A DNA stretch of 56,444 bases, the filler included, from Dimargaris cristalligena (taxonomy: Eukaryota): NCBI GenBank assembly GCA_003614675.1. It is 4 parts of 4 records of this genome, joined end to end, with 100 filler letters (N's around TTAATTAATTAA, not from the genome) between each part and the next. Parts side by side here need not be neighbours in the genome. Positions count along the whole stretch, not along the records: positions 42,497 to 56,444 come from ML002971.1; 3 more parts are not named here. One strand, given 5' to 3'. Under the pieces are notes generated by a model, which worked only from the letters and a program-made list of their open reading frames with translations, had not been told where the DNA came from and made no database searches. Below are positions 1 to 56,444 of this stretch, piece by piece. The position numbers and the translations under genes were made by a program. How positions within the stretch are numbered: position 1 is the stretch's first letter; every line of letters starts with the position of its first letter.

Positions 1-2608
1 AATATTCCAAACATAACCAGAAATATGTGAATGAAAGGGTTGGTGGGGTGAATTGTAAAACTATCTCGATTGGACTATATATGATCATCTATTGAGGAAT
101 AGATTATCACTATTTCGTCCAAATGGGACACCTATCAATATAAGTTTTAAATATGTGTGAAACTCGGCCCAGTTGTATAGGATTTTAAATGAAATTGCTG
201 TATCCGCAGTCACGGTAGGGCCTGGCCCTGGTCATCAAAATGGCACAACTCCATTAGAGTTCTCCGGTACAGCCGGGACTATGACCCCAGTTACTATGGC
301 CGAAGATCAGTGTGTTTTACAGCCACCCTTGACCCGGCCAGGGACTCCCTGTTAAACCTCCCTCCTTCCCTTCGCCAGTATTGCGATATATTAGTGCATG
401 TCATTCCCGAGGGTTTGATGAAATTACTGCTGGCCCTTCTAATGGCTTGGATGTTAGTTATTGGTTATATAAAAGTGCACTGCCAGCGCACCTTGATTCC
501 CCAGTTTACTAGCCTTCCCAACGCTGCCATTAAGATTCACACTATAAGTTACTCCTCATTAAATACGCCCATACCATTCACTAATACAACAATATATGGG
601 TCGGAAAATAGGCGGAATAGTCATGCTTAATCAGTAGTATTTGCCTCATCCAACGGATTTTTCATCATATAGTCTGGTTGAATCTTTCCCATATATATAT
701 CAAAAGTCCTTTTGATAAATGTTTTCACTATAGGGGGAAAAATACATTTACTTGTCGACTTCAGGTTTATGAGAGCACACGACACTCAATACGAAATTGG
801 GGCAACACTCATTGAATAAAAAGCGACAGAATGCTAGATAGCGCTAACAGGCTACGGTGTCGGAGTATCAAAATTAAAGTGAAAAATGCCTCGAAGATGG
901 CTAACTAAATCACACATGGTAACCCTCATTTAAAACGGCAGCAGTCGGGCTGCTCAGGCGGTCGTTCAACCAACAACCTAGGATAAATACTACAAAGTGG
1001 AAGAGGCTGTGGAATATGGGGGACTGATGGATTGGTGGCTTCGGTTATTCTATTACAAACTAATTAATAGTGACATGACTGAAGTCCCGGCCCTATTGAT
1101 ATACCGATTTGTGTTGATTAAGGAAGAATTTGTAGCCATCTATATTGAATAAACGGACGGATGCTCTAAATAGCTCAATCTACATGTGGCCCCAGTCGCT
1201 TGGATGTGACTAATTAAAGCAGGTGGAACATCAGTCAACCAAATAATGCCCAGAATTATAGAGTTTTCTAAATATGGGTATATAGTGAGGAAACGGATTA
1301 GCCCAAAAGTCCATCAAATAATTCGATGGGTTTATCGGTCGCCAATACAGCCTTATATATATACTGCGGAAATTTTCCCCTTTTTGAGAATAGAGGTGAG
1401 GAGTACTCAAAGGAGGTGCTTACACTCAACAATCAAAACGCCCCCCCCCCTCTTTGGATACATTATCATATTTGGAGTCTACATATTTTATTATTACTAT
1501 TGAAGCATTTTTAAGAATTGCCTTTGCAAATGTCTTGCTTTTCTCAAGCATAACTTCTCTTTATCAGTTAAATAAAGTTATTGATGATAGATGAATGGCC
1601 AAATTGGCGGGATATTCATGTCTAATCAGCCATCCTGTTGGTCTGACTGGTTAATTGTTTATATATATATTTACCATCTGGTGAATCCTCCATTTATATC
1701 TTAATCAAAATCCTAAGCAGCTTCGGTTGAAGTTTACGAAGCCGACGGTATAACCAATGATTCATTTCTAACTCATAAAAACACCAATACCCCAAAGTCA
1801 CTGGGGCTTTCTGGATTAAGCATGACTTCGATACTAATATGGAGAAATACATCGCATATAATATTCATTTGATAAGTAATTTCAAACATTCGTTGAGGGA
1901 CTGCATCGAAACATTGAAATAAAGGCAAAATAGGCTGTGCGAATAAGGCGGAGTTACAATTAATATGATTACAGCATAAAAGGTAAGGAGGTGGGGTAAG
2001 CAAACTGAGTAGTGTGTGTGTGTAAGTCAATTTGACAACAAAAAAAACAAAAGTTTGATATTCGCCAATATTTAGTAGGTAAAGGAACTGAAAGAATGAA
2101 TTAGTATGGAGTGTCTATAAATATACGACAAAGGACAAGAAATATACCCACGTGTCTATAAGATAGCATTTGGATTCAAGATCAAATATAAAGCGGTATA
2201 ATGAAAGTGAGCGCTGGGGAAAAATTACATTTCAAAGCCACACGTTAGAAGGAATACACCTTGGTAATATCTCAACTAGAAACATCATATCCATCAACTT
2301 AGGTACGACTGTAGACTGGGTAGTGGGTGAACGAGTGGGGCGACGAGGAAGTGGGCGATTTCGTGCTTTGGCAGGTAACCGGCGTACTTATTGGATTTAA
2401 TTCAGGCAAACCTCGGTTAAGGGGGAGAGCCATTGCCTGGTTCAATAAATGACCGCCTCCCTGGCTGAAAGGATGGGATGTTGGGGGAGGGTTGTTGCGC
2501 GCGTTACTATTACTATTTCCATTGACAATCATGTTCAACGGTGGTAACGGAGTCGGCAACGACTTGGGCATACTACTCGCGGGCAGCGATGGGCGAACCG
2601 CTACGGAA

Positions 2609-5251
2609 CTAGATGAGGGGGGGGGGCGAAGCACGCTGTATGGTCAAAGTGGCGGGCGGGAGATTCGATCGCTGTTCTCCACGCTGGTACTCCCGACTGT
2701 CGCCTGCATTATTTCCAACATTGACCCCATGTCGATTAGGGTACTCAAGGGAGTGCTGGGAATGATGGTGGTAGTCATCCGTACGGAAATTGAAATAGGA
2801 CGGCGAATGGGGCGGCGAATGAGTGTGGCCACCGCTTCCATGACTTCCGTATGATGGACGACGTGAGGCAGGATGCTCCTCCAAGGGGGCGTGATCGTAC
2901 GGCACGGTGTTGGGACTCCGTTCCGGATGAGCTGGGGAGGGCCTATTCGTAGCCGAAGCGGATGACGATGCCGAATGAGGTGGGGGGCGATGGCTGGGGC
3001 GGTAAGAGTGATGGGGCGCAGAATGACCACCACCGCTACCATTACAATCCTCAGCATTTCGGGAACCTAGCACACAGTCTAAATCCTGAATCAGGGATGT
3101 GGTCTTCGATAGCAAACCGCGAAGCCGCTCGGTCTCCTCATGAAGACACTGTCGGTGCTGCATCATCTCATCACGGTTAAAAGACTTGGGCTCGGGCGGG
3201 CCGTGGTAATAGGAATGATTATCTTCAGGGGCGCGAGTATACACAGGGTAATGATAGGGCTCGCTGGCAGCTGCCGGGGCGGATATGGACGGCAACGGCG
3301 CCTGGTGACCCCGATGGGATGATCGGTGATGATGATGGGACGGCTGATGAACGTGCGATGAAGAATGAGCATGCCGATAGGTCGAGTGGGAATGGGCTGA
3401 CTCCCGACCGCCATAGCCAGCCGTCTCATGTGGGGCAGGGGCAGACTGACGGTGAGGCGACTGTTCACCGGCGGTGGCAGGGTAATAGACGGGAGTGTGG
3501 GTTACCCGATAATCACCACCGTTGTTATCGGCCGACCGGACTTCACTGGCTGGATTGCGGGGGGACACGGCCGAATGAGGGGGCGAATACGCCGGGGGCG
3601 CTAAGTAAGGGGCCGACATCGCCGCAGTCGATGGGGCTGCCGTCACCGACCCAGTATGGCGACCATCGCCAGAACCGTTCAAGGAAGGCAAATTAAAATG
3701 GAGGGAAAAGTCCGAGCGGGGATGGGGTGGGGAACCGGCCGAAGCCGGAGTGGTATAGTGGACCGGCGGGGAGTGGGCCACCGAAGGGTGAGAAATGCCA
3801 GCAAGCGACATGGGTGGCACGGACACTCCGTCCGAACCCCGGGCGCGTTTGGGTGGGGAGGGCAGCATGTCGGGATGGAAGGGGTGATGGTCCTCCACCT
3901 GCACATTGACTGGGGCGCGTAGAATATGCTCCTCCCGGGGCCGCTTGCGGAGTGGGAAGTGGTCTTCGATGGCGGGGACTTCACCCATTACGGGGATGAT
4001 TTCACCCGGGGCTGGGCCGCTGGAGAGGGGGCCATCCCGACGGGCTGAGAGGCCATTATGCGAGGAATAGGGTAACTGGGGAGGGGAAAGATTAACACCG
4101 CTGGCTGAACCATTACCGCCATGTTGGTGGTGGTGATGGTGGGAATGATGGTGGCGACCGGGTCCTTGAGAGACAGTCGGCTTAAGGTCACCGGAAGGAG
4201 TTTGAGAACTCGATTGTTCGGGCGAGTGCGCGGCGGTTTGTTTCGGGGCCACCGCGGCACGCTTACGGCGTTTAATCACGGACCGCTTCATATGGACGGG
4301 CCGATGGACGCCGTGTAGCTTATAGTAAAGACCACAGGCATTACAGATGGTATTGCCGTCAGCATCCCGGCGCCATAGGGGCGTGTGGTCGGTCTCGCAG
4401 TTGAAGCACTTGCTAGGTAGGCGGTGCATATGGGTTTGATTGAAGGCAGGGCAACCCCCGCATGCAGCGGACCCACCGGTACCATTACAGTGACCGTCAC
4501 CGGGGCAGTCTCCATCGGCGTGTTGGGCGTCTTTAACCTCTTCGGGCCCATGGGCTCCGGTTACAGTGGCATGACCAGCCGAGGCCGGTAGATGGGCGTT
4601 GCTGGCGTTGACAGCAGCTGCACTGCCGTTCGCATTGGAGTCCCAGGCGGGCTCCTGGGTGGCTATGTTGGCACCAGCACTGCTGTTCCGCTTCTTACTG
4701 TTGTTGCCCTTGAGCCAAAACGGACGGACTTTACCGTAGGAACGGTAGTATAGGCCACAGGCATTACAAATGGGCTGGCCCTGTTCGTCCCGACGCCAGA
4801 GCGGAGTAGTATTAGTATGGCAATTGGAGCATTCCAGGGCAGAAACGGTGGAGAAAACGTCTTTGCGTGCGGCCAGGCCCGTCTTGGGCTTAGCTGAAGC
4901 GTGGGCGGGGGATTTCCCGACGGGTTTGGCGGGCGGGGTCGAGGTCGCCACTACTAAGCTGGGCTCCGGAGAAACGGTCAGGGAAGGGGAGACTTGGCCG
5001 TAATGAGGTAGCGCAGACAGAACCAGGGCAGCCTCGTTGGTGGCGGGTGATTCGGAACGTGGACTAAGGCTAGGACTGGGCTCATGGCTGGTCTGGGGGC
5101 TGTTCAGCGGATGGGGCGGTGAACGGGAATCGTGGGGGTCGATGAGGGGGCGTTTAGATGGAGCAGAAGGGACGACGTATGGGTGGGCATAACGGGGATC
5201 AGATTCCAAGCCTGAATTACTGCTACGACGGACTGAGTTCGGAACGGACAT
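2609..5251 (-). CDS. sreA: Iron-responsive GATA transcription factor (SreA/Urbs1/Fep1 type)
   Basis: Two GATA fingers ([28 protein letters not shown] and [33 protein letters not shown]) flank the family's Cys-rich motif ([23 protein letters not shown]). A late helical, coiled-coil-like segment is present ([32 protein letters not shown]). Intronless 880-aa ORF; the true stop may be at 2299 (see frameshift finding). Confidence 0.93.
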
Positions 5252-6215
5252 GTAAAGGGGATTAGTTAAGCACTACTAGTTAAAGGGATGAAAATCAAGG
5301 GATTTAGGTGGGGGGAGCTTGGGGATAAATTCAAGCCAGGGATAAACCAATATTAAAAATCAAATAAACGGCCAAATAATAATGTAATGGTGATAGACTA
5401 TAGGAGAAAAATATCCAGGCAAACCAAAATTAATATATGCGTCGGATAACTCAGGGACTGATGAAGGTGCAAGGGGACTTGACAGGTGAGCACAGTACAC
5501 GACTTAGAGGACCACTGAATGAAGTGCGTGGAAATAGAGATGTTTAGGGAAAAAAGAAGGGATGTTTGGGGTTTTAGAACCGAGAAAAATCAATAAGCTA
5601 ATGATGAGGCAATGGTTATTAATATGTGATAGAGAGGGAACTACTAGGTAGGTAGGTAGGTTATCAATGAGGTAAGAAAGGACCCTTAACTATGTACAAT
5701 AGATGATGATGGTAAAAGGCAACGAACAGTAGTAGTAGTAGTAGTGATCAGATAGAGAGGAAGGGTGGGGGGAGGAGGTGTTCCGTAGCAGTATATTCAG
5801 ACTGTTGTGTCAGTAGTAGTTACAACCCAAATAGTACAAAGGATATACGTCGAAATGGGGAGGAGGGTCCCTTAGTCGCGCTAAACGGTGGACTAATATG
5901 ATGATGGATCCACGAGGAATATCACAGGGAAAGAGAGAGGCGGTGGTGCACCGGGCGCAGAACCTCGTCGAGCTTTAAGCGAATGAGATAGAGGAATAGA
6001 CAGTAGAGGGATACTGAATATAGAGGGGGATTGGGTCGATAAGGGTTGATGATAATAGTGGAGAAATAATAAGACGACCGAATCAGAGATTGGATAAGGG
6101 CAGTATAGATGTAGAGAGTCCCGGGATTGGGAGGGATAAAATGACGCGAAAAATGGGAGCGGTAAAAAATGGAGGGATTAAAATCGGATCGCGTGCGCTC
6201 GATATAAACCGGGGA

Positions 6216-6326
6216 TTATAATCCGGTGAACGCTTTTGCCAGAGCGGTGATCCGACTATATGACGAAGTAGTGAAGGGGTGTTGGGTGACAGAAAAAACG
6301 GGGGCGCCTGCTAACGACGAAATCAT
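6216..6326 (-). promoter_or_regulatory. Candidate upstream ORF (36 aa) in the putative sreA 5' leader
   Basis: The only minus-strand ATG between 5252 and 7231; reads MISSLAGAPVFSVTQHPFTTSSYSRITALAKAFTGL*. Confidence 0.45.
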
Positions 6327-7154
6327 GAGGCGGAGAGTCACGGATATCGGTATAGGAGATTCAACGAACGGGGGTAAAAGGGGGGAAAGGGGTAGGGAAT
6401 AACAAATAAGAAAGGAAGAGGGAGGGAGGAAGGGTCTTTGGTACGATTGAAGACTCCAGCTAATATGGGCAAATATATTCGCGTAGAACGGAGAGGGTTT
6501 CCACGGCGAGTTAGTTAATAGGGTAAGCGGCGGGAAGGCACGTTGAGTCGGTGTGGACAAGGTTCAGTCCGGTGATGGGTCGAAAAGCGACTGGAGGGGT
6601 GGGATGGGTTAGAGGGGGTGGAAATCAGGGCAACAGTCAGTCAAAGGTAAGCACAGGAATAGGTATTAGGTAAAAGAGGGAGGGAGGGAAAGAGAGAAAA
6701 AAAGAACAAAGGAAAGTTCAAGGGTGAAACGAGTTCAGGACAACTGGTCAGTCAGGTGAAGCAGGCAGGGGGAGAAAGACAGCTAAAATAGGACAATAAT
6801 AATATTCACAGGCGGAATGAACAAGCAAGCTTAAACAGGGTCAGTATATAGAGAGAGGTTCGCAATACAGACTAGTTACCACCTAAACTTGTGTGGTTGA
6901 GGGGGAAAGAATGCTGAAGAGAAAAGGCGGAGAATGGTTCAGGACAGAGACTAGAGAGAGAAAGAGACGGTAAGTTCAAAGGCAATAGAAGGAACTATTA
7001 AGCAAAAGGGAGGGTTAACAAGAAGGGTTGAGAATCCCAGAAATAATGAAGAAGGACTTTAAAAGGTAGGACCGAATGCGGTAAGGATAAACTGAGGCAA
7101 GCAAAATGTGTGGGGGGAGAGGAAATAGCCCTGAGGACCGGGGCACCGAAGTAG

Positions 7155-7161
7155 TTTTATA
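7155..7161 (-). promoter_or_regulatory. Candidate TATA box for sreA
   Basis: TATAAAA on the minus strand at the upstream edge of the pyrimidine-rich, ATG-depleted block. Confidence 0.35.
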
Positions 7162-8709
7162 CAATGATGACGGGTGGTTGGTTGGTGGGAATGGGGCAAA
7201 GGAGAGAGAATAAAGATGGGACGGATGGTCCCATCAGTGCTTTTCGCTCACACACCCACAAAGGGGGTTAGATTGATGGTGGATAACAAAATGCCGAAAC
7301 TGACCAGGAAAAAGAGGGAGGGGGAGAGAGGTGTTCCACGCAAGTCAGAAGTTCCGAAACACCACAATGATAAGGAAGGCGATGGGAAGGGGGGGAACAG
7401 GCACTATTTGACACTTACCTAAACGGGAACTATAGAAACGATACTACTAGATGGCCGGAATAGAAAATAGAGGGAAGGAATATGGGGTTGTTAGGCACAC
7501 GATAACAAAACGGGGAGGGGGAGATGCTGGAAGATAAGCAATTTGCACTTATTTGGGTAGATGGCAATTTAAGGTAACCAGGGCTACATTTAGAGAGAAT
7601 GGAGGGAGGGAGGGCTGATTACAAGAGCAGCCGCTGTAGAAGAAGAATCCATCATCCACCCTCACACACCCGCCGTGTGCATACACTGTGACAGGCACAG
7701 CTAGTGAAGGTAGGGTAAGGTGGGGTGGTGAGGATGGTGGCGGGTTGAGTAAATGCGCCGCTTGGGCCTCGGCTTTGCTTATTACAATGCTTCCGTATAG
7801 AGAGAGCCCCCCGTCTTTGTACATGTATTATTTATATGCACATCCCACGTATCAAAAAAAGAACTACCGGCCACGGAATAATGAGGGTTAGGGGGAGGGA
7901 GCAAACCCCTCTCTCTCACCACAGGTGACCGCCGCATTGTAATAAAAAGGGGAGACGGAAGAGGGAGACAGAAGACTCTCTCGGGTGGCAACATGGAGAG
8001 ATAACCCCACAAAATGGATTGTGCAACCACCCAAAACTAATGATAGAGAGGAGGAAACGGGGGGAGACAAGAGAGAGTGAAAGATACGCCAATTATAGCC
8101 ACCAGGGCTGAACAAGATAACGATAGCGATAATGCTTTAAATAAAAACTTACCCACTGGGGTGCTGAGGGTGTATCACACGAGGGCTTGGGCCAGGCGAT
8201 GGTAGTACACGAATACTACCAAGACAAAAGAGCTGGTTCGGCGACTAGTCTAATAATCCGATGGTGATAATAAGAAAATATACGGCGAGGGGGAGCTAGG
8301 CCGGAAGGCCGATAGCGGCTGCATTGGGTTTTAATTGAGCCCTCTAAATATAATAAAATAGTTTAGGGCCTGTGTGCTCTGTACAAGCGCTAGTTGGGTA
8401 TTATAGGGCCAGTCAATAATATTCAATCCAAACGGGTTCACGGATACGAACGACGGAGGCGCAGGAAGGGTGAACGAGACGAAGTTTACACGACCCCTAG
8501 ATTACCAATGGGGGGGATAAAAGGAACTAATAATATTAGAAAAAGAAGGGGGCAGTAGAAAGAATATGGTCCGCCGAAGCTGCAGGAAAGGAAAGGGAAG
8601 GAAAGGACAGAGGAGGAGTGAATGCGGTGTTTATAGAGCGCAGATATTCCCACCGTTCGGATGTCACGGGGTTTAGCGTGGACTAGCCATGGAGGGCCAG
8701 GAGCGCCGC

Positions 8710-8731
8710 ATATATATATATATATATATAT
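8710..8731. repeat. (AT)11 microsatellite
   Basis: Seen directly in the sequence. Confidence 0.9.
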
Positions 8732-11700
8732 TTATAAGAATGGGAGGGGAGAGAAGAAAAGAGAAGAGGCTGGCTGCCAAGGTCGGCAGCGGGCATATAG
8801 TGTGGTGGCTATAATAGTAGCATATAATCTACGGGACGGGGAATTCTAGGGAGGGGGAGAGATAAAGGGGGGGGTGCCTCACTCAACAAGCTCCCACGAC
8901 ATCCCCCCCCCTTCACCATATAAGATTACGAACAAAGCATATACGGAGAAGGATTGGCCATCACCGAATTTCTTAGATTGCGATAATAAGCCAGTAGAGT
9001 ACTCCATACTACGTTCCTACACTGCGCTGGCTAACCAACAGCGCATATACACTCGGGACTATCAGAAAAGGGAAATTGTTATCATCAAATGAAAGGAGAG
9101 GAAGAGAGATCTAGTGGATGGCTATGATAGGTGGAAAAAAAGGCGCAGCTGACTGTAAAAATAGGGCCATGATAGTAAAAGTGGGGCACATCGTCTTCCC
9201 GTGGTATGGCGGCGGTGATGGATGGTGGTCATTCCCCCCTTTTCCTAGCCAGACTGCAGCCTCTCCCTCCCCTTCTCTTCCTTCCCTTCGTTCTTTGTCA
9301 TTCACTGCTCCTAACCCTCTAACCACTATACTGCCGGCATTATCTAAATTAGTTAAATGGGCGACCCCCGTTGGTGCCGCCCACCTCTCTCTCTGCCTCT
9401 TCCACACGCCTGCTGTCATTCATTTTGTACATCCCTCTCGGCCGTCGAATCGACGTAGATGACCCGCGGCTGACTCGGAACCCTCGGTGCCGAACTCAAG
9501 AAATACGCGGTAGGATTGGCCTCATTGTATTTAGCTCTCTCCCACCCACACATTACACTTTCCTTGGTGCGCGTATCCTCCTCCTCTTCCATCCACACCT
9601 ATCTCCCTCCACTCCGCCCATCACCATTGGCCTGGGGGGACGGAAGGTCCCGCCACTCCCATTTATCTTCCCCCTCCCAACCACTCGGATGCCCGTGTCA
9701 GAGTTACGCAATCTCACCAACCAGTTGAAAACGGCCTTCGTTGGCCTCAATCAGTGCCGGACAGGACTAATAAGGCGAATGATGAGATAAGAAACCCCCG
9801 TTCATTGGCCGTCAAGATAAGTGGATTGGGAAGGGACCGAATAAAAGACTGTGTGATAGATTATGGCACTGATTGGAGAGAATAATCGCTATTTTTATAT
9901 ATGCGCATATACACTTCCTACATTATATATAATCAATACACCTCGGGGCATCACTAGTCCTAATGAATGTGAATGTGAAACTGACCCCTGTTGACAAGGC
10001 CCCACCATCACCAATCGAGTGTACTGTTGTCAGTGGAGTATGCTTTTAACAAGGATCCACCACTTACCTCCGTAGATGTCCGAAAGACCGCCAGCCAGTC
10101 CGCGTATACCATTGAAGACCCCATTTATGCCCACTGTTGGGCTATATCTGCACCCGCGTATACCGAGACTGGGGCGATGGGCCAATAGATGGCTTCCATC
10201 GATCCTGATAAGATAAAACCCGACATCATGCGCCTAATGCAGTAGTAGTATTGGCTCTGCCCATCTCTTTTTACCCCTACATTGCTGATAGCATCTAGCC
10301 CAAGCCAAAGGTGTATCACCACAGCACCCCCTTATGTACAAATGCCCTCTTTTCCCGCACTGCTCTATGCCACTGCATCAAAGGGCAGTGCGGTAACCAG
10401 TCAGAGTGCTTACATGGAGAGAATGCGTTAAAGGGCGTCTTTTCCTTTTTACTCCCTCCTCAACATGCCCAACCAAAAAACACCAACGGTTAGCGATTAT
10501 CACCATTGATTCAACTAAAGAAAGTATCGGCTTTAAGCTATGTAAGTTAAAGCGATTGGACCAGGGCCATCATCACCTCAATAGATTCTTCAGATACTCC
10601 CCCCCCCTTATTATCCCTTTCCCGAAGCTCCGCATATTCGAAGGTTAATTGCAGCGGGCGATCTTAAACCATCCCAATGTATACAAAAGGTCCAATCGAC
10701 CAGCGTTTCCTTCTCTTACAGTTTGACGCCAGTCGCTTCCGCGCCGCCAGCCACGACACATGGGTTGCACAGTAGTACCCCTCCTCTATGTTCTCCGTTG
10801 AACCGACTATTATTAAACCGGTCCGTTTTCCTATTAAACCAGCTATTATTATACCACTGCAGCACCCTGGCGATTCCCTCCTATAGGGCATGCACTGCAG
10901 CCATCACCCGGTGGTTGGCCTTGGAGGAAAAGAGCCTCCCCAAGGGCAAGATAAACTACTCCGATTAAGACTTGCCTCCATATAAACCAGATTTAGATGT
11001 AGAGTGAGTGAGGGGAAATTAGATCAGTTCAGCGTGAGAACCCAACTAGAGGGGAAGAAGGGGCAGGCATGAAGTAATGCATAGTTTCATCGATAACCAC
11101 TGGATAATATAGTGCATTTTTTAAGAACTTATCCCCCCCCCTTTCATTTGAGTGAATGCACACCTTCATTAGTTTCCAAACCACTTGGTTTGATGTTATC
11201 GAAGTGTTCTGATACTGAAGTCCGCACACCCGTCAGATTGGGCCACCGACTCATTACCATAGGCGGAGGCTTTGGGCACACATGGACGGAAGAAGGTAGG
11301 CATATAGGGCTCGATGACCGTCCACTTTGCCGAGGTCGGTGTGGTTTCGAACCGCCGGCACTATGTCATGGACCACTGTATGGCCCGATTAGTCGGCAGG
11401 GGTGGACGATTTCGGATGGTCATTATACTCTAATGACCACCTCACCCAGTGGGTTATCACTTTGTTAATCTGAATATATATGACAATGGGCTGTACTATA
11501 ATACCTTTCAGATATCAACGGGGCTTATCAAAAATGGGTGAAGGGAGAGGGGGGGCAGTCCATAATATAGAGGCACATGTCCGAATAAGCCCACCATCCC
11601 AGTTCTTCATGCATTCGACTGCTTGATGTTTATCGATGGCAGATGGAAACCCAGCACTAACTGAGGTGGGGGAGCAGAGCTTGTGGCCGAATAGTGTAGC

Positions 11701-11912
11701 AGTGGCTGGTTAGCCTGCCCCCCATTCATTCCTTTCACCACAAATGAATGACATACTGGGCATTCAATAGCCGGATAGTTCTTATACTCATCTAGAATTC
11801 CCCGTAAGTTATCTCACCGGACTCACCTGATGGAATAGAGGCGCGGGTACTCTAAACCCAATTAGTTCAACCAGTATCTTACAGGTAGGAAAGCAGCAGA
11901 GGGATGAGGTAT

Positions 11913-11936
11913 AGAGAGAGAGAGAGAGAGAGAGAG
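11913..11936. repeat. (AG)12 microsatellite
   Basis: Seen directly in the sequence. Confidence 0.9.
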
Positions 11937-13788
11937 GGAAGAGAGGGGGGGGAGAACATCCGCTATTCAGTCGTTTTCGGTTGATGATTCCGAGACTTTA
12001 ATCCGTTTTAGACATCTCCCTGAGCACTGTCCCCATTAGGAAAAGAGGGGGGGGCTTTTTTGTGCATGTACCCTCCGATGGCGCCGATAAGCCCGATTAG
12101 TCAGGACGGGGTGGGGATACCCATCTAAAAGAGGGTAGGGCCCGTGTCACCTATTCGAGATATCCGGTGGACCATCAGGGATTGATAATAGTGTTCGCGG
12201 CTAAAGTTGACCCAATTGGGCATTCGCCCCGTATCTAAATGGGGCACGGGATATTGGTTATCTACCGGCCGCAGAAGTAAAGGGATACGGAAGAAGTGAC
12301 CTGCGTATTCCTTCTAGCAAGAACGGCAGTGCGAGAGAAAAGCGAGTGAATTGCCGGGGTCGTACAAAAGGAGTGTGAAAGTCACGACCCTTTCCCTCAC
12401 GTTATGGGAAGGGCAGGGTCAGCTGCCAGCCAACGGGCCGTAGCGGACATACGGGACGGCGTAGATGCTGGTAGGTAAAATCGGGGCCGGGATGCGTCAA
12501 TGCGGCCCTGCCGTTTCGCGCGGGCACTCTTTTTCTCCTAGTCATTTTGTCGCTCGCCCGGTCCTTATTCCGGCCAGGTGCCCCGCCCGGGCGGGTGCGT
12601 GCACTGCCTATTCTAAAAAGGCATTGGCAGGCCAGTAAGAGCCATGGGGACTACACATACCCAGCAACACAGTCACACCTACTCTCCACCCCCTTTGGCC
12701 GCAAGTTTAGTAGGTCCATGGGATATACTACCGTTAGTTCGAAGGACACGTCAACCTCCTTACCCGCTTTTATATATATAAACCTAAATTGCGGGAAGAC
12801 ATCTCATTGCCATTCATTTTTCTAGACGAACTGCGTGGCACTGCTGACAATGCTGGCTTAGATGGCCTGACCCGTTGGTATGCACAAGGACCGGTTAGCT
12901 CGTCCGGTGGGTCGGCTGTCCCAGTGGCCTGGATTAGGGCATACGTAGGATTTTCTTTGGCCCACACTGAATAATGCGCCTCCGTTCACTCCCGGCCTGG
13001 CCCACCTTGTTCATTAATCTAAACCTGGTAGTGGCTTGGCCCCATCCCCCCTTATTCACCATACGAATAACCACTTTAATAATTCCCTCCCATCCTGGCA
13101 CCACGTCTTCCCGCATTTCAAACATACCCGGCGGACAAGTCAACCACGAATCTACCGGATTATGTGTTTCCTTTGCCCCCTTCCCACTCTACTTCGATTG
13201 AAAAAAAGCAAAGAGAGAGAGAGAGAGCGACAGACTTAATATATAGGTTCCTCCCTTCCTCGCTCATCACAATCTCCAGGTCGGGAGGGACCACATTGGT
13301 TAGGTAGGAGTTGCTCTATCAGTGGGGAAAGTACTGGAGGAGGCAAGTCCCGCTCAGTTGGCCCAGGCACTATCTCGTACATCAAACCCTTCAAATTCCT
13401 TTCGTTTCTCGAATTGGTTATTGAGGGAGATCAGCCCATTTAGATATATCCGGGAGACTGTCCGTGATCCACTTTTCCCTACCTCTACATAAGCTGCCCA
13501 TTTTCGCATCACCAACCCCGCTTTGTACCATCGTACCAAGCTATCCGCACGCTGGTGAAATGGTCAATTATCCTATGAATTATTCCAAACCAATCAAAAC
13601 TGCAGAACACCTTCGCAAATATTAACGACAGCTGCCAATATAGGCGGAGTGAGGTACACGGGTGAAGAACGGGCAATAAAAATAGCTGGGCAGTCCTCCT
13701 TCACCTATGGGTGGGCATACAGCATCACCTGTACCCTTTTTGCGTAGTATCCGGCCGAGGCCTGAATCCGGGAGTAGTTCAACAAGGC

Positions 13789-14092
13789 TGTATAACGAAA
13801 AATCCATTTGATGAGGCAAGTAAAGTACTACTGGCTGAAAATAAACATCCCACCAATTCTCCCATATACATATTGGTTAAAACCTTATACAACTAAGTGG
13901 AACTTCACCCATATCGTTTCGGGTTTATATTATATTCGATAGAATCTGGGATATGGGAGAAGTTTATCCAAGTTGTATAACGAAAAATCCATTAGATTCG
14001 GCCAATATTACTAGTTAAAAATACATTTCCCATCTATTTTCCCATACACGTATAATGTAAACCCTTATATAGCTGGGCCGAATTTCACCCAT
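13789..14092. repeat. Diverged tandem duplication, period ~180-185 bp
   Basis: TGTATAACGAAAAATCCATT at 13789 and 13974; TTCACCCAT ending at 13912 and 14092; runs into the gap. Confidence 0.8.
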
Positions 14093-14192
14093 NNNNNNNN
14101 NNNNNNNNNNNNNNNNNNNNNNNNNNNNNNNNNNNNTTAATTAATTAANNNNNNNNNNNNNNNNNNNNNNNNNNNNNNNNNNNNNNNNNNNN
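14093..14192. other. Artificial contig spacer
   Basis: 44 N + TTAATTAATTAA (stops in all six frames) + 44 N. Confidence 0.97.
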
Positions 14193-14657
14193 TCATTCCA
14201 GTCGTTTAGCCAAACTAATTATAACAGTCATACCCCGAGTAACGATCCGTTCGCGGCATTTGGACTAGATTCCATGCTAGGGGGCGGGAGCGGACCCACC
14301 CAGACCAAAGTTACTACAACAGCCATCATGTCGGAATCGTACGTCAAGCGGAGTCAGACCGTGTTAGTTCCAGCCGGTACGACGGCGGCACTAATGAACC
14401 AGCAGCAACAGCTGCAACAACAACATCCTCAGCAGCAGTCGTTTCCACCATCGGTGGGTTTTGGTAACGATGCTACCCAGCCGCTCTTCGCCACTAATTT
14501 TGACGATTTTATGAACAGTACGTCATCAGGAGGGGCGGCGGCCCCCAATTCAACCACCCATCCGTTTCATTCGGCCGGGGCCCAACCCACTCCGGCCGCC
14601 AACCTTAACCCAGCCGTGAACAACAGCAATCCCTTCGGCTTTGCTGCCTTCCACTGA
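14193..14657 (+). CDS. C-terminal fragment of an endocytic adaptor, probably the displaced tail of the neighbouring ANTH gene; 5'-partial
   Basis: Frame is open from the contig edge (SFQSFSQTNYNSHTPSNDPFAAF...) to TGA at 14657. It has DPF, FDDF and terminal NPF motifs and a poly-Q tract, followed by T-rich 3'UTR-like sequence. Confidence 0.75.
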   Translation, partial: SFQSFSQTNYNSHTPSNDPFAAFGLDSMLGGGSGPTQTKVTTTAIMSESYVKRSQTVLVPAGTTAALMNQQQQLQQQHPQQQSFPPSVGFGNDATQPLFATNFDDFMNSTSSGGAAAPNSTTHPFHSAGAQPTPAANLNPAVNNSNPFGFAAFH

Positions 14658-15295
14658 AATATAGTTGTTTTCCCAATTTCGATTTCCAATGTTCCCTCCT
14701 CATTCGTATCCACACGTATCATATATGTTTCTTCCAAAATTTGAAATACCGACATACTTAAGAAATATTTTTTCTCAACCACCCCGTTACTTTCAGACTG
14801 TCTGTTTTATGTGACTTGCTTTAACCATTTCTTTCGTTACTCCCCCCCCTCATTACTGTATACCTGCCGTTCATTGGCGCTTATAAATGATTACGATTTG
14901 TAAATTCCGTTACCAATGTTGTTTTGGGCTTAACCTTTTTTCTCCTCAAAAACCACGAAAGGGAAGAAGCCGAAGGGGGTGTATGTTCGCAAAATTAACC
15001 CCACGCGTTGTATAATACTTTACTGCAGTGATTATTGGGTGCTCCCTAATGACACTCACGAATCCCTCTTATCAATAGATGAGTAATGGATGAAATCCAC
15101 ATCTTATTAATGATGATATCCTCCTCCTCAGTCCGAATCCGATTCCTGAGAAAACAGAAGAAAATAGATGAGGCTGGGCGAAGTGGGGATAGTGAAAGGA
15201 TCAACGGATGAGATGAAGGGTCGTAATATTGAAAGTAGGTAATTTCGAAAGGGAGGTAAATGCACGACAGCTACTGAATAATAAAATATAAAAGA

Positions 15296-17476
15296 CTATG
15301 GCTTTAGAAAGGGCGAGGAGCAGAAGGGAAAATATAGGGAAGAAAGGTGGGGGGCGGAATTGAAAGCGAGGAAAAAAGAGGATATGGCGAACTCTCCACA
15401 CCTCCCTCCCTCTTGCATTATATTCCCAATGATGGTTAATTTTATTAATATTATATTTGTTGGATTGGTGAAGGGATTCCGCGAGCTCGGGGAGCCCGAG
15501 TTGGCCAGAACCAGTTGCTGCTGGTTTTCCGGTTGGGCCTGTTGCTGATTCATATAGTAGTCATGGGTGGATGGAGTTGGGGGCGCCGGTAAAGCCAGTT
15601 GCTGTGTCTGCTGTGAGGGCTGAAATTGAACCGAAGTATCAAAGAAGGGGTTGGACGGTGACGGAGTGGGCTGAATCGCCATCAAGGAAGTGGGCAGCGT
15701 GGCGGGCTGGATAACTTCGTGTTCGATACTAGAGAAGAAATCGATCAAATCCCGCTGGGACTCTGCCTTCTCGGCGGCCGCGGGGGTACTTGACGAAGGA
15801 GCGGGTTGCGTCGATGATCGAGACATAGTGGCCGCCCGGTTGAGGGTGTTGGACGATGCGGGGGGAGCCAGCGACGATGGGGGCGCATTCATCTTGCGTG
15901 GCATGGTATGGAACATTGGTTTTGTTGGGGACGCGGGTTCCTTCGAAGCAGGTTTGCCGCCGAATGTGGTGGGTGCCGTGGCATTCTTCGCCATGGAGGC
16001 GGGGAGGGTCGGCGGACCCGAAGTCCCCTTCTGGTTCTTGATCTTCTCGGCCACCGGTAGGCGGGCCTCGGGGGTCTGGAGATACTCTTCGAGGGAAATG
16101 GCTAAGGAAACGGGGGCATGGTTCAGGAGCGGGATATTGATACCGAAGGAGGCCTGCAGCTGGCGACCGTTTTCAAGGTAGTCGGTGACCCGGTCGGTGA
16201 TTTTGACAAAGCGCTTGTATAGTTCCAGACTCCGTCTCATGTCGTCGTACGAAATGATAAAGTAGCTTTTGAGCATCTTGATTACGCCCACATTCATGGC
16301 CTGGAAAAGCTTGAGGAGGTCGCGGATCAGTAGCCGAAAGGCGGTAAATGTAACTTCGTTATCTACAGTGTCAATGAAGAACTACAAGTCGAACATGTGC
16401 ATGGGGTGATTCAGAGTTTGGGAAAGATCCGATAGTATAAATAATTTATAAATATCAGGGTCTGGTTAGTCGAAGGATAGCACAATAGCGACCGGGAAAA
16501 GGGCCGTTAACCATACAAATAATGGTGGAATAGCTATAAAAAAACGGCATGGCTTACCTTCGCCTTTAATAGAACGTAGATTTGCCGCTGAATGTAGGAA
16601 ATCTCCGTCAGCAGCCGCTGGATATTCAGTTTGCCCTCTCCATAGATCTGGGTTTTGGATGGGTACTTGTCGCGCACGAAATCCACTTGGGTGTCTTTGT
16701 AACAGTTCACTTTCTCAATTAGGTAATGCGCGTACAGGCGGATATTTTTACTCTGATCGAATGCTGGAGAAGGTGGACGGCGAATGGCGCAACGTAAACA
16801 ATTATAGTAGAACGGCGGGGTGGGTCAGATTCTTTGAGAATGCCATACGGTCAAATCCAAGGGCCGGGTAGGGAAATGAAAGGTTCACCGAGAAAGATAT
16901 CATGGGGAGGGGGGCATACTTACATCGGGTTCCATTTTTATCCCGAAATTGGTGCAGGTCTAGTACATTGCTATTCCGAGACAGATAATCAAAAACGGTG
17001 GCAGGTTCACCTTCCTGCATTAGCAAGTGAATGAGAATTAACGCCTTGAAAGAAATCTAATAGTATCCAACGGTACCATATTGACGGGCAGTGTAAATAG
17101 AGGAGGAGTAGAGGCATGCTAATATACGTTAGAACCGAGTAATACATTCCCTATCAACTCTGCAGAACCCCTTTCTTCCGCCACCGGCGGGGGACTTGCC
17201 CTAGTGGAAACGGCAGCTGGGCCCGGTGGGTGCGTTTGGCAATGCTGGAATTCCAAGGCATACAAGAATGACCATCCCGGACGAGAATACCCAAGGCCTG
17301 GCTTTATGGCAACTTACCACCCAGGACGGCTCGGAAAAACGCCCCTCGATGACCACGAACAGCTCGGCCATGGACGCCGGTGGCTCCATCCAGGTCATTT
17401 GAACGAGGCGGTCGACATGTTTCTTTTTAGGGGTGACGCAGTCTTTGTTGGTGGCTTTGAAAACGGCTTTCTCCAT
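15296..17476 (-). CDS. ANTH-domain clathrin adaptor (AP180/CALM/Yap1801-Yap1802 family); 3' end probably disrupted near 15455
   Basis: Exons 17476-17318, 17056-16924, 16763-16558 and 16381 onward join in frame across GT-AG introns. Motifs: KAT..PKKKH, WVISFKALILIHLLMQEG, IRLYAHYLIEK, AFRLLIRDLLKLFQAMNVGVIKML, then a DLIDF clathrin-box-like motif and NPF motifs. After RNPFTNPTN the frame runs into AT-rich, non-coding-looking sequence. Confidence 0.92.
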
Positions 17477-19446
17477 TGTAGGGGTGGGTCGAGGGCAAAA
17501 TTGGGGGGGGGGGGGTGTGGACCACTCTATTAGGGCAAAGGAGAAACAATCAAGGGGGGAGTGGAAATGTGAATGGGAAAGAAAGATAAAATAGGGAAAC
17601 TGGAAGTGACGTCTATCTTTCTATAGAAGAGATAGAACCACTACTGGGCCTTCAAAATGGGTTGTTGGGGCGTATGGGTATGGGTATGGCGTGAGAAGTG
17701 AGTCTCCGTGGTGAATGAATTGGCAGGATTAGAAGGAGGCGGAAGACTGAGTTGGACCCCTCAAAAAGTAAAAATAACTACTGGGCATTAAGAAGGGTAT
17801 ACTGTTTGAGCTGATGGAATGTAGTATTACCAGTATTGTGTTATTGGGTCTATATCGAAGTAAAAACGGACTGCCCAGACGACGAGAAATAAGAGAGAGA
17901 GGGAGAGAGAGAGGAATGGGGGGGGAAACACAAAGAAGGCGGGAAAAGTGAAACGAAAGGAGAAATGAAATAGGAGGAGGATACGCCAAAGTATTACGTA
18001 AATGTTTCACGGCCAAGGCCTGTCGTAGAGTATAATATATATGCGCATACATTAAAGAAGGGAGAAACTGGCCTTGGGCGGGTATTTACAACCTCTACGT
18101 GACTTTACTTTATAACAGGTTAAAAGGGTTCAAACACATACATGTACATGTGCATGACACGGTAAATCAGTCTGAATAGTGGGTATTAAGAATAGGTTGG
18201 AAGGGGAGTCTTCCCAACACCACCACCTTCTCCTCCTCCTTCTCTTCACTATACAATAATCGTTTACTTTACAACAGTACCAACCGCGTGCCCTTCTGGA
18301 TATGGAGGGAGAGGAGAGAGGACAGGGAAGGAGGGATGTTTTGAAATCTGGGTCATACGCCGATATACGTGGAGGAAAATGCCGACTGACCCAATAACCG
18401 TTGGTGTTGTACGAGTTCTTCTCTACCACTGACCTATACAATCTTAATTATAGGTGACCAATACCCTCCTCTCCTAGGAGACCAAGTTAACCAGCAAGCA
18501 GCCATCGGGGAAAGTAGAACGTCACCAGTATTATAACCCCCACTTAGAAAAAGGCGACGTACAAAGTAAGGAATAGTAGCCGCATCTATTTATATCCACA
18601 TGCCGAAAATTGAGCGGCGCATATGAGGAAGATGTCGATTGAGAAGGTAAAGGCGGCACCCCATACTGATGAACATGAAAAAGGCCCTGTCTATGGCTGT
18701 GGTATACCACCCCCACTGCCATACGGGCGAGGAAAACGGGATATACCTTTTATCCAACTGATTACAAAGTGTTACCATGTTCGGCGCAATTTTCAAACTT
18801 AATTCGAAACAGCAATGGCTTCTCTCTCCTCCTATCTATCTACCCATGTTATTAAGTGGGTAAGGAATGTGACTCGGAATGGCAATCATTGGATTACCAT
18901 TCCGAAAAGACTATATTCCTTTGAGGAAAGGTGTTGGATCATCCAATTGGTTTTAATGGGGTAGTAGGCATAGCAACATAGCAGAAAGCAACAAAAAGCG
19001 AGAGAAGACAGGTGAAGCGAAAGTAAGGCATAACATAGCAAAATGGAGTGGAGTAGAATAAATAGGTGAAGGGGGCCGGCGGGCACAGAGGAGGGTATAG
19101 TACATCAAGATCGTGCGTTATAAAAGAAACAAAATCAATGTAAGCGTGTAGAAGTAAACCTGTGGGCAATTGGATAATAAATAGGCGTCGGAGTTGGAGA
19201 AGTAACACTGGATTATAAATGGCGGATGATCAAACGGACTCAGTCAGTACATAAGGAAGAGCAAGCAGGCGCAACCCACAGCGCGAAAGGCACCTCCACA
19301 CGATACACAATCGTGGAAACAAACAACTTCAGTGTGCAAAAAAAAATATGACAACATCGTACATGGGTAAATTATAAATGGAAAGATCAATCGAAGCAGT
19401 CCCCGCGCATCAGAGCTCTCCGGCAATAAAAGAATACAAAACTACC

Positions 19447-22400
19447 TCAGCCAGGAATTCGGTAAAACCAGCCGGATCCATCTTCATTAACGACCACATG
19501 GGCCGGATCCAGTCCGCGCGCACACACATCACAGAGCTTGCCATTGTTCATCGGTGTCCCAGGCCCAGACCCAGTCAATGAAGGGTGCGGGGCAATAAGG
19601 GATGGCCGCTCGTGGCAGATGGTAATATTCCGACGGCCGGGGAGGGAAGCGGAGGCCGAAACGAGGGGGAATGCGACCGAGTTGGGCGGACAGGAGAATC
19701 GGTTAGTAGTTAAGGGGAGATGGGGTGTGGAGCACGAGGCTGGCGAGGTTGGGCTCACGTTTTTGATAGGTGCAGCGGGTGAATTAGCTGTCTCGGCCAC
19801 AGTTGTAAGCATTAACGAGTCTGATAGTCCTTTCGAAGTGGCAAATGGTCGGGGATTCCTGCGAGGCATGCAGCTAGGGCGAGGTGGTGGACACGGCCGG
19901 ACAGGTCCACCCGCTACAATCCCAACGCTACGGTGAGTGAGTGGTGTATCCGGTGGAGACCCCAGTTGAGGTTGGGGTTGATGTAGGGACGAAGCAAGAA
20001 CCGCCTGTCCCTCGGGGTTCTGGTCGGGATAGTGGGCTAAGGTCAACGTTGGATTGGCCGCTGTCGAAGACACTAACCCATCCCCCTGCTGACAAGATGG
20101 AAGTCGTTTGGGCATCGGTGACGGGGAATTCGGGTCGGCTGTAGTGGTCGAGACATCCATAGCCGAATCCGCCCGCACGGGGGTGGGGCGGTAGGGCAAA
20201 GGCGCCTTCCTCGTCGCCGACCGAACCGGACTTGCACCGTCCAGGCCAGACTGCAGTAGTTGCTGGCTGCTGCGTTTCGTTAAACAGTCGGAACACACGG
20301 CGCGTTGGCAGCGGGAACAGGTATTTCGCCAGCGAAACACGGTAAAGTCCTGCAAACAGAGACAGCATTGCCAAGATGCAGACCGGCCCTGGTCCGTCTT
20401 ACGAGCCGAGTGATACTTAATATGGTCACGGAGGAGTGACGACGTAGCCAGGCTGCTCCCACTTGAGTTCAGTATACTGCTTCCGCCGCTGCTGCAGCTA
20501 CTGCTATTACTGATGATGCTCATCCGGTTACTGCTGGTAAAACTAAGCGCCGGATCGGAGCACAGGGGCATGCCCATTCGGTTGTCTTCCGCAAAGGCAA
20601 TAGGGGCCGTTGAGCGACGTGAAATGGGGAGATCGGCGGCAGAAATGGAATCAGACCCCTTGTAGACCTCCGACTCCACCATGGAAAGGCCCGGTCGGGA
20701 CGGAGGTCGTTCGCTGACCAGGAATGGGGAGTGGGTGTCATCAACCACGGTGCTGGCAGCGGCCTTGATGCTAAATTCGCTCAGCCGATGGGTCTTCCCG
20801 GGGGATAGTTGGAGAGTCGGCGGAGGGGACTTGGCCCTAGCAATCGAAAACCGGCGCACCGAAGTGGGCTTTGTCGTAGTGGCATTAAAGGTGGTGGATA
20901 TAGTAAGGTTGGCCAATGAAAGCGGGGGCGATGCCAGTGTCGGGGACTGATTCGGTGAAATAAGCAGCGTGGCAGGACGGGGAGAGATATTCGTGGGCGG
21001 TGGACGCGGGGACGGGGGCTTCAGAGATAGGGCAGGAGGAGATAACGCTGATTTAGAGGGCGTTGGCGTGGGATCCGGAGTCGATGGTTCAGGATCAGCG
21101 GCGGCCTTGGGTGGGTCATCGTTGGATTTTAGTGGTTCGAGGGAAAATACACTTTCGTCATGACTACTGGCAAGCGATACCGAGGATAGTGCCAGCCGGG
21201 GTAGGCTGTAGGTCCAACTGACGAAGGACATGCGCCGAGCAGTGGAAAGGCCGTAATCGATGAGCCGTTTGGGGGAGGTGGGGGACGATAGAGTGGAGGA
21301 CGAGGCCGAGGTCGTGGTCGTGTGGGTAGTGGGGGTGGCGCCTATGCTGAAGCGCTGGTTGGGTGTGCCAGGCGTAGCCGATGACGACCAGCGTCGACGA
21401 TCAATAGGGTCGGGTAAAATATCCGTAAAGGATTGGCGTTTAGAGGCCACCATAATGGGCGGCGACGCGAACAAGTCGGGAGTGGAGGCACCGGCCGGGT
21501 GGGCCACTAACCCGAATAAAGAGTGGGTAGCCGTGGCCGATGAGCTGCTTCGACCGGCCCGGGTTCGACCAAGATAGGAAGCGGGACCACGTAAGCCGCG
21601 GGGATTATTCTGGCGCTGTTTGGTGTCGCTAAGGTGTTCCTTACCGAAGAGAAGGGCCACGCATTGATCGCAGGCACGGGCCTCCTTATCCTCGGATTCC
21701 CAGGAGCCCGGGATGACAATAGTCTTGGTAGAACAGTAGTGACAGACTATATGGCCACAGGCCCGGCAATGATGCTTGCGCCGAAACAGACTGAACTCTT
21801 CATAACAAATGAGACAGCGGACGGCTTGCTCGTCGGGTATCCAAACCGGTGCATTGTAGTTTTGAACTACGCGAGGGGAGGTTGGTGACGCCTGGGCGAC
21901 CGGGCTAAGGCTCAGCGGAGGCGGCAGATGATCTGAATTAAGGTCGGCATTGCTGTAGCTGTGACTAGGGCCACCCCGGTCGGGACCGAACTCATCGTCG
22001 TCGTCGTCGTCGTCGTCATCAGCAGCAGTAGCAGTAGCAGGACGGGGATCCGCAGGAGTGCCGGGGGTAGAGCTTTTATCATCATCCCAATGGGTTGCCG
22101 CCATGGATAAATTCGACAGAGCAAGTGGGCTTCCGGGAGTGGTGGTTGACGGGATGTTAATAAACATCGATTGGGCCCGCCGGCCCCGACTACTGCGGTC
22201 CACTCTGAGAGTTTTGCGGGCGTTGATATGTTCCGTGATGGCACGATGGAGCGCACCGACCCATTCCTGTTTAAGCCGGGGGGTTTCGGTGTAAACTCCG
22301 AATGACTTTTCCCGACTATAGATTTGGAAAACGTTTTTGAGGGGGGCTTGGGGCGTATCGGGCACATCAATCACCCGGCACTCTTCCAGCGGAAATTTCC

Positions 22401-23547
22401 GGTGAAAATTGTAATTATTCTCTAAAAGGGCGGGACTAGCGTAGATGAGGATATCGGTAAACAGGAAAAACTCCCGAGGTTGGTGGTTTTTGCGGCAGAT
22501 TTTACGAACTGGGCCGCGTTTGATGAATTTGCGACCGGGCACAATCAGGCTGTCGTTGTAGCCAGTGAGGGCCTTTTGGATGGACACCATAGTGGTGTAC
22601 ATTTCATGTTGGCGGATCATCTCATTGACAAATTGGGCCACTTCCTGGATAACACCCAAAGCTTTGGTCACGAGGGGCAGATCAGAGTGATCACCCGGGG
22701 TATGGCGGGCCAGATCGGTCAGTAAAAGGCGATAGCGCGGTAATCGCTGGATAGGCAGCATGAGATAGCTGTCAATCGTCAAGTTCTTCAGGTCGGACCG
22801 GGCGTTGACTTGGCGGACGAACTGTCGGAAGGGTGGGTGAGTATCGACGGTAGTACGCAGTAAAGTCACGGCGCGGTGGAAATTGCGGATATACACGGAA
22901 TACATTTTAAAAAAGGGGGCCACACTGAGGAAAATGTCACCGATGCGAATGCCGGTGGCGTCCGCGGGCATGGTTGGAGGGGCGGTGGAATCTGGGGGGG
23001 GCGGAGAGAGACCAAAACGGCCCTCCAGTTGGAGGAGAAATTCGCGATTTACATTGAGGATATCGCTAAAATTGGAGAAGATGTCAGAGATGCGCTTGGG
23101 GGTCAGGATAAGCGTGGATGGATGCTTGGCGGCCTGGAGGAGCGGTGTGTAAAAGGCCCGATCGACCAGCTGGAGGCCGGCGACGTAGGTCCGTTCGGTA
23201 GCAATGATTTCCTGGAGGATCCGCTGGCGCTTACATACGGGAGACGTGGGAGTGGGCGGAGGCACGGAGGACGGTTCGGTGGTGGTGGTAAGAAGTGGGG
23301 GCGGGGGTGGAGGTCGCTGCTGGTTGGTCCGGAGGGGTTCACTTTTGACGTCGGTATTCGCTACCAGCAGAGGAGAGGAACGGGAGATTGGGTTCTGGTT
23401 GGTTGGGGGGCGGTCAGAAGAGCTGCTTCCATATACAGTCCGGGCGGAGCCGGAAGGGCCGAAGAGGTGGGAGCGGGAGTCCTCACCTACCTTCCAGCTA
23501 GCGCTTGTATCAAGGGATTTGGTGGTGGTTGTGGTGAGCAGAGCCAT
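19447..23547 (-). CDS. FGD/frabin-like Rho GEF: DH, PH, FYVE and a degenerate split FYVE-like finger
   Basis: DH: RQRILQEIIATERTYV and YLMLPIQRLPRYRLLL. PH: RKFIKRG...REFFLFTDILIY...QEWVGALHRAI. FYVE: WIPD...CLIC...RRKHHCRACGHIVCHYCS...RACDQC. Intronless 1366-aa ORF; probable 5'UTR intron at 23965-23585 (GTATGT...CTTAG). Confidence 0.93.
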   Translation of the reverse strand: MALLTTTTTKSLDTSASWKVGEDSRSHLFGPSGSARTVYGSSSSDRPPTNQNPISRSSPLLVANTDVKSEPLRTNQQRPPPPPPLLTTTTEPSSVPPPTPTSPVCKRQRILQEIIATERTYVAGLQLVDRAFYTPLLQAAKHPSTLILTPKRISDIFSNFSDILNVNREFLLQLEGRFGLSPPPPDSTAPPTMPADATGIRIGDIFLSVAPFFKMYSVYIRNFHRAVTLLRTTVDTHPPFRQFVRQVNARSDLKNLTIDSYLMLPIQRLPRYRLLLTDLARHTPGDHSDLPLVTKALGVIQEVAQFVNEMIRQHEMYTTMVSIQKALTGYNDSLIVPGRKFIKRGPVRKICRKNHQPREFFLFTDILIYASPALLENNYNFHRKFPLEECRVIDVPDTPQAPLKNVFQIYSREKSFGVYTETPRLKQEWVGALHRAITEHINARKTLRVDRSSRGRRAQSMFINIPSTTTPGSPLALSNLSMAATHWDDDKSSTPGTPADPRPATATAADDDDDDDDDEFGPDRGGPSHSYSNADLNSDHLPPPLSLSPVAQASPTSPRVVQNYNAPVWIPDEQAVRCLICYEEFSLFRRKHHCRACGHIVCHYCSTKTIVIPGSWESEDKEARACDQCVALLFGKEHLSDTKQRQNNPRGLRGPASYLGRTRAGRSSSSATATHSLFGLVAHPAGASTPDLFASPPIMVASKRQSFTDILPDPIDRRRWSSSATPGTPNQRFSIGATPTTHTTTTSASSSTLSSPTSPKRLIDYGLSTARRMSFVSWTYSLPRLALSSVSLASSHDESVFSLEPLKSNDDPPKAAADPEPSTPDPTPTPSKSALSPPALSLKPPSPRPPPTNISPRPATLLISPNQSPTLASPPLSLANLTISTTFNATTTKPTSVRRFSIARAKSPPPTLQLSPGKTHRLSEFSIKAAASTVVDDTHSPFLVSERPPSRPGLSMVESEVYKGSDSISAADLPISRRSTAPIAFAEDNRMGMPLCSDPALSFTSSNRMSIISNSSSCSSGGSSILNSSGSSLATSSLLRDHIKYHSARKTDQGRSASWQCCLCLQDFTVFRWRNTCSRCQRAVCSDCLTKRSSQQLLQSGLDGASPVRSATRKAPLPYRPTPVRADSAMDVSTTTADPNSPSPMPKRLPSCQQGDGLVSSTAANPTLTLAHYPDQNPEGQAVLASSLHQPQPQLGSPPDTPLTHRSVGIVAGGPVRPCPPPRPSCMPRRNPRPFATSKGLSDSLMLTTVAETANSPAAPIKNVSPTSPASCSTPHLPLTTNRFSCPPNSVAFPLVSASASLPGRRNITICHERPSLIAPHPSLTGSGPGTPMNNGKLCDVCARGLDPAHVVVNEDGSGWFYRIPG

Positions 23548-25981
23548 GCTCGCGGGGAGTAGGGGGGGCGCTACGACGTGTGGGCTAAGAAGATTAAGGA
23601 ACGATAGAGAGTTGGACTAAGGATGGGTGTGAAGAGGGTTTTAAAAGAGTCAGGACATGAAAAGGGTGGTGTGTGGTCAAGTGACCAGTCTATCTTCAAT
23701 GGGAATAAGAAGCGGTGGGTGGGGTGGCCAGGGAGAGAGTATATGCGGGTGCAGAAAACAGGATAAACAGAGGGGAAAAGAGCCAAAGCGGAGGAAAGAG
23801 GAGCGCTGCCAGGAGTAAAAGGAGGGGGTGATATATTAATAAGCGAGCGCAGAGGGAATAGGGAGGGGGGTTCGTTGGCCTAGGGGCTTGGGTAGAGGTA
23901 GTTGTAGTAGTAGCCAGGTCGGCAGTCGAACAGGTACGGCAGCAGCGACGTAGGGGCGGACATACCAAGGACCAGCAGGACTTGACTAGAAATGAGAGTA
24001 TAGAGGGTGTGACACAGGCCGACGGCGGTTAGCGAAAGGAAACGGAGTTTGAAATATATATATAACTATAGGGAACTGAGCCAAGTAAGAGAGAAAGTTG
24101 CGGAATTAAAGAGAATCACAAACGAAGGCATTCAAGGTTGAGCCAGGTTAGAAATAAGTCGCTTGCTTATTCTGGCCATGTATGTACTTCCCTGGAGTGC
24201 TTTCCCCGCTATTGCATACTCCCATATCTAATATATACATATACACACGCGCTGGCCCAGCCTCCACTGTTGGGTAATGGAAATCCCCCCCAAAAAATCA
24301 AAACAAACGGCTGATTTTCTGTGGTTCTATTTCGGTATCCTCTTCCTCAACTCAACCTCTATTTTTGGCTTCTTATTTGCCGCACCACACTATACTATAC
24401 TCTACTGCACTGTTCCGCCATGTATGGTTGGTCGTGCGGGGGAAGAGAACACTGGTTGGATATAGAAAGTGGTGAACACCTGCAGCTATACTTGACGCCT
24501 CGCAATAGGTGGATGGATTAATTCATGGCTCAACATACCCCTTCTAGAAATGGATATCCCTCTGCCACGCGTGTGGCTGTCCACAATTCACCATTTGTTT
24601 ATCAGCAGCTGCCATGCTCTTCCCATTGCTATTGATATTAGTATTTCGAACAACCGCGCCACCCCAACAATTGCTGAGCGCGGGGCTGCACACCATTATA
24701 ATTTGATCCATCAACGCTACCTGCCGATTGTTCCGCATGTACAGGTCTCCGCCACAGCGTATGACCGGTTGCTGCTCTGCCATGATCTGGGGTTTTCCGA
24801 GTGGCTTGAATCTCCGGCCCCAAGAGTATAGAATTTTGTTAAAATGTAATGACGGCGCAGTAAGACGACTCTCACCCCCCACGGCCCCAGTGTCTGTACG
24901 GTAGTGTAGTATTGATAAATGGCCCAAAGCGGTAATGGTGGGGCGGGAATCCAGGGCCAGAGACTGATTTAATCATTGTAATAGAGCTAATTGATCACCT
25001 CGGTTCTACGTATTGGAATGGAGAAGCCACTGGGAACCCCATCATTGCCCGTCGAGAGGTGGTTGAGTCCCGCTTCCCCCCGTAGAGTGGTAGTTCGGGA
25101 TTGACATTTGTTCACAGAGACCGAATAATGTCTTCTATTCACCTACTGTAGCTCTGGTCAAACGGTCGACGTAGAGCTGTGTAGCACCAACCTGGAAATC
25201 GATTCTTTCTAGCTGATCGTGACGCTGGCGATGGTGACAGCGACGGCGCAAGAAGGGGTAGGAGGGCTGCGAATCGGTCGTCATCGCACATTGCTCTTTG
25301 AATGAAGGAGAGTGTAGAAAGGGGCATTATCTTCAGTCACTTTGGCGAATGATTTCCATCGTTTGGTTACTTCTCTAGCAAGATTCAGGAGACTCAGCCT
25401 GTGCCACACACACTGCACTTCGTAGTCGCCTGGACTCATTGGGCCAGGGGAAGTTGACCGTCTAGGAATTTTACACGTCCATTGGCCGAGAGGCTGAATA
25501 GTACAGGCAGAGAGAGGCACACAAGGTATAGTCGCAAATGGTTTTGGAGTTATCATCATCTAGGCCCGAATACGCACAGGCCTTCTATAAAACCCTGCCG
25601 AAATAGATGGCCACGTCTTACCGGACAGGTGAGGGTCCGAGAGGAATAAATATAATTATTATTGCAGTGTGTAAAAGTAAAATATAATAAAATGAAATGA
25701 AACGGGCCATCCTGGGGAAGTATTAGAACTGACTATTAGCCCTAAAAGATTGACCCACCCCTAGACTAGCGTTTTAAAATCCCGCCATATTGGGACTGTA
25801 ATGGCTGTGGTCTTACTATACCGCCTGGTAAAAATGGGCCTCACAGGACTACCACCCACAGGCAGCCGAGTCATTGGCCCAACTTGGTACCTGAGTTAGC
25901 TCATTAGCCCATTTACAAATTCTCAGTCCTGTTTCGGTATTGCTCGATTCTTGTTGTAGTCAGGGTTTTATAGCTGCTCTT

Positions 25982-26007
<26 letters not shown>
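25982..26007. repeat. (TA)13 microsatellite just upstream of SEC6
   Basis: Seen directly, ~45 nt before the ATG at 26053. Confidence 0.9.
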
Positions 26008-26013
<6 letters not shown>

Positions 26014-26052
26014 TACATATACCGCCCACTTCCATCTCCGCCGGTTAAAGCC

Positions 26053-28250
26053 ATGGAGGACCTCCACCAATTAGCCATGGTTCGACTCAGCGAACTCCTG
26101 AAGCATCCAGATGACTTGAATTTCAAAGTGGAAGTGCTTCGCCGCAAACTTCTCAAGGAAAAGCGGGTACTGGAGACTCAACTTAACACCGATGTTCAAC
26201 GCCAATTCGACGAAATCAAGGACGGTCTGCAGTGGATGGGCCGTAGTCCCGACCATGTCGGCCAGCTCCGTCGCCGGGTGGCTAAAATTGACCAACTCTG
26301 CCAGGAGGCCAAACTCTGGATACCCCATTATGACCGCATTGCCAAGGTACGTCGAGCTGCAACTCCATATACTGGAATCTAGCGACTGTTTTCCGAGATA
26401 GTCGTTTAGTTAGACAACATACGCACAGAGTGTGGGTAAATCATTACCGACTGGCGCCCCAGCCCCAGCTCTCCTTCCCGCTTTTATATAATTATAATGC
26501 CCATTCTATTCGATATCCCCCGTATCACACTGTATCCTCCAAATTACCCCCATCAGATTTCCTGCACCCACCGCAATTTCTTAGCCACCATCGATTTCGT
26601 TAAGGAATTCCAAACTTTTCACGATAAGCGCCAGCTTGTTACCCACCTCCTCGACCAGGCCGAAACTCAGATGGAAACCCTCGACATCAACGTCCTCAAA
26701 GTCCACTACGAACTCCACCAGCTCGAGGAACTCCGGGACCGTTCCATGCACTACACGTCCGACGGCAATCGCGATGTCACCCAGGCCCTGGGCCGGATGT
26801 TCGGCCATATGGATACTCTCAGCCAGCGCTTCGAATCCATGTTGTGGATGCTCGCCGAGCACATTTTTGAACTGGCCGAGCAGCTGCGTTTTGATCTCAT
26901 CGTCCAGATTCTCAAGGTCGTGGAATACGAAGAGAAACGGGACCACCAAGAGTCGGTACTACGCAGTAAATCTGGCCTCGAAACCAACCATGTGCGATGG
27001 AAGCGGGAAACCCGACACTATAAGGAAACCCTATTGGAGACCCTGTCGCGTGCTATTGCGCATCGGCTCGAGGCAGTACTGGGTCAACCGGCCTCGCAGT
27101 TATCCCCCCCGACGGGCGAGGATAATAATGGTGGCACTCCCCCTCCGCTGTCGCCGGAGGAAATGGACGCGGCGCTGGCGTCGTTTGGCGAACTGACCGA
27201 CCACGTGATTCATAACCTCGCCCTCGTCCAGAACCACATTGCTCCCTGTTTCCCCCCGGACTACGACATTATGCCCTTCTTCGTGAAACAGTTCCACCAG
27301 ACCATTTTCCACCATATCCAACGGCTCATTGGGAGTGAAATGGACGGCGGGATCATTCTGGAACTGCTCCGGGTCAGCCAGGAGTATCACGTTACCGTGG
27401 TTCAGACCCTGGGTATCCCGCCCGAATGGCTGGAGCCCAAACTCCTCGATGGCAAGGAGGATGCCCTCATCCAGGAATATCTGGCCATTGTGCGCAAGAA
27501 GTTGCGCGAATGGGTCGACAATCTCATGGCCACCGAAGCAGCCGAATTCCGTAACCGCACCAAACCCCCCGAACTGGACGCCGATAACCTCTACTGTCTC
27601 CAGGCCTCCGTTATTCTATTCCAAATTGTCAACGAACAGGTCGAATTGGCCTGCGAATCCAACCGGGGTCGCCTCATTTTTGACGTGGTTTGCGAGTGTA
27701 ATAATGTGTTCCGGAGCACCCAGCAGCAATGGAAACGCCTCTTGGACTCGGAATACCGCCGGCAAATCACCAATGCGGGCGCCGATACTCCCCCGGGTTT
27801 GGTGGACTATGTCATTGCCTTAGCTAACGACCACCTGCGGTCCGTGGAGTACACCGAAAGTGTACTCCAGCGGGTCAACGAAGCGGTCAATCGGACGTAC
27901 CAGGAGCGGCTCCACGGCGAACTGTCCATCGCCATGGACGCGTTCATGCACACCGCCAAGGCGTGCTGTATCTCACTGTGTCAGATTGTGTTCAACGACG
28001 TCATGCCCGTATTCCAGAAACTATTCACCCCGGCCTGGTACAAGGACGACGTCCTCCAGGCCGTGGTCCTCACCCTCCAAGACTACACATCCGATTTCCG
28101 TAGTCATCTCCACCAATACCTCTTTGAACTGGTGATTAAACATATCCTAGAGCGGTTCGCCACCCTTTACCTCGACGCTGTTCACAACAAAGGTGCTCGC
28201 TTCACCCGGCCCATTAGCGTAGAGAAATTCCGCTCCGATATTGAATCAGT
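26053..28250 (+). CDS. SEC6: Exocyst complex component Sec6 (EXOC3), 3'-truncated at the contig end
   Basis: Exon 1 is 26053-26346 (donor GTACGT) and exon 2 runs from 26557 to the gap, in frame. Sec6-like motifs: LLKHPDDL, LKVHYELHQLEELRD, CFPPDYDIMPFFVKQFH, LFQIVNEQV, PGLVDYVIALANDH, IVFNDVMPVFQKLFTPAWY. Confidence 0.92.
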
Positions 28251-28350
28251 NNNNNNNNNNNNNNNNNNNNNNNNNNNNNNNNNNNNNNNNNNNNTTAATT
28301 AATTAANNNNNNNNNNNNNNNNNNNNNNNNNNNNNNNNNNNNNNNNNNNN
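28251..28350. other. Artificial contig spacer
   Basis: 44 N + TTAATTAATTAA + 44 N. Confidence 0.97.
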
Positions 28351-28403
28351 TATCTCAATTGTCTTCATTTTAGTTTTCGGTTATTTTAACCCCTACGATC
28401 CGT
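28351..28403 (+). repeat. 53-bp direct copy of 29287-29339 (one mismatch) at the contig start
   Basis: TATCTCAATTGTCTTCATTTTAGTTTTCGGTTATTTTAACCCCTACG(A/G)TCCGT occurs at both positions. Confidence 0.9.
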
Positions 28404-29142
28404 CGACTCTTAATACGCCACAGCGTTGTGCTAAGTGCCGGACCTTGATTGGTGATACCTGGTTCCGCCTGTCGGACGGACGCCAGCTTCACCCCGACTG
28501 TTTCAGCTGCGCCGGCTGCCAACGGCTGATTGAAGATGGTATGTACGTGATCGAACAGGGCCAGGAGTACCACCAAAAGTGCGTTCCCATCAAGCCCCCC
28601 CCGTGGTTAGCGCCGAAGTGCGACCCACAAGTCCCGTCGATCCGTTGGCTGACCACTGCGACCGGTGTCGAGGTGTGCTCGATGGCCCTCGCTTCCAACT
28701 GACCAACGGTAAACGCTACCACCCCGATTGTTTCATTTGCTCCGGTTGCCAAAAATTGTTCGAGGAGGGCACTTACGTGTGCTACGAGGGCCAGGAATAC
28801 CACCGGGAGTGTGTGCCTAAGATGAATATACTTCGCTGTGGTAAATGCCGGTGCCTCATCAATGGCATTTTCGTCCGCCACAATTCGCACTCGTATCACC
28901 CCCAGTGTTTTACCTGTGCCGACTGCGGACATGAAATCACCCCGCAGATGCCCTTTGGCGAACACCAGGGTCACCCCTATTGCGAACCCTGTCTTAACGT
29001 GAAGGTCGCCAATTCCGTATACTCGTCCCCCGCTGTCCGTCCTTATGTCATTTCGGCGGCCATGTCGCACCGTAATCGGGATCGGTCTCCCTCGCAAAAT
29101 CTCAAGAACCCACCGCCCCATATTTCCAAGGTGGTGTACTAA
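28397..29142 (+). CDS. Multi-LIM zinc-finger protein (three LIM domains visible), 5'-partial, frameshifted at C8 28595-28602
   Basis: LIM1 CAKC..HPDCFSCAGC..YHQKC is in one frame. LIM2 CDRC..HPDCFICSGC..YHREC and LIM3 CGKC..HPQCFTCADC..YCEPC are in another. One extra C joins the two frames. Confidence 0.88.
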
Positions 29143-32100
29143 GTTCGAGGCTAGCACGCGGGCATTATATATATAATTTGTTAATCGTTTTCTCTAGCTC
29201 TCCCGCTTTTCTAGAAAACCCTACATTCTCAATGTTCATCAGCCAGTTGTTTCTTCTCTTGTCCAGAGATTCAAGGCGACCTCCCCTATCTCAATTGTCT
29301 TCATTTTAGTTTTCGGTTATTTTAACCCCTACGGTCCGTTGGCCCTATTCCAAGGTTTGTTTTAACTGTATTTTTCCCCTACTGTACCAATTTGCCAGTG
29401 GACCACTCGGTCAGTATTTGTACTTTGCCACCATAAATCCACTTCCCCCATTCTACTTTTTTCTTTCTTATTTTAGTATTTGCTAGCCTGTCGATCTTCG
29501 CTTCCATATTTTTCCATTATTTATATTTGCAATTGCAGATGTCCGGTTTCCGCTTGGAGCTCCCCAAGTACCACTTCTTCTTCTACGGAATGTTGTCCCC
29601 TTCGCCATTACTAGTATCGGCTCTCTTCTTCTCTGGTAGTCTTCTTTATTATTACCCATCTCTATAGTTTTTCGCCCTACCCCCTTAATATTGTTTCGGA
29701 AGGTGTACCCTTCTCGCCATAACCATTGCCAACCCATCTACTGATATTGTGTTTTATATTTTTCTTCTTGCTGTTTCCTTTCACGCGCCACCTTACGCTT
29801 GTTTAACCTCATCGCCCCAGGTTATTGACAATTTAGTGCTAATGCAATGTCCTCTTCGATTCCATTCCAACAGCCTAGTTTGCTCCCGCCACTATTATCT
29901 TTCCTTTTTACCCCGACGCCATACTACTATATGGCCTCCGCTAATGATGCTTGCTTTGCCATTATTATTAACAATCATTCCTTCCACCCCAATATATATT
30001 TTCTATATAGCTTTTATTTTTGTTCTACGATCCACTCTATCCGTTTCTGGCAATCCTGCCCACATTCTCTTTTCGGTCTCATTGATTCTTTATTTTTTTT
30101 ATACTCCTTCTTTTAATGATTCAGAGGGTGCTGGCACATTCAATCCCCCCTCTGGCTTCACCCATACTGCACATGTCAACCCCTCGTTCTCAACCCCCCC
30201 CTCCCCGTTATCCCATCATCCCTCCTTTCCAATCGGCTCACTTATAAATAAATAAAATAATTTGTTTAATCCAGTAGCTTTAGCTGATGTATTAGCACCG
30301 AAGGATTCGGAGTGATGAAGACTACTTGTCACGGAGTAGACTGTCCAGAGAGACCCGATCTCAAGTGAAAGATTTAAGTGTAAAATATTTATATAGGAGT
30401 TTGACTGGTTTAGAAATATGTCAGACTAGCTTGAAAATCGATCATTTTTTATCTTCATTATAAAAATCCGGGAGGGAGGATGTCTTTAATAAATTATTTT
30501 TAAATTGAGTAGGAAAATAAGGACGTTTTGGTAAAGTTGTCGAGTGTATATATTTTTTCGAATATAGTGGCGTTTGGGCTTAGCAATACTTTGATTTAGT
30601 CGCTTGTCGGTACGAGCTTCGTTTGGAGTAGATACGGAGACAAACTTGCTCCTCGGGGAGCTGAGTCTTTGAAAAAAGGGGGATAGGCGAAAAACATTGG
30701 GCCGAATGAATGTATTCCTACTGTATTGCAGAGCGATATAAAAAGTATATACCGGCGAATCCGGGGGATTCTAATGTGGTGTGGTTAGTTCCCTAATGAC
30801 CCGTTTACAATCATTCTAGGATCAACGACAGTATATAAGCTTCAGTCGGCGGGGTGAGTGACCCCGGGCCTCGATACCTCTTTCATATTATCCACTAGCG
30901 CCCGCACCAGAGGGTCCCTCTTTTGGCTGTAATGTTTTTTTTTTTGAAAATGTTTATTGTTGGTTTTTTGTTTGAAAAGGCCAGGTGGGCCAGTGATCGC
31001 ATCCTTTCCTAGCCGGTATTTGCAGTTGCCCGGGAATGGTCTGTAATAAATGGGGGGAGGGTTGGTCTGAAAGGCGGGGGCTGGGGCTTGTTTCATCGCC
31101 ATGCCATACTCATTATTTGGTTTTCCCTGGGCGGAATCGGAGGGGGGGAGGACTATAAAGGATGCCCAGATTTAGTAGTCGAATTATTCCGTCCAATGGG
31201 TAATGGCGTGGCTTGGTGTTTCACCATACTGTGAAAAAATAAGTCTGTGGGTTCTTGGTCTATTACAACCTAGACTGAGGTGAGTCAATTAAACTGTGCG
31301 GATGGACAGTTCATCTTTCTCAGGGTAACCACTACATTACTTACGGATAACTGCCCGGTTTTTGATATATCTATTTCTCTAGTCAATCTGATCCCCACCT
31401 CCCCCCCTTCCGTGCCCCATACCTATTCGAAAACGGGACCACTGGGTAGCCCCATGTTGGTAACTTTGCTCCCCTATCGGCAAGGCCTTTGAGATGTATT
31501 CGAACGATTTGTTGGTTAGTAGGAGCTTTTTTAATAAGCCCCGTCAACTGCAATATGACATGTGAAAATAGGCTACTCCGTGGTCGGAGAGGGTCGTATG
31601 TCCGATTGGGCGGGGGTTGGGATTGGTCACTGGTTTGAAAAACGTACGGCCTCATCACTAATCATCATTAATCACCATTAATCTTTAGCGTGTTTAGCTA
31701 TTTAGTGGAACGCCCCATTATACCAAGGGATGTAAATATATACTACTGGCTGATGTCCGAAAGTACAATTCAAAAATTGGCCACCACTATTCGTTAAGTT
31801 GGCTGGATCCGGTTTTCCTCGAATTCCACACCCCCTCCCTCCCCTTTCGTGTAATCCACACCGAGACATCCTAAACGCTCTTTTACTACAGGCGTGTCTA
31901 GTCGCCGATTCTTGGGTATGTAGGCGCTTCTCAGCCGAGGATCATCCACTGTCTGTACGCAAGGAAACACTCGCGAAGGGTGGGTATGTATGTGTGGTGT
32001 TGGAGTGAGAGGAACAATGCCGCTAAGGATCGAAATGTATACCCATTTTCCTAGGGGTCGACCCTTTAAAAACCCTGTGTGCGCTCCCAACCTAAAGCTG

Positions 32101-33347
32101 GGTTTATGATCCCTGGCCTAGCTCTGTCTTTTTTTGCATTGTCGATTTACATTTCTTTGGCGTGTTTATCCCACTCCAACAGGTCGACATGAAGCTGGCG
32201 TTGATGCATAGCGCTTTTGTATTCACATACCCTTTCTTTAGAGGACGGGTGCGGCTGGCTGTCGGGCGGGGGAATTTCTAGAGGAATACTAAACTTCAGT
32301 AGGGGGATTCTTTGCAGGTAAGTGGTAGCATACGGGGAGCTCAATGGATTCCCTTTTTTAGGCAATGGTAAGGATCGTCCGATAATGACCCGTCATCAAC
32401 CACTTTTTACCAGGGGGAAGGCGGTCTTTCCTTTATAATTCATAAAATGCCCAATTCCTACGATGGGTTAGGGTAGTGTATCCTACTCTAGCTCTTGGTT
32501 TCCCTACTATTCTTGCACTGGGCCTCAATACATCTCCCGCAACTGTGTTTTTTATCCGAATCCGCCATTGTACATGGGCCACTCCCATGTGGGAAACGTT
32601 GGACATCCCTTTATAAGGAAACATTTGTTTTGGGAGGCCGGACTTTCCAACTGAAACCTGGTATCGTTCTGTGTCTTCCATTTATATTTCTCTTTCAACT
32701 ACATACAGTCGCAACGAATCTTTCTCCTTCGGGTGTAGGTCGGATGGTGCCATTTCTTTTTTGTTTCTTCATTCACGATTGTCACTATCAAACCAGTTAT
32801 CCGGGGGGAGGGGATCCAACATCGTATTACCCAATAACTTTCCCTAGTACAAACTAAAAGCAATTCAACAAAGGGTAATTATTATCTATTCATCAATGTT
32901 TCTGGGTCCCTGTGGTAGAGCAGTCTCCGCACACCAATTAGACGCACACCTCCCTAATAGCGGGCCGCTAATCCCCACCAGACAACCGGCTCTTTGCACC
33001 GAACTCCAAATTTTATCATACCTACTTGACTGTATAGCATGTTATTATATATAAGCTACCACCGCCCTCTACCTACTACCAACCGATCCTATGGGTATTT
33101 CGATGCTTGTGCTTGTAGTAATATATATATCTTACCGCCCTAACCTCCCATTTAGGCTAAACAAGCCTCCATAGTTGTACACATCATTTCGGAGTATTAT
33201 TTTCCCCTGCATCACCCACTCGCCATCCATTTACTGTTCATTAGTCTACCACACTTCTAGGGTACATATCCAACCTATTTTCATTTTTTATTCCCTATTT
33301 AATTTACACTTCCTCGGCTAGGCGAATTTTCTTAGCCACTCGTGAAC

Positions 33348-35302
33348 ATGTCTAGGCTCTACGTTTCTCTTTCGGGTATCTCATACCTAGCCTCATATTC
33401 AACCACCATGCATACTGATTCCGCCTTGGCCCAGTTCTTATGGGGCACCGCCCGTTCCACCGGATATGCCCGCGCTTCTTTTCTTGTGGCAGTCACCTCT
33501 CTCGTTGTTTTGGTGGTTTGGCTTGTTCGACGGTTCACTAATGAGCCCACTTCCGTCCACCACCCCTTTCACCATGCTCCACACCAGGGAGTCAGCCTAT
33601 TTCACCACCCCCAGCCCGTTCGAGTCACTACCACTGCCACCATCACCACCACCACCGATCCATTGTCGATCCTACCCAAAGTTGATCTTTTGGCCCCATC
33701 TTCGGCCCCCGTTGAAAGTCCCCTGATGTCGACGGATAAAGTAAACCTGATTGATCTGATGAACGTTGCCTGTCCGGCCCTAACGCACCCCGACAAGGCC
33801 GTGTTCAAACCGTCCAAGTGGCTATTCAATGGGCATTTACAGACCGCAGCGATGACCAAAATGGACAGTATCAAGGGCTATGAGGTGGATTATTCACGGT
33901 AAGTAAGCGACAGCCTCGCCAAGCCTCTAATTAACCCTACCAGCGGGCAAAGGCCCGCGGACTCTGAATTTTTGTATTGTTTCTTTCTTGTTTTCTCATT
34001 TGGGGCGAGTAACAAACACCCCGGAAAATCCTAGTGGGCTGGGATGGTCACCGCCCCCTTGCCCGTACTCTTTCACACACACACACATACACATACACTC
34101 GTCCACAGTGCTCCCAGTCCAGTCTAAACTTAGCTAAATAGGAATGCCCGGCAAAGTCCAATGATATTAAAGCTTCACCATGACTAATAACGGCATTGCT
34201 GGTAATTTCTGTTCAAAACGTGTAATATATCCGAATTGGATACCCCTGTCTCTCGGATGTTGGATTGGCATCCACTATTCATCGTCCACACCTTCCCCAT
34301 GCATCCAACCAACCGACCAACTTACTTAATCGTCCCAATACCAGTGAAATCGTCGCGTTGCCCGATGGTGGCACAATCGCCCTAGACTGGTTCCCTTCCC
34401 TCGAAGTCAACCCGGATCCGAACTTGCCCATCATTTTTATTATGCATGGTCTCACCGGCGGTAGCCATGAATTCTATGTGCGTTCGTTTGTCAAGACCAT
34501 CACCGACACCCGCCACGGGTGCCGAGTGATCGTTCTCAACAACCGCGGTTGCGGGTTCTCCGAGATTGTTACTCCGAAGCTCTACAGTGCCGGCCACACC
34601 GACGACCTCCGGTTTGTGCTCCAGCGGGTACGGGACCAATTCCCCCTCACTACCCCTTTGATTGGGGTGGGTTTCTCGCTCGGGTCCAACATTCTGGTCA
34701 AGTTCGCGGGGGAAGAGGGCGACCGCTGCGTGCTCAAAGCAGCGGTTTCCGTTTCCAATCCCTTTAACGTATTAAAGACCTCCGAGCTCCTCCACGCCGG
34801 ATTCTGGAGTTCGCGGACCTACGCCCGGGTCATGCGGAACGAAATCATCGGCCTCTTTAACCGCCATCGCCATATGTTCAAGGACCCCGAGTCCGATGCT
34901 ACTATTGATTTCGATTTCGATCCGGATTCGGTAGCGCGGTGTAAAAACGTCCGGGAGTTTGACGACTTGTTCACCCGGCGCATGTTCGGTTACGCGTCCG
35001 TCCAGGATTATTACCGTAGTGCCGGGTGTGCGCCATATGTAGGCCGTGTGCGCATTCCGCTCTTGTGTGTGCATAGTTTGGACGACCCCGTGTGTTTGGC
35101 CCAGTCCATTCCCCTGCAGGCCATTCGAAATAACCCCTACGTCGTGCTGGCCACGACCGCAGCCGGGGGCCATCTCGGGTGGTTGGCGGCGGGGTCCGGG
35201 GGGCATCGCGTGCGCCCGTGGCTGGTCGATCCGGTATCCGAATTTTGTATGGCCATGGCCCAAGTGGAAGCAGTCGACTCGCCTGAGACATGTCTACTTT
35301 AG
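33348..35302 (+). CDS. Alpha/beta hydrolase of the ABHD1/2/3-Eht1/Eeb1-YheT family (acyltransferase/esterase), copy 1
   Basis: Exon 1 ends at 33898 and exon 2 is 34345-35302 (phase-2 GT-AG intron). Motifs: LFNGHLQT, LPDGGTIALDW, HGLTGGSHE, NNRGC, nucleophile GFSLG, DDP, GGHLGW; N-terminal hydrophobic helix. Alternative start at ATG 33408. Confidence 0.92.
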
Positions 35303-38300
35303 ATCTGGCTTCCCCCATTTGTCGAGGGATAACGAGTACACCACTCCGGGGGGGGGTTTTTTTTCACACTCACCTTTCAGAAATTTATATATATTCACCT
35401 CCCCCAGTGGTCGCTGAGGTCACCCTTGATTTTGAATAGGGTTGCGGTGGACCATTCTATATTTACAAGTTTTAAATAGGGCCAAGGGCACGGCTGATCA
35501 TCTATGTAAGAGACCGCTCAACTATCGCTAATTATCGGCTGCGCCCTGGGCGGTGAAGTATAAAACCAGTCAGCAATGGTAAATTACAATTTTATAAATA
35601 TAGGTAAATAGTCATTCCAAGGCCTTTGGGCCGCCCATAAGATTATTTACACCCATAGCTGTGGCGGGACTCGATGGTGCTATTACTGTTCGTCTGAAGA
35701 GAATGCATACGGTGGTTAATACCAATTTCGGGAACTTTAGGGTCATATATGACAGTGCCGGTATGTCAGTTTTGTTAAATAATTGTTAAATGGGTTTCAA
35801 GCGGATTTAAAAGCAATTAGTCGGGTATGGTCGCATGGAATATGAGCTGCAGCAATGATTAAGATAAGTGGCATCTAACGCACAAGTATTTTTAGTGATG
35901 ATAGCCACTGCGTATGTGATTAATATTATATAAGTATGAGGTGAAGGCCATCTAAATGTCCGCGTAGTGGGGTATAGATAATAGCAGGCTATGGGTCTAG
36001 GAAACAGTTCTCAGACTATATTATCAGCACACTTCGAATTTGGGGTAAAGAAGTGGGAGTCTGGCGCATTGGTCGAATTTCCAGCCCTGGACCACGGGTG
36101 CGACGTCTACGTAGCGGATACCGGCCCCTTTTAAAATAGCCGCTCAAATAAAAAAGGGGCTACGAAATTAACCAATGCTTGGTCGATTTAATGGGGGGGT
36201 ATATGGCCCTTTATCGGGGTAGACGTAATCCCAATTAGCCAATGTTCCTATTAGTAATACGATCATGCTTAACCATCTACTACAGTCTGGTATCTTAGTT
36301 GTCAGGGTTGTTTACATCCCATATACGTTGGTCTATAAAGCACAGCCTCCGTCACCATCCCAGTGGTGCGATGGCGCCATAGTTAGCCCATTAGGCATTT
36401 GATTCTCACCGGCGATGGGTGGAATTAAGGAATATCACTGGCCAGATAGAAGTCAGCTAGGCGGGCCAAGGGCCATTGACTCACTCCTATCACTAGTTCA
36501 TAATTAAATATATTTTTTCGTTGGCATTTTTACATTACAATTTTCAAATCAGAACACCAAAATGAACGTAGCTATACAATCAAGAGCGACCCCTTCAAAG
36601 GCATAGGGCTATAATAATTGATAGGTTACAGACATTCAACCTAGCAAAAAAGGTATCTAGCTAGGGTAATTGTATTACACCGCTGGTTGGAGTAGATTCC
36701 TGATTGATTAACTCCACCAGGTATATTATGATCTTTATTGCCAAGCCTGGGGGAATTGATGACGTATTGTTCCTCTAGTTCAATTTGATCTAGCTAGACG
36801 GACAGGTACCATGGGGTGCAGTAATTCGTCGTTAGGAATGCCGCGCTAGACAAACTTAAATAATTACTAATTGATTTGGTGTATTGTCGTGATAGTGTTA
36901 CTAAGTTATAATAAAAATTGACATAACAAACGATTTTCAGTTATGGCCATATGTAGAATTCAGCTCCGTATCCCGTTAGATCTGCGAAGATAAGTTTCTA
37001 TCAGCCAATTTAGTACTGAGGTGGGTGACCACTTGGGAATAGTTGGTGCCATAACTTTTTTTGATAATATTATTATTTTGATTGATTACTTTTCGAGAAA
37101 CCTGGATTACATTAGGATTTTTGCATGCCATTGGCTAAATGGGGTCTCTATGGAATCCCGGATGGATTGTTGCTGTGAGTAACTTGTCAAGGTGCGTTCT
37201 CTCGGAGTGAGACCTACCAATGACAGAAGATTGAAGTTACCATTGGTTCTTTAGGGGAATACTGTATAGTTTTACACTTGACGTGAGGGCCCCCTAAATA
37301 TGCATTTCTACGCCTGTTGGTGTGTGCAGATTTCCAAGCATGTTGTCAGCTGTGGTTTACCACGGTCAGTCGACCAGGATTTGTGGTGAGTTACGTCAAC
37401 TATTTTCGGTGGGCAAGCTAAAATACAGCCGAGTTGTGGCCCATTATTGGCCCAGGCTAATGTTTTAGCCATCCATTGGTGGGTTGGGTGTGGTAGTAGG
37501 TCATACAGATGCCGGTGCGCCAACAACAAAACTACGGATTGATGGAACATTCCGCTAGTTGAGCAAGTAGAGCCGCTCTTGTTTTCTTGGCATTTTAAAG
37601 GGATTGTGTTCCGCAATTTTTACCCTAGACTCCATTGCGCCCAATTCATTTTTAGGAGGGTGATTCTACTATACACCCCTGCATTAATGACTTGCCGGCG
37701 ATTTCTTTCGAGAATGGGTGACCCTCACTTGGTTTTTCTTCACCTGACCCACCAAGACTTTTTACGCTGGAACTTCTTAATACTGTACAGTTAAGAAAAT
37801 GCCGGGGTTTATATTATATGGTGGTGTGCTTCTAGAACGTGCAGATCGCTCGGTTGCTATCTATAGAGTAGACTGCAGATTGGCTACCAAAAAGGAAGAT
37901 GGAATTAAAGGGAGGGGTAGTGGCGAAAAGAGATAACAATACCACGGCCGCCAAGCTTCCATTGACATCGTATATACCCCCCCCCCATTCTCGACCATTT
38001 TAACTACGCCCTATTGTTTTGGGGGACCCTATTTTCTCTTATTGACCTACTCTGGTCAGCCCATTTTACTGTTCATAGTGTTACCATTATCCTCCGTCCT
38101 CCCTCTTGGTCTACGTCTTCAAGGCCTTACTAAGCCAACAGGGTCGACCTCCATCCGATACAGGAGGATAACGATGCGTATCCCTGTCGTTGACTCCGTC
38201 CGGCCGAAAGGAAAATAAGAGGTGGTTGGTTGGCTGGTGAAACCCGAGCCGAAACACCGGACATTTAGTGGTTGGTGAAAACGTAGCGGCGGCGAGAAGG

Positions 38301-38608
38301 AGACGATAACTCAACCCCTCCCATTAATATTAGGGCTGAGTAAGTCGCTATATATCCCCTCAAGAAAGGCGGGGGTTGTTTTTGTTGCGATTTTCTTATC
38401 GAATCAACGGCCTGGGACATCGGGTCACATTGCCAATAATCGGGCTTAAAATGAACCGAGGCGGAGGTAGGGAAAGGAGAAGTAGTCCAGGGTTACGCGG
38501 CCTCTGTCGTTGGCGTGAGTGATACGGCACAAAGACCCTGTGCCAATAGATAGAGCTGATGCTATTTGGCTGTTGACGCTCAATACTTTTGTTTAAGCTG
38601 GGAGATGT

Positions 38609-38638
38609 GTAGTAGTAGCAGTAGTAGTAGTAGTAGTA
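38609..38638. repeat. Imperfect (GTA)n microsatellite
   Basis: Seen directly in the sequence. Confidence 0.8.
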
Positions 38639-39073
38639 ACTAGGCTGGAAATACCTGTGATAGTACTCTATTATATATCTGCCTCTCGCTATATATATAA
38701 AGCCACCCCCAACCCCACGGCAATGGCCCTTGTTTCCTGCATTACACTCCCTATTCTTGTTTATAAATGTAACTGCACTTATTAACTTTGGACTTTCGGC
38801 CCCCGTCATCCCCCACTGCCTCTTCTATATAAGAGCTCCCTCCTATTCGGTTGTTTCACTTGTGGTCCGTTACCAGCCCTCTCGCTCTCTTTATATCCCA
38901 AGCAGCGCCCACCCGCCGTATATCCTATACAAGGAGGGATTTTTATATTTGCCTTTTTATAAAAAACTCCTTATATCTAGGATATATAATATATATACTC
39001 TCTCTAAATATCCGTCGATTGTCCAAGCACCGCACTTCGTTTTTTATTCCTATTTTTCTCGGTCGCGGTAGAT

Positions 39074-41346
39074 ATGTTGTCCAACTCTAACCTCAGCCCA
39101 CTCTTTACCACCACCACTCCTTCTACCCCCGTCGTCGACGCATTCCCCCTCGCTACCGCCCAGTTCGATTCAGCCCTAGCCCAATTCTTATGGGGCACCA
39201 CCCGTTCCACCGAGTACGCCCGTGCTTCTATACTGGTCCTTGCCGTTTTTCTGGTTGTTTTCATGGTTTGGCTAGTTAAGCGTTTCGCCCATGGGTCGGC
39301 TGCCCCTTCGCACCATCCTCACCACCACCACCACCACCACCGTTATTTTCACCATTCCTCAAATTATGGAGTCAATTTACTTCACCACCCCCAAACCGTC
39401 CGGATCTCTACTACAGTGGCCCTGCCTTTGGAGAAGTCGGCCGCCGTTCAGTCGGTGGGCCCTTCTTCGGTGACCGCTGTTACTACTCCCACTGTTTTGG
39501 CCCCTACCGCTGTGACCACCACTACTACTGCTACTACTACCCCTGTTACCAACCCCGGGGATTCGGGTCATTCGGCCCACCTTTCCTCCGTACCCTCCGC
39601 CAATACCAACCGGGACCTGTCGTTGGAGTTATCCAAAATCAATGTGCCGACCCCGGCAATGACTCCCCATAACGGTTCCGCCGCCTCGCTAGTTCCACCA
39701 CCAGCATCATCATCATCATCATCATCACCAAGGGCGTCGTCCGAGGAAATGGGCTTAATGGACCTACTGTATTCTACCTGTCCCGCCTTGACCGACCCCG
39801 ACAAGGCTGTGTTCAAGCCGTCCAAGTGGCTATTCAATGGCCACTTGCAAACCGCGGCGGTGACCAAAATGGAGATTCTCAAGGGCTACGATGTCGATTA
39901 CTCTCGGTAAGTTATATTAGGGTCTAATGTGCAGTGTGCGTTGGGGGGAAAATATTTAAGCGTGCTTATCAATATAGGTGGGGAAGGGGAGGGGGGGTAC
40001 TGTGGACAATTTTAGGCGTGGTATTAATAGTAAGGTGGTCTATATCTCCTTGCAATGTGAATGGAGTAACAAACCCAGACCCTGGGAAGTCCCACTAAAC
40101 GATCCTCGGAACCACCCCGAAAAGTCCCCACAGTGCCCCCGAATATAGTGAAAACCTTATGGGTTAGGAATCCCTGATGAAGTACGGCGCTTGACCGTTT
40201 TAATCCTCGACCTTACACTAATATATATATTTCCTTGTAATCAATGTATTCCGTATTGTGTAACCAACGTCGATTTGACCACTTGGCATTTACCTTGTTT
40301 TGATCGTCGCCCGCCATTCACCATACATCATTTATCAACCAACCAACCAACCCGTTAACCACCACCACCACAGTGAAACCGTTTCCCTACCTGACGGCGG
40401 AACCGTTGCGCTGGACTGGTTCCCTTCCCTGGAAGTCAACCCCGACCCCAACCTGCCCATTATCTTTATTCTCCACGGCCTCACCGGCGGCAGCCACGAG
40501 TTTTATGTGCGTTCGCTGGTCAAGACCATCACCGACGCCCGCCACGGGTGCCGAGTGATTGTGCTGAATAACCGCGGCTGCGGGTTCTCCGAGATCCTTA
40601 CCCCTAAACTGTACAGCGCCGGCTACACCGACGACCTGCGGTTCGTTCTGCAGCGGCTACGGAACCAATTCCCCCGCACCACCCCCATCATCGGGGTGGG
40701 GTTTTCGCTCGGCTCCAACATTCTGGTCAAGTTCGTGGGGGAAGAGGGTGACCGTTGCGTGCTCAAAGCCGCCGTGTCCGTAGGCAACCCGTTCAATCTC
40801 CTCAAAGCTTCCGAGGTACTCAACGACGGTTTCTGGGGTTCCCTCGTCTACACCCGGGTCATGAAGAACCAACTCCTCCGCTTCTTTAACCGCCATAAAC
40901 ATATGTTCGTCGAATCCGATTTCGACCTCGATTTGGCTTCCGTCGCTAAAAGTAAAACCGTCCGTGATTTCGATGACCTAGTCACCCGGCGGGTGTTCGG
41001 TTACGCGACCGTCCAGGATTATTACACTAGTGCTAGCTCCGGCCCGTATGTACCCCGCGTCCGTATCCCCCTGCTGTGCCTCAATAGTTTGGACGACCCT
41101 GTATGTTCAGCCCAGTCCATTCCGTACCGCGCTATTCGGGAGAACCCTTACACCGTGTTGGCTACCACCGCCTCCGGCGGTCATCTCGGTTGGTTCGAAG
41201 CCGGGTCCGACGGGAATCGCGTGCGCCCCTGGTCGATTGACCCCATATCCGAATTCTGTATGGCCATGACCCGCGTCGATACCGTATACTCACCTGTGGC
41301 TCCCCCTACTAACACCACCACCACCGCCGCCGTTGCTGCGTCGTAG
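39074..41346 (+). CDS. Alpha/beta hydrolase of the ABHD1/2/3-Eht1/Eeb1-YheT family, copy 2
   Basis: Exon 1 is 39074-39906 and exon 2 is 40374-41346. Same intron position and phase and same catalytic motifs (GFSLG, DDP, GGHLGW) as copy 1; longer His/Thr/Ser-rich linker. Confidence 0.92.
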
Positions 41347-42396
41347 ACATCGCGTACCCCTCCGCCCCTCGTATTATATATTATTTTCATACACCACGCC
41401 CCTCTACCCCCACCTCCCCCTTCATCCCTCATTCTATAACTACTCTCGCACTCTCACCCGCACATACCCACAACATAAGTAGTAGCATTGGATTGACCCA
41501 TATTCATAACTTATCGCCCCTACCTGATTTTACCAAGGACACTCTAGTAGACTGAAGCCCGCTTTGGTTTATTTGTTTGCAGTAAGGGCCGGCCAGGGAT
41601 TTGTAAACGTCATCATTATTTTATGTACATATTTAAACGTATTTACCATATCTAGTCTAGATGACGTTTCGCCTATTTATAATTTTATTTAAACTATCTT
41701 AGAGTGCATTGTGTCTGTGTAAAATATGATTGGATGAAACGTTGGTTTGTTCATGCAATATATAAGTAATTAGTTCCTAGACGAAAGTAAATGGTTCAAT
41801 AGTGATCCTCCGACTCCGTAAAGCAAGGAGAAATGTGGACAAGCGCTGAATTTATGTAAGCTAGTGTGGGTCGAATGTAGTTCAATATTGGTAGAGGATA
41901 TCTGATGCTGGTTTTGGTATTTCGAAGCTAATGGATGGGGCTTTGGATGTTCAGACTAGGACAGGAAAGGTATACCTGGGCTTGGGCCGTCATGGCGTGG
42001 TGGTAGAAGGACTCGGGTATACCCAAACTAATCCACTCTACCTTCCCATAAAAGAATAATAACAATCCTTCAAAAATCAAATTGACCAATACAAAAGTTC
42101 ATAACTCCATAAAAATAAAGAGGAACGAGTGTAAAAGATTGACAGATATTTAGAAGAGGTACGTCGTCATCTATTATTTCACCGAAAATATTAGTTCGTT
42201 TCTAGGTTACCATTAAAATTCATGGTCAAGAAGTGTCCTATAAATGGGTGGTAAATAGGTAGTAAAGTCGATAAATTCTCATTATAGAGTATTACTATAT
42301 ATAGCAAAGAGCAGATCTGCCTATATCGAGCCGAGAATAGCTCAGATGAAGTAGAGTTTTATTTAAAGTGAATCTAAGGCAGGTGACCTTTTGGTC

Positions 42397-42496
42397 NNNN
42401 NNNNNNNNNNNNNNNNNNNNNNNNNNNNNNNNNNNNNNNNTTAATTAATTAANNNNNNNNNNNNNNNNNNNNNNNNNNNNNNNNNNNNNNNNNNNN
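42397..42496. other. Artificial contig spacer
   Basis: 44 N + TTAATTAATTAA + 44 N. Confidence 0.97.
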
Positions 42497-42621
42497 TCGG
42501 TTAGTCTTGACATCCCCCCCTAACACTAGTAGCCCGCTTGGCCGTGTCCAACGCCCCGCCTACTGTTAGAAGCCTATCCCCGAGACTCTTGACGGACTAA
42601 GAGTGGTTAACCCGGGCGACA
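42497..42621 (+). mobile_element. LTR, 3' portion (copy 1, CpG-intact), truncated by the contig edge
   Basis: Aligns to the last ~125 bp of copies 2-4 and ends in GGGCGACA. Confidence 0.85.
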
Positions 42622-43073
42622 GATGGTACTATTAGATCATAAAAGATAGGAGATCAACTATTTATGCAAGTCAGAATGCCTCTAATGGACAGTTCATTGT
42701 TCATCAATGTCTAGAGTAAATGCACAGGAGGGCTCTGGTTATCTCAGCCCTCAACCCCATCACCTATAGGCATGAATTCCAATTTATCTATAATTCTAGA
42801 GACAGTACCAGCTGTGGCAGTAGAAGTAACAGTTTGACAAATTTCTGTATAGACTGATATTAAAGGCTAGCTGGTCTGATTATTATTTACTTCAATTGTT
42901 TTATATCTAAACCAAGAGATACATATTATTTACTTGTCTATTTAGGGATGCACATCATTTCGATTCACTACAATTCACACATCAGCCATTAGGCCTAATG
43001 CTGCTGCAGTCACCATCTTATTAAGGATTAAGGGGTAAAGTTAAAGAATTATCTGATGGAAGGTGGTGGAGTG

Positions 43074-43655
43074 TATTAGCCCTCCTAATCCGACTTTATC
43101 TAGCCTTAATGCTTGTCCACACTTATTAGGCCTGGTAGTGCCATATTAACCCTCCCATGGTCACACCTGGTACTATGGGACCATCATTTATTATATAACC
43201 ATTCTCCTTCCAGACCCCAGTGCTTCACACGAATCACTCAACCTACTGATCCAAAGACTCTTCCAGTTCCCATGAGAGTCTTCTGGATATGAGGCCTGCC
43301 CAGTTGTCTATTTATCTATACTGTAGTCCAGTAGTATCTCCTCTTGGGGCCTCCCTCTGGAGCTGCCCCCATATATATATAACTGGCCCCCACTGGGACC
43401 AGTTAGATTCCTTAGCTTATTCTTACTCCCTAGTTTACCCCAATAAACTCTATATATGCTCACCCCTTTATACTGACCCAAAAGTGTGCCTGCTACATGT
43501 CCCTTACATAAAATCATTGCCTAGGCCTTTATTTGGTTAGTACTATGCCCCATCCTAACACTAGTAGCCCACTTGGCTGAGTCTAAACCCCACCTACCAT
43601 TAGAAGCCTATCCCCGAGACTCTTAATGGACTAAGAGTGGTTAACTTGGGCAACA
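43074..43655 (+). mobile_element. Solo LTR (copy 2) with 5-bp TSD GAGTG
   Basis: GAGTG at 43069-43073 and 43656-43660. Internal TATA-like tract and AATAAA; ends in GGGCAACA; colinear with copies 3 and 4. Confidence 0.88.
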
Positions 43656-46600
43656 GAGTGGGTTATCAGCATTGTATATGGAGTGGAACTAGAAAAATGG
43701 ATTCATTATTATGGATAGTATACATATGAATAACTATGGAAAGAGTATGTAACAATATGTGATCAGATGAACAGAGAATTTACTGGGTCATGGTATATGG
43801 GGCTAGGTCATTACTATACATTATTGGCCATTAAGTAGGATAAGTCATTAATATCACAACATGGAAAAAAATAGGGAATATGAGAAGAGCAGTACAATCC
43901 AAACTTTTATCTTCACAATGCCAAATAGAATGAATGGTAATAGACCATTTGAATAGGGACCACAGTTTTCGTGTACTTCCTTATTGGTCTTGCAGACTCT
44001 GGATTTAATCCATCCAGCAAGCACAACACTGCTAAATGGAATTATTCATAGTAGGTCCAACTAGACATACGCGGTATCTAGTATCCTAATTTAGGGACAA
44101 ATGGTCTAACATTGGAATCCCATTATTCATAGTGGCTGTTCATTATTTCTTCCATTCAAATTCCTTCGCTCCAATCTGCGTACAAGTAAAATATCATAGG
44201 GTCATTTATTTAGGAATATGGAATATCTTCCCTTCAAACTGTGCTAAGTATACCATACCAGGTGAAACAGTGACAAGGGGAATAGACTGCGAAGTGGTTC
44301 ATTAGGGGGTTTATACTTCACTTCGTAATTTGGGAATGCAATTTCATTAATGAAGATGTCCAACAATTGGCTCACTTAGGGTGAAGCCGTAATTCCGACT
44401 GAAGATAGGCTTGGTTACGATGTTGGGGGACTCCTGGGATAATTGTTCGCTTTGTATAGTATTTACTGTTTCTATTTGACAACGCTACACCTGTCCATCG
44501 GATGTGGACAGCCTCTCTTTGTACTCTTCAAAGACCATGTATAGGAGCCACAATGTCGCCCTTCAACATACTATTACCTGGTAATATACAGGCGTAGTTG
44601 CCAGGAACTTTTCGATTCTCTTTACCGCCTATAAATACTCCGGGCTGTCTCATGTTAATTTTAATCATCATCAACACCGATTACTATCTGAGATTTCAAT
44701 TTTCAATCCTTGATTTTTCCTATACTCAACTCCACCCACACGCTCCGGCATTTAACCTACTTCTACCGCCACCGCATCAACAAAGATAGCCTTGACGATG
44801 GCACCAACCAGCACATATAACATCCGTCTCCAAAGAAAGATTCTGGACCACTCGGGGAGCCTTGGCCGCGACTACGTGACCGTCGACCCAAAAGCCAAGT
44901 AATATAAACTTGTAGCGTGATGATTCTCTATTCGTATTTAGGAGAAATCACTGCTTGCCCTTCGGTCGGATTACAAACAACTGAACCCCGCAGCTATTGT
45001 GGTGAGATGGGCACGGCCTTAGAATATTAAGGAAACATTGTGGGCTTTTTGAGCTTGGCACATTACAGCTTAACTTCGGGACATCATCAAAAGCCCAACG
45101 GTACTCATGATTTTTCTCTGTTACGACATTAGCTCCCGGCCTTTAGCTACCTAGTGTACCTCGCCCACAGGCTCGCTGATTACCCCAGGCCCCACCAATT
45201 TCACCTGCTGGCCGAAACTAGACGATAACGATAATATTGTTACCAAGATGTTTTAAAACCAGTAGCATTGGTACCCCTTGGCATTAAAATATAGCCCTTC
45301 TTAATAAATATTATTATTCCCGAGTATTCCCCAATCATTAAAGACTGCAGGCCTTTTACATTTAATACTATTTCAAACACTTAGCGCGAATATCTATCGA
45401 ATTTATATCACATTACATAGTATAGAGTTAGGAGAAACTTCATTTTGGTCGACTTTACCAACTACGACCATTTCCGAAATAACAATGCTCCACTGTAATT
45501 TCCCTTAATTTTACTGATGTTTTTATCAGTTCATAAATCTGTTTGGTTGAAGGGGCCACCTCTCCCCGAAGATGAGATATATTTATTATTTATGCCATAT
45601 CTATCTCCTATTATATTTTTATTTAAGCCTCACTGATCTACCTCGGAATAATAGCATCGAGAGGCATTGTGGTTCTTGTAGGAATTAGGCTATCGTTTTT
45701 TTTTTTCAAGAAAAATATATGTGCAATAAACATACTATAGACCCAATCCCAGCGGTGGTCCTATTCAATACATCTCGAATCAAGGAGTTGCTGTATTTGG
45801 TAACGAGATTTACGTTCATTCTGAATATGTACATAGTTCACTTACGAAAACCTGACCGGTGGTGATATGATCAATAATGTAATATTTATAAACACATTGA
45901 CTGCCCTATCCATAGTACCAACCGCCTATTAACTGGCCCATCCATTGTGTTATTTAGGGCACTAGAGAACGTACCCGTCACCACCCCTAGGCCATCGCTT
46001 CGAGGGTGAAATGGCACCAGTAGTGCATCGTTCCATCGTTCGCATAATCTATTGAATCATGCAGTATCACATATGATATGGTATTGTGGAGGTCCAGCCT
46101 GCAAGCTACTCGCCACCATTAAAACCCAATAGGCTGGTGTTGCTGGAAGCCCTTAAAACACTTTTCCATCCCTGGCTATTTGATGTTTACCACGGTTAGC
46201 CAGCAAATCAACGCCCTGGCCTATATTAGATACCAGCCCACTCGCATATGAATGTGGCCAGCCCCAGCAAAGCACATGGGGGATTCAAATGAATAATTAT
46301 TACGGTTGGGGGGGGGGCGGACCTAGAACTGTGTTCTCACGAACAAGAAATTATATTGTTCAGTCTGTGGTGGATCTACGGCAGTGTGGACCCTTATCTA
46401 CCCCCCAGGGTCGTTTTGATTGTATAGCATCCCTAAAGACTCACTGGGTCTGGTCGGGAATAAGGAAAGGGAATGATGGTCTGATTAAGTTGATGGATAA
46501 CCAACGGCTAGTCGTGTGACCACCCGGCCATTATGGTCGCGCAGTAACAATAATAATCGGGATCGTGGGTCAATATATCCCAATACACGGGTATATCCCC

Positions 46601-46697
46601 TTTCTAGGGTACTATTATATAAATGAATGTAGTGTAGAGGATAGTAGCGGAGATCACAACTCCTCATACAAGGGAAACTATCCCCTTCCCATACCAA

Positions 46698-46729
46698 AAT
46701 CACGTGATTAAGAAATAAAGTCACGTGAT
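46698..46729. promoter_or_regulatory. Tandem E-box palindromes (AATCACGTGATT and GTCACGTGAT)
   Basis: Two TCACGTGA cores 21 bp apart, ~730 bp upstream of the eIF4B ATG; matches the known bHLH (Cbf1/SREBP-type) motif. Confidence 0.45.
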
Positions 46730-47453
46730 AAAATTTTTATGGTGTAGCCGAAAAGGCTACGATGGTAGAGAGTAGGAGGCAGAGGGGGGGTGGTAACACA
46801 CCATTGGAATTGAAACAATGGAAAAAAACGGACAGGTCTCACTATGGCAGCAAGGCAGAACCCCTTCGGGGGTGAACAAAGGACCAGGGGATATTCCGGG
46901 ATAGACCAGAAACGAGAAGCAGCAAGGCCTGCAAATAGACGATAGTTCGGAACCAGAAGAAACACCGTATAAGTTAGTCTTATATAGGCATATAATCAGC
47001 GATGGATCCTCCAGTGTTGCATCGAACTGGTCAGGTCGGTGGATGACACACTTATCAGTGAATAAATGGGGCAATGGCGGGCGAAGAAAATGAGGCCTCT
47101 TAGTTAAGCGCAGGATGTGGTTCATTGACCCAGTTGTGTTGTAGCCGCACGGAAAAGCCATCCAGGTCCGTGGTTTATTCCCAGTAGTTCTATGCCCGAC
47201 ACACTCGCTGCACCCAGTTCCTGTACTGTATGGGTGGACTTTAAGACACACCACTTCCCCCGCCCTCTCTTTTCTCCCTCTCTCTCTCTCTCTTTCCTTC
47301 TAACCACCCCCGCTATTCCACGAATATATAGATTCTCTACCCGTCTATAACCGTCTATCGGCCCGATCTCCCTTACCTCATTCAAGGCAGATCCCACCCC
47401 TTTTTTTAAAAGTTCTTCATTCTCTCCGCCCGAAAAAAGCACCCATCTCCAAC

Positions 47454-49477
47454 ATGGCTAAGCAATCCAAGAAGAAGGGGAACACCATGTCCCTGACCGA
47501 CTTTCTGAACGATACCGCCACCGGCTCCTGGGCCGAGGACACGTCCGAACTGCCCAGTGCCCCGGCCGCTTCGCTGCCCACCCGTCCCGGTGACACTGGT
47601 CGTGGCTTCGGCTCCACCTACCAGCGCCCGACGGCTGGGTCCGGTGGTAGCTATGCCAGCAACCTGTCGTCCTATACTCGGCTCGCCCCTGCCGAACCCA
47701 GAGACTTGCCCACCAGTCCTCCCTACACCGCCTACGTGGGCAACCTCCCCTTTGATATCACTGAGGACTACCTCGGTGAATTCTTCGCCCCCTGCCAGGT
47801 AAGTCTTAGTTTTGTCTTATTGGTTCATAGACATATATATATATAGATCTATATATGCGTGTTTTTAGCATTTTACCCGAGAACCTGGGTGTGTTGGTCG
47901 AAAAAGCCCAAGAAACCGGCTGGTTTTTAGTGGGTACTAGTAATTCTGCCTCGAACTACACCTATTCCGTAGTTTCCCCAAATCCGCCCCTTGGTTCATT
48001 ATTCAGTTCAATGAATCTAGGATACCTTCAGGGTTTATTAAGATATAGTATACCCGACCCAATATTGAGGGTCAATATATGCTATTCATGGTTTCCAAGT
48101 GAATAATCATATTAGGTTTAGGGCGGATGGGGCAAGCCTATGATGCCTTTCCAACTAAGCAGCGACTAACACAGTATAGGACCTGTTTCATATTATCCAC
48201 CCACTACTCCCTCCCGTGACCCCCACCAGATTACCCATATCCGCATGGTGCGTGACCGAATGACCGACCGCCCCAAGGGCTTCTGCTACGTTGAATTTGA
48301 CAATGTCGAGTCCCTAGTCAAGGCCTTGGAACTCCACGGCGAAGTAAGTCCTTCGGGCATTATCCAGCTTACTATTCATACTTCGATTACGACATGCCTT
48401 TAACTCGACCTAAGTTATCGACTTTTATAAGATGCGAGCCCGGTCCTTGGTATGAACCAAACCACCCGTCTAATCTCTACCCCGGGTATTTTACACTATG
48501 CATACCCACTACACCTTTATTGTAGCAAATCAACGGCCGGTCTTTGCGCATTAGCATAGCTGATCCTCGTAAGTACCTCTTGACATGCCAAATTGATATC
48601 TGCACAGGTCGATACGATCTGAATCCCTCCTCCTCTTTTCAATTCCCTTTGTCCGCCTGTAATCCGCACCGCCGATTTACGCCTTTTGTGGATTAACCAA
48701 AGGTCAAAGACAACCAAGTGCCTCCTCTAACCACCCATTTCCCCATACTTTCTTTTATTGGCTACCCTCCTTGTGAAATTTACCCCACCCCCACCAGCCA
48801 AGGAAGGCTTCAATCAAAATCGCTCCGGCCACGGCTTCGACGAAGATCGCAGTGAGGGTGTCAGCAACTGGCGTCGGGAAGGCCCCCTCACCTCGCGGGT
48901 ACCTTATGAGGAGAACTCCCCCGCCGCGGGCAGCTCCAACTGGCGCGCCCACGATGCCCCGGCCCCCCAGTCGAGCTTCCGTGATCGGGCTGGTCCCGGT
49001 GGTGCTGGCCCGTACCCTCGCCATGGTGGAAATCGCTTCGGTGACCGGCCTATGGCCCCCAGTATTTCGGACGAAGCCGGCAACTGGCGTGAAAACCGGG
49101 TGACCCCTCCCTCGTTCCAATCTACCGCTCCCTCCCGCGCCCCGTCCAGTGGTAGCACCTGGGGCCCGTCCTCTAGCTCCCCCAGCCGTGGTGGCGAACC
49201 CCATGGGGCGTCGAACGCGAGTGCTGCTCCTATTACCCGTAAGAGGTTGCAGTTGGCCCCCCGGTCCGCCAACGAAACCAGCTCCTCCTCCCCTGCTGGC
49301 CCCGCCAGCACTCGCCCCAAATCCAATCCCTTCGGTAACGCTAAGCCCCGTGACGAATTGGAAATGCAGCGTCGTGTCGAAGAGCGTCGTCGTGAACGGG
49401 CCAACAGCAATGCGAGCAAGACTAGTGCGGCTGATGATGCTGCTTCCGCCACCTCGGCCAACCCGACGCAAGCTTAA
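47454..49477 (+). CDS. TIF3: Eukaryotic translation initiation factor 4B (RRM protein)
   Basis: Exons 47454-47798, 48230-48343, 48526-48568 and 48798-49477 join in frame. Motifs: MSLTDFL..SWAED, RNP2 PPYTAYVGNLPFD, RNP1 KGFCYVEF, NWR repeats, RKRLQLAPRS, KSNPFGNAKPRD. Confidence 0.9.
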
Positions 49478-51080
49478 TCCGCCAACTGCGTGCATCTCTC
49501 CTTCCCCTCTCTCTCTCTCTGTATCCTCATCCCTTTTTGTTGTTCTTTTTCCGGTTCAGTAGCGCCCCGGGGTTTGTCACTATAATGGTCGATTTTTTCA
49601 GCATCTGTCTCCTCTTCCTGTTCGTTCGTTAAGTGTTTATCCCTGGTTTGTTTAGGGCCTTTTCTGTACTGGGTGAGTATATATACATGGAATTGATATA
49701 TCATTGACTATTGTGAGACCCTCGACTATACCATTGCTGCATTATTCTTGCTTCCACCATCGCCCTTTCCATAGGGAAAACGGAGTCCCACTGACCGTGT
49801 CTGGCACTATCTGACCTTTATTGTTTGCTGACCCCTCCCCGCTATTTCCTCCCTCCAAAATGTTAGGCCCGGCATTCGATACTCTCCGCCTTTCTATCTT
49901 CCTCTCTTTCTGTGTGTGTGTCTTTAGTTTTATTTCCACTTGTTTTAGTTTAACGACCGACGCGTGGCGACTGGCTAGGGGGTTTAATTATTCACACTGT
50001 ACCTCTTCGTTACAACGGACCACCTCGTTTCTTCTTGATTTCTAAATTCTATATATATTTATGTGTCTTACCGCGGGAATTCCATAGTTCACCAGGCTCT
50101 CACCCACACCCTAACATACCGGCGTACGTGTATATATGTGTGGGTGTGTGTCCCCCATCTGCTCCAACACTTCCTCAAACGCTCCTTCTCTCATTTTCCC
50201 CTCCCAGTCATCTGTATATAGATTTAGATCTGCATTTATATTACTCCCCCCCTCCCCTTTACCAATCCATGTGGCCTCCTTGAATATGGGCCCATGGCCT
50301 AGGTAAAGTGCCCAAAAGTTGTGTCCCCCTTCCTTCGCCTCCACCCTCTCGTTTTTCTGTTTTTATATCTAGCCTTTATTCCAATCTTCTCTTTTATACT
50401 CTTACGGTTCTAATCGCCGTACACCTGGACCTTACTAGGTTTAATATCACTTTATCATTGTCACTCAGCAATATATTATATATTTTCCTATCCCCCAATG
50501 AAGCCGAAAAAAATGATCTAGTAGCGGTGCATCCCTCTCTCTATATATTGTGCATTCGCTCCGGGAATTGGCGACCTTCTACAGTGCGCTCATTAGTCAC
50601 TCCTTTCCAATTATTTTTTCTACCCACCCTATTTCGATTGATTATTTTGATTAGGAGAGCTTCGCACTAAAAATATTTTTACTGTGTAATGATTTCTCGA
50701 TAACTATACCTTTTTTATTTGGTCATATGACATCATCTGTTCCCATACCCCTGGGGACAAGCTATCATTGCTATTGTACTTAAGTTTATTGTGGACTGTG
50801 TGACTCATCAGTCTCTATAATTATTCATTAAAAAGAAATTCACATCCATTTATCCCAAACTAATAAATAACTTTTAAACACAATACAGCCATTTCCTAAT
50901 TTGGAGAGCTTTACATTTAATAACAAGGTCTGGTCACTATATACAGGTATAATTGAACCCAGCTGTTTGGGAAAAAATATGTAAGTCTTAATGTAATGTG
51001 TAGAAATAAAGAGGGGAACCTAGTTAAAGAGTTGATTTAGTGTCTTACTAAATCCCATTAACTTTAATCACAGAAGATAC

Positions 51081-51667
51081 TGCCTGCCCTTCTAATCCAC
51101 CTTAGTCCAGACACCAGGCTGTCTGCCCTTATTAGGCCTTATAGTACCACATTAACCTTCCCATGGTCACCCCTGGTACTATGGGATCACCCTATATCAT
51201 ATAACCTTCCCCTTCTGGACTCCAGCTCTTCATACTAATCACTCAGTATGCTGATCTGAGGACTCTTCCAGTTACCCTAAGAGTCTTCTGGATACTAGTA
51301 GCTATCTAGTTGGCTTATTCTCACTATATACCTCAGTTACCTGCAGTCTTCCCTTGGGACCTCCCTCTAGAGTTGTCTCTGTATATATATATAACTGGGC
51401 CCTATTGGGACCAGTTAGTTTCCTTAGCTTATTTCTTACCCCCTAGTTTACTCCAATAAACCTTATATATGTTCACCCCCTCATACTGACCCATAAGTGC
51501 ACCTATTACATGTCCCTTATATAACTAATTACCTAAGCCTTTATTAGTTAGTACTGTGCCCTGTACCTAATACTAGTAGCCTGCTTAGCTGAGTCTAAGC
51601 CCTGCCTACTGTTAGAAGCCTATCCCTGGGACTCCTGATGGACTAAGAGTGGTTAACTTAGGCAACA
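51081..51667 (+). mobile_element. Solo LTR (copy 3) with 5-bp TSD GATAC
   Basis: Begins with TG and ends with CA; GATAC at 51076-51080 and 51668-51672; colinear with copies 2 and 4. Confidence 0.9.
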
Positions 51668-53847
51668 GATACTAATTATGCAGGGAGACATCTGACTTAA
51701 TACATGTAGTAAAGATTGTCCTATTTGGTGTAATATAACTTGGTTAAATCATATAAGCCCTGTTCTAATATACTGTTTTTGCATCCCTCATCCATTCCAG
51801 TCCTCCACATTTTACCCTAAATATTAACCATTCAATATAAACCAGGACATGTTTAATAATCAATGAGATTAAAGCCAACTGGTCTTTGGGGACTAGACGC
51901 CATCATTGCCTAGTTCCACCAACGAGGCGCAAGAATTCGGCCTTGCTGAAGAATCACCTTCCTTCAGCCATTCCCGCCAATTGATTCATCTAATCTATAT
52001 ATCATATTCATTTTACCCGTCAATTATTATCCACCATTTCTTATATCATCATTTAGTAGGGTCTTTCAGCATGTTCTATGCCGGTTCGATACCTTTATCA
52101 CTGGTTTGCTCAGTTATAAAATGCCGAACCAATTTCTATAGTTATTACTTGAGTCATTAGTTGCACCCCATACCCCTCTTTACTAGTCAACTCACCCCTA
52201 TACTGATATCCGTCATTATTGCTATCTACAAAGCACCTTTCGTAGTTTTACTCTGAGCGCCTTCCTGATAACCTTTCCACCTAGGCGCAGGTACTATAGC
52301 TAATACTAGTATTTTCCCCTACGACAGTAGAGTTTGCGTTCTCCCATATAGCCACTCTCCTCCACTCATGGATACTTATCCTACCCAAGGTATTGCCCTA
52401 TCGCTTGGTACGGCCCATCCCTCTGCCTCCGCCCCTACCTCCCCCATACCTTATTAAACTTATTGGTAAATTACCGCCACGTGCAAGACCGACTGTTATT
52501 GGGAGACATCCTACCCACAAACGCCCCACCGGCAATTCAATTTAGCCGACTCTTTCTCTCCAATTTGCACAAGTTCCACAACAACCCATATCGTCCAAAG
52601 GGTGAATTGGAGCGAGCATGGCCTCGTGGCCGCCGTACTCCCCGCTCTAGTTGGCCCCAATAACTTGGTCGTAGATCCCGTTTGTTAAGTTATCAAATCG
52701 ATCTCCGGAGCAATTTCATTGGTGTATTTGCACCATAGACTATAGAACAGGGGGGGGGGTGCCGAAATGGAGCCAAGGTAAGGGGGTATGGAGCCGCCCC
52801 CGTGGCTGATCCCTCCGTTGCTTTATGGCCATTGGAATGGCCCGAACCTGATTTAGATGTATCAAAGAGTTCGGAGGTTGTGATACACCAATACAATGGT
52901 AATTGAGTGTTGGGTGTGGGAGAGGGGGGCTATACCATGTTTTACGTGTGAGACTGTAAATCAACAATGCCAGAGTAACCGTAATAAAGAGAAGGGGCCA
53001 CCTCCGCTAACCACAAAGTTTGAGACTGGGGTGGGCGCTGGAGGTACTTCATTGTAGCAATATGTTCCCTTGACGTCTTTTGGGAGTCACTTTTTAGGGG
53101 CTGGATGGCTGTTTAATATTAACGATGGACTTCTGCAATGTATTGGCAAATTGACAGGTAAACACCTGGCTTCCAGCTAATCCAACCCCCCCACCCTCAT
53201 CCACGTCCAGCTTTCCCGATATTTCGAACTGACAGTACTCCACATTGAAACCAGACCATTGTGTGCCAAGAACAAGCTAGAGACGCGAAGAATCCCCAAA
53301 TAGATACCCCATCCTAACAATTTAATTACACTTCTCCCGCTTTCCAACCCACGTTTACCATCTGGTCTCCCTCGCCTTTCCTAATCAAAAAAAGTCAAAA
53401 ATAAATTAAAAAAATGCTTCCGCGTGCCACTAGGTGTGGTTCATTTCAAGGGACCCAATGTCAATGGCATTCGGAACAATGGCTTGTATAGTGCTAGGGC
53501 TGTCCGTAAATCTACCCGATTCGCTGTTTACTGTATATATTAAAAATGGTCGCCGGTATGGTTTTTGACGCCCCTGCGATTTTTCACCATACCTTCGGCT
53601 CGGAAGTTCGAACAAAGCACCATGTGCCTATCAAATCAGGTCGTTGACCGCAAAGCAGGGTACAGGAGCCCGGCTCTTACAGTCTATACTATACCCCCTG
53701 CTGGGCAAACCCTGTCGGACCATGGTGCTTTGGAGATGACCTTACTCTTTGCGCGCTGGATGGTGGGGGATAGTGACTGGTGGAAAAAAGGGGATCATAT
53801 TGATGGGCTCTTGTTACTCTCCACCAAAATACATCCCTAAATTCCAG

Positions 53848-53855
53848 TATAAATA
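53848..53855 (+). promoter_or_regulatory. Candidate TATA box of the small secreted protein gene
   Basis: TATAAATA ~200 bp upstream of ATG 54049, followed by a C/T-rich leader. Confidence 0.45.
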
Positions 53856-54048
53856 TCGGAGTACTTCGCCTCTCTTCATATCTTGTCCACATTTTACCCA
53901 TCTTCTCACTGCCTACACGCCCTTTTCCAATCCTCCTTGCACATTTGCCCGCCAACACCACTGTTCGACCCGTTTTGGAACAAATTTTGCATTTTACACC
54001 CCCATTTTTATTTCTCCACTCACCCGATTCACCACCACCACCAATACC

Positions 54049-54408
54049 ATGCTTATTACCAACGCCTATACCTCCACTCTGTTTGCTCTGATTGCTGCCA
54101 CCCTCACCATCAGCAGCGCCTCGGTGCCTCTTCTTGACTCCGTCCCCCCCTATTCCCCCGCTTTGGCGCATCTTCACCGGCGCACACCTATAATTCGCCA
54201 GATGAGCCAAGCCTTGTCCCAAACTGGAAGTGGTCTTCTGCGAACTTCGACGTCAGGCATGGGCAAGGCGGGTTCCAATAAAACCGCCAAAACCGTTATT
54301 AACACTACCAACAATGGCAATACCCTTTACAATAAAATACCCCAAGAGTCTAACAATAAGCCACCGAAGGTAAGGCCCGTACCCAGTATCCCCGATCATT
54401 TAAAGTAG
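54049..54408 (+). CDS. Small secreted protein (119 aa) of unknown function
   Basis: ACCATG start context, signal-peptide-like MLITNAYTSTLFALIAATLTISSA, Kex2-like LHRR site and a basic Ser/Thr/Asn-rich mature part. A possible donor GTAAGG at 54370 could change the C-terminus. Confidence 0.6.
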   Translation: MLITNAYTSTLFALIAATLTISSASVPLLDSVPPYSPALAHLHRRTPIIRQMSQALSQTGSGLLRTSTSGMGKAGSNKTAKTVINTTNNGNTLYNKIPQESNNKPPKVRPVPSIPDHLK

Positions 54409-55630
54409 AACAAGACTTGCCAAGTCCTTCTCCTCCTCCTCCCTCCCCATGGAAATTTGGGGGTGCATGGGGGATAAGCACTCAACCACTATACAGTATT
54501 TTATGCCTGTTTGGCCAAACCACCTGCTGGATAACACTGAGGCCAGATTGTTAAGGAATTCCGGTTTAGGCCTTTGCCAGTATCTTGGGTTATCCCTTAA
54601 AATATTCGCATTCACTCCAAATATATATATATAAACTCATTGTTTCTAGCAGATCACATTCCTTTTATTTTACAAGCATTATAAATAAACTATATATTCT
54701 ACTATCCGGTTTTTTTGGCTAGGATTTCAGAGTAAGCAGTTGGTAAACTCATTTAACTGAGGGAAGAGAATCCAATTTATCATTTTTTATTTTCCCACTG
54801 GGGGGGGGGGTTTATTGGCAGCATGAGTCAACCATAGACTGTAGGGGGGAAGATAAAAATAGACAGAGATTTTGATAAATGTGGCTCGCCCTGGCTGGAG
54901 TCAACCATTGAAAATCACTAACACCAAAGTGATCTCAACTACACCCTGTGGCTTCTATTAGCATTGAATATTGCCCAAATAAGCATGCCTGTTCTGCTTC
55001 AGGATAATTGTAATAGTTGGTGATATTGGAATGGCCAGCCACTCAAATGCAACCCAGAGGCTGTTGAGTAGATACTAAACCAAGCTGTGCCAAATTTTTC
55101 ATTCAGGTGTCCTATGGAAGGAGGGGGGGGTAGCATGGTTTATAGGGATACTGGAGTAGAGGGAACTGAAGTAATCGAAAGGGGTTGGATGTAGATGGGG
55201 TATGTGCATAAATATTCAATAATTGGAAGGGTTATTTGAGAAGGATATTCATATGGGAGGGGCTGGATGACCCAAAGGGCTACCCAAGTAGGAGGGCCAC
55301 TAATCAAACATTAGCTACTCAATGGGACATTGGAGAATCAAACCACTGGTGCCAACCCTGGTTGTGGGTATCTTCAGGGCATAGTCATACAGTCAATTAC
55401 CATGCCCCCCCCAAGGGTTTTTCTTATAAATCTGGGACACCAGCATCATCAGTGAGATTGCCCCCCTCTCCATTTGACCCTCCCAGTTGTTTATTTTGAA
55501 TCAGTACAACCCTCCAAGATTGTGGTAATATTAGACCAGCTAGAACCTAACATGTATATTAAATTGGGCAGCCTATCTCTAGGACTTTTAATTATACCCC
55601 AAGTCCCATTTTCCTTCATAAATCAGGTAA

Positions 55631-56213
55631 TATCAGGTCACCTAATCTACCCTAATCCAGACACATTGGTGTCCATCCCTATTAGGCTTTATAGTACCAC
55701 ATTAACCTCCCCATGGTCACCCCCAGTACTATAGGATCATCCTGTATTATATAACCATTCCCCTTCCAGACTCTGACTTTGCATTAATCACTCAAGTGCT
55801 GATCCAAAGACTCTTCCAGTTACTATCTGAGTCTTCCAGGTCCTAACAGCCATCTGGTTAGCCTATTTTACCATACCTTAGTCTTAGTAGGATCCTTCCC
55901 CCAGGGCCTCCCTCTGGAGTTGTCCCCATATATGTATAACTGGGCCCCAGTGGGACTGATTAGATTCTTCAACTTATTCTTACCCCCTGGTTAAACCCTA
56001 ATAAACCCTATATATGCCCACTACCCTTGTATCAACAAGTAAGTGTGCTTACTACATATCCCTTACCTGCACCTACATGTGTAGCCTTTATTAGTTAGTA
56101 CCATATCTATACCTAACACTAGTAACCCACTTGGCTGAGTCTAAGCCCTATCTATCATTAAAAACCTATCCTTAGGACTCTTGATAGGCTAAGAGTGGTT
56201 AACCTGGGTGACA
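55631..56213 (+). mobile_element. LTR (copy 4), probably solo; TSD degraded
   Basis: Colinear with copies 2 and 3; ends in GGGTGACA; flanks GGTAA / GGGGA match only partly. Confidence 0.85.
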
Positions 56214-56254
56214 GGGGAATCTCCTATTTTTTATTAAAATACTTATCAGCTATT

Positions 56255-56444
56255 TGTCGCCCCTCCTAATCCGTCCTAATCCAACCGATATGACCACTGT
56301 CATATCAGGCCGTATAGCACCATATTGTACCCCCTTCCCCTAACCAGGCCGAACATCATTGATAGCCCCTTAACCGGCCAGGCCTCCCGGAGTTCGCACT
56401 AATCACTCGTAGGTGATCTTAGTGCCTTCCAATTCCCGTGAATA
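56255..56444 (+). mobile_element. LTR, 5' portion of a diverged, CpG-intact subfamily (copy 5), cut by the window end
   Basis: Starts TGTCGCCCCTCCTAATCC; its first 8 nt are the reverse complement of the GGGCGACA end of copy 1. Shares AATCACTC..GATC..CTTCCA blocks with copies 2-4. Confidence 0.75.

What the first reader, a model, noticed from the sequence alone, without database searches (positions are those of the whole stretch)
5252..7231. ~2-kb ATG desert with a single uORF upstream of the iron-responsive GATA factor
Seen: across ~1980 nt upstream of the start codon I found exactly one sense-strand ATG (6326, opening a 36-aa ORF that ends at 6216). A rough composition-based expectation is 15-20. 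The block is pyrimidine-rich on the sense strand and has a TATAAAA near its upstream end (7161-7155). Inference: this looks like selection on a very long scanned 5' leader with one retained uORF, implying translational control of an SreA-type regulator. I do not know of this arrangement being described for the family.
Basis: partly seen in the sequence, partly recalled or inferred. Interest (0 to 1): 0.75.

Follow-up and report, generated by a model that had tools for sequence, protein, structure and literature searches.

The report
Two-kilobase start-codon-free leader before iron regulator
The gene for an iron-sensing repressor in the mycoparasitic fungus Dimargaris is preceded by about 2 kb that has been purged of ATG triplets on the coding strand except for one short upstream reading frame, which most likely marks an unusually long scanned mRNA leader, and relatives of this gene in other fungi show shorter versions of the same design.

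Summary
Between the start codon at 5251 and the next upstream ATG at 7234, the sense (minus) strand has one ATG, at 6326. Dinucleotide shuffles expect 17.9 (0 of 5000 shuffles reach 1 or fewer). The two ATG-free gaps are the longest on either strand of the 56-kb window. The depletion is specific to that strand and that triplet.

The gene encodes an SreA/Fep1-type iron GATA factor, 100% identical to a Dimargaris cristalligena protein. The block is also G-poor (12%), weakly folding, lacks canonical 5' splice hexamers, and has its only sense TATAAAA 73 nt inside its upstream edge.

Best reading (0.6): a roughly 1.8-1.9 kb transcribed, scanned leader with one 36-codon uORF.

No RNA data could be obtained. 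The TSS, splicing, uORF translation and any link to iron are untested.

New context: in 18 cDNA-like metagenome contigs of SreA homologues, leaders hold 17 ATG against 56 expected, while their 3' UTRs hold 103 against 94. Thirteen contigs, nearest to Glomeromycotina and Endogone proteins, carry a conserved-peptide uORF, usually as the only uATG. The Dimargaris uORF is not detectably related to it.

My paper searches found no description of uORFs for this family. Interest 0.6.

The parts
2609..5251 (-). Coding ORF (880 codons) of an SreA/Fep1/Urbs1-type GATA factor with two zinc fingers and a Cys-rich region
   Evidence: ORF. It is 100% identical over 98% of its length to P0001, which NCBI names as Dimargaris cristalligena. 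It has two C-X2-C-X17-C-X2-C fingers and invariant C249/C255/C264/C267, which form C-X5-C-X8-C-X2-C. The N-terminus aligns from Met1 to Met11 of the Tieghemiomyces homologue P0002. An in-frame TAA lies 15 nt upstream.
5252..7233 (-). ATG-depleted, G-poor, pyrimidine-rich block, inferred to be a 5' leader
   Evidence: 1 ATG against 17.9 expected, 0 of 5000 shuffles. It holds the two longest ATG-free gaps in the window. G is 12%. Mean MFE per 150 nt is -16.7 kcal/mol, against -25.0 for its antisense and -39.1 for the CDS. No sense-strand GTRWGT, no Rfam hit, no large repeats.
6216..6326 (-). Single uORF: 36 codons plus TAA, starting 1075 nt and ending 964 nt before the main AUG
   Evidence: P0121. 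The context is CGCCTCATGA, with a pyrimidine at -3. The local fold is not significant (z = -0.96). The metagenome uORF profile gives no hit here. A search of 1.84 billion representatives found only two hits in long proteins, matched over several short stretches, which I judge uninformative.
7155..7161 (-). TATAAAA, a candidate core promoter element at the upstream edge of the desert
   Evidence: Read. It is the only sense-strand TATAAA between 5252 and 7835. The TSS about 30-100 nt downstream is inferred, not shown.
7157..7234 (-). The first ATG upstream of the desert, which opens a 25-codon ORF ending in the TAA of the TATA box. It marks the upstream boundary.
7235..9100 (-). Upstream zone, still pyrimidine-rich on the sense strand, with near-normal to mildly low ATG density. 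The strand skew flips at about 9100-9200.
   Evidence: It holds ten sense ATGs. Sense TATAAA at 7836, 8635 and 8736. GTAAGT at 8152-8147 and 7418-7413. Its role is unknown: promoter, upstream exon or alternative TSS region.

Best explanation
The interval 5252-7233 is the 5' leader of the mRNA for the Dimargaris SreA/Fep1-type iron-responsive GATA repressor.

**Inferred steps.**
- Transcription starts a few tens of nt downstream of TATAAAA (7161-7155).
- The resulting leader of about 1.8-1.9 kb stays in the mature mRNA.
- Small ribosomal subunits must scan all of it to reach the AUG at 5251.

**Why the sequence looks as it does.** Purifying selection has removed upstream AUGs (1 left of about 18 expected). 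It has also kept the RNA G-poor and weakly structured, so that scanning is not aborted.

**The uORF.** The one remaining uAUG (6326) is in a weak context and opens a 36-codon uORF. It should capture part of the scanning ribosomes. The 964-nt AUG-free spacer after it would allow both leaky scanning and re-initiation. The net effect would be a damped, possibly condition-dependent, synthesis of the repressor.

**Shown:** the sequence statistics, the gene identity and the family-wide leader pattern.

**Inferred:** transcription of the block, lack of splicing, uORF translation and any response to iron.
For: **In the window.**
- ATG 1 against 17.9, 0 of 5000 dinucleotide shuffles. ATG is the most depleted of 64 triplets. 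CTG is not depleted.
- The antisense strand has 43 ATGs.
- The two gaps are the longest of about 1800 gaps in the window.
- The other 8 ORFs of at least 200 codons have their previous ATG 35-307 nt upstream.
- Depletion is seen in each 500-nt quarter. The 3' flank is not depleted: 6/6.5 and 12/9.5 observed/expected.
- G is 12% and folding is weak: -16.7 kcal/mol per 150 nt, against -25.0 for the antisense and -29 to -39 elsewhere.
- Of the 106 GTRWGT matches in the window, 0 lie on the sense strand of the desert.
- A TATAAAA lies 73 nt inside the boundary.
- The start codon is supported by an N-terminal alignment with Tieghemiomyces.

**In the family.**
- In 18 cDNA-like contigs of SreA homologues, 5' leaders hold 17 ATG against 56.2 expected. 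Same-strand 3' UTRs hold 103 against 93.9.
- L044, nearest to a Trichoderma protein, has a 1567-nt upstream stretch with 2 ATG against 16.1 (0 of 1000 shuffles). L078 has 0 against 6.8 (0 of 1000). L019 has 1 against 6.6 (2 of 1000). The CAT control was at or below its observed count in at least 143 of 1000 shuffles for every leader, so it is not significantly depleted.
- All 16 tested leaders are G-poor, 8-20%.
- 13 of 80 loci carry a conserved-peptide uORF. In 8 of the 12 loci where it is complete it is the only uAUG. Variable sites by codon position are 5, 2 and 15 of 15 codons.
Against: - There is no transcript evidence of any kind for this organism. No RNA run was listed and no whole genome was held.
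- The Dimargaris uORF has no detectable similarity to the conserved uORF of the other fungi. Its conservation in Dimargaritales could not be tested.
- Its AUG context is weak, so it may be a tolerated leftover.
- The main AUG is also in a weak context (T at -3).
- The quarter that holds the uORF (6251-6750) is not individually significant (1 against 3.0). An intron of a few hundred nt could hide there.
- Pyrimidine richness continues upstream to about 9100 with some ATG sparsity (8001-8500: 1 against 5.8). The true TSS could therefore lie further upstream, or composition may not be purely a leader property.
- Leaders of 1.9 kb are rare in fungi (recalled, not from a call).
- The metagenome contigs are called cDNA-like only because their ORFs are uninterrupted.
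Confidence: 0.6

Rival explanations
1. The block is exonic but is not one fixed leader. Several dispersed or alternative start sites, possibly condition-dependent, and/or a modest 5'-UTR intron would give nested leaders of different lengths. All of them must stay AUG-free. The typical mature leader would then be much shorter than 1.9 kb.
For: - Selection against ATG only requires that each part be in some translated isoform.
- TATA-like motifs are scattered through the block.
- The 6251-6750 quarter is only weakly depleted.
- Upstream of 7234 there are further sense TATAAA motifs, intron-like GTAAGT...YAG pairs and continued strand skew.
Against: - Only one sense TATAAA lies in or at the desert, and it is at its far end.
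- No canonical 5' splice hexamer lies on the sense strand of the desert.
- Depletion is about as strong in the distal quarter as in the proximal one. This requires that distal starts contribute materially to fitness.
Confidence: 0.2
2. The TSS is close to 5251 and the block is an untranscribed promoter or spacer. Its pyrimidine-rich, G-poor composition and ATG paucity would come from a non-translational cause, such as strand-biased mutation, nucleosome-excluding CT tracts or binding-site architecture.
For: - CT-rich tracts are common in fungal promoters (recalled).
- The skew extends beyond the desert to about 9100.
- AGA is also depleted, 1 against 9.2, which has no translational explanation.
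Against: - Shuffles that preserve dinucleotides still expect 17.9 ATG.
- Other TG-containing triplets are not depleted (CTG 36 against 28.1).
- G follows AT in 1 of 141 cases, against about 12.6% after T overall.
- The upstream pyrimidine-rich zone 7234-9100 has ten ATGs, so composition alone does not remove ATG.
- Leaders of homologues show 5'-specific depletion with normal 3' UTRs on the same strand.
Confidence: 0.12
3. The start codon is misplaced. Either an upstream coding exon is spliced onto the ORF, so the block is mostly intron, or the feature is chance or an assembly artefact.
For: - The database model P0001 is 5'-partial, begins at residue 15, and follows a ttcag that could be an acceptor.
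- The source may be a fragmented assembly. The window is four contigs joined by N runs.
Against: - Introns are not under selection against ATG.
- The first 14 residues are conserved with Tieghemiomyces from the Met onward.
- An in-frame stop lies 15 nt upstream.
- The only candidate upstream start codons are 6326 and 7234, which open 36- and 25-codon ORFs with stops.
- Chance: 0 of 5000 shuffles.
- An artefact would not deplete one triplet on one strand.
Confidence: 0.03

Closest known systems
Arginine attenuator peptide uORF of Neurospora arg-2 / yeast CPA1 (recalled; conserved-peptide, ligand-dependent ribosome arrest)
   Same: One short uORF with a weak-context AUG sits in the leader of a regulated fungal gene. 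The uORF found here in SreA homologues nearest to Glomeromycotina and Endogone proteins is likewise conserved at the peptide level, with synonymous third-position change.
   Different: - The peptides share no sequence relation.
- No ligand or stalling has been shown.
- Peptide conservation of the Dimargaris uORF is untested.
- The Dimargaris uORF lies about 1 kb from the main AUG in a leader of about 1.9 kb.
GCN4 / cpcA-type re-initiation control (recalled)
   Same: A long leader, short uORFs and an AUG-free spacer that allows re-initiation on a transcription-factor mRNA.
   Different: That mechanism needs at least two uORFs with different re-initiation properties. Here there is only one.
Very long 5' UTRs of Candida albicans regulators such as UME6 and WOR1 (recalled; about 2-3 kb, reported to lower translation)
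   Same: A kilobase-scale leader on a master regulator gene of a fungus.
   Different: Those leaders were mapped experimentally. I do not know that they are AUG-purged. Here the leader is inferred from AUG purging alone.
Known regulation of SreA-type factors: transcriptional repression by HapX in iron starvation, and an iron-sulfur cluster bound by the Cys-rich region (abstract starts of PMC4208449 and PMC4992955 in the listing)
   Same: The same protein family. The protein here has both fingers and the C-X5-C-X8-C-X2-C motif.
   Different: Those layers are transcriptional and post-translational. None of the 35 family papers listed contains the word uORF. Searches found no description of a leader or uORF for the family.

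Membership tests
SreA/Fep1/Urbs1-type iron-responsive GATA repressors | Two GATA-type C-X2-C-X17-C-X2-C zinc fingers | tested here: met
   One search finds both fingers in P0001 (127-151 and 268-292) and in all 60 of the 60 hits inspected. They correspond to C141...C165 and C282...C306 of the window ORF (invariant columns).
SreA/Fep1/Urbs1-type iron-responsive GATA repressors | Four cysteines, C-X5-C-X8-C-X2-C, between the fingers (motif as stated in the abstract start of PMC4992955, listing) | tested here: met
   C249, C255, C264 and C267 are invariant in the 42-sequence alignment A1. The sequence was read.
SreA/Fep1/Urbs1-type iron-responsive GATA repressors | Sequence homology to named family members | tested here: met
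   One search gives 1803 hits with E of at most 0.001 among 8000 scored candidates. They include proteins that their sources name Suppressor of ferric uptake 1 (P0039), URBS1 (P0053), siderophore transcription factor (P0094) and GATA factor SREP (P0096). Many automatic names in the list are wrong or generic.
SreA/Fep1/Urbs1-type iron-responsive GATA repressors | Iron-dependent repression of iron-uptake genes | not testable with these tools
   This needs genetics or biochemistry.
mRNAs with an experimentally defined long 5' UTR | A mapped TSS and an unspliced leader | not testable with these tools
   No RNA run was listed and no genome was held.
Conserved-peptide uORF of SreA homologues nearest to Glomeromycotina and Endogone proteins (defined here) | A match to the profile built from 11 uORF peptides, with core TTDRTLALYHIESPT | tested here: not met
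   hmmsearch --max over six-frame pieces of the whole window and all 80 loci gave 13 loci with E from 3e-23 to 4.5e-10. Nothing was found on the sense strand of the Dimargaris leader. The only window hit has E = 8.2 and lies elsewhere on the plus strand.
GCN4-type multi-uORF re-initiation control | Two or more uORFs | tested here: not met
   There is one uATG in 1982 nt.
Conserved-peptide uORFs in general | uORF peptide conserved among related species | not testable with these tools
   No DNA of Tieghemiomyces, Dispira or other Kickxellomycotina could be fetched, and none of the 80 loci is nearest to them. The search of 1.84 billion representatives gave only two hits in long proteins (1325 and 1918 aa), matched over several short stretches.

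The most novel reading that the evidence does not exclude
Translational control through a long, AUG-purged, G-poor leader carrying one regulatory uORF is an old and widespread third layer of control of SreA-type iron repressors. It would sit beside HapX-dependent transcription and iron-sulfur sensing by the protein. In the clade whose proteins are nearest to Glomeromycotina and Endogone, the uORF encodes an arrest-type peptide that might respond to iron or a related metabolite at the ribosome. Dimargaris has stretched the same design to about 1.9 kb with a lineage-specific uORF.
Probability: 0.2. Interest if true: 0.85.

Novelty: new member of a known kind. Interest (0 to 1): 0.6.

Why it matters
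Fungal iron homeostasis is described in terms of transcription (the HapX-SreA loop) and of iron-sulfur sensing by the proteins. My searches found no translational layer described for SreA-type repressors.

If the leader is real, it would be among the longest fungal leaders I know of (comparison from recall, not from a call). It would also be a clean natural example of how far selection can purge AUGs and structure to keep a 2-kb leader scannable.

The conserved-peptide uORF found in soil-fungal homologues is directly testable. Candidate tests are toeprinting, reporters and ribosome profiling with and without iron. A positive result would show that iron regulators are tuned at the ribosome. That would matter for fungi with Glomeromycotina-type SreA genes, which I recall are arbuscular mycorrhizal fungi, and by extension for pathogens whose virulence depends on this circuit.

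Tried and rejected
- **RNA evidence.** The look-up of sequencing runs on 2609-8700 listed no RNA holder, so read laying could not be used.
- **Whole genome.** None is held.
- **Relatives' DNA.** None of the 80 metagenome loci is nearest to a Kickxellomycotina protein. Conservation of the desert and uORF in Dimargaritales therefore stayed untested.
- **uORF peptide searches.** I judge these uninformative.
- **Known RNA elements.** Rfam at E of at most 1 over the whole first contig gave only a sub-threshold mir-14 match at 13208-13270.
- **Repeats.** Only microsatellite-scale arrays and two short direct-repeat families (28 nt, 3 copies; 22 nt, 2 copies), so the desert is not made of copies of an ATG-less unit.
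- **Structure around the uORF.** z = -0.96, not significant.
- **Regulatory sites.** There is no ATCWGATAA, and HGATAR and CCAAT are not enriched near the gene.
- **Start assignment in genomic loci.** Assigning the first in-frame ATG mechanically failed or was unreliable for many intron-bearing genomic loci. It found no ATG in 11 of 80 and gave negative offsets in others. For those loci I used only the rank of ATG-free gaps.
- **Literature.** None turned up a uORF or long leader for this family. No supplements were consulted.
Full report
**What is in the window**

The minus strand carries an uninterrupted 880-codon ORF from 5251 to 2609.
- Its product is 100% identical over 98% of its length to a database protein that NCBI names as from Dimargaris cristalligena (P0001). 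That species belongs to Kickxellomycotina, Dimargaritales.
- It has two C-X2-C-X17-C-X2-C GATA fingers.
- Between the fingers lie four cysteines spaced C-X5-C-X8-C-X2-C, invariant in a 42-sequence alignment (the window protein plus 41 of the 120 listed hits).
- This is the architecture stated for Fep1 in the abstract start of PMC4992955 (seen only in the listing).
- Named homologues include Sfu1-, URBS1-, SREP- and 'siderophore transcription factor'-labelled proteins.

The start codon at 5251 is supported in two ways. A TAA lies in frame 15 nt upstream. The first residues (MSV.N...R.S.N.GLESD) align from Met1 to Met11 of the Tieghemiomyces homologue.

The window itself is four pieces joined by N runs at 14093, 28251 and 42397. 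The gene lies on the first piece, which has no other ORF of at least 200 codons.

**The observation**

Between 5251 and the next upstream sense ATG at 7234 there is exactly one ATG, at 6326.
- Shuffles that preserve dinucleotide content expect 17.9 (sd 3.5). None of 5000 shuffles had one or fewer. Mononucleotide shuffles expect 16.4.
- Of all 64 triplets, ATG is the most depleted (z = -4.8). Near-cognates are not depleted (CTG 36 against 28.1).
- G follows AT once in 141 cases, although TG makes up 89 of the 705 T-led dinucleotides.
- The complementary strand has 43 ATGs.
- The two gaps, 1075 and 908 nt, are the longest ATG-free gaps on either strand of the whole 56-kb window. The next is 564 nt and the median is about 40 nt.
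- The other eight long ORFs have their nearest upstream ATG 35-307 nt away.
- Elsewhere on the contig, including the 3' flank of the gene, observed and expected ATG counts agree on both strands.
- By simple Poisson arithmetic on the expectation, P(1 or fewer | 17.9) is about 3e-7. That would remain significant after correcting for every 2-kb window of a genome of about 30 Mb.

**Other properties of the block**

- The sense strand is 69% pyrimidine and 12% G.
- Its predicted folding is weak. Mean MFE per 150 nt is -16.7 kcal/mol. The same DNA read antisense gives -25.0, the CDS gives -39.1, and distant flanks give -35 to -39.
- No canonical fungal 5' splice hexamer (GTRWGT) lies on the sense strand between 2023 and 7249, out of 106 matches in the window.
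- Depletion is present in each quarter: 0/5.7, 0/4.2, 1/3.0 and 1/4.4, where the last count is the boundary ATG. So 'most of it is an intron' is unlikely. An intron of a few hundred nt could still hide, especially in the quarter that holds the uORF.
- The only sense-strand TATAAA in or at the block is the TATAAAA at 7161-7155, 73 nt inside the boundary.
- There is no Rfam match. The block is not built from repeats.
- The uORF (6326-6216, 36 codons, P0121) has a pyrimidine at -3. It ends 964 nt before the main AUG and has no significant local structure.

**Evidence from relatives**

No DNA of other Dimargaritales could be reached. I therefore asked whether the design recurs in the family.

A scan of metagenome contigs with the family alignment matched 418 stretches. 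Of these, 378 were confirmed as relatives and the best 80 were kept.

Eighteen of the 80 are cDNA-like: complete, uninterrupted ORFs of about 500-700 codons flanked by UTR-sized sequence on contigs of 1.9-3.1 kb. Their cDNA origin is my inference.
- Their 5' leaders hold 17 ATGs against 56.2 expected in 8048 nt.
- Their same-strand 3' UTRs hold 103 against 93.9 in 5732 nt.
- All 16 leaders tested by shuffling are G-poor, 8-20%.

Individually significant cases come from contigs with different nearest proteins:

| Locus | Nearest protein | Upstream length | ATG observed / expected | Shuffles reaching observed |
|---|---|---|---|---|
| L044 | Trichoderma | 1567 nt | 2 / 16.1 | 0 of 1000 |
| L078 | lichen-forming ascomycete | 551 nt | 0 / 6.8 | 0 of 1000 |
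| L019 | Mortierellaceae | 741 nt | 1 / 6.6 | 2 of 1000 |

Most single leaders from the Glomeromycotina-like group are only marginal, with 9 to 666 of 1000 shuffles reaching the observed count. Two of them (L004, L011) show no depletion. The CAT control was not significantly depleted in any leader (at least 143 of 1000 shuffles at or below the observed count).

In 13 genomic loci of at least 12 kb, I ranked the largest ATG-free gap near the homologue's 5' end. That region is about 10% of the searched space. The gap ranked first in the whole locus in 5, second or third in 5, and eleventh or lower in 3. L035 and L040 are near-duplicates.

**A conserved-peptide uORF**

In the leaders of the contigs whose proteins are nearest to Glomeromycotina and Endogone proteins (for example L003, 82% to a Dentiscutata protein; L004, 84% over 158 residues to an Endogone protein), there is a uORF of 30-43 codons. 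It ends 193-366 nt before the main AUG.
- A profile built from 11 of these peptides finds it in 13 of 80 loci (E from 3e-23 to 4.5e-10; one is truncated by the contig end). It finds it nowhere else.
- It is the only uAUG in 8 of the 12 leaders where it is complete.
- It is the best-conserved island of the leader alignment, with column conservation 0.75-0.80 against 0.2-0.55 elsewhere.
- In its 15-residue core (TTDRTLALYHIESPT), variable sites fall 5, 2 and 15 of 15 on codon positions 1, 2 and 3. These include Arg AGA/CGT, Ser AGC/TCA and Leu CTC/TTA switches. This is the signature of selection on the peptide.
- Its AUG also has a pyrimidine at -3.
- The Dimargaris uORF does not match this profile. 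I treat the two as analogous, not homologous.

**Interpretation**

The simplest account of a strand-specific, triplet-specific purge that starts at a TATA box and ends at a start codon is that the block is transcribed and scanned.
- The G-poverty and weak folding fit the same selective logic.
- The family-wide pattern is 5'-specific, as the 3' UTR control shows. So this is a property of SreA-type mRNAs rather than an oddity of one contig.
- I put 0.6 on a largely continuous leader of about 1.8-1.9 kb.
- I put 0.2 on nested or alternative starts, or partial splicing.
- I put 0.12 on a non-translational cause.
- Misannotation, chance or artefact get very little.

Whether the single uORF regulates anything is more open. 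The weak context and the long AUG-free spacer fit both a leaky, mildly inhibitory regulator and a tolerated remnant. Nothing here links it to iron.

**Comparison with what is known**

Long uORF-bearing leaders on fungal regulator genes and arrest-peptide uORFs are known kinds (GCN4/cpcA, arg-2/CPA1, the long Candida UTRs; all recalled).

For this family, the regulation I could find in print is of two kinds. One is transcriptional, through HapX. The other is post-translational, through iron-sulfur binding. I saw both only as abstract starts in the listing (PMC4208449, PMC3272694, PMC4992955).
- None of the 35 family papers contains 'uORF'.
- Searches found no such description.
- In PMC6417087, the passages on uORFs and on SreA are unrelated.
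- PMC2848559 mentions only a deletion in a '5' untranslated region' upstream of SREB.
- PMC4232046 mentions UTRs only for mammalian IRE/IRP and a cloning step.
- The library lacks most subscription-journal papers, including the original urbs1, sreP, sreA and sre gene descriptions. An old Northern or primer-extension remark could therefore have been missed.

**Verdict**

The arrangement is a new member of a known kind, at the extreme of length.

The conserved-peptide uORF in related soil-fungal mRNAs is an additional finding that makes the translational-control idea testable.

Noticed in passing
L002-L008, L011-L014, L017, L018 (for example L011:291-383): A conserved-peptide uORF of 30-43 codons with core TTDRTLALYHIESPT lies in the leaders of SreA homologues nearest to Glomeromycotina and Endogone proteins. 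It ends 193-366 nt before the main AUG and shows synonymous-only variation in the core. My searches found no description of it.
   Followed up: yes
L044:1-1567: An SreA homologue nearest to a Trichoderma protein has 1567 nt upstream holding only two overlapping ATGs, at -131 and -127, against 16.1 expected. This is the closest parallel to the Dimargaris desert. Whether the contig is cDNA or genomic is unknown.
   Followed up: partly
window 14093-14192, 28251-28350, 42397-42496: Paired 44-nt N runs at regular spacing show that the window is four separate pieces joined together. Only the first piece (1-14092) bears on this finding.
   Followed up: no
window 5252-14092 and 1-2608: Apart from the GATA factor, the 14-kb first piece has no ORF of at least 200 codons on either strand. 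About 8.8 kb upstream looks non-coding or holds only short-exon genes.
   Followed up: partly
window 8152-8108 and 7418-7301, minus strand: Two intron-like segments lie upstream of the desert: GTAAGT...ttgttcag (45 nt), and GTAAGT...ctgac...ctttttcctggtcag (118 nt). If real, transcription on this strand would begin further upstream and the ATG at 7234 would lie in the leader.
   Followed up: no
window 8001-8700, minus strand: A second, weaker ATG-sparse and G-poor stretch: 1 ATG against 5.8 expected in 8001-8500, with gaps of 366 and 330 nt. The strand skew flips sign only at about 9100-9200, which may mark a divergent promoter.
   Followed up: no
window 5252-7233, minus strand: AGA is also depleted, 1 against 9.2 expected (0 of 5000 shuffles), and AGT is enriched, 24 against 15.4. 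I have no explanation.
   Followed up: no
window 2609-2620 and 2299-2571, minus strand: The database model P0001 reads through the ORF's stop by a predicted short intron into a downstream ORF. It also starts at residue 15 as a 5'-partial model and differs from the window protein at three residues. This suggests a second assembly or strain.
   Followed up: partly
window about 4120-4150 and about 3320-3350, minus strand: His-rich runs (such as [11 protein letters not shown] and [11 protein letters not shown]) lie in the C-terminal half of the GATA factor, outside the conserved core. A C-terminal segment aligns with the family's conserved coiled-coil-like block.
   Followed up: no
window 5251 and 5190, minus strand: The main AUG has T at -3. 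The next ATG, 61 nt downstream, is out of frame, so leaky scanning past the main AUG would be unproductive.
   Followed up: no

Follow-up and report, generated by a model that had tools for sequence, protein, structure and literature searches.

CpG-centred decay of an LTR family and its flanking DNA in Dimargaris cristalligena, probably through cytosine methylation

Transposon decay with a CpG signature has been described in Microbotryum, Puccinia and Melampsora, where it accompanies Masc2/DNMT1-type enzymes (Amselem et al., 2015; PMC4352252; this and the other PMC-numbered articles are cited from the portions available to us). Among early-diverging fungi, the transposable elements of Phycomyces blakesleeanus carry 5-methylcytosine (5mC) at CG and CHH sites, with the highest levels in LTR elements, and 5mC is confined to repeats in both Phycomyces and Linderina pennispora (PMC11258239). 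For Dimargaritales, we found no report of methylation-type transposon decay in the open-access literature.

The window, meaning the whole stretch of 56,444 nucleotides analysed here (filler included), consists of four contigs joined by N-linkers. It comes from Dimargaris cristalligena, an early-diverging, mould-parasitic fungus of the Dimargaritales (Zoopagomycota). The whole finding is confined to one contig (G000:C764, window 42497-56444), and its features are collected in Table 1.

Table 1. Features of the studied contig, with CpG counts observed and expected.
Feature	Position	Strand	Length	CpG	Remarks
N-linker	42397..42496				Artificial, between contigs
Copy 1	42497..42621	+	125 bp	9	Young LTR 3' end, truncated by contig start; terminus GGGCGACA
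DNA separating copies 1 and 2	42622..43072			1 vs 15.1 expected	Eroded
Copy 2	43074..43655	+		3 vs 27.0 expected	Old solo LTR; 5-bp target duplication GAGTG
Copy 2 3' flank	43656..43965			0 vs 7.9	Eroded
eIF4B-like host gene	47455..49478	+		Retained	Introns present; internal control
Copy 3 5' flank	50700..51080			0 vs 9.6	Eroded; single-copy
Copy 3	51081..51667	+		0 vs 25.9 expected	Old solo LTR; 5-bp target duplication GATAC
Copy 3 3' flank	51668..51895			0 vs 6.4	Eroded
Relic 5' of copy 4	54890..55629			1 vs 34.9	Low-copy repeat, CpG-free but for this one
Copy 4	55631..56213	+		0 vs 24.2 expected	Old solo LTR; target duplication imperfect (3/5 letters)
Copy 5	56255..56444	+	190 bp	10	Young-subfamily LTR 5' end (TGTCGCCC...), truncated by contig end

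All five copies represent ends of a single LTR family, probably of Ty3/Gypsy type, that numbers hundreds of copies. Young LTRs have TG..CA termini with short inverted ends (TGTCGCCC / GGGCGACA), of which the old termini are decayed versions, and 5-bp target duplications accompany copies 2 and 3 as well as several further copies judged by eye. The Ty3/Gypsy assignment, for which the order RT-RNaseH-integrase puts integrase last, fits locus L163, where an integrase ORF (Integrase_H2C2 + rve) abuts the 3' LTR, running into a purine tract and then directly into TGTCGCCCC; no RT was noted on this contig. This order was seen in 1 of 30 integrase loci; at two others (L150 and L160), the family copy appears inserted rather than joined through the purine tract. 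By eye only, no shared sequence that could serve as a candidate primer-binding site was seen after 30 young 3' ends. Young copies are 88-98% alike, and the young pieces are located at contig ends. Copy 5 comes from a younger subfamily, only ~62% identical to the old copies over the 5' part, and hence is not their ancestor. It falls just beyond the range covered by the first-pass annotation of this DNA.

For the wider family, we fetched at least 90 LTR-centred loci among the matches listed, 40 evenly stepped stretches and 30 of the 67 integrase matches. The family pieces numbered 101, of which 47 were not "old" (CpG O/E of at least 0.2) and 54 were; leaving out 10 old pieces shorter than 500 bp gave a set of 44. 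As these searches are biased toward the query, the old/young bimodality is not a census of copy age.

The first-pass annotation had counted 9 CpG in 125 bp for copy 1, 3 for copy 2, none for copies 3 and 4 and about 10 in 190 bp for copy 5, and our recount reproduced these figures. Taking 0.75 x expected as the background level, the deficits have Poisson probabilities of 3e-6 (copy 2), 4e-9 (copy 3) and 1e-8 (copy 4). Unique DNA on the contig is not depleted (intergenic O/E 0.70-0.78; 0.87 in the rest of the window). Genes keep their CpG, as the annotation had also said: O/E is 0.78 in the first and 0.95 in the last exon of the eIF4B-like gene (PF06273 match with E=4e-6, under the curated cut-off). 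When 365,700 bases sampled in even steps from 40 contigs were divided into 616 bins (585 bp each), only 20 held three CpG or fewer; 6/7 family pieces in this sample were CpG-free.

In the alignment, CG becomes TG, CA or TA, again as first described. Over 35 former CpG columns in 44 old copies (from the matches listed), we counted 583 TG, 565 CA, 286 TA and 35 CG, so that 35/1469 sites remain and the loss is 97.6%. The erased columns include all four 5' neighbours, and no TpCpG preference was evident by inspection. Both strands are hit alike, with no per-copy TG/CA polarity in old copies (chi2 46, df 43, P=0.35). In 59 young pieces, likewise from the matches listed, C>T stands at 9.4% per C at CpG (72/766 and 65/690), against 0.2-2.9% at CC/CT. 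Both outcomes that the first-pass annotation had named as refuting it, a lack of transition enrichment at CpG and equal CpG depletion in unique intergenic DNA, are therefore absent. Each piece carries 0-6 such changes, and we found no over-dispersion among young pieces (P=0.075, 0.86). Intermediate stages also exist, including LTR copies at O/E 0.27 and 0.44, and the 30 integrase loci (of 67 matches) spread from 0.03 to 0.89. The hazard per C is about 1.9 at CpG vs 0.24 at CpA, and the relative rates are about 30:4:1 for CpG, CpA and CpC/CpT. Between old and young sets, which were both picked by likeness to a CpG-rich or CpG-poor query, the CpG hazard differs ~18-fold and private transversions ~8-fold. 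Decay is gradual and age-dependent, but the old/young ratio is about two-fold away from what a strict clock would give.

The CpA component had been overlooked by the first-pass annotation and is present in two families. CpA>TpA reaches 267/1242 (21.5%) in old copies vs 169/2609 and 158/2756 (about 6%; P=2e-13), and in the second family 134/1092 vs 27/942 and 31/900. TA occupies 19.5% of former CpG sites, near the ordinary CpA rate, which matches the prediction of sequential hits; it is above the 16.2% predicted at constant rate (P=0.001). Per-copy CpA loss correlates with private transversions (rho 0.40, P=0.008) and is over-dispersed among copies (P=1e-5), while a +2 preference within CpA (CAG vs CAH) was inconsistent across the two families.

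The first C of CCG had also been proposed as a target, from CCCGGG reading CTTGGG or CTTAGG. These letters are real, but there is no context effect: C>T at this position amounts to 67/1323 (5.1%) vs 6.6-7.1% at CC/CT (P=0.64), and to 1/72 in the second family. Since 13/16 young 3' ends caught by the motif census read CTCGGG, the simplest account of the T is inheritance from a variant source element.

Erosion had been placed within the copies, but the depletion is wider and includes their flanks. Around 58 old copies (110 flanks, excluding three mixed elements and duplicate loci), O/E is 0.09 at 0-50 bp, 0.29 at 300-400 and 0.68 at 800-1000, while around 59 young pieces (61 flanks) it begins at 0.48. 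CpG erosion thus extends 0.5-0.8 kb beyond the LTRs, sparing genes. The eroded 5' flank of copy 3 matches only itself in a sequence search, and the 320 bp preceding it hold 12 CpG vs 10.6 expected. The 3' flank of copy 2 is the beginning of a 1.4-kb low-copy segment whose paralogues retain CpG at this part. In the window, where the LTR is at its left end, the O/E along this segment runs 0.20/0.69/0.96; in the paralogue L178, which has an LTR at the right end instead, it runs 0.39/0.30/0.18. Two paralogues in which no family copy was found show 0.66/0.47/0.89 and 0.61/0.52/0.84. L178 retains 2/20 shared CpGs vs 7/14 in L177 (P=0.017). Older repeat relics could account for part of the gradient, as young flanks are already reduced (0.46-0.5) and the DNA preceding copy 4 is a low-copy repeat in its own right, with three paralogues (67-79%) of which two or more adjoin or overlap LTR-family copies. 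The label "repeat-specific" is too narrow given the eroded single-copy flank, and too wide given that low-copy duplicates away from LTRs keep their CpG.

Copy 3 was also recovered in a sequencing run from a second study (X5), whose contigs agree with the flanks but for 16 differences over about 11.4 kb, although this run may not be independent. Twelve of the 16 fall no more than 800 bp from an LTR edge, a zone holding 28% of bases (P=1e-4). Lower constraint on spacer DNA confounds this skew, and the contexts are few (CA 4, CC 3, CT 3, CG 2, transversions 4). No empty-site allele of the LTR insertions was found in three sequencing runs.

Of the methyltransferases named in the first-pass annotation (DNMT1, DIM-2, DNMT5 and RID), the PF00145 search brought up DNMT1, on contig G000:C729. 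It has RFD/RFTS (PF12047), BAH (PF01426) and methylase (PF00145) domains, and its PC and ENV motifs are intact. It groups with Dimargaritales orthologues at 100/99 and with zygomycete DNMT1s, separate from ascomycete sequences. The gene is cut by the contig end near residue 1432 of 1864 (D. verticillata orthologue numbering) and the remaining C-terminal part was not found in the assembly, which leaves the gene only putatively intact. Both candidates from the PF00145 search (2/2) are accounted for by this DNMT1 and a DNMT2-like gene, and neither PF00145 nor the full DNMT1 query retrieved RID/Masc1 in this incomplete assembly. For TDG/Mug T:G repair, no match was found (TIGR00584, 0 candidates), but these searches are insensitive. 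They also brought up no clear host UNG, Nth1 or Ogg1, so TDG or MBD4 may still be encoded. The one match to PF03167 is a divergent ORF resembling UNG, located on a contig of 2 kb. PF00730 gave three kinds of match, one of them unclear; from reading their translations, we take the other two to be MutY-like and Mag1/AlkA-like.

We consider deamination of methylated CpG, on the LTR repeats and neighbouring DNA and most likely via the host DNMT1, to be the probable explanation. The host would methylate CpG across LTRs and roughly 0.5-0.8 kb of adjoining DNA, most likely by DNMT1. Because 5mC deaminates to T on either strand, each CpG would become TpG or CpA, at a steady rate, until the supply is exhausted. 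Weaker methylation (or mutability) of CpA would then turn CA/TG into TA, giving CG>TA double hits. We infer the presence of 5mC, DNMT1 as its writer, CpA as a methylation target and poor T:G repair that raises the rate. The CpA part would be unexpected from DNMT1 alone, since Amselem et al. saw only CpG signatures in Masc2/DNMT1-only genomes, as far as the available portion of their paper goes.

An enzyme-driven mutator seems unlikely, but has several points in its favour. On this reading, DNMT1 or a partner deaminase would itself make the C>T changes in silenced repeats while the fungus grows vegetatively, more at CpG than at CpA. By simple arithmetic, CpG C>T per C is ~60-90 (young) to ~150 (old) times the private transversion rate, and the mammalian ratio is lower than this. 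Two families show the CpA excess robustly, no RID was found, and Zymoseptoria tritici offers an example of mitotic CA>TA change driven by an enzyme of the DNMT1 superfamily (PMC8016269). However, the Z. tritici process spares CGs, the main target in Dimargaris, and unrepaired T:G mismatches would also give a high rate. We think it rather improbable, too, that Zoopagomycota harbour a RID-free, DNMT1-only repeat mutator, in which a single DNMT1-class enzyme would target LTRs de novo, spread over ~0.5-0.8 kb and raise C>T at both CpG and CpA well beyond the rate of spontaneous deamination. If true, this defence would resemble RIP without depending on meiosis, and would serve as a living model for the condition ancestral to RID and DIM-2.

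True RIP, a homology-triggered premeiotic C>T burst by RID/Masc1 that in this lineage would prefer CpG, appears very unlikely. RIP places many mutations in a copy in one pass, often strand-polarised, and acts on any duplication that is sizeable and about 80% identical. Here, the closely similar young copies carry few changes, evenly distributed and without bursts, and strand polarity per copy is absent. Tandem hydrolase paralogues 6 kb apart, 68% alike overall and 84% across their best 400 bp, retain CpG at O/E 1.17. The main target is not CpA (or CpT), and PF00145 yielded no RID. The annotation's phrase "RIP-like system" goes further than the data show, while its distinction between CpG-centred decay on repeats and the CpA-first RIP of Neurospora stands. 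A survey of 1,239 genomes, in the part available, found strong repeat-directed signatures in four ascomycete classes only (PMC12543289). What speaks for RIP is the CpA>TpA excess and flank leakage, the same CpG-then-CpA order in Tuber melanosporum, a species with both RID and Dim2 (PMC4352252, Table 2), a RIP index signal reported with caveats for another zoopagomycete (PMC11105155), and the incompleteness of the assembly, from which RID could be missing.

Hardly tenable is a composition or assembly artefact (a CpG-poor source element for the old subfamily, or LTR insertion into CpG-poor DNA): old and young pieces are indeed different subfamilies, and young pieces sit at contig ends with mildly CpG-poor flanks, but the 35 columns are divided between TG and CA inside the old subfamily alone and therefore require an ancestral CG, which refutes this reading for the LTR bodies, while the reciprocal paralogues lose CpG at the LTR-near end only and the second-study contigs reproduce the flanks.

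If methylation is the cause, as the mutational pattern suggests, Dimargaritales would be a further lineage with methylation-type transposon decay. The 30:4:1 context hierarchy and the 0.5-0.8 kb halo make a measurable prediction for a methylome. The CpA tier is of consequence since many take CpA>TpA in repeats as proof of RIP and RID, and a CpA signature with no RID found would depart from a published association. If a DNMT1-only fungus makes this tier, RIP indices can be misleading in fungi outside Dikarya, and a route from maintenance methylation to RIP becomes testable.

Compared with known systems, Dimargaris shares with Neurospora RIP (RID-dependent, premeiotic, CpA>TpA) the C>T changes in repeats, a CpA>TpA component and spill into flanks, but its CpG changes far exceed CpA, its decay is gradual and without per-copy polarity, no RID was found and host duplicates are spared. 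Like the Z. tritici Dim2-dependent mitotic mutator, it combines CpA>TpA in repeats with a DNMT1-superfamily enzyme, although that mutator acts in methylated repeats and spares CG (PMC8016269), and the Dimargaris enzyme clusters with zygomycete DNMT1s, away from the ascomycete sequences. Tuber melanosporum decay is likewise predominantly CpG and secondarily CpA (PMC4352252, Table 2), but Tuber has RID/Masc1 and Dim2, where our PF00145 search of Dimargaris found one DNMT1-class and one DNMT2-like gene. Phycomyces and Linderina are also early-diverging, and their 5mC sits on repeats, CG first and LTR elements most; their methylomes are measured, whereas Dimargaris is known from its mutational scar alone, and Phycomyces has DIM2 besides (PMC11258239). 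This repeat-confined 5mC weakens the annotation's view that such a pattern is notable in an early-diverging fungus. The closest likeness in kind is to Microbotryum, Puccinia and Melampsora, with CpG-centred C>T in transposons, a DNMT1 that carries both RFD and BAH domains, RID not found and 5mC deamination as the explanation; unlike these, which show CpG only in the available account, Dimargaris is a zoopagomycete with near-total loss, no evident TpCpG preference and a second tier at CpA.

Searching with copy 2 brought up 986 candidates, 40 of which were scored. Full copies of the family are ~580 bp long, begin with TG, end with CA and are flanked by 5-bp target duplications; in locus L163 an integrase ORF runs continuously through a purine tract into a young 5' LTR end. 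The family is therefore an LTR, present mostly as solo copies and probably of Ty3/Gypsy type; no primer-binding site was seen for it. Its young subfamily (88-98% alike, CpG observed/expected (O/E) 0.5-1.1) lies nearly always at contig ends, while old copies average 79% alike with O/E mostly below 0.13; the two diverge most in their 5' halves.

The first-pass annotation had claimed repeat-targeted CpG erosion in the window, and its counts are right (see table). Copies 2-4 would each be expected to hold 24-27 CpG (P 1e-6 to 1e-9 against local background). As it also noted, genes stay CpG-rich (exons on the same contig, O/E 0.78-0.95). Unique DNA is not equally depleted (spacer of that contig, 0.70-0.78). 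Two tandem hydrolase paralogues, sited in another part of the window and taken as a control, kept their CpG (O/E 1.17). Across an even sample of the genome (assembly of 2220 contigs, 30.65 Mb in all), 20 of 616 bins are equally CpG-poor. The linkers between the four ~14 kb contigs are not biology. Many fetched loci carry repeats similar in size to the window's AT-rich one, with partial CpG loss, possibly a different repeat.

Features of the window and of loci fetched from the same genome (window positions unless a locus is named)
Feature	Position	Description
Contig G000:C764	42497-56444	carries the whole finding
Copy 1	42497-42621	fragment cut at contig end; 9 CpG
Copy 2	43074-43655	old solo LTR; 3 CpG
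Copy 3	51081-51667	old solo LTR; 0 CpG
Copy 4	55631-56213	old solo LTR; 0 CpG
Copy 5	56255-56444	fragment cut at contig end; 10 CpG
Linkers	14093-14192, 28251-28350, 42397-42496	identical, 100 bases: N44, 12-base stop-in-all-frames palindrome, N44
AT-rich dispersed repeat	151-690, 13770-14092	short (~150-180 bp); inverted and tandem copies
Alpha/beta-hydrolase paralogues	33336-35302, 39008-41346	tandem; DNA 68% alike over 1.6 kb
Low-copy repeat	51848-52322	non-coding; 68-72% to L082, L104, L125
222-aa frame	53740-54408	signal-peptide-like hydrophobic stretch; just beyond eroded zone of copy 4; no Pfam match
Split LTR	L009, 906-1495	old, CpG-free; CpG-rich insertion (19 CpG in ~400 bp)
Inverted duplicate	L132, 170-485 and 1785-2098	316 bp, 99.4% identity; 10/10 CpG kept in each arm
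UNG-like ORF	L141 (G000:C2211), 1-621	only UDG-family match; divergent; 2-kb, AT-rich contig

We took a column pair as ancestral CpG where some copies read TG and others CA, a rule that makes no use of the young subfamily; 44 old full-length copies hold 35 such pairs (TG 583, CA 565, TA 286, CG 35). Outside these columns, C>T reached 21.5% at CpA (267/1242) vs 6.5% at CpC and 5.7% at CpT (P=2.5e-13; site medians 20%, 3% and 2.5%), and a second, unrelated retroelement family gave 12.3% at CpA vs 2.9% and 3.4%. Since TA at former CpG (19.5%) is close to the CpA rate, the double hits are most simply sequential, CG>TG/CA and then CpA>TpA. A constant-rate model predicts 16.2% TA; the excess (P=0.001) suggests that most CpGs were lost early. 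The first-pass annotation's remark on the first C of CCG points to no context effect: C>T there is 5.1%, with no rise (P=0.64), and CTCGGG is already present in 13 of the 16 young 3' ends that a motif census picked up, so a source variant most simply explains the changes.

The tempo is gradual. In young pieces CpG C>T stands at 72/766 (5', n=30) and 65/690 (3', n=29), with 0-6 hits apiece and no over-dispersion (P=0.075 and 0.86); CpA C>T is 17/476 and 7/469. In old copies, no bias of individual copies towards TG or CA is seen (P=0.35). Intermediate LTRs occur (O/E 0.27 and 0.44), and 30 integrase loci range from 0.03 to 0.89. Per-copy CpA loss increases with private transversions (rho 0.40) and is over-dispersed (P=1e-5). 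Because the old/young ratio is ~18 for CpG hazard vs ~8 for private transversions, the mutation clock is only approximate; the old and the young set are both query-biased. The insertion splitting the L009 LTR has a paralogue with 0 CpG, adjoining an LTR in L011, which suggests that erosion depends on time since arrival.

CpG loss also forms a halo. Old-copy flanks have O/E 0.09 at 0-50 bp, 0.29 at 300-400 bp and 0.68 at 800-1000 bp, climbing from 0.04 to 0.74 once recognisable other repeats are masked; young-copy flanks already start at 0.46-0.48. Part of the eroded flanking DNA consists of old repeats, so repeat nests add to this gradient. The 381 bp 5' of copy 3, single-copy by search, hold 0 CpG vs 9.6 expected. 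A low-copy segment adjoining copy 2, with the LTR at left, has O/E by thirds of 0.20/0.69/0.96, and its paralogue in L178, with the LTR at right, 0.39/0.30/0.18; paralogues in two loci where no family copy was found run at roughly 0.5-0.9 throughout. CpG loss is predicted by nearness to an old LTR, not by duplication as such. Three loci retain CpG in the low-copy repeat found at 51848-52322; the L104 copy, situated at ~0.3-0.8 kb from an old LTR within a larger CpG-free island, lacks it altogether.

The suggested methyltransferase homologue search, made with PF00145 and a DNMT1 query, yielded DNMT1 and no RID/Masc1. Both PF00145 candidates were placed: DNMT1 (L063, G000:C729) and a second gene that we take, by its motifs, to be DNMT2-like. 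DNMT1 has RFD, BAH and methylase domains with PC and ENV motifs intact; it is closest to Dimargaris, Tieghemiomyces and Dispira proteins (49-52% over the searched region) and groups with them in a 27-row tree (support 100/99), which makes the host of these repeats a member of Dimargaritales (Zoopagomycota). The gene runs off its contig within the catalytic domain and its remainder was not found, so the assembly in which no RID/Masc1 appeared has holes. TDG/Mug gave no match; because the same searches also failed to bring up a clear host version of other glycosylases that should be present, this is only a lead. The UNG-like ORF of L141 may be viral or foreign.

The observed anatomy, spectrum, tempo and halo are probably best read as methylation followed by decay; we infer both the presence of 5mC and the role of DNMT1. 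LTRs and ~0.5-0.8 kb of flank would carry CpG methylation written by DNMT1, with CpA methylated more weakly, and steady deamination would erode methylated sites at, by arithmetic, ~30:4:1 for CpG:CpA:CpC/T. An enzyme-driven mitotic mutator predicts the same sequence pattern, and we consider it unlikely. Classical RIP is more doubtful still, as it fits neither the context nor the lack of bursts and of polarity. An artefact, which fails on the TG/CA split, is hardly credible.

Methylation-type transposon decay is well supported here as a real example, in a lineage (Dimargaritales) for which we found no report of repeat CpG decay in the mostly open-access literature covered. Passages of PMC12543289 credit only four ascomycete classes with strong repeat-directed signatures, and a Dimargaris is among the genomes in its table; part of PMC11105155 gives a high RIP index for Z. 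radicans, with caveats. According to sections of PMC11258239, 5mC lies almost only in repeats in Phycomyces, likewise in Linderina pennispora, and TEs have raised CG and CHH. A portion of PMC8016269 describes mitotic CA>TA change that depends on Dim2, with CG spared. Excerpts of PMC13297926, PMC7862722, PMC9866270 and bioRxiv 2023.01.30.526367 serve as background only. In the relevant passages of PMC4352252, three basidiomycetes with only Masc2-type Dnmt1 show CpG-only signatures, RID/Masc1 is present in every genome with CpA or CpT signatures, and Tuber shows CpG, then CpA. The single point here that might surprise a specialist is the CpA tier in a genome where no RID was detected.
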